Origin: Mobula birostris
Taxonomy: Eukaryota
Assembly (NCBI RefSeq): GCF_030028105.1
Contig: NC_092384.1
Coordinates: forward strand, 22,079,629 to 22,143,628
Direction of reading: 5' to 3'
DNA: 64,000 nt
Part shown: positions 1 through 64,000 of the stretch, in pieces
Numbering within the stretch: the stretch's first letter is position 1
How the letters are laid out: every line of letters starts with the position of its first letter
Program-made: the position numbers and the translations under genes
The notes under the pieces: model-generated
What the model was told of the DNA's origin: nothing
The model's input: only the letters and a program-made list of their open reading frames with translations
Databases searched by the model: none

Positions 1-1010
1 TTTCACCATGGATGTCCTGTCCCTATACACTATCCCCCATTGTGAAGGCTTTAAAGCTCTCTGCTTCCTTGTCAATAAAAGACAGACCAGTTTCTCTTCA
101 CTTCCACTCTCCTCCGTCTGGTCCTCACCCTCAACAATTTCTCCTTTGGCTCATCCCATTTTCTCCAAACTCAGTGGGTAGCCATGGGCACCCACATGGG
201 TCACTGCAATGGCCGCCTCTTTGTTCCAATCTTTCCCTGGTAAAGCTCCCCAACTCTACCTGCGCTACAATGTTGACTGATTTAGTGCTGCTTCATGCAA
301 CCATATTTCATCAACCTTGCTTCCAACTTCCACCCTGCCCTTTGATTCTTTCCGTCCATTTCTGACACCCTCTTCCCCTTTCTCGATCTGTTAACATCTC
401 TGAAGACCAACTGCCTAATGACATCTTTTATAAACCTACGGATTTCCACAGCTGGGATGAGACCTTCCTTACCAGGGTATCCACCTTCTTCAATGAATGG
501 GGTTTTTCCTCTCCCCACCATCTATGCTGCCCTCACCTGAATCCCCTCCTCTTCCCGAACATCCACCCACACCCCACCTTCCCACCGCCAGTGATAAGAG
601 TTCCTCATGCCCTTACATACCACTCCTTCAGCCTCCGCAACCAACACATTATCCACCGCAACTTCTGCCATCTCCAAAGTGATCCTACCACTACACATAT
701 CTTTCCCTCCCCCCCCAACATTCCCTTGCCCATTCACCCCTCCCCACTAATCTCCCTCTCAGCACTTATCCGTGCAAGCGATAGAAATGCCACACCTGCC
801 CCATTCACCTCCTCCCTCAACAGTCCTTCCAGGTGAGGCAACAGCTCACCTGCGAAACTTTTGGAGCTGTCTATTGTGTTGGATACTCCCGAAACGGCCT
901 CCTCTATACTGGTGAGACCAATCCTAAATTGGGGGACCGCTTTGTCAAGCATCTTCACTTCATCAGCCAAAAGCGGAATTTCCAGTGGCCCACTATTTTA
1001 AACCTATCCG
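1..1010 (+). mobile_element. Degenerate Penelope-like retroelement fragment (RT and GIY-YIG remnants)
   Basis: Frameshifted RT motifs TMDVLSLYT (from ~5) and AMGTHMG (~181); GIY-YIG-like segment TCETFGAVYCVGYSRNGLLYTGET..LGDRFVKHL (833-960). Confidence 0.85.
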
Positions 1011-1369
1011 CATTCCCTTACGTCTGGGGACGGGACGAAGGATCAGCAAGGGAACCGGGCCATGTTTGAGGCAATTCAGTCAGGCCCGGAACACCGAAAC
1101 TAAAACACCCACGACCCACGATCCAGACCCAGGAGGGATAACATCGCACGCCGGTACCGAGTCGCATGAACTTGCTTTCCGAGGGACGATTTATAGACGG
1201 ACTCTCCCGACAGTCTCATGGAGCATCCCTATATCTCATCCCCCGGCAACATTGACCGTGCAAAGAAATGTCAGCATAAGCGGAATACTCAACAGCGCGG
1301 ACACCGAGAGGCCACTTTCCCTTTTTCCTGATATTGCTAGCGAGGAAACTGAACTGCCAACCGTCGACA

Positions 1370-1690
1370 GGACAGCAGCGTCCAGCGAGTGCGCATGCGC
1401 AGCGACTGTTTCCGGCGCCCCCCCACCCTTTACGCCAAAGATTTGCCCCAAGGGCGGAGAGCCCCGGCCGCTTGCGGCGTCAGTCTTTCCGCCCGGCAGC
1501 CGTGCCACTCCCGGGTTGGGTTGGGTTGGGCGGGGTGCAGGGGGGAGGGACCGGCGCGGCTGCGGAGAGGGACAGGTGGCCCGTCGCCAGGGGGCGCAGC
1601 AGGCGGGAATTTCCTGCCCTTTACGCCGCGGCTGGGCCCTCGCCCCCCGACCGGCGGTCACGTGAGCCCGGGCGGAAGTGGAGGGGCTGG
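1370..1690 (+). promoter_or_regulatory. CpG-island promoter of the Harbinger-derived gene
   Basis: GC- and CpG-rich stretch in otherwise CpG-poor DNA. Perfect NRF1 palindrome TGCGCATGCGCA 1390-1401, ETS-like TTCCGG ~1410 and GGCGGAAGTG 1671-1680, GC box GGGCGG ~1528, E-box GTCACGTGA 1657-1665. Confidence 0.75.
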
Positions 1691-1889
1691 GGAAGCTTTG
1701 GAGAGTCCCTAAAGTTTGCTGCTGTCTGATTCCACAGAGGGAGAGGGGGGTGGGGTTGGTGCCTCCCCTCAGTTCCGTTCACTGAGACCTGCCCCTGCAT
1801 CTGCAACCTCACTCTCCCAGCCCCAGCTTATCACCACACCCATCCATCCATCCATTCATTCATTCAGCAGATATCCAAGTAGAGCAGCT

Positions 1890-3056
1890 ATGGCTTTCCC
1901 CATGAGCATCCCACTCTACACCATAATTGTGGAAGACGAAGAGGAGGAGGAGGAGGAGGAGGAACAGCAGCGAATGGAAGCAAAGAGAATAAGACAGCAT
2001 GGCAAAAGACACCACCCTACCAGGTACTACCCACCACAGCGCATCTATCGGCAACGCCGGTCCTTTGAGGATCTCTCGGAAGAGCTCTGTATTCGACGAG
2101 TGCGATTATCCAAGCGTGCCATTGCGAATCTGTGTGAGCTCCTCCGTGAAGATCTTCAGCCACACTCCACTGCCAGGACGGCATTGTCAGTCGAAATGAA
2201 GGTGACCACCGCCTTGAACTTCTTCGGCACTGGGTCATTTCAGGGGGCGACGGGGAACATGTGCAACATTAGCCAGGGAGCAGTGAGGGCAGCTATTCAG
2301 CAGGTCACAGACGTGCTCTTCAACAAAGCTGCGGGATTTATCAACTTTGGCATCACAGCCAGGCAGCAGAAGGAAAGAGCCAAGGACTTTCGCTGCATTG
2401 CCGGGTTCCCCAAGGTGCAGGGCATTATAGGAGGGACACACGTGGCTCTGAAGGCACCCGCAGAGCAGCCACTGATATTCGTGAACCGAAAAGGGTTTCA
2501 CTCGCTGAATGTTCAGCTTGTTTGCGATGCCCATCAGAAAATCCTGTATGTAAATGCCAAGCACGCAGGCAGCTGTCATGATGCCGTGATTGTACAGCAC
2601 TCGACACTCCCCGACCTCTTCCATGAGGACAACCACGTGCAAGGCTGGCTCCTTGGAGACCGGGCGTACACACTACAGACGTGGCTCATGCCTCCGCTCA
2701 GCCGTCCGAGAACCAAGGCCGAGGAGGCATACAACCAGGCCCAGGCGGCAACACGAGCTGTGGTAGAGAGGGCTATAAGACTGTTGAAAAGTAGATTTCG
2801 CTGCCTGGACAGATCCAGCGGGGCTCTGCAATACACGCCTCAGAGGGTGGCAAGGATTGTTATAGCCTGCTGCGTGCTGCACAATTTTGCTCTTCAGGAA
2901 GGCCACCTTTTCAACATAGACGACGAGGAACCACTGCTCCCAGAGGAAAGGGAGCTCCAGGCCCCGGCGTTGGAAGGGGATGACCAGGAGGATTCTTCCC
3001 TGGATGTGGCAAGGGCCATCCAAAAGCAGATCGTGCAGGAAGAGTTCAGTCACTGA
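1890..3056 (+). CDS. PIF/Harbinger transposase-derived protein (HARBI1-like, DDE_Tnp_4 type), 388 aa, first catalytic Asp replaced by Gly
   Basis: Uninterrupted ORF from ATG 1890 (GCTATGG, good Kozak context) to TGA 3056. Harbinger motifs: ALNFFGTGSFQ, AGFPKVQGIIGGTHV, FVNRKGFHSLNVQLVCD, GSCHD, WLLGDRAY, VVERAIRLLKSRFRCLD, ACCVLHN. N-terminal poly-Glu; AATAAA at 3279-3284. The N-terminus differs from canonical vertebrate HARBI1, so no symbol is given. Confidence 0.9.
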   Translation: MAFPMSIPLYTIIVEDEEEEEEEEEQQRMEAKRIRQHGKRHHPTRYYPPQRIYRQRRSFEDLSEELCIRRVRLSKRAIANLCELLREDLQPHSTARTALSVEMKVTTALNFFGTGSFQGATGNMCNISQGAVRAAIQQVTDVLFNKAAGFINFGITARQQKERAKDFRCIAGFPKVQGIIGGTHVALKAPAEQPLIFVNRKGFHSLNVQLVCDAHQKILYVNAKHAGSCHDAVIVQHSTLPDLFHEDNHVQGWLLGDRAYTLQTWLMPPLSRPRTKAEEAYNQAQAATRAVVERAIRLLKSRFRCLDRSSGALQYTPQRVARIVIACCVLHNFALQEGHLFNIDDEEPLLPEERELQAPALEGDDQEDSSLDVARAIQKQIVQEEFSH

Positions 3057-5214
3057 CAGCGAATCTCAGCATCCCCCTTCAGTGCTAGAAAGTGAGCGCT
3101 CTTTGGACCACTGTTGGCCTTAAGACATGATGACTGCTGAGCAGTCCATGATGTCCAAATACCACCGTGAAAATATTTATCACTACAGGACAAATGTTCA
3201 CACCAGTAGAATGTTCCCTTTCTTGAATGACCTTAATATTCATGAATGACGGGACATGATTAGTGAAAAATGTACATTAATAAAAATATGTTTTTCAGTC
3301 GAAGCAAATTAACATCATGCTTGTAATCTGGACCCTGAGTCATCTTTGTGGCAAATTGTCTTTTAACTATCTCATTCATCTGTTTATGTGCCACCCCAGA
3401 ATCGGGCTGCTAGGCAAAGGATGACGGTGATCCCGTGCAGACGAGATGTGGGTTAGTGGGAGCACTGCTGCTTGCTTCTTCGCAGGGAGCTCTGTGCCAC
3501 TTATTTCCCGCTGACTCCATCTGCAGATAGTGCAACGTGAGGAGGACTAGCCAATGCTGCTCTGACAGAAACCTGCAGGCAGGCAGACTTCAGTCACTTT
3601 CTCCAGCTGAGTCTCCCTACTGTACGTTTCGAATGTGATGCATCGGAACTTGCACCAGCCCGAATGTGACTTTCCCAGGAAACTTGGAAGAAATTAACCT
3701 TGTTGGTGGACTGTAACTTGCTAATGCAATAGTCAATAGGAATTTCATTGTCTTATTTGCATTGTTTTAGATAATTAGACAGTTTGCAAACTGCTCTTTC
3801 AACAGCATTCTTAAATGTAGATCATTGTTTATATAATTAAAATTTATATTAAGTGGTAAAGCTAAATGTTTTGCAAATGTATAGAAAACTGTTACTAATC
3901 AGGAGGTGTATTATGTGATGAACTTATGAACTTCAGGGTGCAGTGAATGATCTAATCTGTTACTCATCTCTGGCCACGACAGTATAGTACTTTGCATAAA
4001 ACACACAAATTTTCACTTATGTTTTATAGATATCATGTTATTTGTGCTATGTGTATGTTTTTAAACATTGAATCAATTTGTATGCAAACTGTCCCACATA
4101 TTGACCGCAGAACCCAACAAATGGTGTTTGTCTGATTGGAGGTTTGTGAGTCTTCTATGCTTCATTATTAACCTGGATACAGGTTATGGTGCTCTCACCT
4201 GCTGCCAGAAATCATGGATCAAGTCCCACCCAGAGACAAAGGCATATAACTTGAGCCAAAATTCATGTGAGGTATTGAAGCAGTGCCACGCTGCAAAACA
4301 TGAGTCTTTCGGGTGGGAAGTTACAGCCCTGTCCTTTCTACCGAACAAAGCAGAAGTTGGATGTTAACCTAGTAAATATTTACTCCTTGACTAACATATC
4401 AAATCTAATTATCCACATATATGTCTCTTGGCTTTACCTGGAATGGATTACACTGTGTCCTGTACATTTCAGTAGTAGTATACTTAACAGATATCAAGGA
4501 ATCTCAGATAACCTGTGGATGTAAATGGTGGAAATTAAATACTCTTCCTTTTGTTCATTTGTTCACACACGCTGACATTAGGATAAAATCGGTCTGTGAT
4601 TGCACTTTGGGTCAATGAACTGTTTACACGGCATGCTTATTGACAGTGCCTTCTTCAAAGTTGGTATTTAAAAGCTAAAAAAGAAGTTAAGGTTGTACTT
4701 CTTTATCAGAAGTTTTCGCTCAAGAAAGTGATTAACCTGCTGTGAATTTATGTTGGTTATTTTCAGTTTTTCAGAATTATCATTCTTTATTTTGTTTTTG
4801 TATTGCTTTACTGAGGCTCCTGATGCAGTAACTTCTAAGCCTTAAATTTAAAGCTGTACACTATTTATAAATCTGTAGTGTAGTGCAATATTTCAAGTTA
4901 ATCTGTGCTAATATTTTTTGGGATGTGAGAAGGATTCCTGCATTCTAACAAGGACCATTCTGTCTGTGATATCTTCTTATACTCCTCTTATTATACAGCT
5001 TCAGAAATAGCGGCACCTTGATGGCCCATCTCCATTCCGGGCCCTGAAAGTCACTCCAGCAAGAGAATGTACAGCCAGTCTGTAAATTAATTGAAGTAAC
5101 TTTATTCAATTCATAGACTGGTTAGCTGCACATAGCAGGGTCTCCTCTTTTTGGAGAGGTCCAATACAGAGCAAAAACATAAAAATTACTATAGTTTTTT
5201 AAAAAAATTCTTAA

Positions 5215-5824
5215 TGAGAACAATATTCTAGAAAAGTTTCAGTCAGGTTTGACAGCAAACCACAGTGTGGAGACAGCCCTGATCAAAATTGTCAGTGCTG
5301 AAGCCAACAGGGTCTCAGTTCCAATTCTCCTAGATCCAAGTTTTGCCTTTGGATGATTGACCACAACGTCCTCCTAGAGCGCCTTGAGAACTGGGCTGGC
5401 CTGTCTGGTAGTGCCCTTAATTAGTTTTGCTCACATATCTCAGAGCAAAAATTTTCTGTCTGCCTTGGAAACCACTTTTTCTAAGAGATACGATGTACCT
5501 TTTGGTATTGCTCAGGAAAGCTGTCTTGGTGCCCTACTCTTCTTATACATGCTCCTCGTAGGAGACATCATTAGAGAGCATAAACTTGATTTTCACAGTT
5601 ATGCAGAGGATACACAATTGTATATCTCCGTTGAGCCTGATGATGATAACATCCTGTCCTCTCTGACTTCTTGTATGGCTGCAAAAACAATAATTTCCTA
5701 AAACTAAATGAAGATAAAACTGAAATACTTTTGGTTGGTTCCAAAACCGAAAGAGACAAACTTCTGATGAACTTGGGAACTTAACTCTCCTTGTAAAATC
5801 AGAAGTAACTAGCTTGGATGTTAA
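5215..5824 (+). mobile_element. L2-clade LINE RT fragment
   Basis: FQSGLTANHSVETALIKI and FHSYAEDTQLYIS resemble L2 RT motifs FQSGFR..HSTETAL and HCYADDTQLY; frameshifted; interrupted by a Penelope element. Confidence 0.8.
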
Positions 5825-6527
5825 GCAACACACATAAAAGTTGCTGGTGAACGCAGCAGGCCAGGCAGCATCTCTAGGAAGAAGTACAGTTGACATTTCG
5901 GGCCAAGACCCTTCGTCAGGACTAACTGAAAGAAGAGCTAGTAAGAGATTTGAAAGTGGGAGGGGGAGATCTGAAATGATAGGAGAAGACAGGAGAGGGA
6001 GGGATGGAGCCAAGAGCTGGACAGTTGATTGGCAAAAGGGATATGAGAGGATCATTGGACAGGAGGCCTAGGGAGAAAGAAAAGGGGGAGGGGGGAAAAA
6101 ACCAGAGGATGGGCAAGGGGTATAGTGAGGGAGACAGAGGAAGAAAAAGGAGAGAGAGAGAAAAAGAATGTGTATATATAAAATAACAGATGGGGTACGA
6201 GGGGGAGGTGGGGCATTAGCGGAAGTTTGAGAAATAGCGGAAGTTCATGCCATCAGGTTGGAGGCTTCCCAGAGGGAATATAAGATGTTGTTCCTCCAAC
6301 CTGAGTGTGGCTTCATCTTTACAGTAGAGGAGGCCATGGACAGACATATCAGAATGGGAATGGGACGTGGAATTAAAATGTATGGCCACTGGAAGATTCT
6401 GCTTTCTCTGGTGGACAGAGCATAGGTGTTCAGCGAAATGATCTCCCGGTCTGCGTCGGGTCTTGCCAATATACAGAAGACCACATCGGGAGCACCGGAC
6501 GCAGTATATCACCCCAGCCGACTCACG
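5825..6527 (-). mobile_element. Penelope-like element 3' part (GIY-YIG endonuclease and pLTR with hammerhead)
   Basis: ORF 6216-6536 has GVIYCVRCSRCGLLYIGKT..FAEHL..HFN; very similar to 33580-34271; hammerhead core at 5888-5923. Confidence 0.92.
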
Positions 6528-8526
6528 TGTCCTCATGGACAGTGTTCATGAACTGTCCTGAAGTCCCTCCCATTCTCATTTGTGACCTCTCTACAGACCA
6601 CCTAATACAGTCTCTCCTGTTCTTCAAGTGCCGTCTTGTCTCTCCATTGACATCACAGACTTCAAACGTGTGCTGTGCATTGATTTTTTGAAAAGTATAG
6701 AAATTTTTGACAGGCCTGTATATTTCAGGTTGAAAGTGTGATCGGAGGTTACAGACCTGAAATCGTATCCTTCTTTCCACAGGCATTGCCTGACCTGCTG
6801 AGCATGTTCTGTTTTTACTTCAGATTTCCATCATTCACAGTATCTTCATTTTGTTTTCATCATCAGTAAACCTATCATATGTGAACTCCATTCCCCGAGC
6901 GCCATCATTTTCCTCCTCTTCCGCTCTTTGCATTCTATCTCTATGACATTATTGTAATAGCCTTACTTGCATTTATTTGCTGCGTTTGTATATCGTCAAC
7001 TCTGAACACGCTTGGACTGCTCTGAAATGTTAAGATTCCTAAGTGAATTCTGTACCACTGCTCTGGCACAGAATTTCTGTATGTGTGTGGGTTCCTCCTT
7101 CCAATTGTTTACAACACAACAAAACAGAAAGATGCAATTCAGACAATGGGATCCATGCCAGTTCACAGGAAAGCAAACTCATTAGTCCCATTGCCCCTTT
7201 CCTTGTTTCCTTGTATCCCCGCAACTCATTTTTTCTCACCTCAACGTGTTTGAAGTACAATGATGCCACTTTCGTTGGCCTCCAAAGGTTTGTGCTTTCC
7301 CGGCTGATGCTGCTGTGCCATCTTAATGATGCACTCTACAACATTAATTTTGTTCCCAGTACTCCTTTGTTCCAGTGCAGTGAAGCCCCACTGCTGTGGT
7401 AAGTCAGCTCTTGATCTGCTTTGTGATCTCAAAAGCTACAAAAAAGAAAAACAAATCCACAATGCCTCATCTTCAATAAGCCGTTAGCAGCTATCTACGT
7501 CTTAATGGAAGGGGCTATCACTTTAAATATCATTGCTTCCTTGATTTCAAATGTGTTTAACTGGGTAGGCTTAAAAACATATGGAATAGTATCAGAAGGA
7601 GAGTATTCATTGCCCTGGAGGCTGCTTTGCCATTCAGTGAGTTATGTTTAATCATTTATCTTGGCACCATTTTCCTGCTCTGTTCTTGTACCCCTGGATT
7701 TCCCGAGCATCTAGAGACCCATCGACCTGTGACTTGACTGAACTCACTTGGCCTCCACAGGTCCTCAGGCAGAGTAATCTAAAGGCTTGAATGAAGAAAC
7801 TCCTGATCAGATCACTTGTCCATATTTTGAGAGGATGATTCCTCCTTCTGCACTCGCCAACAAGGAGAAACCTCCCAAGTTCACCTTCAAAGAATGAGTA
7901 AATGTGTCATGTATGTATTGTGACTTCAAAAGCAGGTCAGTGGTTGAGAGATTCTCTAAGGAGTGACTTGTTCCTCTTGGCCCCAATTAAGAGGGTTATG
8001 GAATAAGTCCTCATTATTCTCTAGAGGTAGGGGTATGGATTTTCTGCAGATAACAAAATAAAATAGATATCATAAAGGGCCTCTCTTTAGCACACAATGC
8101 ACCCCCAAATAAACACAGTTGGAATCATTTGTCATGGATGGAGGTCCTCCAGCCCGGCTTGTAGATGCTGCTCAGGAAGCTCATCAAGGGTAATCCCTTC
8201 TTGTGATTTATTTTGCTCTGTTTTGTGGTGTTCTGTGTTGTATTGCCGAGCATTGTGGGCATGCTACATAGGTGCCGGAATATGTGACAACACTTGCGGG
8301 CTGCCCCCAGCACACTTTCGGGTGTGCTGCCTGTTAACATAAATGACGCATTTTGGTGTATATTTTGAATTTCACGTGATAAATAAACTTGAGTCTTGAA
8401 TTTTGATTCTCATTTGTCTGTATTTCACCTATCCGTAGGCTGCATAATGTTCTAAAAGCTTTAACAAGCCTTAAACACATCAAAGCATACAAATAGCCAA
8501 AGAAAATGATGTTGGCTGATAAATTC

Positions 8527-10214
8527 CATTGTTCCCTCAGGTGCATGGCCATGCAGTGACTGAAATGGTCCAATGCACGTAGCCTTTGGTGCCGCACAGC
8601 TGGAATTTTATTGTATATAATGTTAGCATAATTTTGAAAGTATGTTAATAATTGGAAAAAGTATCAATTTTACAGGATATAGAAACACTGCTATGAACAG
8701 AGTATAAAATGTTCTTCAGGTCATTGGTTAAAAAGGAAAGCTAGAAGAATAAACTTATGTCACAGAATGTGATGTCGTGTCATTTCGACTACTAAACGAA
8801 GTAAGGTGACTGTCAAGACGTTTTGCCATTACTGCTTTAATGAGGACTTATGAAGTTTTGCTCCAGTATTACAAAGAGCAAGTTAATGAATATAATGATC
8901 CAATCAGAAACCTCTGCCTGAAGATTTTGACTAATCCACAATACTGAATAGCATTAACTGTCCTTAACAAAGTCTGGCAACTCTTTGTAAATTCTTTCAG
9001 AAAATGCAGTTTGAATACAACTGAAATATTACAGTATGCAAAAGCAAAAATTAACAAGTCATGGTTATAGTATCTTGGTGATACTATTTATTGGAGTGAC
9101 AAATAGAAAGATTTGCTTGCATCTTTAAGATCTGATGTCAACACTGAACCTACTATTAGATTCATTCAAGATGTGTGTAATCTCTTGGACGGTAGATCTG
9201 ACGATGAGTTAAGAAAATGGCAAGGTTTTGACCCTGTTGCTATTGCAAACACAATCAGTTTTGAATTTGGAAAAGAGGATGTTGTATGACTGACAAAAAA
9301 TACTCAGCTAATATAACAAACCACAACAACAGTGTTGCTTCAAAAATATCGCAGCAATACTGTGAGTTCAAAGTTGTCATTTCTGAAAAAGTTAAGACTG
9401 GTTCAATTAAGACGTTCACTGATATGTTGAACTATATGCTTCGAGATGAAGACTTTGAAGAACTGTCAATTCTTGTTGACATCAGTGGATGATCTATTGA
9501 TGATTCAGACATCTTTCATCTGGATGTGAAATTAATCTGGACAGTGTCTATAGACAATCATTATCATTAAGTGCTATGTTGTTTGATGTGGGCGATCATG
9601 ATCTTTCCATGACCATGATTGTTCTTTGCAAACTTTTCTACATAGGTGATTTGCCATTGCCTTCTTCTGGGCAGTGCCTTTACAAGACAGGTGACCCCAG
9701 TCGTCATCAATACTCTTCAGATATTGTCTACCTGGCATCTGGTCAAATAACCAGGACTTGTGATAACGCACCAGCTGCTCATACAACCACTCATCACCTG
9801 CTCCAATGGTTTCAGTGACCCTGAAAGGGGGGAGGGGACTAAGCAGGTGCCACACCTTGCCACCTTACCCTACACCTTCAGACCAGCGTAGGAAAGGAGT
9901 ACTTCACACCTCCTTTGGTAGAGACGTATCTCCGCCCCACCACCCACTATAGACAATGGATTTGTAATAAAGACAGACAAGAAAACATTACAAAACATGA
10001 AAGATTTTCTTGTATTGTATTTCATTAAACAGTTCAATTAATAAATAAATTCAAAACTATGTGACGTTTCAATTTTCATTCTAAATATTCATAGTATGCA
10101 TTTTACAAAAAAAAACATCTTAAGTGCTGTGCCATTTTTCAAGCCGTGTAAAAATTTCCTGCTCAGAGCAATGGTTGGTCCGCACAGCTGTAAAAAATAT
10201 TAGAGGGAACATTG
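8527..10214 (+). mobile_element. Decayed hAT-superfamily DNA transposon
   Basis: Terminal inverted repeats CATTGTTCCCTC (8527) and GAGGGAACATTG (10203-10214). Transposase remnants EVR*LSRRFAITAL (RWLS motif, ~8800) and ORF 9286-9492. No 8-bp TSD visible. Confidence 0.7.
9559..9946 (-). mobile_element. RTE-related short retroposon nested in the hAT element
   Basis: 11-bp TSD CTATAGACAAT at 9548-9558 and 9947-9957; (ATG)n-like tail; AGAAGAAGGCAATGGCAAAT motif resembling RTE/BovB-related ends. Confidence 0.7.
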
Positions 10215-10547
10215 CTTGTACCAAAACTTATAAGCTATCATCACTGTAAAATCATAAGATGCAGCTGAGTAGACGAGGACTGCTATAGAACGTCTCATAC
10301 CAGAGGGGCACTTGTTCAGAGTTGTTTAGAAACTGATCATTGTATTTATACTGGCGATGTTGGTTCCTTATTGTGGATTGTATATAGATATATTTGCTAA
10401 AAAAAAGTCAAGATGGGGCAACTTTAAAACCAACCCACTATTGACTGCAATAGGCTTGTGATAGAGGAAAACAGACAGAACAAAAGTTCAAGGTTGCACT
10501 CAACGCTGTGTAATTTTTGGTATGGTGAATATCCAGTCTCAGTAAAT

Positions 10548-10745
10548 TAGCAGCATTGTGGGTGGTAAGTCGTACAGATGGTAGATCCGCTACCTCTCAG
10601 CATGGAAAACCTCAGCTCTGTCCGTGTGGGGTTTGCACATTCTCCCTGTGACCGTGTGAGTTTACTCCAGCTCATCCCACATCCCAAAGGTATGCAGCTC
10701 GCCAGGCTAAGTAACCAATCCAAATTGCCCTGGTTTTGTAGATGA
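10548..10745 (+). mobile_element. V-SINE/HE1-like SINE fragment
   Basis: Core GGTTTGCACATTCTCCCTGTGACCGTGTGAGTTT...CCCACATCCCAAAG typical of V-SINEs. Confidence 0.65.
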
Positions 10746-10879
10746 AGGGTCCTGACCCGACGCATCAAGTGTTCATTTCCCTCCATAGATGCAGCCTGGT
10801 CTGATGTGTCCCTCTAGCATTTTGCATGTGTTCGATCAGATTCCAGCATCATAGCCTTGGGAATACCAATACTTCCCTT

Positions 10880-11164
10880 CCCATGGATGGGAGGGATAAG
10901 GAGGGTGAGGGTCGATGGGACTGGGCAGAACGATAGCACTATTATTAGTATACAGAATAATAGGATTTGGGATGTTGACGTTGTATTAGACATCGGAGTA
11001 TTGTGTGCAATTCTGGTCACCTACCCTACAGAAGGGTATCCATAAGATTAAAAGAATGCAGAGAAAATTTACAAGGATGTTACCAGCAGTTGAGGACCTA
11101 AGTTATAGGTAAAGGTAAAAGAGGTTAAGATTTTACTCCCTAAAGCATAGGAAAATGAGGAGAG
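10880..11164 (+). mobile_element. CR1 LINE ORF2 3' fragment
   Basis: GAGTATTGTGTGCAATTCTGGTCACC (EYCVQFWSP) CR1 signature. Confidence 0.7.
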
Positions 11165-13150
11165 ATCAGAATCAGGATTATTATCACCAGCACGTGTCGT
11201 GAAATTTGTTAACTTAGCAGCAGCAGTACAATGCAATAAATAATATAGAAGAAGAAGGAAAAAATAAAATAATAATAATAAATAAGTAAGAAAATCAATT
11301 ATAGTATACGCATATTGAATAGATTAAAAATCATGCAACAAAACAGAAATAATATATATTAAAAAAGTGAGGTAGTGTCCAAGGGTTCAATGTCCATTTT
11401 GGAATCGGATGGCAGAGGGGAAGAAGCTGTTCCTGAATCACTGAGTGTGCACCTTCAGGCTTCTGCACCTCCTATCTGACTGTAACAGTGAGAAAAGGGC
11501 ATGCCCTGGGTGCTGGAGGTCCTTAATAATGGACATTGCCTTTCTGAGACACTGCTCCTTGAAGGTGTCCTGGGTACTTTGTAGGCTAGTACCCAAAATG
11601 TAGCCAACTAAATTTACAACCCTCTGCAGCTTCTTCTGGTCCTGTGCAGTAGCCCCCCCCCCCCACATACCAGACAGTGATGCAGCCCGTCAGCATACTC
11701 TCCATGGTACATCTATAGAAGTTTTTGAGTGTATTTGTTGACATACCAAATCTCTTCAAACTCCTCATGAAGTATAGTTGCTGTCTTGCTTTCTTTAAGA
11801 CTACATCAATATATTGGGACCAGGTTAGGTCCTCAGAGATCTTGACACCCAGGAACTTGAAACTGCTCACTCTCTCCACTTCTGATCCCTCTATGAAGAT
11901 TGGTATGTGTTCCTTCGTCTTACCCTTCCTGAAGTCCACAATCAGCTCTTTCATCTTACTGACGTCAAGTGCCAGGTTGTCGCTGGGGCACCACTCTACT
12001 AGTTGGCATATCTCGCTCCTGTACGCCCTCTCGTCTCCATCTGAGATTCTACCAACAATGGTTGTATCATCAGCAAATTTTTAGATGGTATTTGAGCTAT
12101 GCCTAGCCACACAGTCATGGGTATAGAGAGAGTAGAGCAGTGGTGCATTATTGTTGATCGTCAGCGAGGAGGAGATGTTATCACCAATCTGCGCAGATTG
12201 TGGTCTTCTGGTTATGAAGTCGACGATCCAATTGCAGAGGGAGATACAGAGGCCCAGGTTCTGTAACTTCTCAATCATGATTGTAGGAATGATGGTATTA
12301 AATGCTGAGCTACAGTCGATGAACAGCATCCTGACTTAGGTATTTGTATTGTGCAGGTGGCCTAAGGCCATGTGAAGAGCCATTGAGATTGCATCTGCCG
12401 TTGACCGTGTGTTGGTGCATGGCCAAGTGGTTAAGGCATTCGTCTAGTGATCTGAAGGTTGCTAGTTCGAGCCTTGGCTGAGGCAACATGTTGTGTCTTT
12501 GAGCAAGGCACTTAACCACACATTGCTCTGCGATGACACCGGTGCCAAGCTGTATAGGCCCTAATGCCCTTTCCTTAGACAACATCAGTGTCGTGGAGAG
12601 GGGAGACTTGCAGCATGGGCAACTGCCAGTCTTCCATACAACCTTGCCCAGGCCTATGCCCTGGAAACCTTCTAAGGCACAAATCCATGGTCTCACGAGA
12701 CTAACGGATGCCTATCATCATCATCATTGACCTATTGTGGTGATAGGCAAATTGCAATGGGTCCAGGTCCTTGCTGAGGCAGGAGTTCAGTCTAATCATG
12801 ACCAACCTCTCAAAGCATTTCATCACTGTCGACGTGAGTGCTACTGGACAATAGTCATTAAGGCAGCTCACATTATTTTTCTTAGGCACTGGTATAATTG
12901 TTGCCTTTTTGAAGTGAGTGGGATCTTCCACCCGTAGCAGTAAGAGGTTGAAAATGTCCTTGAACACTCCCACCAGTTGGTTGGCACAGGTTTTCAGAGC
13001 CTTACCAGGTACTCCATCGGGACCTTCTGCCTTGCGAGGGTTCACTCTCTTTAAAGACAGCCAAACATCGGTCTCCGAGACAGAGATCACAGGGTCATCA
13101 GGTGCAGCAGGGATCTTCACAGCTGTAGTTATATTCTCCCTTTCAAAGCA
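11165..13150 (-). mobile_element. Rex1/Babar LINE, 5'-truncated and frameshifted
   Basis: ORF pieces [79 protein letters not shown]; (CTGATT)n-type tail at 11165. Confidence 0.9.
12407..12726 (+). mobile_element. tRNA-derived SINE inserted in the Rex1 element
   Basis: Pol III A box TGGCCAAGTGG 12420-12430, B box GTTCGAGCC 12465-12473, (CAT)n tail, TSD TTGACC at 12401-12406 and 12727-12732. Confidence 0.85.
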
Positions 13151-13462
13151 GAGACCTTATAGAAGTATCAGAAATTATGAGGGAGATGATTAGGGTAAAT
13201 ACATGAAGGCTTTTCCCATGAGGTTTGGTGAGACTAGAACTAGAGGCCAGAGGCTTAGGTCGAAAGGTGAAACATTTGAGTGGAAGTGTTGGATGTGGGT
13301 TCAATTGCAACATTTAGAACAGTTTGGATGGGTACGTGAGTGTCAGGTATGGAGGGCTATGGTCGTGGTACTGGTAGATGGGGGCTAAGCAGAAAAACAG
13401 ATCGGCATGGACTAGATGGGTCAAGTGGCCTGTTTCTGTGCTGTCATGCTCTTTGACTATGA
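13151..13462 (+). mobile_element. CR1 LINE 3' end fragment
   Basis: TRTRGQRLR-like C-terminus and CR1 3' UTR GATGGGTCAAGTGGCCTGTTTCTGTGCTG. Confidence 0.7.
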
Positions 13463-13847
13463 TTTAATAAGTACTTTTGGCAATGTTGTCCACTTCCTTA
13501 CCATACTTTGGATAAATAAGCTTGTGGAATATTAGCAATCAGTGCCTAATTGTTCCCCAGTAGTGGTGGGCAGTGGAAGATTCAAGTAGAAGGACATTCA
13601 AATGGAATACAATATATCCCACCCCGTTTCAAAGACAGAAGCAGGAGAACTGTGTTCTATAGCTGGTCTGCATCACAGACAAATATAATGTAATTGCAAA
13701 GATAAGTAAAACTCCAATAATCTGGCACACCCAGGATTTTAGTAGTGCCAGATCACCAGATATTTCAAATGGTTCCGTTTATTATCAGACAACATATACA
13801 GCATGCAACCTGAAATGCTTGTCTTCAGAGACATGCATGAAAAACTG

Positions 13848-13883
<36 letters not shown>

Positions 13884-14577
13884 ACACACACACACGAGGA
13901 ATAGAGAGAAGTCACCCCTTTCACACCAAAAGGGGAGACTAACAGTTGCTCTTATGGTGTTACAGTCTGCTGCGTCATTTTTTATTCTGAAATATTTATT
14001 TATTTATCAATACATTGTGGAGTAGGCTGTTTGATCCACTCTGCTCCAGCAATCTTGATTTAACCCTATCCTAGTTACAGAACAATTTGGACTGACTATT
14101 GGAGTATTGGATGTTACTTCAGTTAAAATCCCAGAAACTTCATTTGCTTTGTTGGGGGTTTCTTTTGGATTTGCACGGTGTTATAATCGATGTTCCAGTG
14201 AAACAGATAAGTTTAAAGTGAGTGAAAGGGGGCATGGGATCTGAAGCCGTGATGGGTAGGAAGGAAGTGAAGCAAATGTCACTCCATGAGCTATTTGCCA
14301 AACCCTGCGATTTGCAAATCATTTGATAATAGTTTACTGGAGTTTTACTGGCAGTGTGATTTCTGGTTTGAGCACCGAGTTTGCTCTTGTACCTCAGAGC
14401 AACATTGAGAAAGGTTCTGCACTACTACATCTGTTACAAGCTTTGTTTTTGACCACGGGTCCACAGCAGACCCAGTCAACAGGGATAAAGGTAGTGGAGC
14501 TGCTGTCCCCCGGCTCCAGAAAAGAGAATTGAATCCTGCATGTGGATTGTGCATGTTCACTTTCCTCCCAAATCTCA

Positions 14578-15770
14578 AACATTGTATTGTATTGTACTTA
14601 CTTTATTTCTTACATCCAAGGGAGTAAAACTCTTTATGTTGTGTCTCTGTTGCAATGTACAAGCAACAAGGAAGGGAAATGTGGGAGAATATTGCCCAAA
14701 CTCTAAGACTGTATACAGAATTGTTTTGTATACATGTATGTACAGTCAGATACAATGTACAGTCAGATTCACAATCAGATCAATGTACACTGATAAATCT
14801 GATGGCCTGGTGAAAGGAGCTGTCCCAAAGCCTGTTGGTCCTGGCCTTAATGCTCCTGAACCGTTTGCCAGATGGTAGCAGCTGAAACAGTTTGTGGTTG
14901 GGATGGCTGGAGTCCTTGATGATCCTTTGGGCCCTTTGAACACAATTACTGCTGTAACTGTCCTGAATAGAGGAAAGGTCACATCCACAGAACATTTCGG
15001 GAGAGCAGTGTTATGTGTTTTACTGAAACGTGGCTGCACAAGGACATACCCGACAAAACTTTTCCATGGATGGCTTCCAGACCGTTCAGGCTGACTGGAA
15101 GTGCACTGAGAGTGGTAAGTGTAAAGGAGTTGGGGGCTTGCTGTTCTGGTTAACAACGGATGGTGCAATCCTGGTCATGTTACGATTGAGGAACGTGTTT
15201 GTAGCCCGGATATTGAACTTTTTGCTGTTGGATTCCGGCCATATTCCACCGAGATACAACACTGGGCGTTCCTGCCTGTGGACATTGAACTTTGCAGCTC
15301 CTTGCGTGGAGGGTCAGACACCCTGAGCCAATAGGCTGGTCCTGGACTTATTTCCATCTGGCATAGTTTGCATATTGTTGTTTGATTGTTTGTGGTTTTT
15401 GTATTGCTATATTTACGCTCTATTCTTGGTTGGTGCAGTGGTAACGAAACCCAGTTTCCCTCAGGATCAATAAAGTATGTCTATCTATCTAGATGTACTG
15501 GGCTGTCTGCACCACTCTCTGCAGTGCCCTGCGATTGGGGGTAGTACAGTTAGGGTTCTCTGGATGGTGTCCCTGTAGAAAGTACTGAGGATCTGGGGAC
15601 TCATGCCAAACTTCTTTGGCCATCTGAGGTGAAAGAGGCACTGCTGTGTTTTTTTCACCACACAGGCGGTATGTACTGTCTAGGTGAGATCATTGGTGAT
15701 GTGTTTACCAAGGAACTTGAAACTACTCACCCCCTAAACTACAGTCCCATTCATGTCAATAGGGGCTAGC
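14578..15770 (-). mobile_element. Rex1/Babar 3' fragment containing a nested opposite-strand Rex1 derivative (~14990-15490)
   Basis: Host encodes AQRIIKDSSHPNHKLFQLLPSGKRFRSIKARTNRL. The insert encodes APE-endonuclease remnants (MCFTETWL, DIELFAV) joined to a 3' UTR ending CAATAAAG(TATC)n. Confidence 0.8.
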
Positions 15771-16970
15771 CAGTAAAGTAGGTTAATTGGTACCTGGAAA
15801 TTCCACATCGTATGAAAATAATTGTAGCACTTTTGGGGAATTCAGGGGATAGTGCAAAGTGGAATGGGATTGTTTAGGTATGGTGTAAGAGGGTGCTTGC
15901 TGGCCAGTACAGACTTGATGGGCCACACCAAGCCAGACTGTGGTATCACTTTTCTCATTCATCCTCACTGAAACAGAGTTGCACCTTCAACAGGCTTCCT
16001 TGCTGGTGTGCAGCTCGTTTACAGAACTAATGGGAAACACCTATCCAACACAACAGCACTCCAGTCTCAGTATTTTGTGGAGGGTGGGGGGGGGGAAAGA
16101 GAGGGGTGAGGGGTGGGGGGAGAGAGATGAGGGGAGGGTGGATAAGGAGAGGGGGAGAGGAAAGAGGTGGAGTGAGAGGGGTTTAGAGAGGGGGGTAGAG
16201 AGAAGGGGTTGGGGAAGGGAAAGAGGCGGGAGCGAAGCGAGGGGAAGACACACACACAGACCAGCATGATCTTTTTGATGTAATCTCTATTATTTGTACA
16301 AAAGCCATCTCCAGTAAGACATAATAATAGTCATTATCTCTCTCTGTCTGCGGGACTTTCAGTGAACAGAATTGTTTACCGTGTTCCTAACACAGAACAA
16401 CGATCACATTCCAAGAAGTAGGCATTTGATTGTAATTTTCTCCGCGCCCTCCCACGGCTGCAAAAGCGGGTTGTAACTAGAATTTATGATCTTCAGAACA
16501 AAGCTTTTTTTTTCAAAGTTTAAATCGATTAATTTTACCACGGCGGAACTTGCAGAACTTGAGGGTCAGTGAAATAGGCCGAATGAAAGTAAATCACTTT
16601 CTCGCACTGAGGGATCGAAGAAGTCATTCTGGTGTCGGCTTTCCCTCCATCCTGCCTGACAGGTCCATTCAAACGGTCATTACAACTCAAATACCCCGAT
16701 TCTCGATACAAGTGATCAATCATTAGGCAGTCATCAGAAGGATCTCGAATAATAGATTTCAAGCGTTCCTTTCTGTCAATGTTGTGCTCCTTCACGTTTC
16801 CTTTCGTATCTAATCAGTACTAATTATGAATTCATTAAACCTAACAATTTCTCTGGTAGAGATTAGGCTGCAGCTGAAATTAATAATCCTTCAAGACGCC
16901 CACTTGCACCCAGACTTTAAAAGTCATTAGACGGGGTGGGGTTCTGGGCTGTGAGGAATGAGTTAGAGCT

Positions 16971-19900
16971 ATGGTGTGTAGAAGAATGAGTAGAGGAGGA
17001 AAGGTTTTCCTTTTTTTTAATTTGATGGGAAATGAATTAATAGCTTGTGTATTTTTACAGGCACTGTTCAAGGTATTGATGTTGCTGCTTTGTGGAGTTG
17101 TTGTTCCTGTGTGTGGTGCTGGTAAGTAATTTTTAAAAAAAAACTTCCAGTAGGATATTTTACCATGTTACTATGATGCTATGCAGCCATCTTAAATGAA
17201 ATATCAATGATTATCTTATTGTTTCCTACAAAACTTTTAAGCTATGCTTGAAATAATATACAAACTCTTATCTTTAATAATTCACCCCTTTGAGGTGTTA
17301 TCTGAAATGGAACTAAGACATCCCTTGTTAAATCTTTTGTAAGTTCTACTAGTTGGAAGCTGTGATACTATAGTATTTATTAAATAATTTAGTGATAAAG
17401 ATTTAGATATGGAGTAAGTTACATGGGGCTCATAAGCTCACCACTGACTTTGCTGGTTTTGTCTTGGGGCTCTAGTCTTCACAGCCTGTAGAGGTAAAGT
17501 GAGGACTCTTTCTAATGGAAACACTATGGTCTGGACTCTGCATGCATGAAGGATTAGTAATTAGTTAGGCTGGTGTGTAATTTAAATATGTACTTATAGT
17601 TATTGCTATTCAATCCCAGTCCTATTAGCTGATTTATGGTTGGATAAAATTAAATAACTACTGTATTGAAGCTTAAGAAATACAGGAGCTGAAAATCCTG
17701 GGAAAAGTTCTTGGAAAGACACTAGGTTAGTTAGCATCTTGGCACTGGTTGCTACCTTAAGTCTGAGACCTTTGTCAAAATGGTCTGTGGCTTCTGTCAA
17801 TTTTTAAGTGACTCAGTTATAAACTTATGACCTCCAATATGTATGAGGTTGCAGTTCAAAGTAAAACTTATTGTATGTACATGTAACCACATACAATTGA
17901 GATTCTTTGTAGATGTAATTAGCAAGTCTATAGAACACCAGCTTAACTATAAACTGCAAATGTAGATGTAAATAAATAGCAATAAATACCAAGTATGAAA
18001 TAACAAGATAAATGAATCCTTAAATGTGTAGCTATCTCCTTTTGTTCAAGAGCCTGATGGCTGAGGGGTAGTAACTGTTCTTGAACCTAGTGGTGTGAGT
18101 TCTGAGGCACTTGTATCTCCTACCTGATAGCAGCAGTGAGAAATGATCTTGGCCTGGGTGGTGAGGATCTTTGGATGCTGCTTTTCTAAGGCAATGTTTC
18201 CTGTAGATGTGCTTAAATGTTTGGGAGGATTTTACCTGGGCTGAATCCACTACTTTGGTAGGATTTTCCTCATGAGGCTATAATGCAGCCAGTGCACTTT
18301 CCACCACTCATCTATAGAAATTTGCTGAGGTTTTTGATAATGTGCCAAACCTCCACTCTCCTCAGTAGAGGTGCTGTCATGTCTTCACAATAATATTTGT
18401 ATGATGGGTCTAGGACAGGTCCTGTGAGATAATGACACCCAGGAATTCAAAGTTGCTGATCTGGCTCATGGACCTCCTGGTTTCCCCCTCCTAAAGTCTA
18501 CAATCATTCCTTGGTCTTATTGACAGAGTGAAAGGTTGTTATTGTCCTGTTTAGCCAAATTTTCAATCTCCCTCCTGTATGCTGATATTTAATAGTTAAA
18601 TATTACTTCTATGTATTCTAATATAATTGGCCAATTTCCCCCACTAGATTGTGACCCCAATCCTTGTAAGAATGAGGGGACCTGTGTTGTTGTAGATGGG
18701 CTTGCTCAGTGCCACTGCCTTCATGGGCTCAGAGGAGAGACTTGTGAAGGTAAGCTACTTTGTGAAATCTGACTTTGTTTTGAAGGCTAATGAACTAATA
18801 ACCAACCTGCCATCTTTGTATTGCTTAATTGTAGATTGACATGTGATATAATTGAAAACTCTTAAACTGTTAAAAGATTTGGTCTGTTTCTACTGTCATC
18901 TCCAGAGTCTAATGGTCTATTTCAACTACCTTGATTTTAATCCTGTGGTTCTAGTGCTCTTTGCTAAATGGTGACTTGCACTTAGATCGTTTAAAACACT
19001 ATTATTTAAGTTCTCAATTTTTTATTTCAAGAGAAGCAGCTGGAAATGTCAAGTATTAGCAATCAAATCTTCCTGAAGTATTTTGACTACCAATAGCATT
19101 GTGTCCTTTTAAATTCATTCACTGACCATCTTTTCAGGTGCCTAACATTTTAACTGTTGTCCTAGGATTTGGGAATGATGCAAGACAAATGGCTGAACGC
19201 TTGGTGTGGATACAGCAGGCTTCTAGTCCAATGGATACTCCAAGGTCTTTTGGGGGGTGGGGGGGAGAATCCTTTAGTGTTTTCAGGTGTACAAACCTGC
19301 CTCATTAATTTCATTAGCAGATACTTTTATCTCCAAATCAATTTCGAGGAATATTTCTATCTGTGCTCTGTATGAATGTAACATTGAGTAAGTTAAGCTA
19401 CTCTTCAAAGGTAGTTTATTGACCCAAAGTTATTACCCCATGGTAATTGGGAGTCTGAATTTGAAATGACACCACTCAGTGTGAACTATGAATCCAGCTT
19501 GTTTGTCTTTCAAGAAATGTCATTCCTTCCTAGCCTGATGAGGCAACTCCAGATTATATAAACTTGTGACAGTCCATCTGAATTATCCATGTTTGGGAAG
19601 TAGTTGAAAATGGTCAAATGTTGCTTTTACATTGCCCACATGTGTGAATAAACAGGATCCCATCCCCAGATTACAAGTGTTCCGTTCATAAGAAGTAATT
19701 CACAACTCAAAACAGTTTGCCTGTTGACAATGTAGCCACCTGGCAACTTTAAATAGGCCAACTTGTAGCTAAATCAGGCCATTTAACCTGACCACCCAGG
19801 CTCCTCTGGAAGATATAGTGAGTTCCCATACAAAAGATGCCTGCAGTGGCTGGCCTATCCATCCCACCATTCACAAGCTACCAGTAAATCAGACACTTGT

Positions 19901-22900
19901 AACCTGGGGGGGACTTTGATTGAAACTGCAATGCTTATGAAGTTGGCAAGATGTGGCAGGGAAGTCATTAAAAGTGAGTCTTTTTCTGCAGATATAAAAA
20001 TGGAAGTTGAGTGCAAGCAGGCCTACATAAAAGTACTAATTATTAAGGATTATTTTGATTGGAAAAATGTAACCATGGACTCTGTACAGCTGATAGAAGA
20101 TGCTTGCAAAGCTTCAATAGAAGTTGTAAATGGAGAAGAATACTATTCCATCACTATACACCACAGTAATTACTCTAGTTGTGGTACTGTTGTGCTGGTA
20201 AGGATTTCATTACTTGTTTTCAAATTTGCTTTTAGTTTGCTTAGTTGGATAGATTCCTGCAAGCTCTGCTAATGAGCAGACAAAAATAGTTGGTTTGGGT
20301 ACAGTACTTGGATTTTTATTGGCTTTTTGTTTGCTGTAGTGTTCAGTGATGGTTGTGCAGTGTGGCTTGGAAATTATCTAGAAACTTGGGAGTTATTGTG
20401 TACTGGCTCTGAATATTAAGTTGTGTAACTGTTCTATTCACCTGAGATGGGTCATTAGATGAGATTATCAATTCCTGCAGGGTTAACTCCCTCTTCCTAT
20501 AATGGGCAAGTGTATAAACTAAGCAAGCCTATGGCTGGTCTTGCTGTAAATGGCAGGATCTGAACTGTTCAATATAGGGATTCTATGTTAAGCCACATTA
20601 ACACAGAACCTATTTTAAAATGCACCCTGTGCATATTAATAACAATGTATTTTAGTTTGGAAGAAAGACCCTCATGAATGATTTCTAATGGGAAGCTTTT
20701 GTTTTAGAGTAATGCTACACACATCATGTACATGAATGAACTGGAAACTCAACATGCGACAGGCATTATCACCAGGCTCCCTTCTGAAGCAATTGACTTC
20801 ACTTGTATATACTACCGTGAAAGGACAGTGCAGCTTGCATTTCCAATACAGCCAAAGGCTACGTAAGTTCAATAGACAAACTTTCCTTTTCTTCCTTGTA
20901 CAGATTAACTTGCAAAAATTGGAAGGGTTTCCCATTTGGTGGAATACAAGACTATCTAGTTACGAGTACAAATGTGCTGAAGGGTCATTTGATGAAGATG
21001 TACTTTCTAATTCTATGCTTTTTTTGTCTAGATACAAAACTGCAAATCTTGTACTGAGTTGCTAATGAAGTTGACAGGATACTGTGTTTGGGTGATGTCC
21101 CTTGTACTGTTCCGGTTCCAACATTGGAGCCAAAAACAATTTCTCACTCCTGACTTGAATTCTAATCAAATAATACTAGAGATTTGCTCCCCACACTTTC
21201 AGTTTTGATGTGATAACTTGATTGCGATCACCACAGAAGGATAGCTAATCTGTCTATTAGGTTGTAGACGCTGTCAATTGATGTAATGGCCATGCTAACT
21301 TTGAATACCACAGACTTGTTACCAAATCTCCTGTAGATCTGGTAGAAAGAGATAGTACTTTAGGTATACTTCAGTACAGTAAATGTTCTCAAAACTGTAA
21401 AATGAGTTTTGCATCAGTGGCAACATTGTACTTAAACACTGCAGTGAAAATGCTCCAAACATTGTCAACCCTACAATATTCCCAGCAGCCCTTCTATCTC
21501 CTTTAGTGATGCTGCAATCTAAATGCAATAAAATGGCCTTCAACATAGTTGAAGTAACTAAGAATATAAATGTTTAATTCTGTTTTGCCAATAAGCAATG
21601 TATTCAAGCATTCTCAAATTACCCCATTACCTTGGGGATATGAGTGAATGCACTTGTACTATTCAAATTTTGCTCTGGCCTGAGGCTAAATGAATCTGTT
21701 CACTTTAGAATTGCAGTATTCCATGTGCAGGAAGGAGATGTCACCGTATCAATGGCTCTCTATGAAAGTGTCAAGTATGAAACTGCTTATGTGGACCTGC
21801 CAGTTATACCTTGGTCAGAGCGCTTGTACATCAGCTTGAAGATTGAGCCTGGAGAACAGAACTTGTTTATCTTGACCATAAATGATTGCTGGGCCACACC
21901 AACCAAAAATCCAGATGACTTGCCCCAGTATTACCTAATAAAGAAGGGGTAAGGAGGATTCTTGGCTCTTCATTGCAATGTTATAACACATGGTTTTAAG
22001 TCTGTACCTTACTAACCTCTTCGATGGTCTTGTGTTTCATCTCATCAGTGGATTGCTTGCATTCAACAGTCAGTGGCCCTAATCTAAGCATGATTACTCC
22101 AACTTCATTTAATACACTATTTTTCCAAAGGCTAAATTCAAATTTGGGAAGTCTAGAATGTGCTTGGGTCTTGAATATTCAAAATTTTAGAAATGTTTGT
22201 TTCCCTCCATTCTCCAGTAATTTAAGCTTGAAGGTGGATTAATTTCATATTTGTAATTTTAGAAAATTGGTCATGAAGGACCAGAATTTCTCCAATTGAT
22301 ATTGAACACTTATTGACTAAGTTATTTTATGTACTTCTATAATTTCCTCTTCAGATGTCCCAGTGATGAGACTGTGCAGTATCACAATCAAATTGGAAAT
22401 GAGACAACAGCCAATTTCAGTGTGCAAATGTTTCGATTTACCAAGTATCCTGTGGTGTTTCTGCATTGCAGAACTGAAATTTGTGTTCCTGACAATCTGG
22501 AACCTTGTACTATTGTAAGTTTGAGTATTTAATCACTACTTTCCTTTGCTCCAAAAACACAATATTAAATAGTTTTCATTTTCCAATATATATAGGAATG
22601 TCCTAATCAATCAAAAAAAACCAAAAGAGAAACACACACCAGTGCGAAGGGGTTGTTGACTTATGGACCTATTCAATGGACACATACCAAGTCACATCTA
22701 CCTGAAACTCATAAACCTAGTAAGTATTGTTTGAGTTGGGGCAGTGTTAGTGGTCCAGCCTGGGCAAGCACAGGTACAAGTTTGAAGTTTCCAGTAAATT
22801 TTACTGGATATAGCTAGAGTGCTGAGAATGGGTCCAGTCCACAGTTGTATGTTCCTTGTGTGAGAAGTGGGAACTTTGGGAGACCTCTGATCTTCCTGAT

Positions 22901-25900
22901 AACCATATCTGCATGAAGTGCAGAGCTGCAGCTCCCTGGAGCCTTGAGGAACTGGAGCTGCAGCTAGATGACCTTCATCTCGTACAGGAGAATGAGGTAG
23001 ATGGGAGCTACAGGGAAGTTGCAGGAGGCAGGTCCCTGGGTTACTGTCATGAGGGAGAACTGGAATGGGCACCCAATGCAGAGTACCCATGAGGCCATTC
23101 CCCTTGGTATACTGCTCTGGGGGGGGGGGGAATGGGGAATCTTCTACCAGGGAAAAGCTGCAGTGAGTGGGTCTCAGGCAGAGTCTGGCTCTGTGGCTCA
23201 GAAGGGAAGGAAGGAGTGGGGAGAAGAGTAGTTTGGGATTCCATAATTGGAGCAGAAAGCAGATTCTGTGGACAAGATGGACACCCAGATGCCAGGCTGA
23301 CTGATGTCCCAGATTGGGTCCACGTATTCTAAAGGAAGTTGAACAGGCAGAAGTTGCAGTATATTGGTACAAACAACTTGGGTAGGTGGTGTTGTTCAGG
23401 AGGAGATCTTGAAGGGAGAGTTGGGTAGAAGCTGAAAAGCAGGATCAGCAGGGTGGTAGTCTCTGGATTGTTGCTTGTGCCATGGACCAGTCAGGGTAAG
23501 AATAGGATGATTTGGCAGATGAATATGTGGCTGAGGAATTGGGGTAGGGTTTCACACTTCTGGGGGAGGGCATGACCTGTACAAAAGACAGGTTACACTG
23601 AACCCAAGGGGAACCAATATCTTTGCAAGCAGGTTTGCTAGAGCTATTGGGGGGGGGGGGGGGGTTTAAATTTGGCAAAGGGGATGGGAACCAGAATTGT
23701 GTAGTGACACTGAGAAAGGACAGGCAGTTGTAGTCAGTAGGATGAATTGAAGTGTAACATGGTGGGGGGAATCAAAGCAGGAGGTGAATTCAGGATTGAA
23801 GGTGTTGTATTTGAACACAGTATACAGGATAAGATATGTTGTGGGCCTTGCTGAGTTGTGGCTGAAAGAAGGTCATAGTTGGAGCTTAATATCAGGGACA
23901 CACCTTGTATCAAAAAGTAGGTGGAGGAGGGTGATGGCTCTGGTTTATTTATATATAAAAAAACATCAAATGTTTAGAGGTGACATGGGATTCAAAAGTG
24001 TAGAATTGTGGGCAGTTAATAAACTGCAAGTGTAAAAAGACCCTGATATGAGCATTTCCAAATAGTAGTCAGGATGTGGGATTTTTATTTAAAAAAAAAA
24101 AACAAACAAACAATGGGAGATGAAAGAGGAATGTGTGGACAATGTTATGATAGTCAGGTAGACTGGGGAAAATTGGGTTGGTGGTGGATCCAAAGAGTGA
24201 GTATGTAGAATGCTTATGAGATGGCTTTTTAGAGCAGCTTGAAGTTAAGGCCATGAGGGAAATAGCAATTCTGAACTTGATGGTGCTGAGGAAGCAGTGA
24301 TCATAATGATAGAATTTACCTGCAATTTGAAGTACAGAAGCTAAAGTCAACCTGTTAGTATTACAGTGGAGTGAAGGGAATTTGAGGTATGATGCTTTGG
24401 AAGAGGACACCAGCAGGGATGAGGGCAAAATGGTGGCTGGAGTTTCTGGAGGAAACTCATTCTAAAGGAATGATGGGGCAACCATGGCTGACCAGGGAAA
24501 TCGAAGACTGCATAAAACCAGAAGGGAACATATTGCTGAGCAAAAATTAGTGGATATTAAAAGATTTGGAAGCTTTTAAGAACAGAAGGAAACTTTCATA
24601 TTAAAAAGCCACAAGGAGAGAGCAGGTTAAATATGAAGGCAAGCTAGTCACTAACATAAAAAGGATGCCCAAAGTTTTAAAATGCATTAGGAGTGAGAGG
24701 ATATCAGACTGCTGGGGGAAAAAATACTGGAGAAGTAGTAATGGGGGTCAAAGAAATGGCAGATGAACTTGAATATTTTTTTAGTTTTCACTGTGGAAGA
24801 CATTGCTGCTAATGTTCCCTTGAATTTGTAATGACTAGTGTGTGCAAAAATATTGTGCTGTTAACATCTCCATGTTAACACTGCATCAGAAACCAGAAAA
24901 AATGATTGCTACAATCCTGAAATGTACTTAACATGCCTATGTGAGGTAGAGTAAAAACTTTGTGCAGTTTAAATTCCTTTGTGCATTAGTAGCAAAAGAT
25001 GTACTACTGAACAATGTTCATACATGTCAGGCATTCAGGAGTCGTGGCAGAAGTGTTGCTGTTACTAAGGTGCTTGGAAAGAAAGTCTGAAGGTAGATAA
25101 GTCACCTGGACCATGAGGTAACTGAGGGGATTGTGGAGGCATTAGTGATGCCAGAAAGATTATTACTAAAGTCTGGAATGGTTCAGGAGGACAAGAAAAT
25201 TCTAAATCTCTCCACCCTTTCAGGAGTAATGAGGAAGAAAGGAAATTGTAGTCCAGTTAGCCTGACTTCAATGGCTGGGAAGATGTTGGAGACCATTATT
25301 AAGGGCAAGGTTCTGGGGTACTTGGAGATGCAGGATAAAATACCCCGAAGTCAGCCTGGTTTCCTTGAAGGGAAACCTTGCCTGACAAATTTGTTGGAAC
25401 TCTGAGGAAACAGGCAGGATGGTCAGTGTTTACTTAGATTTTCAGAAGGTCTTTGACAAGGTGCCACTCAAGATGAGGGGCCCATGGTGTTACAGAAAAG
25501 CTACTATCATGGATAGAAAATTAGCTGACAGGAGGCAAAGTGGGAATAAAGGGACCTTTCCATTTGGCTGCCAGTGACTAGTGTTTTGTAGGGGCTAGTA
25601 CTGCAACTACTTCCCACATTGTATGTAAATTGTTTGAATGGGGGGGGTTTGATAGCTAGCAGACAATGAGATGAATGAAGGGGCAGGTAGTATTGAGAAA
25701 GCAGGGTCTACAGAAGGACTTGGGCAAAATAGGCAAACAAGTGGCATATGAAATATAGTGCGGGGAAGTGCATGGTCATGAATATTGGCAGAAGAAATAA
25801 AGGTGTTGACTATTTTCTAAATGGGGAGAATTCAAAAATCAAGAGGTGCTTCCCTAAAAGTTGGGTTGCACATTTGAGTCGGTGGTAAAAGCAAATGCAA

Positions 25901-26903
25901 TGTTGGCATTCATTTCAAGAGGATGAGAACATGCAAGAATGTGATGCTGAGGCCATGAGCCATTGGTCACGCTGCATTTGGTGTATTGTGAGCAGTTGGG
26001 GGCCCCTTATCTAAAAGGTGCATTGGAAAGGATCCAGAGGACATTTGTAAAAGGTTTCAGGAATGAAAGTGGTAACAGATGAGGAGTCTTTGGCTTTGGG
26101 CCTGTACTCACTGGAGTTTTGAAGAATGAGGGGTGATCTTGTTGAAACATGAATATTGGAAGTTCTGGATGGAGGGACAGACAATGTTTCTTGTAGCAGG
26201 TGAGTTTAGGACCAGAAGGCACAGCCCTAGACAACAGTTGCGAAGGAATTTCTTTAGCCAGAGTAGCGAATCTGTGGCAGTCATTGCTATAGTTGTGCAG
26301 GGCCAAGCTGACAATAGGAGGTTGATGGGTTCTTGATTGATTAGTCACATGTTGTGGAAGAGGCAGGAGAAGAGTTCAGAATATAAATAGACCATGATAA
26401 AATGGCAGAGCAGACTCAGTGGGCCCAAATAGTCTAACTCTGCTCTTATTTATTCAGTGAAGCAAATGCAAAATCTAATCTGAGTAATCATAACTTTTGA
26501 GGTTCTACCTAACTGGAACTGGTTAAATAATTCTAGGTATTGTCTCAGCTGGCTAACTTTGATTTTTGAGGGCTGGCCAGCTATAACAAAATATCCTTAA
26601 GAATTCTGCTTTATTGCAATCACTTCTCTTCAGAAGAAATATAAACTTGCAGTTTAAAGCTCAAATAAACAATCTGATTTGAATGTACTCTAGTTGACTA
26701 AAAATGATATTCCAAGGTAAGTGGTCTTCTGGGAAGTGGATGAGCTTTCTCAATTCCAGCTGTATTTGATGCAACCACAGCAGCTTAATTCTTTTCAATC
26801 TTTTGCAGATCTTGTGCTTGCTACTGTTCCTGGTATAGTTGTGGTATTGTCAATGGTGTTCCTGGTCCTTGCAGTTACTTTGGCTAAAATAATGAGAACA
26901 TAA
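16971..26903 (+). CDS. EGF + ZP-module membrane glycoprotein (ZPD / GP2 / uromodulin-like), ~381 aa, spliced
   Basis: Phase-consistent GT-AG exons: [16971-16973 ATG, tentative], 17061-17121, 18648-18749, 19992-20197, 20708-20862, 21709-21948, 22355-22514, 22596-22719, 26809-26903. Signal peptide, EGF, ZP-N, ZP-C, basic cleavage site KKTKR, EHP-like GLLTYGPI, TM helix; AATAAA at 26943. Start codon uncertain (16971, 17025 and 17079 are all in frame). Confidence 0.88.
17061..17121 (+). CDS. ZP gene exon: signal peptide
   Basis: TTTTTACAG acceptor, GTAAGT donor; ALFKVLMLLLCGVVVPVCGA. Confidence 0.8.
17857..18585 (-). mobile_element. Rex1/Babar 3' fragment
   Basis: KDPHHPGQDHFSLLLSGRRYKCLRTHTTRFKNSYYPSAIRLLN. 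Confidence 0.8.
18648..18749 (+). CDS. ZP gene exon: EGF-like domain
   Basis: Phase 1-1; DCDPNPCKNEGTCVVVDGLAQCHCLHGLRGETCE with six Cys. Confidence 0.92.
19992..20197 (+). CDS. ZP gene exon: ZP-N first half
   Basis: DIKMEVECKQAYIKV...DACKA...NYSSCGTVVL; AG/GT boundaries. Confidence 0.9.
20708..20862 (+). CDS. ZP gene exon: ZP-N second half and linker
   Basis: SNATHIMYMNEL...IITRLPSEAIDFTCIYYRE; phase 0-2. Confidence 0.9.
21709..21948 (+). CDS. ZP gene exon: ZP-C first half
   Basis: GDVTVSMALYES...LTINDCWATPTKNPDD..YYLIKKG; the CWATP ZP signature. Confidence 0.93.
22355..22514 (+). CDS. ZP gene exon: ZP-C second half
   Basis: CPSDETV...FSVQMFRF..VFLHCRTEIC; phase 2-0. Confidence 0.93.
22596..22719 (+). 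CDS. ZP gene exon: cleavage site and external hydrophobic patch
   Basis: ECPNQSKKTKRETHTSAKGLLTYGPIQW...; ATAG acceptor, GTAAGT donor. Confidence 0.88.
22850..26450 (+). mobile_element. Old, nearly full-length degenerate CR1 LINE in the last intron of the ZP gene
   Basis: ORF1-like HICMKC Zn motif and IGTNN esterase-like remnant; ORF2 remnants PVSLTSMAGKMLE, KPCLTNLLE, LDFQKVFDKVP; CR1 3' UTR at ~26400-26450. A small hAT-type MITE (AATGTTCCCT end) sits at ~24811-25016. Confidence 0.85.
26809..26903 (+). CDS. ZP gene last exon: transmembrane helix
   Basis: NLVLATVPGIVVVLSMVFLVLAVTLAKIMRT-stop; TTTTGCAG acceptor. Confidence 0.88.
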
Positions 26904-27671
26904 AATCCAGCTCCTTGACCTGCAAATTGTAAGAACAAACCAAATAAAAGTTTCAATATAGGAAATGTGTGACAATGGAAAGGTGATGAGTATAATCCTG
27001 TGGGTATTGTTATGTATTGCTTTCACTGTTTGGATGTCAAATAAACTTGCCAATGCTTGACCTAAGTCCAGTATAGTGACCAAGATATTGTATCACTGAT
27101 TCACTTAAAATTGCCCTGTTACATTTGAATAGCATTTTAGCATGGCTTGGTTCTATTCATGCCTTGGTTCCATTGAAACTTTATGGGCCAACATTTCCAA
27201 GTCTAGGGATACAGAATTTATTTCAAGGAGGCAGTCAGCTGGTTTTCTGTTCACCTGGCCATTGTTGTGGACCTGGGAATGTATCAGAATTTGGAGTCTG
27301 ATGTCTACATGCAATGTGGCTTGCCTGCCAAATGATGGTATAAATAAGGCTTCAGTGGAGCTGTTGGTCTAATGCAGTAAATAGTCCCTGACAAGGATCT
27401 CTAATGGCCAGGGCTAGGTTTAGATCTACAATTATCTTGACAAAGATAGTGACACTTGCCATAAGGGGGTAAATAGGATTGTTGGATCTGTCAAATAACA
27501 GCATCAGTTGCTGACATTGCCTGTTGATCATGAGTGATCAATAGTGATGGACACTTGTTATAAATGCATTAGTAACAGATTGCATTGATAACAAAGATGA
27601 GTGCCCATTTTATATTTTTGCAGAATCAATTGTTGCCAAGCATGGAGTGGGGCAATGCCTGAAATTATATA

Positions 27672-29072
27672 CAGTGCCTATTAAAAAGTATTCAACTCAT
27701 TTTCATTTGTTTTACAACATTGAATCAGTGGATTTAATTTGGCTTTTTGATACTGATCAAAGTGAAAACAGATCTCTACAATGATCTAAATTACAAAAAA
27801 CAATGATTGCACACTTGCTGTCAGTATTCAGTAGATGCACCTTTGGTAGCAATTACAGCCTTGTCTGTGTGGATAGGTCTCTATCAGCTTTGCATATTTA
27901 GATACTACATTCTTTACAATTATCCCTATTCTTTACAAAACTGCTCAAGCTCTGTCAGATTGCATGGGGATCATGAATAAATGCCCCATTTCAAGTCCAG
28001 CCACAAATTCTCAATTGGATTGTGGTCTAGACTGACTTGCCACTCAAGGACATTAATTTGTGGATTTTAAGCCATTCCTGTGTAGCTGGAAATCAAATCA
28101 TCTCTTGCCTTCTCTCTTTTTTTTTTCTCCCCCCCACCCCCCCAAGTCAGTTCTCATGCACACTGCATCATGTTTTCCTCCAGCATTTCCCTGTATTTTG
28201 CTGCATTCATTTTACACTTTACCTTCATGAGCCTTCCAGGGCCTGCTGCAGTGAAGCATCCTCACAGCAAGATGCAGCCACCACTGTGCTTCCCAGTATG
28301 GAGGGTGTTTTTTGAGTGGTGTTTGGCTTACACCAAACAGTGGTTAGTCTAATAGCCAAAAGCTCAATTTTGATTTCATCAAGGCATAGAGCATTCTAGC
28401 TGGAATGTCATTTTTTTTTTCCCTTCTCAAGAGTGGCTTTCTCTTTACCACTCCTATAAGGAGAATGGTGAAACACACAGGTGACAGCTGTGTGGGCAGT
28501 CTCTCCCATCTCAACCACTAAGCTTGTACCTCCAGAGCTGGCATTGGTCTTTCAGTGGCTGCTCACTAGCCCTTCTTGTAGGGTCACTCACTTCGAGGAC
28601 TGCCTGCTTGAGTCAGAATTATAGCTGCATCAATTCTTTCCATTTGATGATACTCCAGGGATAGTTAGTGACTGGAAATTTTCTTGTATCCATGAGCTTT
28701 TTGTAGAGTTGGGTGGAGGGGTTCATGGTGTAGTTTTTACCAGGATCCTGACCCACCAGCAGTGGGATCTTCCAGAAACAGGTGTATAGTTACTACAATC
28801 AATTGAAAGGCCTTGGCTGCACAGGTGATCTCCATTTAACTAATTGAGACTTCTGAAACCACTTGACAGCACCATTGACTTGCTGTGTCATATTAAAGAG
28901 GATGAATACTTGTGTAATCAATTACTTTGTTGGTATTTGTGAATTTTTTTGTGGAGATCAGTTTTCATTTTGATGTCTTCTGGTGATCAGTGTTAAAAGC
29001 CAAATTAAATCCATTGAATCAATGTTGTAAAACAAAACCTTCCAAGGGCAGTGGTGAATACTTTGTGGACAG
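27672..29072 (-). mobile_element. Decayed Tc1/mariner transposon
   Basis: TA-CAGTGCC left end. Long inverted terminal sequences (TTTTACAACATTGAATCAGTGGATTTAATTTGGCTTTT ~27710 vs its reverse complement ~28990-29032). Minus-strand TGKHSGGCILL*GCF resembles Tc1 TVKHGGGSIMVWGCF. Confidence 0.85.
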
Positions 29073-29324
29073 AGAGTGTCTCTTAAATCTACATTGATTA
29101 ATAAATTTCACAGCACATGCTGGTGATAATAAACCTGATTCTGATTGCCTATCAGCCCTGTTTCAGATCAATATTACTGTGGACCCTTCTGCAAGAAACC
29201 CTTACTGTCCTTCCGTTCTTGGGTAATGTTCCCCTTCATCCGTGTAGTTAAATGAGTTCTAGTAAGCCAAATAGCAAGGTTGGAGTTTCAAATATCTATT
29301 GCATGTAATTAATAAATAAGACCT

Positions 29325-29680
29325 GCTGTAGAAGATGGAAATCCAGAAATGCCCAGTAACAGTGGGAGGAGATCTCCAGTATCAATAGAGGAGAATAAAT
29401 AGTTAATGTTTCAGGCTGAGAGCCTTTGGGGGGGGGGGGTGAGTCTTGAGGGGGGAGGAATAAAAGTCAGAGGTGAAACTAGCTGTGTGGGGATTGAGGG
29501 AAAAGCTGAGGTTGAAGGAATCTGATGGGAAGTGGATGATGGGAGAAAAGGGAATGGGGAGGGTCTAGCAGAGAAATGGGGCAAGCACCTGATGAGAGGA
29601 AAATCAGAATGGGAAGGGGAGGGTGGGGAAGAAAAAGTACTGGAAGTTGGAGAAATGGGAGATAGACAATGTTCTGCTAG
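29325..29680 (-). mobile_element. Old Penelope-like pLTR fragment
   Basis: Degenerate match to the pLTR pattern (GTTTCAGGCTGAGAGCCTT, purine-rich tract, GAAGTTGGAGAAAT). Confidence 0.6.
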
Positions 29681-29714
29681 CAGCAGAGGCATATTAAAAC
29701 CAAATTTAAAATAA

Positions 29715-30075
29715 CACTGGGAAAAGAGAGCACTCCCTCTTTATTCTGGCTTCCCCCTCCCTTGCCAGTCCTGTGTGAGGAATTAGCATAGAGGAGGGAG
29801 ACTGAAAATTTGGCTGAGTGGTGCCACAACAAAACCCCTTACCCAATGTCAGCAAGACAGAGGAACTGATTATTGACTTCAGGAGGAGGAAGCGGGCAGT
29901 CTGTGAGCCAGTCTTCAACGGGATCAGAGGCTGAGTGTGTTAACAACTTTTAAATTCCTCTTATCATTTCAGAAGATCTGTTCTGGGCCCAGCATGTAAG
30001 TGCAATTGTGAAGTAAACATGGCAGTACCTCTCCTTCCTTAGCAGTTGGTGCAGATTCAGCATGACATTTAAATG
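29715..30075. mobile_element. Rex1/Babar fragments in both orientations
   Basis: NVSKTEELIIDFRRRK and DLFWAQHV motifs on the + strand; short inverted piece upstream. Confidence 0.6.
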
Positions 30076-30221
30076 TAACACCCATGTATCAGCAGTCTTG
30101 TCGTGTGTGACTAGTTGTTGCACTCTTCGGAGAAAATCAAATTACACTTGGTGCTAACAGGCCATCAGAAGAATCCAGGTATTGGAAGGAGGCAGTGAAC
30201 AGAAACCACACACTGCAGGAA

Positions 30222-30430
30222 ACGCAAACACGAGGAAATCTGCAGATGCTGGAATTTCAAGCAACACCCATCAAAGTTGCTGGTGAATGCAGCACCTATA
30301 GGAAGAGGCACAGTTGACGTTTCGGGCCGAGACCCTTCGTCAGGACTAAGGGTCTCTGCCCGAAACATTATACCTCTTCCTAGAGATGCTGCCTGGCCTG
30401 CTGCGTTCACAAGCAACTTTTATGTGTGAC
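30222..30430. mobile_element. Fold-back Penelope pLTR (head-to-head inverted copy) with hammerhead
   Basis: AAAGTTGCTGGTGAATGCAGC...GAGACCCTT and AAGGGTCTC...GCTGCGTTCACAAGCAACTTT form inverted arms around a CGTCAGGACT spacer. Confidence 0.85.
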
Positions 30431-30949
30431 ACTTCTGGAAATAAGGTTTTGTTATAAGGGGAAAATACATGGACAAAATATTTACATGAGCAAGAACAAT
30501 TCAAAATTCAAACATCCTGTCTAGGTTTCAAATCTTAGATATCAACAAAAGCCAAATTCCTGTTTAGTTAGAATCAGTGATATTCATTAGAATAACCTTT
30601 GTTACTCCAATTTCTCTGACTCATTAGTGTTATTCTCTATTTAAAAGATTTGAGACTAAACTTTTTACTTATCCCTACTTAGAAAACCAAATATAATTCA
30701 TATTCTCAAGTATTATGGTTAACTTTAGTTTCAGTTCCAGGCAGTATATCTACAAGTTTAAATACAAATTCAAAAATTATATATACACAGTTTAATTCCT
30801 TTCACGACAATTCTCCAACATCACAACTCTTAAAGTAAATCTCATTCAGTAACTTATCAAAGTCTTTGCAAAAATAATCAGTTCTTTCAGAAAATCAAAT
30901 TTGGATTCTTTGAATGAAAACAGCTTGTGCATCAAACCATATTGAATCA

Positions 30950-31525
30950 AACTTTGACAATCTTCTGTAGTGTGGTGGAGAGTATATTGGCTGCTGCATC
31001 ACGGCCTGCTATGGAAAATCCTACAAAAAGTAGTGGATATTGTCCGTTCTATCACGGGTAAAACCCTCCCCACCATTGAGCACATCTACGCAGTCGCAGG
31101 AAAGCAGCATCCATCATTAAGGACCCCCACCGCATAGTCTATGCTCTCTGCTCGCTACTGCCACTACGGAGAAGGTACAGGAGGCTCAGGACCCACATCA
31201 CCCGGTTCAGGAACAGTTATTACCCCTCAGCCGTCAGCCCCCTGAACCAGCCCATCACTGAATTGTTCCGACAACCTACAGGCTCACTTTGAAGGACTCC
31301 TTGTCTCATGTTCTCGATGTTTATTGCTTGTTTATTTATCATTATTATATTTCTTTTTACTTATTTTGTATTTGCTCAGTCTGTCTTTTGCTTGTTGGTT
31401 ATTTGACGGTCCTGTTGGGTGAGGTCTTTCGTTGATTCGATTCTGCTTTCCGGATTTACTGGGCATGCCCGTGAAAGAACGGACCTCAGGATTGTATATG
31501 GTGACATACGTACCTTGATAATAAA
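30950..31525 (+). mobile_element. Rex1/Babar 3' fragment
   Basis: SIIKDPHRIVYALCSLLPLRRRYRRLRTHITRFRNSYYP; 3' UTR ending GATAATAAA. Confidence 0.8.
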
Positions 31526-31789
31526 TTAACTTGGTTCTCTGTCCGAAAATCCCGACTGTCTATTCATATTCATAGGTGCTGCCTGGTTGATTATGTGGTT
31601 AATCTGACTCCAGCGAAGGGCTGTTTCCCTTGCTGAATTTCTTTCTGAATTGTCATCTGTTGGACTGTATATTTTAATGAATAATACTAAGTGTCGATTC
31701 AGACTCCTGAAGAGTAATTCTGTATTCGCAGAGAAGCGACCAAGCAGCGGGTCTGTGTGCTGTGGGAGCCAACGAGAGAACCCCGAGCG

Positions 31790-31862
31790 GGGAGAGAGAG
31801 AGAGGGAGAGGGAGGGGGGAGAGAGAGAGACAGACTGTGTGTGTGTGTGTGTGTGTCTGTGT
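31790..31862. repeat. (GA)n/(GT)n compound microsatellite upstream of the kinase
   Basis: Read directly from the sequence. Confidence 0.9.
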
Positions 31863-32046
31863 CCCCACACAGACAGCTCCGGCACTCAAACTCTGCAAGC
31901 AAACTTCCTTCCTACCTGTCAACGGAGAAAGAAGGAACACATGTACACAGGGCGATCATCATGTATTTCCGCCAAGGGGCGGGATTTTGCTGAAAGATTT
32001 GCGGCAGGACTCGGCGAACGCCGGCAGTGGAGCTGGTTTGGGAAGA

Positions 32047-32276
32047 ATGGAGAGCGAGTGCGGGCAGAAGCGCCGCCCGGGAGCTGAAGCGTACGGCCCG
32101 GAGGGGCCTGTGTGCAGGTCTGGGCACTCCTCGGCTCCTCAGTTCACTCGCATCCGTCCCCAGGATTTGCAGCTGATCACGGAGGTGGGATCTGGAGGCT
32201 TCGGCGTAGTTTACAAAGCGCAGCACGAAGTCTGGAGGATACCCGTGGCTGTAAAGTACATGAAGCTGGATGGAAG
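32047..32276 (+). CDS. RIP kinase exon 1 (Gly-rich loop, VAVK)
   Basis: MESECGQK...EVGSGGFGVVYKAQHEVWRIPVAVKYMKLDG; donor AG|GTAAT; lies in a CpG-rich region. Confidence 0.9.
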
Positions 32277-35200
32277 GTAATCCGGGAGCGGGCCGAGTCT
32301 CACCAGTGTAAATGGGACATGAGCAACACGCTAGCTCCCCCTCGAACGGTGAAGGGTTGTTGTGTGGACTTTCTCTGCAGTGAGAGCGGCGCAGCCCCGG
32401 TTGTCGTTTGAGTCTAATCGAAGTGGATTACGAAATCCCTCTTTCGGAGCAGGGTGTGATTGCCGGTTTCTCCTGTGTCTCCAGTTTGCGCCCCTCTTCC
32501 CATTCCCTACAACTAACTGTAGGAAAGAGTAACCCAGGTCTTCTTGTGAGATCGGTTGGTGTGAGCTTGTCCTGCACCGACCCAGGGTTTCTGCATGAGT
32601 GATTCCAAACATTTCGGTTTCTATTCTGGAGTTCCAGCATCTGTTTTTTTAAGATCTCACTTCCCTGTCCCTGGTGTGTCAAAAGTAACGGATTTAGAAA
32701 TCCGAAGCAACACACACAAAATGCTGGAGAAACTCAGCAGGCCAGGCAGCGTCTATGGAAAAGAGCACAGTCGACGTTTCGGGCCGAGCCCCTTCATCAG
32801 GACTGGGAAGAAAGAGAGGTCAGAGTAAGAGGGTGGCGCAGGGGAGGAAGAAGTGTAGGGTGGTCGGTGATAGTAAGGAGATAAAGTGAGAGAGGGAAAC
32901 AGGAATGGGGGAATGGTGAGGGGGTGGGGGGTTCAGTTACTGGAAGTTCGAGACGTCAGTGTTCATGCCGTCAGGTTGGAGACTACCCAGACGGAACATA
33001 AGGTGTTGCTGCTCCAACCTGAGAGTGTGGCCTCATCGCGGCAGCAGAGGAGGCCGTGGACTGACACGTCAGAATGGGAATGGGAAGTAGAGTTGAAATG
33101 GGTGGCTCCCGGGCGATCAGGCTTTTTCTGGCGGACTAAGCATAGGCGAGGATGTCCTTCACAGGGCACCTGGCTTCTCAGTGACCACCGTTCAGCTAAA
33201 CTGTGAGAGCAGTAGCCTGGCGTCTGCTGCACGTTGGACAGCATTGATCACAGCTCAGAAACCGGACCACGACATCCTACCACCCCACCAGCCTCCGGGT
33301 CCAACATATTATTCTCCGTAATTTCCGCCACCTCCAACGGGATCCCACCACTAAGCACATCTTTCCCCCCCCCCCCCCCGCCTGCTTTCCGCAGGGATCG
33401 CTCCCTACACGACTCCCTTGTCCATTCGTCCCCCCCCCCATCCCTCCCCACTGATCTCCCTCCTGGCACTTATCTTTGTAAGCGGAACAAGTGCTACACA
33501 TGCCCTTACACTTCCTCCCTTACCACCATTCAGGGCCCCAGACAGTCCTTCCAGGTGAGGCGACACTTCACCTGTGAGTCGACTGGGGTGATATACTGCG
33601 TCCGGTGCTCCCGATGCGGCCTTTTATATATTGGCGAGACCCGACGCAGACTGAAAGACCGCTTTGCTGAACACCTACGCTCTGTCCGCCAGAGAAAGCA
33701 GGATCTCCCAGTGGCCACACATTTTAATTCCACATCCTATTCCCATTCTGACATGTATATCCACGGCCTCCTCTATTGTAAAGATGAAGCCACACTCAGG
33801 TTGGAGGAACAACACCTTATATTCCATCTGGGTAGCCTCCAACCTGATGGCATGAACATCGACTTCTCTAACTTCCACTAATGCCTCACCTCCCCCTCGT
33901 ACCCCATCTGTTATGTATTTTTATACACACATTCTTTCTCTCACTCTCCTTTTTCTCCCTCTGTCCCTCTGAATATACACCTTGTCCATCCTCTGGGTTC
34001 CCCCCGCCCTTGTCTTTCTTCCCGGACCTCCTGTCCCATGATCCTCTCGTATCCCCTTTGCCTATCACCTGTCCAGCTCTTGGCTCCATCCCTCCCCCTC
34101 CTGTCTTCTCCTATCATTTTGGATCTCCCCTCCCCCTTCCACTTTCAAATCTCTTACTAACTCTTCCTTCAGTTAGTCCTGACGAAGGGTCTCGGCCTGA
34201 AACGTCGACTGTACCTCTTCCTAGAGATGCTGCCTGGCCGGCTGCATTCACCAGCAACTTTGATGTGTGTTCCACGACATCTGTGCTGGGTGACGAGTAC
34301 CAGTCCAGTCACAGTCTCCTGTGCCTCCACGGTTCAGGTGCTTTTCGTGATGCATACACATGGGTGTGACCACCTCCTACAACACGTACACGACGCCGAC
34401 ACTAACCACTGACTGGGTGGAAAAAACCTTACTGAAATCCGGTCCAAATTGTCCCTCATTTCCCCTTGAAATCTGCTACCTCATACTTTAAACTCACAGT
34501 ATATCTACTAGTTATAGACACATTCGTAGAGTGTCTTGCTACATAATTTTGTATCTGGGAGATACAAAATCTGTTTGTGATAACCCAGCTGGTATTGTTT
34601 TAAAATAGTTTTTAAAAAAGTAAGACCATAAGATATAGGAGTAGAACAAGGCCATTCAGCACATCGAGTCCGCTCTGCCTTTCCATCATGGCTGATTTAT
34701 TATCCCTCTGAATCCCATTCTCTGGCTACTTCCCATCGTCTCTGACGCCCTGACTAATCAAGAACCTATCAACTGCCGCTTTAAGTACACTCAATGACTT
34801 GTCCTCCACAGCTGTCTGCTGCAATGAATTCCACAGATTCACTACCCTGGCTAAAGAAATGCCTCGTTATCTCTGTTATCAATGGACGTCCCTCTGTTTG
34901 GAAGCTATGCCCCCAGTCCTGGACTCCCCCACTATACGAAACATCCACTCTGCCTGGGCCTTCTGTTATTCGATAGGTTTCAATGAGATCCCCTCCCCTC
35001 ATTCCTTTAAACTCCTGTGAGTACAGGCCCAGAGCCATCAAACAACCCTCATACATTAACCCTTTTGTTCCCAGAATAATTCTTGTGAGCCTCCTCTGGA
35101 CCTTCCCCAGCACATCTTAGATAAGCGGCCGAAAACTGCTCACAATACTCCCAAGTGCGATCTGATTAATGCCTTACAAAGCCTCAGCGTTACGTCCTTG

Positions 35201-38200
35201 CTCTTTACTCCAGTCCTCTCATAAAGAATGCTAACATCGCATTTGGCTTCCTTACAACCCACTCAGCCTGTAAATTAACCTTAATTTTTGAATTTTCTCC
35301 CCGTTTATCATTTCCCACTGTAACTCAGCAGTGCAGTCTGAGACAGGCCTTTCCTGTCAGTACACCTCGGCTCAGGTTTATGGTTAGCTGTGAGAAAGTG
35401 AACATGTAAGTTGGCTGCCACCTTTCTCTCTTTCGGAGACTCTCAGCTCTCGGGAAACCCCAGTGTTCAGCAACAATGACGTCTGCAAGCAGGCGGACCA
35501 ATCAAGGTCAAAGAAACATTCGCCTTGGTAGTTAGTCAGACCAAATACTCAACTAACTAATTAAACATTTTGCAGAGAGTGAGCTAAAAATTGGAACAGG
35601 CGCATGAGATTACAGTACAAAGTGTAATATACATTTTAAAATAAAATAAAAACACATGTTTGTTAATTTAAAGTCCATTACTCTGAGATAACAATGTACA
35701 TTTAATAATAAACTAGTTTTAAGGATCAAGAATTTGTTATGAAATAGTTATTGAGTGGCACCACAATAAACATTCAATTGCACTTCATGCAGAACTTTGT
35801 TTTAATCGGCAAATTCCTGAAATAACTGACATCTAAAAGCATCATTCCTGCAAAGGGAAAAGGATGAGGGAAAGAGAGCTTTTGGCCCATCAATTCTATG
35901 CTGGTTCAAAGTTAAAGATTTTTTTATTATCAAAGTAGGTATACGTTACCATATAGAGTACTATCTTGAAATTCATTTTCTTGCAGGTATTTTGCCGGAA
36001 AAAGAAAATACAACAGACTTTTACAAAAAAACTATACATAAACAGAAAAGACAACAAGGTAGAAAAGAAGGCCAACGGCAAAAAAAGTTATACAGAGAAT
36101 GTCAGTTGTAAAGGGGCTGGAGGACTGTGTGTGTGTGTGTGTGTGTGTGGGAGAATGGAGCTTGTTTTGCTGTTGTTTTGTTGCTTGTGTTAGATGTTGT
36201 TCTGCCGAGCATTGTGGGTAATCTAGGTTGCCAACAGAATGTGTGGCGTGACGTCTGTGCTGTCCCGGCACAATGTTCGGGTGGGTTTGCTGTTAATGCA
36301 AGCATTGCATTTCACTGTATGTATCCATGTACACGCCATAACTAAATCTGATATCCTGAGTTCTTCAAAGTTAGCCTGCGGGTGGTAGAATCTGTTCAGA
36401 GTTGTAGTGACTGAAGTTTTCAACATTGCTTCAGGAGCCTGATGGTTGTGGGGTGATACCTGTTTCTGAACCTGGTGGGTGGGACCCAAGGTGTGGTGCC
36501 CCCTGCCCGATGATAGGGAGAAGAGACCATGGACTGGATGGTGAGGCCTTTGATGATGGATGCTACTTTCTTGTGACTGCACTCCAAGTAAACATAATCA
36601 GTTCTCCGGCTCGTGGAACAACCCCACTGATCCCATTCCCTGAATTTACCTTTCTGAGACTCACTCTCCCTCTCATGTATCCATCTACACCAGGAGTAAC
36701 TTACTCCATGTTTAGGACATTGTAGGAAAGTGGAGCACCCTGGGGCAACCCATATGGGTATGACTCCACAGATAGCCCCAAAGTCAGGACTGGGCCTACA
36801 TCACTGAAGTTATGAGCTATCAGCACTACCTGCTGAAACATCCATGTGCTCTCCAGGGGCATCAGATTTCTGCTATTTTAGTTTGGAGGAACAACACCTT
36901 ATATTCCATCTGGGTAGCCCCCAGCTTGATGGCATGAACATTGATTTTTCAAACTTCTGGTAATGCCCCACCTTTACCATTCCCATCCCCTTTTCCCACT
37001 CTCATCTTATCTCCTTACCTGCCCATCGCCTCCCTCTGGCCCTCCTCCCACCTTTTCTTTCTTCCATGGCCTTCTGTCCTCTTCCATCAGACCTCCCCTT
37101 CTCCAGCCCTGTACCTCTTTCACCAATCAACTTCCCAGCTCTTTACTTCATTCCCCTGCCTCCCGGTTTCACCTGTCACCTTGTGCTTCTCTCTCCTCCC
37201 CCCACCTTTTAAATCTACTCCTCATCTTCCTTTTTTCTCCAGTCCTGCTGAAAGGTCTTGGCCTGAAACGTCGACTATGCTCTTTTCCATAGACGCTGCC
37301 TGGCCTGCAGAGTTGCTCCAGCATTTTGTGTGTGTGTTGCTCTGCTGGTTTAGCTGTGACCTTATAGCTTTGCAAGTGCCATCCACTACAAGCTCTGCCT
37401 CAATATCAAATTGGATACAAAAAGATAAGAGAGATGAATATGAAAGAAATAAATGCCAGACGGAGAGAGGTAATGGAGATGGAAAAAAATTGTCAAAAGA
37501 CACTTAGTGTGAAACTATGAAATGGCAAATTTTAAGTGCCAGTTTGATTGCTTGCTGGTAGTTATGACTTAGGAATTGTTAACGACAGTATTTGTTGAAG
37601 ATCTGACGATGATTAATTGCGTCAGTATGACATCTCCCTGTGTATCATTATAGCGATAACCACAAGCTGTTGGATGAAGCAAGGAAGCTGCACAATGCAC
37701 AGTTTGAGTATGTTCTCCGATTGTACGGAATTACAGAAACTTGTTCGGAGCATGGAACCAAATTGTTGGGACTGGTGACCGAATTCATGGAGAATGGATC
37801 TTTGGAAAACCTTCTTCACCACTATGAAGTCCCTTTGCCGCTTCGCCTGCGCTCTGTGTACGAGATTGCTTTGGGAATGAACTTCCTACATAACCTGAAC
37901 CCAGCCCTTTATCATCTTGACTTAAAGCCTGCTAACGTTCTACTGAATAAGGACTATCATATTAAGGTATAAGCTATTCTGAAAACCATTAATGTTATCA
38001 GAATCTTATCATCAGAGTGGTGTGGTGATGTCATCTCAAGTGTCAGGGGAGGTGTTGGCTCGGGAGAAGCAAACACTGCTTGCAAAGTGTCGAGTTCCCT
38101 CCAGAACCAGCACCAACAAGATAAATGGCTGGAATTCAAAACCACACAATTAGCACCTGTGAGACATTTTGGATGTGTAACCTCCCTCACAATCGACAGC

Positions 38201-41200
38201 AGAAACCAAGTGTAGAGAGAAAGGTACATACCAGATGTTGGGGAGAATGGGGTACATTTTGGTAACTTCACTGTACTATGTAACCCCAACAATCCGTAAA
38301 TTAATATGGACAGATTCCAGAAATAAACCTCAAACCCTGATCCCCTAACACCCTGATCCCCTAACACCCTGATCCCTAACACCCTGATACCTAACAACCT
38401 GAACCCCTAACACTCTGAACCCCAACACTCCGATCCCCTAACACCCTGATCCCCTAACACCCTGTTACCTAACAACCTGAACCCCTAACACTCTGATCCC
38501 CTAACACCCTGATCCCCTAACACCCTGATCCCCTAACACCCTGTTACCTAACAACCTGAACCCCTAACACTCTGAACCTCTAACACCCTGATCCCCTAAC
38601 ACCCTGATCCCCTAACACCCTGATCCCCTAACACCCTGATACCTAACAACCTGAACCCCTAACACTCTGAACCCCTAACACTCTGATCCACTAACACCCA
38701 GATCCCCAAACACCCTGATCCCCTAACACCCTGAACCCCTAACACTCTGACCCACTAACACCCTGATCCCTAACACCCTGATACCTAACACCGTGATCCC
38801 CTAACACCGTGATCCCCTAACACCGTGATCCCCTAACACCCTGATCACTAACACCCTGATCTCTAACACCCTGATCCTCTAACAACCTGAACCCCTATCA
38901 CCCTGATACCTAACAACCTGAACCCCTAACACTCTGAACCCCTAACACTCTGATCCACTAACACCCAGATCCCCAAACACCCTGATCCCCTAACACCCTG
39001 AACCCCTAACACTCTGACCCACTAACACCCTGATCCCTAACACCCTGATACCTAACACCCTGATCCCCTAACACCGTGATCCCCTAACACCGTGATCCCC
39101 TAACACCCTGATCACTAACACCCTGATCTCTAACACCCTGATCCTCTAACAACCTGAACCCCTATCACCCTGATACCTAACAACCTGAACCCCTAACACC
39201 CTGATTCCCTAACACCCTGATTCCCTAACACCCTGATACCTAACAAACCTGAACCCCTAACACCCTGGTCCCCTAACACCCTGATACCTAATATCCTGAT
39301 CTCTAACACCCTGAGCCCTAAAACCCTGGTCCCCTAACACCCTGATCCCTAACACCCTGATCCCCTAACATCCTGATCCCCTAACATCCTGAGCCCCTAA
39401 CACCCTGATCACTAACACCCTGATCCCGAACACCCTGATCCCCTAACACCCTGATCACTAACACCCTGATCCCCTAACACCCTGATCCCTTAAAACCCGA
39501 TCCCTAACACCCTGATCCCCTAACACCCTGATCCCCTAACACCCTGATCCCCTAACACCCTGATCCCTAACACCCTGATCCCCAACACTCTGATCCCTAA
39601 CACCCTAATCCATTCACCCTGATCCATTCACCATGATCCCCTCACACTGATCCCCTCACATGATCCCCTAACATCCTGAACCCTAACACCCTGATCCCTA
39701 CACCCTGATACCTAACACCCTGATCACCAACACCCTGATCCTGAACCCTGATCCCCTAACACCCTGATCCCCTAACTCCCTGATCCCTAACACCCTGATC
39801 TCCTAACACCCTGATCTCCTAACACCCTGATCCCCTAACTCCCTGGTCCCCTAACACCCTGATCGCTAACATCCTGATCAGTAACACCCTGATCCCCTAA
39901 CACCCTGATCCCCTAACACCCTGATCACTAACACCCTGATCTCCTAACACCCTGATCTCCTAACACCCTGATCTCCTAACACTCTGATCCCCTAACACTC
40001 TGATCCCCTAACACTCTGATCGCTAACACCCTGATACCTAACACCCTGGTCCCCTAACAACCTGATCCCTAACACCCTGATCCCCTCACCCTGATCCCCT
40101 CACCCTGATCCCCTAACACCCTGATCCCCTAACACCCTGATCCCCTAACACCCTGATCCCCTAACTCCCTGATCCCTAACACCCTGATCACTAACACCCT
40201 GATCACTAACACCCTGATCTCCTAACACCCTGATCCCCTAACTCCCTGATCCCCTAACACCCTGATCACTAACACCCTGATACCTAACACCCTGGTCCCC
40301 TAACACAGTGATACCTAATACCCTGATCCCTAACACCCTGATCCCCTAACACCCTGATCCCCTAACACCCTGATCACTAACACCCTGATCACTAGCACCC
40401 TGATCTCCTAACACCCTGATCTCCTAACACCCTGATCCCCTAACACCCTGATCCCCTAACACTCTGATCCCCTAACACTCTAATCCCTAACACCCTGATC
40501 ACTAACACCCTGATCACTAACACCCTGATACCTAACACCCTGGTCCCCTAACAACCTGATACCTAATACCCTGATCCCCTAACGCTCTGATCCCTAACAC
40601 CCTGATCCCCTCACCCTGATCCCCTAACACCCTGATCCCCTACTCCCTGATCCCTAACACCCTGATCACAAACACCCTGATCCCCTAACACCCTGATCCC
40701 TAATACCCTGATCCCTAACACCCTGAGCCCAAACACCCTGGTCCCCTAATACCCTGATCCCCTCACACCCTCTTCGCTAACATCCTGATCAGTAACACCC
40801 TGATCCCCTAACACCCTGATCCCCTAACACCCTGATCACTAACACCCTGATCCCTAACACTCTGATCCCTAACACCCTGACCTCTAAATCCCTGATCCCC
40901 TAACACCCTGATCCCTAACACCCTGATCCCTAACATTCTGATCAGTAACACCCTGATCCCCTAACACCCTCATCACTAACACCCTGATCCCTAACACCCT
41001 GATACCTGACACCCTGATCCCTAACACCCTTATCCCTAAATCCCTGATCCCCTAACCACCTGATCCCCTAACACCCTGAGCCCTAACACCCTGATCTCTA
41101 ACACCCTGATCTTCTAACACCCTGATCCCCTAACACCCGATCCCTAATACCCTGATCACTAACACCCTGATCACTAACACCCTGAGCCCTAACACCCTGA

Positions 41201-44200
41201 TCTTCTAACACCCCGATCCCTAACACCCGATCCCTAACACCCTGATCACTAACACCCTGATCACTAACACCCTGATCCCTAACACCCTGATCCCCTAACA
41301 ACCTGAACCCCTAACACTCTGAACCTCTAACACCCTGATCCCTAACAGTCTGGTCCCCTAACACCCTGGTCCCCTAACACCCTGATCCCTAACATCCTGA
41401 TCAGTAACACCCTGATCCCCTAACACCCTGATCACTAACACCCTGATACCTAGCAACCTGATCCCAAACACCCTGACCACTAACACCCTGATCCCTAACA
41501 CCCTGATCCCTAACATCCTCATCCCCTAACAACCTGAACCCCTAACACCCTGATCCGCTAACACCCTGATCCGCTAACACCCTGATTCCTAACACTCTGA
41601 CCCCTAACACCCTGATCCCTAACACCCTGATCCCTAACACTCTGATCCCTAACACCCTGATCACTAACACCCTGGTCCCATAACATTTTGGTCCCCTAAC
41701 ACCCTGGTCCCCTAACACCCTGATCCCTAACACTCTGATCTCTAACACCCTGATCCCTAACACCCTGATCCCCAAAACCCTGATCCCCTAACTCCCTGAT
41801 ACCTAACACCCTTATCCCTAACACCCTTATCCCTAAAACCCTGATCCCCTAAAACCCTGATCCCCTAAAACCCTGATCCCCTAAAACCCTGATCCCTAAC
41901 ACCCTAATCCCTAACACCCTGATCCCTAACACCCTGATCCCTAACACCCTGATCCATTCACCCTGATCCATTCACCCTGATCCCGTCACACTGATCCCCT
42001 CACATGATCCCCTAACATCCTGAACCCTAACATGCTGATCCCTAACACCCTGATACCTAACACCCTGATCCCTAACACCCTGATCCCTAAAACTCTGATC
42101 CCCTAACACCCTGATACCTAACACCCTTATCCCTAACACCCTGATCCCTAAAACCCTGATCCCCTAAAACCCTGATCCCCTAACACCCTGATCCCCTAAC
42201 ACCCTGATCCCCTAACACCCTGATCCCTAACACCCTGATCACTAACACCCTGATCCCTAACACCCTGATCCATTCATCCTGATCCCCTCACACTGATCCC
42301 CTCACACTGATCCCCTCACATGATCCCTTAACACCCTGATCCCTAACATCCTGATCCCCTAACACTCTGATCCCTAACATCCTGATCAGTAACACCCTGA
42401 TCCCCTAACACTCTGATCCCCTAACACCCTGATCACTAACACCCTGATCCCCTAACACCCTGATCCCCTAACACCCTGATCCCCTAACACCCTGATCCCC
42501 TAACACTCTGATCCCTAACACCCTGATAACTAACACCCTGATACCTAACACCCTGGTCTCCTAACACCCTGATACCTAATATCCAGATCTCTAACACCCT
42601 GAGTCCTAAAACCCTGGTCCCCTAAAACCCTGGTCCCCTAACACCCTGATCCCCTAACACCCTGATCCCTTAACACCCTGATCCCTAACACCCTGATCCC
42701 CTAACACTCTGATCCCTAACACTCTGATCCCTAACACCCTGATCACTAACACCCTGGTCCCATAACATTTTGGTCCCCTAAGACCCTGGTCCCCTAACAC
42801 CCTGATCCGTAACATCCTGATCAGTAACACCTTGATCACTAACACCCTGATCCCTAACACCCTGCCTGATCCACTAACAACCTGAACCCCTAACACTCTG
42901 ATCCCTAACACCCTGATCCCTAACACCCTGATCCCTAACACCCTGATCCCTAACACCCTGATCTCCTAACACTCTGATCCCTAACACCCTGAACCCCTCA
43001 CACCCTGACCCCTAATGCCCTGAACAGCACACTCTGAGCCCCACACCCTGCAGGCCTAACACCGATGTGTAATCTTAAACTGAATTCTTAGTTGCCTGGT
43101 ATTGCTGATTTCTAAACTTCAAACTCTAGAAATGAACCAATAAAACTGACTCCCATCCCAAGCCCCTGCCCTACTTGCTAACCCTAAACCTGGAGCTGCC
43201 TGACCTGCTGAATATTTCCTGCACTTTCAGTGTTTATTCCTGATTTCCAGTATTGGTAGCTTTACATTTTCTTAAACAGGAACCTACAGCTGATCACAGG
43301 TACATAACTGACACAGCTGATCACAGGTACATAACTGACACAGCTGATCACAGGTACGTAACTGACACAGCTGATCATAGGTACGTAACTGACACAGCTG
43401 ATCACAGGTACGTAACTGGCACAAATGATCACAGGTACGTAACTGACACAGCTGATCACAGGTACGTAACTGACACAGCTGATCACAGGTACATAACTGA
43501 CACAAATGATCACAGGTACATAACTGACACAGATGCTTGAACCTGGAGCAACTAACAATTTGCTGGCGGGACTCAGTGAGTTAGGCAGCATCTGTGGACG
43601 GAAAGGAATTGGTTGATGCTTCAGCTCCTGATTCAGAATTTTGATACGAAACATCAACAATTCCTTAACACTAGAAAGTTGCAGATGCTAGAAATCCAAA
43701 GCAACACACACAGACTGCTGGAGGAACTCAGCAAGTCAGATGGCATCTATGCAAATGAATAAATAGCCGATGTTTTGAGCCAAGATGCTTCTTCAAGACT
43801 GAAAAGGAAGGGGGAAGATGCCAGAATAAAAAGGTGGAGGTGGCGAGGGGAAGGAGGCTAGCTGAAAGGTGATAGGTGAAGCCATGTGGGTGGGAAAGGT
43901 CAAGGGCTGGAGAGGAAGGAATCTGATAGGAGAGGAAAGTGGAAAGTAGAAAGAGAAGAAGGAGTGGGCCCAGGGGGAGGTAATAGGCAGGTGAGAAGAG
44001 GTGCAAGGTCAGAGTGGAGAATAGAAGAAGGTTGGGGGGGGAATACCATTCCCCCCACAGATGCTGCTCGACCTGCTGTGTTCCTCCATCTGTGCCGTGG
44101 CTACAGTTACATAAACTTGCTCAATCTCTTCTGAATTTTTTTTTCATCAAGTTAGGCGTCTGGTGGCCTGTACAACAAGAAACAGGCCCACTCTTGACTT

Positions 44201-47200
44201 TGCTTTTCAAATCTTCTGTCTTTTATCCCCTTTTCTTCCCCAGGTTTGTGATTTTGGTCTGGCAAATTGGTGGGAGCTGACAAGTCAGAATAGCGGTGAC
44301 TCCAGCAAAATTCACGGCACCCTGAGTTACATGCCACCTGAATGCTTCAATGACATCAATACCAGGAGAGGCAGAAAGTTTGATGTGTACAGGTGAGTGA
44401 GTAAATGGCAAAAATGATGGTTTTGATGTTCGTTTTCAGCGTATCTCCAGAACTCCCTTTGGCTCATAATCCAGGTTAATTTAAATGACTTAGAAATGCA
44501 AATAGAAAATCTTCCTAGTCAACACTCCATCTTCTCCAGACCCAACCGATTCACTTTCCAAACTGTTCTCAAACCCCATCCGTAAAACTGTGAGCTGGAG
44601 CATTGGGATTAGTCGCATTGCTTATGTTTTATTTCATGGTAACAGGGCCTTCGGGCCCAGCGAACCTGTGCTGCCCAATTACACCCACGTTAACCAACCT
44701 ACCCGCACGTCTTTGGAGGAAACCGGAGCACCCGGAGGAAACCCAGGCAGTCACAGGAGAACATAAAACCTGTTATGGACAGCAACAGGAATTGGACATG
44801 GGTTGCTGAGACTACAATAACATGATGGTGACTGCTACTCTACTGCGCCGTCCGACATTACAGGGAGCATCAGCAATATACCACACTAGAGTGTGGTCAG
44901 TGGGGCACTGCTACCCAATTGTGACCCGTTCTCGGTGGCTTGAAAGGCCAAAGCTAATTTCATAAATTGATGCCACAAGCAGAGAATCGAGGCTCAATTC
45001 AGAGGGGTCTGGAGTGGGCTGCTTGCCTCATTCTGATCTCACCACTGTCAGGACGGTTGTTAGAGGGGATGAAGGAAAATATCTTCAGACCCTCAATAAA
45101 ATGGCTAGCTTTTTGAGTGGCTAATGAGAGCTAACACTGCAGGTAGTAAATTAACTCAGACAATATAATCTGCAGGGTTGTTTGTTTTTGGGAAGGGCTT
45201 AACCTTCATTCAGAATTTATAAGTTTATTACTGTCATGGTTCCTTGTTCTCAAAATTGAAGACACCAATTAATAGAAACATAGAAAGCCTACAGCACAAT
45301 ACAGGCCCTTCAGCCCACAAAGCTCTGCCGAACATGTACTTACTTTAGAAATTACCTAGGGCTACCTGTAGCCCTCTATTTTTCTAAGCTACCAATCCAG
45401 GAGCTCTTAAAAGACTCTATTGTATCCGCCCCCACCACTGTTGCCAGCAGCCCATTCCATGCACTCACCACTTTCTGCATAAAAAACTCACCTCTGTGAT
45501 TCCCTGTGTACCTACATCCAAGCACCTTAAATCTGTGCCCTCTCGTGCTAGCTATTTCAGCCCTGAGAAAAAGCCTCTGACTATCCACACGATCAATGCC
45601 TCTCATCATCTTATACACCTCTATCTGGTCACCTCTCATCCTCCATTCCTCCAAGGAGAAAAGGCCAAGTTCACTCAACCTATTCTCGTAAGGCATGCTC
45701 CTTAATCCAGGCAAATCTCCTCTGCACCCTTTCTATAGTTTCCACATCCTTCCTATAGCGAGGCAACCAGAATTGAGCACGGTACTCCAAGTGGGGTCTG
45801 AGCAGGTTCCTATGTAGCTGTAACATTACCTCTCGGCTCCTAAACTCAATCCTACGGTTGATGAATGCTAATACACCATATGCCCTCTTAACCACAGAGT
45901 CAACTTGCACAGCAGCTTTGAGTGTCCTATGGACACGGACCCCAAGATCCCTCTGATCCTCCACAATGCCAAGAGTCTTACCATTAATATGATATCCTGC
46001 TATCATATTTGACCTACCAAAATAAACCACCTCACACTTACCTGGGTTGAACACCATCTGCCACTTCTCAACCCAGTTTTGCATCCTATCAATGTCCTGC
46101 TGACAGCCCTCCACACAATCCACAACACCCCCAACCTTTGTGTTGTCAGCAAATTTACTAACCCATCCTCCAATTCCTCATCCAGGTCATTTATAAAAAT
46201 CACGAAGAGAAGGGTCCCAGAACAAATCCCTGAGGCACACCACTGGTGACCAACCTCCATGCAGAATATGATTTATCTACAACCACTCTTTGCCTTCTGT
46301 GGAGAAGCCAGTTCTGGATCCACAAAGCAATGTCCCCTTGGATCCCATGCCTCCTTACTTTCTCAATAAGTCTTGTATAGGGTACCTTACCAAATGCCTT
46401 GCTGAAATCCATACACATTACATCTACTGCTCTGTCTTCATCAATGTGTTTAGTCACATCCTCAAAAAATTCAATCAGACTCATAAGGCATGGCCTGCCT
46501 TTCACAAAGCCATGCTGACTATTCCTAATCATATTATGCCTCTCCAAATGTTCATTAATCCTGCCTCTCAGGATCTTCTCCATCAACTTACCAACCACTG
46601 AAGTAAGACTCACTGGTCTATAATTTCTTGGGCTATCTCTACTCCCTTTCTTGAATAAGAGAACAACATCCGCAACCCTCCAATCCTCTGGAACCTCTCC
46701 CATCCTCATTGATGATGCAAAGATCATCGCCAGATGCTCTGCAATCTCCTCACTCGCCTCCCACAGTAGCCTGGGGTATATCTCGTCCGGTCCCGGTGAC
46801 TTATCCAACTTGATGCTTTCCAAAAGCTGCAGCAAGACCTCTTTCTTAATGTCTATATGCTCAAGCTTTCCAGTCTGCTGTAAGTCATCCCTACAATCAC
46901 CAAGGTCCTTTTCCGTAGTGAATACTGAAGCAAATTATTCATTAAGACCTCTGCTATCTCCTCCAGTTCCATACATACCTGTCTACTGTCACACTTGATT
47001 GGTCCTATTCTCTCACGTCTTATTCTCTTGCTCTTCACATACTTGTAGAATGCCTTGGGGTTTCCCTTAATCCTGCTCACCAAGGCTATCTCATGGTCCC
47101 TTCTGGCTCTCCTAATTTCATTCTTAAACTCCTTCCTGCTATGCTTATAATTTTCTCGATCTCTATCATTACCTAGTTTTTTGAAACTTTCGTAAGGTTT

Positions 47201-50200
47201 TCTTTTCTTCTTGACTAGGTTTACAACAGCCTTTGTATACCATGGTTCCTGTACCCTACTATCCTTTCCCTGTCTCATTGGAACGTACCTATGCAGAAAT
47301 CCACGCAAATTATCCCAGAACATTTGCCACATTTCTGCCATACATTTCCCTGAGAACATTTGTTCCCAATTTATGCTTCCAAGTTCCTGCCTGATAGCTT
47401 CATATTTCCCCTTACTCCAATTAAACACTTTCCTAACTTGTCTGCTCCTATCCCTCTCCAATGCTATGGTAAAGGAGACAGAATAGTGATCACCATCTCC
47501 AAAATGCTCTCCCACTGAGAAATCTGACACCTGACCAGGTTAATTTCCCAATACCAGATCAAGTACAGCCTCTCCTCTTGTAGGCTTATCGATATATTGT
47601 GTCAGGTAACCTTCCTGAACACACCTAACAAACTCAACCCCATCTAAACCCCTTGCTCAGGGAGATGCCAATCAATATTGGGGAAAGTAAAATCTTCCAC
47701 CATGACAGCCCTGTTATTTTTACACCTTTGCAGAATCTGTCTCCCTATCTGCTCCTCTATGTCCCTGTTACTATTGGGTGGACTATAAATGCTTTGATCA
47801 TTTTCTGTTTCTAATTTCACAGCTATGGAATTGTTATCTGGGAGATACTAACATGCAAGAAACCTTATGAACGTAAGTATGACTGTAACTGTTTTATAAA
47901 AGCTAAATGCAGAGAATGTGCGAAGCCCTGAGCAGAGCAGTCAGTAAGTGTGGAAGGTGAAACAGAGCTAATGTTTCAGTCAAAGACCTTTGTCAGAATT
48001 ACATTTTAATCCCATTAAGTACAACCTGGAGAAATGATGGTTTGAAGCACCTATAGTGTATAGGATTATTAAAAATTAACAGAATCCTGCACTGAAGGAT
48101 TTTATATTATCTTTCTTCTATTTACATTATGTTTTTCATGTTTCCTTGCTCCTTAGTGTTCCGCCCTAACTCACAGAACCTTTCTTGGGACTGATCGTTA
48201 GTGGATCTTGCACTCTTACTCTGGATGTGGCCCCATCTTGTAGTTCGGGTGCTTGATGTGATGTTGGTACTGCTGAAGGCTTTGGGAGCCAGCATGTAGC
48301 CTAAGGAACATTTTATGCTTTGACCTATCTGCCAACATCCACATCCTTGCATGTGTAAGATTTGTACAAGTTGGCCTGGGGGGCAGAATGAAACATCAAG
48401 AGAGATGTTTTACAGTAAAATTCCATAATCCAGCGCTTCTGAGATTTTGATGGTGCTGGATGTGCAGATTTTCTGTCCTGTTAGATGATATTCCTGGTTA
48501 AGACCCCAGCACTTTCTTGGTACGGGAGATAAAGGGAGCAGCAAATAGTTTCAACATACATACGTCAATGTGTGTGGCGTTCTTGACCCCTGACCCCTGT
48601 TCTGGCTGCACATCCCTCCTACACTCTGCACACTCATCTCACTCCGGGAGTGATCCGTGAGTCAGCTGTCAAGCCACTGGAATTTCCTGACAAGTGGGTA
48701 TTGAATTATTGGAGTTTTCCCTGTGTTATTTAAGCCACCCGTCTTCCCATTTGGCGCATTGAATGAGGACATTTTCATTTCTTTAGATGCTGTAAACTCT
48801 GAGCATTTAAAACTGTGTGTGAGCAAAGGAGACAGACCTGACCTGCGGGACATCCCTGAGGATATTCTGAAATCTCATGAGGGACTCGTCAATCTGATGA
48901 AAAAGTGTTGGCTTACAAATCCTGACGATCGCCCTCCCTTTTCAGGTACTCTGGAATTGGAATTGTCAGGTGTAGTGCTTTAGTCTGCGTGCCATCCTGA
49001 CAAATCATGCCATACCTACGTCTACTGAGGTAGTGGAAAGGAAAATGAAATGTGGTATATCATGTTACATTTACAGAGGGCATGCAGTGCAAGTAGACAA
49101 GTTAAGTCCAAGGCCATGTCAACGTAGGCACAGGGATGTACTGGGCCCGTGATGCATACAATATTGATGTCCCATACATCATAAGATATAGCGTATCATG
49201 GGGGATGTAAATTTAACACTAGCCCTAACACTAAGGCAGAATAATAGTTTGGCACAAACTAGATGGGCCGAAGGGCCTGTTTCTGTACTGTAGTGTTCTA
49301 TGACTGTATAAACGCTTTTCTTTAATACTGCCTGTAAAGTTGATCCCTTGAGTTTATAGTGCTAGTGAGTCTCTTTGTAGAGACAAGGAGGGTGTAATAG
49401 TTATCAGGACTGGGTGGGAATTGTTCAGAAGGGTGGTGATGGAAGGGGAAGGGGTGTGGGAATGGTCTGGGGGTGGGGACAGATGGGGAGTGGGTGTTAG
49501 TCCAGAAACAAGCAGGCGCCTGGTTTCTGTGGATGGGTGGATACTGTGCCCCCTGGTGACTCTGTTTAATGTCTGCTGTTTCCTCCCAGAGTGTGTCTAC
49601 AATCTCGAGGCAGAGCTGCAGAGTGAGGCAGAGCTCCGAATGGCAGTGCAGGCCCTGGCACAGCAGGTATAGCTTCCCAAGCGGGCACGTGCTTNNNNNN
49701 NNNNNNNNNNNNNNNNNNNNNNNNNNNNNNNNNNNNNNNNNNNNNNNNNNNNNNNNNNNNNNNNNNNNNNNNNNNNNNNNNNNNNNNNNNNNNNNNNNNN
49801 NNNNNNNNNNNNNNNNNNNNNNNNNNNTATGTGTATTTGAGTGTGTGTGTGAGTGTGAGAGTGTGTGCAGCTATAGAACAGCAGGACACATGGGGAAAGG
49901 AGAGAGCAGTGGTTTAACTAGTAGAGCCACATCCTCATAACCCCCGTCCCCCGTCCCCCATCCCCCGTCACCCGTCACCCGTCTCCGTCCTGATGTCAGT
50001 GTGCAGTTTACACCTTCTCAAAGTAACCACACAGGTTTCCTCAAGCCCTCTAGTTTTGTCCCAAATCCCAGAGACAGACAACGTGGTAGGTTACACATCC
50101 CTGGTGAGAGAGTGAGTGGCTGAGTTTAGTACAGACTGCTGCCAGTACACTGCCCTTTATTGTTCTGGCATTTCTACAGCCTTTCTATGTTGACTGTCCT

Positions 50201-53200
50201 GCGAAACACCAGGTAACTCCTGACCTTTGTAATCATCACATCTTTGCATAAGGTGTTGGCGCACACTCCTGTACAGAGAACAGAGCAGTTATACGAGGCT
50301 GTTGTTGAACAGAAGGGCCTGAGTTACGGGGAAAGGTTGAACAGGTAAAGACTTTATTCCCTGGGGCATGAGAGAACGAGGGCAGATTTGATAGAGGAAT
50401 GCTAAATTATGAGAGGTACGGGTAGGCCAAGTGCAAGCAGGCTTTTTCCACTGAGGTCGGGTGAAACTAGGACTTGAGGTTATGGGTTAAGGGTGAAAGG
50501 TGAAATGTTTAACGGTGACATGAGGGGTAATTTCTTCACTCATAGGGTGGTGAGGGTGTGGAATGAGCTGCCGGTGGAAGTGGTGGAAGCAGGTTTCATT
50601 TCAACATTGAAGAGAAGTTTGGATGAGTACATGGATGGGAGAGGTATGGAGGGCTATGGTCCAGGTGCGGGTTGATGGAACCAGCCAGAATGAGAGTTCA
50701 GTATAGACTGGATGAGTTGAAGGGCCTGTTTTTCTACTGTAGTGTTCTATGACTCCATATCTCCATGTATTTCTTACTGTACCCCAGCTTTACTGAGTAC
50801 AGTTCAAGCATGGAGACACTTTTAACTCTCATCCATCTTCCCTTGATTCAGCTTTGTTCACTGAGGCACTGTTACAGTAGATCTCAAACTACCCCATCTG
50901 GCGCCAACAATCATTGCACAGTCAAAGTCACTTAGGTCACATTCTGATGTTTGGTCTGAACAACAACTGAACCTCTTGGCCATGTCTGCATGCTTTTATA
51001 CATTGAGTTGCTGCCACGTGATTGTCTGATGAGATATTTGCATTAAAGAGCAGGTGTACCTAATAAAGTGGCCACAGAGTGTATATGATTGTGTATCTAC
51101 TATATGTAATGTACATGAGTATGGCAAAACAAATAGTTTATTGCAACTGCAACTGGTAAATTTCTGTGTATGTTTTATTTAAGATAAAATCAGAAAATGC
51201 TGGAAATATTCAGCAGGCCAGGCAGAATCTGTGGAAGGGCAAATGCGAGGCTAAACTGTATCAGTTTTTGTCTTAGCAGAATGGGGGGATGGTGGCGATC
51301 TTATTAAACTGTACAAGATCCTGAAGGGATGCGATGGGGGAGAAGTTGAGAAGCTTTCACTACAGGGAATGTCTCAATGAAAGGGTCATAATTAAAGAAT
51401 AATAGTAGATCAATACAGTCCATTCAGCCCACAACATTATACTGACCTGTATAAGCCTACTCCACACTCAATCAAATGCATTCTTCCGTCACAGTGTGCC
51501 TCTATTTTCATTACGTCCGTGTGCCTGGGTGGCTTTGCCATTTACAAACCTTTTCCTGCACGAGCCTGATGTAACATTCCAGCCGGTCACTTGGAGCTGT
51601 TGGGAGGATTACTAGGAAGGCCTAGTAGGAGGTGATGGAAATCCAGACTGAGCTCAGATGCAACTAAAACCAACCCTTGCACTTAGTTTACGTTTGTTTC
51701 TTCGTGGAATGAAGATGGGAAGCTGTCCCTTTGTCCTGGAATTGTATGGTAATATGGTTTCCTCCCAACTAGGCAGTTTGCCTGGTGCACAGACGTTTGA
51801 GCTTGGAGTAAGATTGGGCTGAGGGTCACTTAGCATGCCTTGTCACTCAAAGCAGTCAGTGCTAATGTGATTGTGACTTCAAATTAATATTCCCACCCAC
51901 TCTCAGCGACCCTTCACCCCTGCTATCATGAACCTACTTACCTCTGCCTTAGAAAGATATGCAGTGTCTTGCTTCCACTGCCCTTTGAGGAAGAGAAATT
52001 CCAAAACTCAGCATCCCTTGTGTTAACATGCAAGACTTTACTTTTAAACTGTTACACCTTTTCCCCAGCTCTGAATACATAAACAGAAACATCCTCTTCA
52101 TGTCCACCCTCTCAAGTCCTTTCAGGATCTTAAATGTTTCACTCAAGTCTCCTCTCACTCTCCTTAACTCTTCCGAAGACAACCACCCGTTCTGGAAACA
52201 GTGTCCTGTGTCTCCCGAGCACCTGGTCACTTTGCTGTGACTGCCCGTTCAGAGCGAATGGGGAAGGGTGGTAACCCAGATTCAGAGGGTATTGAGGACA
52301 CTGGAGGTAATGGAATTGGAATTGGTTCATCATTACCACATACTGAGATGCCGTGAAAAGTTTACCTTGCACACTGTTCATTGCGCAGTGTGTTGAAGTA
52401 CTACAAAGTAAAACGACAGCAATACAGAATAAAGTGTAACAGCTACAAAGGAAATGCAGTCTGGAAAAAAGAAGGGTGTAAGACCACTGCAAAGTAGATT
52501 GTGAGGTCAAGAGTCCATCTTATCACACAAGAGGTTCATTCAAGAGCGGTACAGAAGCTGCCCTTGAGCTTGGTGGCACGTGCTTTCAGGCTTTTGTATT
52601 TTCTGCTCGATGGGAGAGGGAAAAATGCCCAATGTCGGGATGGGTGGGTCTTTGATTATGCTAGCTACATAACTGAGGGGAGGTTGGTTTCCGTGGTATG
52701 CTGAACTGGGTCCACGACTCTGCAGTTTCTTGCGGTCACGTGCGTAGCAGTTACCATCCCAAGCCATGATACGTTCAGGTAGAAGGTGCCCAGAGGGAGC
52801 CAGATGTCAAGGTGAGGTCTCAAGGCCCATTGAGTAGACCATCCCAAAGAAATACGAAGAAAGGAGAGGAGAAGTGAAGTTGGGTTTGAAAAGTTTGTCA
52901 AGCAGGGAAGAGGGATCCCAGAGGGAAATCTTTGAAGTCTGGGGCAGAAACAAAATAGAGTGACAAACTGTGGCAACTTAGTCTGAATTTCACCACCGTG
53001 AGGGAGCAGGGGTTGGGAAGCTAGTGAATTCAGCACTAAATACAATCACAAAAAATGCAGATGATGGAAATCCGAACCAGAATGTGAAAATGCTGGAACC
53101 ACATCCACAAAGGATGAGCTGCTCTGAATTGCCTCGTTATTTTCTGGCCCTGTGTGATTTTGCTTTTCTCTGTGCAGGAGTCCACTTGCGTAGACAGAGC

Positions 53201-56200
53201 CTGGGATACAAGACGCGATGTGAATGACAGCGTCAGCCTCTGTGGTAATTGCGAATTAGTGCTTCTTTCCTAGACTCTGACAGAAGAGCAAGATTCTTGT
53301 TCTAGCTTGGAGTTTCTTATCAACTTTTCCACATGCCAGTGGTTAACTTTTGTCTTAACCATAGAACGACACAGCACCTTACAGCACCTGGCCCACGATG
53401 TTATGCTGTGCTTTTAGCCTCCTCCAAGATCAATCTAACCCTTCCCTTCCACATAACCCTCCATTTGCTTTCATCCTTGAGTCTATCTAAGAGTTTCTTA
53501 GATCTCCCTAATGTATTGCTGTCTACCACCACCTCAGCAGTACAATCCCTGTACCCACCACTCTCTGTGTAAAAGACCCATCTTTGATATCTTCCCTATA
53601 CTTTGCTCTAATCACCTTAAAATTATGCCCCCTTGTGTTATCCGTTTCTGCCCTGGTGAAAGGTTGCTGTGGCTGTCCACTCTATCTATGCCTTTTACCA
53701 TTTATACACCTTTACCACTTATCCTCTTTTGTTTCAAAGAGAAAAGCCTTTGCCTGCTCAACCTGTCCTCTGAAACATGCTTTCTGACCCAGGACGTATC
53801 CTAGTAAATCTCCTCCGAGCCATCTCCAAAGCTTCCATGTCCTTCCTATAATGAGGTGACCAGAACTGAACACTGTAAGGTCTAAACAGAATATTATAGA
53901 GCTGCAACATTATCTTGTGGCTTGTGAATTCAGTCCCCCAAAGAATGAAGGCCAGCACATCCCATCACCACTTGCTGCTTGCATGGCAATTTTTGAGGGA
54001 TCTATGGACATGGACCCTCAGATCCCTCTGTTCCTCCACACAGATCAGATTCCTGCCGTTAACCCTGCACTCTGCCTTTAAGTTTGACCTTAAGTGAATC
54101 AATTCATACTTTTCTAATTGAACTCCATCTGCCACTTCTCAGCCTAGCTCTGCATCCTACAACAACCTTCTACACTATTCAAAACACCAGCAACATTTGT
54201 GTCATCTGCAAACTTATTAACTCACCCTTCCACTTCCTTATCCGAGTCATTTATAAAAATCTCAAAGAGCAAATCCCCGTGGAACACCACTGGTCACCGA
54301 CCTCCAGGCAGAATAAGCTCCATCTGCTACCACTCTCTGCCTTCCGTGGTCAAACCAGTTCTGAATTCACACAGCCCAGTTTCCCTGGATCCCATGCCGC
54401 CTGTCTTTCGGTACAAGCCTACCATGGAGAGCTTTATCAAATGCCTTTTGAAAATCTGTATACACTACATCCACTGCTCTACCTTCATCAATGTGTTTTG
54501 TCACTTCCCCAAATAATTCATGCAGGCTCGTGAAGCACAACTTGTCCCTCACAAAGCCACCAATGCTTGTAAATCCTGTTTCTAAGGATCATCTCCAATA
54601 GTTTTCCCACCACTGACCTGAGATTCACTGGTCTATAATTCCAAAGATTATTCCTATGACCTTTCTTGAACAGAGGAGTAGCATTTGCCCCCCTCCAACC
54701 TTCTGGTACTAATCCTGTGGCCAGTGAGGGTGCAAAGATCATCACCAAAGTTGCAGAAACCTTTTCTTTTGCTTCCTGTAGTAACCAGAGGCATATCCCA
54801 TCTGGTTTTGGGGTCTCACCTATCCTAGAGCCTTGCTAAAGTTCCAAGGCAGCTGCTTTCTAAATGTCAATGTGTTCCAGCATATCAGCCTGTTTTATGC
54901 AGTCCTGCCATTCACAAAGGTCTCTTTCACTGGTGAATACTGAAATAAGGTATTCATTGAGGGCATCCCCGACCTCCTCTGACACAAGGGACCTTTCCTC
55001 TTTTAACCTGTTTCGTCCTACCCTGACTCTAATCATTGTGTTCTTCACATACGTGAAGGGGCTTTCCTTAATCTTACTCAGCAAGGCCTTCTCATGTCCC
55101 CTTCTAGAACTCCTAAATCTCTTGTTAATCGCTTTCCTGGCAACCTTTTAATTCTCCAAAGCCCTGTCTGATCCTTGTATCCTAGAACTTAACTAAGCTT
55201 CCTTCTTCCTCTTGACAAGATGTTCCACCTCTCTTGCCAACCACGATTTCCTCACATGGCCATCCTTTCCTTGTTTTTTATATAGTTTTACACATTTTTG
55301 TCTTTTTGCCATTTCCCACCTTTGGGACACCCCTGTGATTTAACCAGGGCACTAAGAGAGAGTTGGAACAGCAACACACCTTCCCCATGCTGGAATTATC
55401 AGAGATCGGTTTGGATCACTCCTCAGTCCATGCAGGCTACTGCATCACAGAATAGAGCCCCCCATTCCTCAGGGAGAACAGACCCCCCCCCGTTCCTCAA
55501 GGAGAACAGACCCCCCCCCCCCGTTCCTCAGGGAGAACAGACCCCCCCCCCGTTCCTCAAGGAGAACAGACCCCCCCCCCCGTTCCTCAGGGAGAACAGA
55601 CCCCCCCCCCCGTTCCTCAGGGAGAACAGGAGAACAGAGCCCGTACCTCAGGGAGAACAGACCCCGTTCCTCAGGGAGAACAGAGCAAACAGGGAACTGA
55701 CAGAAAAAAAAGACATAAGAATATGCTCTTTGACATCTAACTTTACAGTTATAAGATCTCAGTTATTCTTTTTGATCCTTAGAAGTTCTTAATTGGTCCG
55801 GCAGTACTTTTGAAGTGGGGACTGTCTGATATCCCCAAGGTGGCCTGTCACCAGCAGAGGTGTCGAGAAAAGCTCCTGTCAGGGACCCTGTCCTCCTTCG
55901 AGTGACCACCCTCTTCTCCAAGAAACAGGATTAGGCCCAAGATAAATAAATATAACTCCAGAGGAAAAGGATTTTAAAAAAACAAGAGGCCTCTGTGTTC
56001 CAGCTGTGGAAGCTGTGATAGAGTGCCTGTGGTTGCTCTGACCAGGTGCTGGGTGTCAGGTCAGCAGAGGCAACGAGGAGCTCATTTGATGATACTTCAA
56101 ACAAATAAAGTCCAAGCCTGAGTCTTCCTCAATTGGGCATGAGTTTTGCTCAGTGGAATATCCTGAGCTGATTTGGTTCAGCCTGCAGGTATAAGGTCTT

Positions 56201-59200
56201 CGTCACCGATCGTCCAAGGCTGTACTGAGTTCCTGCAGTGTGTTGGTACTCAACTCCGCACCAAATGCTGAAACCACTCAGCAGGTCAGGCAGCATGAGT
56301 GGAGCCTGGGCAGCAACCCGCTCTTCACGTGCCAGACGTCTCCAAGGTGTCAGTGGACCTCTTCCCAGCCCGTGTAGGCTGCTGTTTCTCAGAACAGAGC
56401 ACCCCAGTGAGAAGGAGGTGGCAGTGGAGGTCCAAGTACATCCTTCTGTGGATCCTTGCCATACTAGATCATGGGGTAGCAAGGGTGGGGGCCCTGAATC
56501 TTCTGGATGGGGTGCCAGGACTCAAGTTCTGAGATGATGGCCTCTTCCTAGAATCATGACTGGCTGTTTAAAATAGACAGCATCCAGTTTGTACATGGAG
56601 TTTGAGCTCAGATACTCTGTGGCTGAACTTCATTCTGTGCCTAGCTGCTCTTTGACAAAATCCACAGAGGCTGACTAAACCTTGGACCTTGATATTACCG
56701 TGCTTGCACAGATCATTCAGCCAATCAAGTCTATACCATCCCCGAGAAGAGCTCTCCCATCTCTTCATTAGAATGTAGATAATAAAACTACCTTTATCTC
56801 AATATATAAACTCAAGATCTCAGCCCGAAACAGCAACTGTTAATTCCTGTTTCTATAGATGCTGCCTGACCTGCTGAGTTTCTCCAGCATTTCATGTGTG
56901 TTGCTCTTTATCTCAGTACATTGCTATTGTATATCTAAATACACAATAATGCTGTACTTGGATAATGGCACGTGTGGTATTTTCTGTACCCTATAAACTA
57001 CCTGGAAAGATTATAAGCTTGTGTCATTTTAACTTGCCTCTTTCACGTTTTAAAAAACTTTGTGCAGTTCTTGGCGCCACCACCAGATGGCATTGCAGGC
57101 TATCGTTCACTGTGGTGACCAAATCCGTGTCCTTGCACTCCGAAATACACAATTCACTCTGCTCAGTGTAATTCTTACTACATTATTCCCAGCTGATCGC
57201 TAATGGTTTCTTGTTTTGTTTAGAACCCGTTGAGGAACAGAATGAAAACTTCAACCTTGTCGGTGAGTCATCTGAACAGTGACACCTTCAGTGGTGGGAA
57301 TTATTTCCCTGTTGGCTGGACTGATGCCATCTGGGGCCAAGGTGCTAGGTACCTGGAGAGTGCCCTGTTTAAGTGTGGAGAAGATGGTAGTGGAGGTGCA
57401 AGTGATGTCTACCATGGATCCTTGCCACGCGGGACTGAGGTGTGGCTAGAGGTGAGGTCTTTGGACTCAAGCTGTTGAGTCTGAATCCCCTGGATCTCCT
57501 GACTGGCTTCCGGGAAGGGTAGGAGTGACTGGAGTAACTGCAGGTGTCCTCAGTAGGTGCTGAGAAAGCTATTCACAGTGAAGTTGCTTCTGTCACCGGT
57601 GAGTCTTGTGCCCTGTTGCAGGAGGATTGGTGGGGCCACAACGTGAACCTTGACCTTTAAATTCTGAAAATAGCCTCCCTCAAGAGAAAAGCTCAGCTAA
57701 TGAGCTGCTCTTTGGCTCTTTTCGGTTGTACCTTGTCAAGCAAAGGGGACCATGAAAACGCCTTCTGAAATTCAGCTGCCCAGAAATCTCTGACTGCTGT
57801 ACTACATATGGGGCCTGATAATGACAAGCTGTGATCCCAACCCAGGAGACACAATTCCGCTGCACGCTGGAGTTGTGCTTGTTCATCTTCCCTTCTTCAA
57901 CCTTCAAACTCACTCTGACAACTCTGCTCACTTCTGTCCTGCTGTTATCAGACTCCTGAATGAAATTCTTGTACAATAAGGCAGACTCTTGGCCTCAGAA
58001 TCGGCCTCTTTTTATTTTATTTTATTCTGCATTGTACTGCTTTACCTTTGTCTAGTTTAAATCATTGTGTAATGATGAAGAGTGAATAATGTGTGAAGCA
58101 AATTTAAGATAAGCTTTTCACGGTATCTCGGTACATGAGACAATAATAAACCAATGCCCATCCCTATGTCACCTCCAAAAGGCTTCTGTCTGGACTGGAT
58201 GAGCGGGAAGCCATTCAAACGTCAACTCTTGCAGTGGAGAACCAGGACACCCAAGCTGCAGTCATTGACAGAGTACTCAGCTTCTGAGACCCCCTGGTCG
58301 TGTTGTCACTAAGGAGTGCGGGGGGGGGGCGCGAGAGCAGATGGGGAGGTTCAGACGAGTACATCCAGTGGTAAGTCCCAAAAGGGGACTGGACAAGCAG
58401 TTCCAGGTAGAAAGAACAAACAGTGGGGCTAATTAGAGATTCGGAGTGCAGGAGGAGGGAAAATGGGTTGAATAGGTTTCTCAGCTCCCTGTAACAAACT
58501 ACTGGGACAGTTGCCATAACCAGACTAGTCTGTGATGATGAGACTTCTGACCCAATAAAATGGGATCCACTCCTGATCTGTTCTTTCTGTGGTCTTCCCC
58601 ATGATTTTTCAGAGCCCGTCCCGGAATCCGTCTGGAAGGAAGGCATGTCTGGTGAGTCTGTTGTGCTCTTTTTGTGCCAGTATGCAACTTCCGGGGGTCT
58701 TCACCAGCCTGGATTCCAATCCCATGACATGGGGCAGAGGTGACAGAAAAAGGTGACGTTAGAAGGGAAAAGATGAAATATCAAAGCAAGCTAGCAAATA
58801 ATATCAAAGTGAATAGTAAAATCTTTTTCAAGTATGTAAAAAATAAAAGAGAAATGAGAATGGATATAAGACCACTAGAAAATGAGGCAGGAGAAATAAT
58901 AATGGGGGAAAAGGAGATGGCAGATGAACTAAATGAGTATTTTGCATCATTCTTCACTGTGGAAGACACTAGCAGTGTGCCGGATGCTGTAGTGTGTGTA
59001 GGAAGAGAAGTGGGTGCTGTTACTCTTAAATGTCACTCCACTCTTTAACAAAGGAGGAAGACAGCAGAAAGGAAATTATAGACCAATTAGCCTGACCTCA
59101 GTGGTTGAGAAGATGTTAGAGTCAATGGTTAAGGATGGGATGATGGACAGGACAAGATAGGACAAAGTCAGCATGGTTTTTTTAAAGGAAAATTCTGCCA

Positions 59201-61277
59201 GATGAACCTGTTGGAATTCTTTGAGGAGATTACAAGTAGGATAGATAAAAGGGATGCAGTGGATGTATATTTGGACTTTCAGAAGGCCTTTGACAAGATG
59301 CCACACATGAGGCTGCTTACCAAGTTAAGAGCCCATGGTATTACAGGAAAGTTACTAACATGGTTGGAGCATTGGCTGATTGGAAGAAGGCAGCGAGTGA
59401 AAATAAAAGGATCGTTTTCTGTTTGGCTGCCAGTGACTAGTGGTGTTCCACAGGGGTCGGTGTTGGGACCACTTCTTTTTATGCTGTATGTAAATGATGA
59501 TGAAATAGATGGGTTCGTTGCCAAGTTTGCAGATGATACGAAGATTGGTGGAGGGGCAGGTAGTGTTGAGGAAACATGCAGGATGCAGAAGGACTTCTCG
59601 ATTAGAGGACAGATTAGGAGAATGGGCAAGAAAGTGGTCAATGAAATACAATGTTGGAAAATGCTTGGTCATGCATGTTGGTAGTAGAAATAAATGTGCA
59701 GACTATCTCCTAAATGGGGAGAAAGTCCAAAAACCTGACATGCAGTGGGACTTGGGAGTCCTTGTGCAGAACTCCCTAAAGGTTAACTTGCATGCTGATT
59801 CAGTGGTGAGGAAGGCAAATGTTATGTTAGCATTCATTTCAAGAGGTTGAGAATACAAGAACAAGGATGTGATGCTAAGGTTTTATAAGACACTGGTGAG
59901 GCCTCACCTGGAGTATTGTGAACAGTTTTGGGCCCCTCAACCGAGAAGAGATGTACTAGCATTGGAGAGGTTTCCAGAGGAGGCTCACAAGGATGATTTC
60001 AGGAATGAAGGGGTTATCATACGAGGAACGTTTGAGGGCTCTGGGTCTCAGGGGAAACAGATCGAGGAGGAGAGGAGTGTAGGGAACAGATCGAGGAGGA
60101 GAGGAGCGTGGGGAACAGATTGAGGAGGAGAGGAGGGTGTGAGGAAACAGATCGAGGAGGAGAGGAGTGTGGGGAAACATCAAGGAGGAGAGGAGTGTGG
60201 GGAAACAGATCGAGGAGGAGAGAAGGGTGTGGGGAACAGATCGAGGAGGAGAGGAGTGTGGGGAAACAGATCGAGGAGGAGAGGAGGGTGTGGGGAACAG
60301 ATCGAGGAGGAGAGGAGAGTGTGGGGAAACAGATTGAAGAGGAGAGGAGGGTGTGGGGAAACAGATTGAGGAGGAGAGGAGGGTGTGGGGAAACAGATTG
60401 AGGAGGAGCGGAGGGTGTGGGGAACAGATCGAGGAGGAGAGGAGAGTGTGGGGAAACAGATTGAAGAGGAGAGGAGGGTGTGAGGAAACAGATTGAGGAG
60501 GAGAGGAGGGTGTGGGGAACAGATCGAGGAGGAGAGGAGTGTGGGGAAACAGATCGAGGAGGAGAGAAGGGTGTGGGGAACAGATCGAGGAGGAGAGGAG
60601 TGTGGGGAAACAGATCGAGGAGGAGAGGAGGGTGTGGGGAAACAGATTGAAGAGGAGAGGAGGGTGTGGGGAAACAGATTGAGGAGGAGAGGAGGGTGTG
60701 GGGAAACAGATTGAGGAGGAGCGGAGGGTGTGGGGAACAGATCAAGGAGGAGAGGAGAGTGTGGGGAAACAGATTGAAGAGGAGAGGAGGGTGTGGGGAA
60801 ACAGATTGAGGAGGAGAGGAGGGTGTGGGGAAACAGATTGAGGAGGAGAGGAGGGTGCGGGGAAACAGATTGAGGAGGAGAGGAGGGTGTGGGGAAACAG
60901 ATTGAGGAGGAGAGGAGGGTGCGGGGAAACAGATTGAGGAGGAGAGGAGGGTGTGGGGAACAGATCGAGGAGGAGAGGAGGGTGTGGGGAACGTGAAGAG
61001 AGTGAAGGAGGGGTTTGAGATCGAGGGGGCTGTGGAAGTGGGGTGGTCGGAGGGGAAGAATGTGGAGATAGAGAAAGGAGATCATTGGGAAGAGGAGAGG
61101 AGTCAGAAGGTGAAGTTCTGAGGGTCTGCTGACAAGGGAGAGGTGGGGGTGGAAGGAAGGGGTTGGGAGAGGCGGCAGTGTACATTACAATCCTCACAGC
61201 GTACCCTTCAATGTTGATTTCTCTCTCTTTCTCTGCAGAAATGTCACGGGATTCCAGCCAAGAGAGAGTTGTAAAGT
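32047..61277 (+). CDS. RIPK3: Receptor-interacting Ser/Thr protein kinase, RIPK3-like (5' part; continues beyond the window)
   Basis: Phase-consistent exons 32047-32276, 37654-37966, 44244-44392, 47823-47872, 48787-48945, 49590-49666, then probable 53178-53244, 57224-57262, 61239-61277. Motifs GSGGFGVV, VAVK, TEFMENGSL, HLDLKPANVLL, DFG, GTLSYMPPE, FDVYSYGIVIW, CW...RPPF. The exon layout and short post-kinase exons fit RIPK3 better than RIPK4/ANKK1, which have a large ankyrin exon. No RHIM is seen in the window, so the symbol is tentative. Confidence 0.7.
32690..33150 (-). mobile_element. Penelope-like element 3' fragment with intact hammerhead
   Basis: ATHFNSTSHSHSDVSVHGLLCC endonuclease tail; hammerhead at 32769-32804. 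Confidence 0.88.
32769..32804 (-). ncRNA. Minimal type I hammerhead ribozyme (Penelope pLTR)
   Basis: Reverse complement reads AGTC-CTGATGA-AGGGGCTCGGCCC-GAAA-CG-TC|GACT. Confidence 0.85.
33277..34271 (+). mobile_element. Young 5'-truncated Penelope-like element (GIY-YIG endonuclease and pLTR)
   Basis: ORF has CKRNKCYTC...FTCESTGVIYCVRCSRCGLLYIGETRRRLKDRFAEH. 10-bp TSD CCACGACATC at 33267-33276 and 34272-34281. Confidence 0.95.
34175..34210 (+). ncRNA. Minimal type I hammerhead ribozyme (Penelope pLTR)
   Basis: AGTC-CTGACGA-AGGGTCTCGGCCT-GAAA-CG-TC|GACT: conserved CUGANGA/GAAA core, stem I AGTC/GACT, GUC cleavage triplet. Confidence 0.85.
34622..35282 (-). mobile_element. CR1 LINE 3' fragment
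   Basis: KVQRRLTRII...LGLYSQEF..MRGGDLIETYRI; (TCTTATG)n-type tail at 34622. Confidence 0.85.
35896..36600 (-). mobile_element. Rex1/Babar 3' fragment with nested repeats
   Basis: Rex1 C-terminal remnants and 3' UTR; internal (GT)n and a second 3' UTR similar to 8200-8400. Confidence 0.6.
36880..37336 (+). mobile_element. Penelope-like 3' fragment with mutated hammerhead
   Basis: LEEQHLIFHLGSPQLDGMNIDF tail; hammerhead at 37241-37276 has core CTGCTGA. Confidence 0.85.
37654..37966 (+). CDS. RIP kinase exon 2 (alphaC to catalytic loop)
   Basis: LLDEARKL...LVTEFMENGSL...EIALGMNFLH...HLDLKPANVLLNKDYHIK. Confidence 0.95.
38330..43020. repeat. ~4.7-kb 16/17-bp minisatellite (CCCTGATCCC[C]TAACA)n
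   Basis: Hundreds of degenerate units, each with CCCTAA and CCCTGA; lies in kinase intron 2. Confidence 0.97.
43286..43532. repeat. 27-bp tandem repeat, ~9 copies (ACAGCTGATCACAGGTAC[A/G]TAACTGAC)
   Basis: Read directly; produces the periodic ORF TADHRYITD. Confidence 0.95.
43676..44095 (-). mobile_element. Penelope-like pLTR fragment
   Basis: GCAACACACACAGACTGCTGGAGGAACTCAGC terminus, degenerate hammerhead ~43765-43800, purine-rich tract. Confidence 0.75.
44244..44392 (+). CDS. RIP kinase exon 3 (DFG, activation loop)
   Basis: VCDFGLANW...GTLSYMPPECF...KFDVY. Confidence 0.95.
44630..44850 (-). mobile_element. V-SINE/HE1-like SINE
   Basis: GGAGGAAACCGGAGCACCCGGAGGAAACCCA, the reverse complement of the V-domain core. 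Confidence 0.75.
45271..47788 (-). mobile_element. CR1 LINE ORF2, 5'-truncated and frameshifted
   Basis: ORF pieces 46853-47530, 46200-46835, 45680-46123, 45376-45714 with KSPGPD, NYRPVSLTS, QHGF, SGVPQG, RPHLEY; (TTTCTATG)n tail. Confidence 0.95.
47823..47872 (+). CDS. RIP kinase exon 4
   Basis: SYGIVIWEILTCKKPYE; TTTCACAG acceptor, GTAAGT donor. Confidence 0.92.
48787..48945 (+). CDS. RIP kinase exon 5
   Basis: HAVNSEHLKLCVSKGDRPDL...LMKKCWLTNPDDRPPFS. Confidence 0.93.
49590..49666 (+). CDS. RIP kinase exon 6 (end of kinase domain)
   Basis: ECVYNLEAELQSEAELRMAVQALAQQ; phase 1-0. Confidence 0.82.
49695..49827. other. Assembly gap (133 N)
   Basis: Run of n. Confidence 1.
50295..50760 (+). 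mobile_element. CR1 LINE 3' fragment
   Basis: MRGNFFTHRVVRVWNELPVEVVEAG; CR1 3' UTR. Confidence 0.85.
50880..51084. mobile_element. Tc1-derived non-autonomous element end
   Basis: Terminal GGTGTACCTAATAAAGTGGCCACAGAGTG-TA typical of Tc1-like TIRs. Confidence 0.6.
52310..52785 (-). mobile_element. Rex1/Babar 3' fragment
   Basis: ASIIKDP remnant; (CCAATT)n-type tail. Confidence 0.7.
53178..53244 (+). CDS. RIP kinase probable linker exon 7
   Basis: Strong acceptor TTTTCTCTGTGCAG, donor G|GTAATT, phase 0-1, open: ESTCVDRAWDTRRDVNDSVSLC. Confidence 0.6.
53359..55275 (-). mobile_element. Degenerate CR1 LINE ORF2
   Basis: VQFWSPHYRKD, DVVYTDFQKAFDK, ANATPLFKKG..NYRPVNL. Confidence 0.9.
55455..55685. 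repeat. ~31-bp tandem repeat (C8-11 GTTCCTCAGGGAGAACAGA), ~7 copies
   Basis: Read directly from the sequence. Confidence 0.9.
57224..57262 (+). CDS. RIP kinase probable 39-nt microexon 8
   Basis: TTGTTTTGTTTAG acceptor, G|GTGAGT donor, phase 1-1: EPVEEQNENFNLV. Confidence 0.6.
58740..60048 (+). mobile_element. CR1 LINE ORF2 fragment with internal deletion
   Basis: EMADELNEYFAS, LDFQKAFDK, SGVPQGSVLGPLLF, KFADDTK, RPHLEYC. Confidence 0.92.
60049..60990. repeat. ~29-33-bp purine-rich minisatellite (GGGGAAACAGATYGAGGAGGAGAGGAGGGTGT)n, ~30 copies
   Basis: Read directly; explains the periodic ORFs at 60017-61085. Confidence 0.95.
61239..61277 (+). CDS. RIP kinase probable 39-nt microexon 9
   Basis: CTCTCTCTTTCTCTGCAG acceptor, T|GTGAGT donor, phase 1-1: EMSRDSSQERVVK. 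Confidence 0.6.
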
Positions 61278-61531
61278 GTGAGTATTTGTGACACTTGGTA
61301 TGTTAAAGCCATTGGCAGCAGGACCCCTCCCCTGTCATGTCCGTCCGTCCATGAGGTGCGTGGAAGCAGTGGGGTGGAAGAGGATCTCTGCCCTGTTATT
61401 GGCTCAGAACTGGCTCAGTTCATTGGGCCCCCTCTGACCCTTTCTATGGCCTGTTGAAAGTATGGCCACCCTCTAGCTTCAGGCAGACTGTGCCTCAGCA
61501 GCAAGCCAGAGATCATTCAACACCATGACAC

Positions 61532-64000
61532 TAGACAATAGACAATAGGTGCAGGAGTAGGCCATTCGGCCCTTTGAGCCAGCACCGCCATTCACTGTGA
61601 TCATGGCTGATCATCCACAATCAGTATCCAATTCCTGCCTTATTCCCATAACCTTTGATTCCACTATCTTTAAGAGCTCTATCCATCTCTTTTTTGAAAG
61701 CATCCAGAGACTTGGCCTCCACAGCCTTCTGGGGCAGAGCATTCCATATATCCACCACTCTCTGGGTGAAAAAGTTTTTCCTCAACTCCGTTCGAAATGG
61801 CCTACTCCTAATTCTTAAACCGTGGCCTCTGGTTCTGGACTCACCCATCAGCGGGAACATGCTTCCCGCCTCCAGCGTGTCCAATCCCTTAATAATCTTA
61901 TATGTTTCAATAAGATCCCCTCTCAGCCTTCTAAATTCCAGAGTATACAAGCCCAGTCGCTCCAATCTTTCGACATATGACAGTCCCGCCATCCCGGAAA
62001 TTAACCTTGTGAACCTACGCTGCACTCCCTCAATAGCAAGAATGTCCTTCCTCAAATTTGGAGACCTAAACTGCACACAGTACTCCAGGTGTGGTTTCAC
62101 CAGGGCCCTGTACAGCTGCAGAAGGACCTCTTTGCTCTTATACTCAATTCCCCTTGTTATGAAGGCCAGCATGCCATTAGCTTTCTTCACTGCCTGCTGT
62201 ACTTGCATGCTCGCTTTCAGTGACTGATGTACAAGAACACCTAGATCTCGTTGTGCTTCCCCTTTTCCTAACTTGACTCCATTTAGATCATAATCTGCCT
62301 TCCCGTTCTTACCACCAAAGTGGATAACCTCACATTTATCCACATTAAACTGCATCTGCCATGCATCTGCCCAATCACCCAGCCTGTCCATTCTCATAAC
62401 ATCCTCCTCATATTTCACACTGCCACCCAGCTTTGTGTCATTGGCAAATTTGCTAATGTTACTTTTAATTCCCTCATCTAAATCATTAATATATATTGTA
62501 AACAGCTGCGGTCCCAGCACTGAACCCGGTGGTACCCCACTGGTCACCGCCTGCCATTCTGAAAGGGACCCGTTAATCGCTACTCTTTGTCTTCTGTCAG
62601 CCAGCCAATTTTCAATCCATGTCAGTACTCTGCCCCCAATACCATGTGCCCTAATTTTGCCCACTAATCTCCTATGTGGGACTTTATCAAAGGCTTTCTG
62701 AAAGTCCAGGCACACTACATCCATTGGCTCTCCCTTGTCCATTTTCATAGTTACATCCTCAAAAAATTCCAGAAGATTAGTCAAGCACGATTTCCCCTTT
62801 GTAAATCTATGCTGACTTGGACCAATCCTGTTACTACTATCCAGATGTGTCGTAATTTCATCTTTTATAATTGACTCCAGCATCTTTCCCACCACTGACG
62901 TTAGGCTAACCGGTCTATAATTTCCTGTTTTCTCTCTTCCTCCCTTCTTGAAGAGAGGGACAATATTAGCCACCCTCCAATCCACAGGAACTGATCCTGA
63001 ATCTATAGAACACTGGAAAATGATTACCAATGCGTCGATGATTTCTAAAGCCACCTCCTTAAGTACCCTGGGATGCAGACCATCAGGTCCCGGGGACTTA
63101 TCAGCCTTCAGACCCAACAGCCTATCCAACACCATTTCCTGCCTAATATAAATTTCCTTCAATTCATCCATTACCCTAAGTCTTTTGGCCGCTATTACAT
63201 CTGGGAGATTGTTTGTGTCTTCCCCAGTGAAGACAGATCCAAAGTACCTGTTCAACTCGTCTGCCATTTCCTTGTTCTCCAAAATAAATTCACCTGCTTA
63301 TTTCTTCAAGGGCCCAATTTTGATCTTAACTATTTTTTTCCTTTTCACATACCTAAAGAAGCTTTTACTATCCTCCTTTATATTCTTGGCTAGTTTACCT
63401 TCGTATCTCTTTTTTTTCTCCACGTATTGCCTTTTTAGTTATCTTTAAAAGTTCCTCAATCCTCTGGCTTCCCACTCGTCTTTGCTATGTTATACTTCTC
63501 TTTTATTTTTATACTGTCCATTACCTCCCTTGTCAGCCACAGCCTCCCTTTACTCCCCTTAGGATCTTTCTTCCTCTTTGGAACGAACTGATCCTGCACC
63601 TTCCGCATTATTCCCAGAAACACTTGCCATTGCTGTTCCACTGTCATCCCTGCTAGGGTATTGTTCCATTGAATTTTGGGCAGCTCCTCCCTCATAGCAC
63701 CATAGTTCCCTTTGTTCAACTGTAATACTGACACTTCCGAGTTTCCCTTCTCCCTCTCAAATTGTAGATTAAAACTTATCATATTGTGGTCACTATCTCC
63801 TAATGGCTCCTTTACCTCGAAGTCCCTGATCAAATCTGGTTCATTGCACAACACTAAATCTAGAATTGCGTTCTCTCTGGTAGGCTTCAGTACAAGCTGT
63901 TCTAAGAATCCATCTCGGAGGGACTCCACAAACTCCCTTTCTTGGGGTCCAGTACCAACCTAATTCCTGCAGTCTACCTGCATGTTGAAATCCCCCATAA
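61532..64000 (-). mobile_element. Young CR1 LINE (ORF2 RT, 553-aa open stretch; endonuclease fragment upstream), runs off the window
   Basis: ORF 61621-63282 has a full RT (KSPGPDG, NYRPVSLTS, DFQKAFDKV, SGVPPGSVLGP, KFANDTK). EN motif ILDLVL..LGDSDHN in 63456-63929. Frame break at ~63410-63450; (CTATTGT)n tail. Confidence 0.96.

Follow-up and report, generated by a model that had tools for sequence, protein, structure and literature searches.

A domesticated Harbinger transposase gene in Mobula birostris

The 64,000-nucleotide stretch of Mobula birostris DNA analysed here (the window) contains a gene that is almost certainly a domesticated Harbinger transposase and very probably not HARBI1. 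The gene is single-copy in this genome and is transcribed, and the coding-sequence comparisons below indicate that it is under purifying selection. It is a further case of a known kind, represented by HARBI1, ALP1, HDP1 and PLG. Its single-exon ORF (1890-3056, plus strand), stop-free and 388 aa long, matched DDE_Tnp_4 of Pfam (E=2e-36), in agreement with an earlier sequence-only reading, which had described a full-length Harbinger ORF. The DNA match count for the gene was one in the 4-Gb genome, and the closest other protein matches in the genome were 49% and 46% identical. The many near-identical copies with terminal inverted repeats (TIRs) that the reading had named as an argument against domestication were not seen.

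Autonomous Harbinger elements have TIRs of 25-50 bp with a 3-bp target duplication. In positions 900-6000 no TIR-like pair brackets the ORF; among the 25 of 35 inverted pairs listed, the best bracketing pair was 17 nt at 76%, and the longest pair (23 nt, 74%) does not enclose it. Nor was a Myb/SANT match found across the 264 kb surrounding the gene (about 100 kb upstream and 160 kb downstream) or, in Pfam profile searches of the genome, on its own contig, C19. The absence of TIRs and of a nearby Myb/SANT ORF, both reported earlier, was thus confirmed within these ranges. The protein shares an HTH-like domain and an RNase H core with autonomous Harbinger elements (Harbinger3_DR, rice Ping/Pong), but differs from them in lacking TIRs and a second ORF, in occurring as one copy and in having lost the first catalytic Asp.

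Four neighbours were identified within 464 kb, encoding a cytochrome-b5-domain protein, a ZP-domain protein, a RIPK-like kinase and an ADGRG-type receptor. That the gene is fused to the ZP-domain gene downstream was rejected, since the ORF ends in its own stop codon and no joint was found in 1000-4200. Elsewhere in the window the reading had noted decayed hAT and Tc1 transposons; no hAT remnant was found among the 148 of 152 window ORFs scanned, and a Tc1 remnant, interrupted by stops, is present at 27989-28312.

A CpG island at 1000-1750 (GC 62%, CpG o/e 0.87 over 1000-1749) is the likely promoter, as had been proposed. It contains a TGCGCATGCGCA palindrome (1390), CACGTG (1659), CGGAAGT (1673) and GC boxes, motifs that we take to correspond to NRF1, E-box and ETS factors. 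Positions 1294-1485 are covered by a separate contig (192 nt) from RNA run X1. The 5' untranslated region (1560-1889, plus strand) is unspliced and ATG-free, and is represented by an X5 contig (1560-1830) and an X1 contig (1641-1830). By record coordinates, these two contigs are colinear with the ORF; positions 1831-1974 were skipped as repeat, so some transcripts may have a 5' intron. The ORF is covered by contigs of X1 and X5. The 3' untranslated region (3057-4200, plus strand) extends beyond 4200, where an X1 contig has about 200 more bases; it is continuous in contigs of X1, X5 and X10 and in pieces in X9. The polyA signal noted earlier is present (AATAAA at 3279), but RNA contigs pass through it and reach at least 4145-4200. 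None of the runs is recorded as RNA. We conclude that X1 and X5 are RNA because one contig of each omits the 5.4-kb first intron of the neighbour gene and four unique intron bins are empty in all four runs (X1, X5, X9 and X10); that X9 and X10 are also RNA is a guess. The contigs carry no information on transcript start, end, strand or level. The coverage of the ORF by two RNA runs shows that the gene is transcribed, a point that the sequence-only reading had raised.

Conservation in sharks and rays

Orthologues in 12 named sharks and rays have 90-97% protein identity, and 312 of the 388 positions are invariant across 17 orthologue rows. In seven species the identity of this protein was 89.9-96.6%, versus 56.5-72.7% for the neighbouring kinase. 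The orthologue record adjoins the RIPK-like neighbour in all six species in which both are named, with adjacency judged by the same chromosome length and RefSeq numbers 1-5 apart, a proxy for synteny and not a locus alignment. Comparison with the X5 contig, from a close relative, gave nine silent and three replacement differences and a dN/dS of about 0.10 (p=0.0003), not near 1, an estimate that comes from 12 differences in one contig. We drew no estimate from the X9/X10 silent:replacement count, which was 14:2 among the 16 rows listed (145 further rows). No chimaera orthologue was present among the named matches listed (15 of the 25 members of the main cluster), whereas the RIPK neighbour is present in chimaera. 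The capture from a Harbinger transposase likely predates the shark-ray split. The gene, earlier called lineage-specific, is indeed lineage-restricted, but at the pan-elasmobranch level, and it belongs to a set of such genes.

These data bear on the possibility that the ORF belongs to a young transposon copy, or to one that spread horizontally, and merely happens to be intact. Its single coding exon is like that of a transposon ORF; however, it occurs in one copy, lacks TIRs and a Myb ORF, has the same neighbour and the same Asp-to-Gly change in sharks and rays, and is under purifying selection, which leaves this explanation with a negligible probability.

Relation to HARBI1

Databases label the orthologues 'putative nuclease HARBI1', and one report states that HARBI1 is present in cartilaginous fishes (PMC9392472). 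HARBI1 itself was found neither in this genome nor among the named cartilaginous-fish matches. All this would fit a diverged shark and ray orthologue of HARBI1. The Atlas returned HARBI1-like clusters only as matches. Against such orthology, identity to HARBI1 is just 37-44%, versus 70% between mammal and gar HARBI1. Trees placed the gene inside an elasmobranch Harbinger radiation; in the careful tree the elasmobranch clade had support of 100/98 and the HARBI1 clade 100/100. Joining the two clades was rejected by the AU test (p=0.00027; quick tree, 30 rows), with which the careful tree concurs. The neighbours identified also differ: HARBI1 is neighboured by ATG13, AMBRA1, ARHGAP1, ZNF408, F2 and CKAP5 (PMC12945570), and none of these is among the four neighbours identified here. 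This comparison is one-sided, as ATG13 and F2 were not located in the genome by Pfam profile searches (ATG13, prothrombin light chain). RAG1, whose linkage to HARBI1 offers a weak pointer, lies on contig C13 and not on C19. Orthology to HARBI1 is therefore very improbable, and the distinction drawn in the sequence-only reading stands.

The two genes are alike in being Harbinger-derived host genes of similar length and the same Pfam family, strongly conserved and without TIRs. Unlike HARBI1 (with NAIF1 in bony vertebrates), the elasmobranch gene belongs to a separate clade, and its protein has a Glu-rich and basic N-terminal extension that HARBI1 lacks. The catalytic triad is D-D-E in HARBI1 (D-D-D in gar) and G-D-E in the elasmobranch protein.

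HARBI1 is the one listed Harbinger-transposase gene of vertebrates, and a survey that did not detect Harbinger in the single cartilaginous fish examined called for testing of other species (PMC9179366). We found no description of the present gene in the literature. It represents a second, independent vertebrate Harbinger-transposase capture, hidden behind a generic label, and its shark-ray conservation (90-97%) exceeds the 83% between mammal and chicken HARBI1. Statements that cartilaginous fishes have HARBI1 may thus have to be checked again.

Active site and predicted structure

The first catalytic Asp is replaced by G181 (codon GGA, 2430-2432, plus strand) in the motif GIIGGTH, as first noticed from the sequence; all 17 orthologue rows have Gly here, whereas Asp occupies the position in 86 of 99 non-redundant homologues. 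The earlier emphasis on the two changes that separate GGA from Asp counts for little: no replacement is more frequent here than Gly (11 of 99 homologues), and a transition and a silent change suffice. The other two triad residues are kept in 17/17 rows: D257 (2658-2660, plus strand; Asp in 91 of 99 homologues) and E293 (2766-2768, plus strand; Glu in 75 of 99). In the predicted model, G181 sits on strand 176-187 and E293 in helix 276-302. D231, N199, N282 and N332 are likewise invariant in 17/17 rows, and the invariance of D257, E293 and D231 indicates that part of the active site is still constrained. The change of GDSGY to GDRAY, also noted earlier, is lineage-private only in part: R258 is confined to this lineage (14 of 17 orthologue rows have Q at this position), but 12 of 99 homologues also have Ala at 259. 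In transposases with an RNase H fold, the central metal ligand is the first Asp. A single triad mutation drastically lowers transposition of the rice element Ping (PMC4671723). Judging from the one fixed substitution, the protein is likely to be without nuclease activity. The term "catalytically dead" used previously is thus likely to be right; that description had left the retained D257 and E293 unmentioned.

Near its N-terminus the protein has a hydrophobic segment (residues 5-16; 10/12 invariant) and, directly after it, a Glu run that varies in length (residues 17-25; together 1902-1964, plus strand), a candidate partner-docking end. The poly-Glu N-terminus had been listed as a feature of this gene; it is present, but a hydrophobic and Glu-rich start is clade-wide, common to paralogues B-E and H (see below). 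N-myristoylation, considered because of the Met-Gly start of paralogues, was dropped, as Ser takes that position here. Next come a basic segment (residues 27-60; 1968-2069, plus strand) with 32/34 positions invariant, a candidate for nuclear import or nucleic-acid contact, and a helical, HTH-like domain in the predicted model (residues 61-152; 2070-2345, plus strand; 80/92 invariant), which matched sigma-4-type HTH with a best Z of 6.4 (rmsd 2.8, 57 aligned).

A fold from a 19-row alignment was poor (pLDDT 48.8) and was superseded by one from a 125-row alignment (pLDDT 88.6, pTM 0.85), with low pLDDT at residues 1-11. The best structural matches of this model were piggyBac (Z 9.6, rmsd 5.0, 232 aligned) and Tn5 (Z 9.0, rmsd 5.8, 247 aligned), so that the RNase H transposase fold, the prediction of which had been proposed as a check, is predicted to be retained whole. 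Foldseek returned nothing at E<=0.001, its top match being an integrase (3.5e-3); a PDB sequence search gave no match for the protein, and its profile gave only chance-level matches.

The residual constraint prompts one to ask if the protein could be an altered nuclease or nucleic-acid binder, in which D231, D257 and E293 hold a metal or the dead site grips RNA-DNA hybrids or the ends of DNA during repair or processing. The six invariant residues listed above, a core with 155/188 invariant positions (17 rows) and the conserved basic segment would suit such a role. However, the residue lost is the central metal ligand, the core is not conserved above the N-terminal domains, and paralogues C, E and H have stayed conserved despite the loss of other triad residues. 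We consider this role unlikely.

Paralogues and proposed function

The same elasmobranch radiation includes at least five further conserved genes (B, C, D, E and H), whose active sites are altered differently. The conservation of C, E and H without a full triad implies that conservation in this clade needs no catalysis. Among the 106 of 582 candidates scored in this genome, the intact clade members were B and C only, both lacking triad residues, and the remaining matches were distant or broken; shark genomes contain many decayed copies from the clade.

We propose that a Harbinger transposase was captured as a host gene before sharks and rays split, independently of HARBI1, and that the resulting protein, which would no longer cut DNA, serves in the nucleus as an adaptor, with a Harbinger-type Myb/SANT protein as its partner in trans. 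The proposal as a whole has about an even chance of being correct. The conserved N-terminal part of the adaptor would bind a Myb/SANT protein encoded elsewhere, at that partner's C-terminal helices, and the partner would supply DNA targeting; we judge this step slightly more probable than the proposal itself. The pair may then bring or tune a chromatin-modifying complex in the manner of ALP1/ALP2 and HDP1/HDP2; we put this last step forward tentatively. The adaptor role and the MSANTD-type partner are suggested by analogy with ALP1/ALP2, HDP1/HDP2 and HARBI1/NAIF1. Candidate partners exist, as other contigs carry at least five Myb/SANT genes whose C-terminal exon is helical; the Myb/SANT candidates lie on C11, C12, C21 and C35, with two on C9. 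The Atlas gave no match to the Myb ORF. All domesticated cases examined have retained the nuclease-Myb interaction, and the triad is lost in ALP1 and HDP1 (PMC7282668). Zebrafish HARBI1 inactivation had no visible phenotype (PMC9392472), so a chromatin role is not shown for the vertebrate analogue.

The plant systems ALP1/ALP2 and HDP1/HDP2 resemble the present case in that a Harbinger nuclease was domesticated, its triad being broken and its fold retained, although the triad of ALP1 reads DGA and not GDE. The plant Myb partners and the links to PRC2 and the IDM1 acetyltransferase complex were shown experimentally, whereas the counterparts proposed for the elasmobranch protein are putative. 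Insect PLG/MADF genes (DPLG7/DPM7, APLG, LPLG) likewise reflect repeated independent PIF/Harbinger captures in one animal lineage, but in most insect co-domestications the Myb gene is linked and often adjoins the transposase gene (PMC9710019), unlike here.

Alternatively, the host could have kept the protein as a Harbinger repressor, a dead subunit that poisons transposase-Myb complexes or soaks up their Myb. The decayed shark copies, the retention of several genes from one clade, as repeated rounds of invasion would predict, and the fold predicted to be whole are compatible with this. The only intact relatives found among the candidates scored, however, lack triad residues, selection persists between close relatives, and near-invariance would be expected of a fixed host partner more than of an arms race. 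Repression is therefore improbable, about as much so as the altered-nuclease role.

Returning to the adaptor proposal, a broader and more doubtful version is that sharks and rays, without HARBI1, have at least six transposase genes from one radiation, which differ in the active-site residue that disables them and are partnered in trans by a matching set of domesticated Myb/SANT genes. The present gene would be the oldest and most constrained of these, a core nuclear factor without a bony-vertebrate counterpart. Together with its paralogues it forms a natural series, from loss of the first Asp, of the Glu or of all three residues to loss of the gene in this ray, that bears on why Harbinger transposases persist after cutting stops.

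Gene A is an intact Harbinger-derived ORF with a G-D-E triad

Gene A, the Harbinger-derived gene of the window, has an ORF of 388 amino acids without stops (1890-3056, forward strand) that matches Pfam DDE_Tnp_4 with E=2e-36, as the sequence-only reading had proposed. ATG is absent from 1396-1889, ahead of the ORF, and the claimed CpG-island promoter corresponds to a CpG island at 1000-1749 (GC 62%, CpG o/e 0.87). The catalytic triad was judged on 99 non-redundant homologues, kept out of 215 full-cover hits, at columns 181, 257 and 293, which we take to be the triad following the Harbinger literature and in agreement with the predicted model. Column 181 is Asp in 86/99 homologues and Gly in 11/99, and Gly (codon GGA) in gene A; the Asp of column 257 (91/99) and the Glu of column 293 (75/99) are kept, and the triad of gene A is therefore G-D-E. 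G181, D231, D257 and E293 are present in 17/17 orthologue rows, bearing out the earlier claim that the first Asp was replaced by Gly.

The model built from a 125-row alignment is confident (pLDDT 88.6, pTM 0.85). It has a long helix at the N-terminus, an HTH-like domain (61-150) and an RNase H core; within the core, G181 sits on the first strand, D257 follows strand 253-255 and E293 lies on a long helix. Its best structural matches were piggyBac (Z 9.6, rmsd 5.0, 232 aligned), Tn5 (Z 9.0, rmsd 5.8, 247 aligned) and Tn3-family transposases.

Copy number, conservation and genomic location

A DNA search of the 4.0-Gb genome gave one match, gene A itself. The protein search gave 94 matches from the 106 of 582 candidates that were scored; within these, the best after gene A were intact ORFs with 49% (contig C11) and 46% (C6) identity, the others being distant or broken. 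As read from the sequence, no TIR pair brackets gene A and no Myb/SANT domain lies in the 264 kb around it; Pfam searches of the whole genome for Myb/SANT gave 8 and 6 hits, none on C19, the contig of gene A.

Orthologues were found in 12 named species, on the ray side sawfish, electric ray and two skates, and on the shark side white, whale, epaulette, bamboo and zebra sharks, two catsharks and a sawshark. Together with four transcript-derived proteins and the query they form a 17-row set (15 of the 25 main-cluster members plus two), with 90-97% identity and 312/388 invariant positions. The coding sequence 1975-3056 differs from RNA run X5 by 9 silent and 3 replacement changes, a dN/dS of 0.10 and not near 1 (binomial p=0.0003; one contig, small numbers).

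Downstream of gene A lie a ZP-domain gene with ZP-N and ZP-C exons (19787-22529, forward strand), a forward-strand RIPK-family kinase with a C-terminal death domain (31914-32277, 37654-37968, ~44240-44390 and L056:4407-4796) and, beyond it, an ADGRG-type receptor on the reverse strand; a cytochrome-b5-domain exon, which we take to be FA2H, lies ~176 kb upstream. The kinase is labelled RIPK2-like, RIPK4-like or RIPK1 in databases; all 14 hits combine kinase and death domains, and the 13 named ones are from cartilaginous fishes, chimaera included. It evolves fast (57-73% identity); in seven species gene A is 89.9-96.6% identical, versus 56.5-72.7% for the kinase.

Synteny was assessed by a proxy, RefSeq number adjacency and equal host-sequence length, rather than by locus alignment. 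By this measure the same kinase neighbours gene A, with numbers 1-5 apart, in 6/6 species with both numbered: Pristis (XP_051883901/896), Narcine (XP_069757314/313), S. canicula (XP_038662833/838), S. torazame (XP_072374544/545), Leucoraja (XP_055504560/561) and Amblyraja (XP_032892053/050). Since the chimaera has the kinase and no gene A orthologue is named for it among the matches listed, gene A was probably captured on the elasmobranch stem. Sharks and rays split ~270-300 million years ago.

Transcription of gene A

Contigs of four sequencing runs from four organisms cover the gene A ORF and 3' region, and none covers 1000-1213. Two of these runs, X1 and X5, are identified as RNA by a contig of each that connects kinase exon 1 with exon 2 over 5.4 kb and by four unique kinase intron bins that have no cover; the ORF is thus covered by RNA. 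Their gene A contigs are colinear with the genome from 1641 (X1) and 1560 (X5) through the ORF past 4200. Gene A therefore reads as one exon, and its 3' end lies well beyond the AATAAA at 3279, which is present as claimed but is passed by these contigs. The start, end, strand and level of the transcript are not readable from contigs. The 3' untranslated region 3057-4180 still aligns in two more distant organisms (X9, X10), suggesting that it is constrained or changes slowly.

Gene A is distinct from HARBI1

Gene A is 37-44% identical to HARBI1, versus 70% between mammal and gar HARBI1. Four trees with rows hand-picked from the hits (79, 30 and 42 rows, quick; 30 rows, careful) all place it inside an elasmobranch clade of Harbinger sequences, separate from HARBI1; in the careful tree the two clades have support of 100/98 and 100/100, respectively. 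A tree constrained to join them was worse by 43.8 log-likelihood units (p-AU 0.00027, quick 30-row tree). Gene A is very probably not HARBI1, as the sequence-only reading had held.

The neighbours that PMC12945570 gives for human HARBI1 (AMBRA1, ATG13, ARHGAP1, ZNF408, F2 and CKAP5) were not recognised around gene A, and ATG13 and F2 were not located anywhere in the genome either. Unexpectedly, HARBI1 itself was not found with a mammal query (116 of 141 candidates scored) or a coelacanth query (116 of 199), the best matches being gene A and its paralogues; of the best 120 of 203 HARBI1 hits, some of them without a species name, none is assigned by name to a cartilaginous fish. PMC9392472, whose supplement names no shark sequence, places HARBI1 in cartilaginous fishes, whereas PMC3212892 and PMC9710019 describe it as ranging from bony fish to mammals. 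A possible absence of HARBI1 is a lead.

Proposed role of gene A

Ping transposition drops drastically when a single residue of the triad is mutated (PMC4671723), and for this reason the gene A protein has likely lost DNA cutting. [quoted passage not shown] The N-terminal part of gene A is highly constrained (10/12 residues invariant in 5-16 and 32/34 in 27-60). We therefore favour, purely by analogy, a non-cutting adaptor to which a Myb/SANT protein would bind in trans and whose output would most likely be a chromatin role; the rival readings are a transposon repressor and a residual role in binding or cutting nucleic acids.

The genome contains Harbinger-type Myb/SANT genes, at least five of which combine an open first exon with a helical exon at the C-terminal end. 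Those with open exons, candidate co-domesticated partners, are L039+L087 (C11), L041+L088 (C21), L043/L076 (C12), L042 and L044/L079 (C9) and L045/L080 (C35). None adjoins gene A or its relatives B, C or the D remnant, and we recognise none as a clear NAIF1. A BTB-zinc-finger frame of 616 codons lies ~6 kb from the C12 gene.

Harbinger transposases are already known to have been domesticated repeatedly, possibly also in squamates (PMC12262214). The full-text literature searched, including PMC9179366 and PMC3424704 (subscription journals and bioRxiv supplements lay outside the search), gave no description of gene A. Its extreme degree of conservation, the series of paralogues and a possible absence of HARBI1 add to its interest.

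Paralogues and other Harbinger relatives

The clade of gene A also holds groups B, C, D, E and H, each conserved between species and candidate domesticated genes. Group B, from rays, is an intact 411-aa ORF here (L002, C11:50.81 Mb; triad D-D-K), and group C an intact 429-aa ORF (L003, C6:208.64 Mb; G-S-R, and D-D-R in sevengill); both have relatives in other rays or sharks, and the triads of the two ORFs are broken differently. Group D, intact in sawfish and four sharks, is mostly D-D-E with the GSxHD Asp replaced. In this ray it is a frameshifted remnant (L007/L018, C4:43.77 Mb; 63-81% identical in pieces), a candidate for a domesticated gene lost again. Group E (carpet sharks) has D-D-R and group H (five sharks) D-D-K in three rows examined. 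The N-terminus of all these groups combines a Glu-rich run with a hydrophobic stretch; the poly-Glu N-terminus of gene A is thus real but inherited, not new.

A decayed Tc1-type transposase remnant with stops lies at 27989-28312 (reverse strand), as had been noticed. Elsewhere in the genome, L006 (C22:43.90 Mb) belongs to a distant Harbinger clade; this transposase ORF of 444 aa is intact, retains D, D and E and, with its several broken relatives, is possibly a younger invasion. Two pigeon proteins from two genera, P0041 and P0063 (400 and 449 aa), form a close Harbinger-derived pair with triad G-D-R, a possible separate capture in birds.
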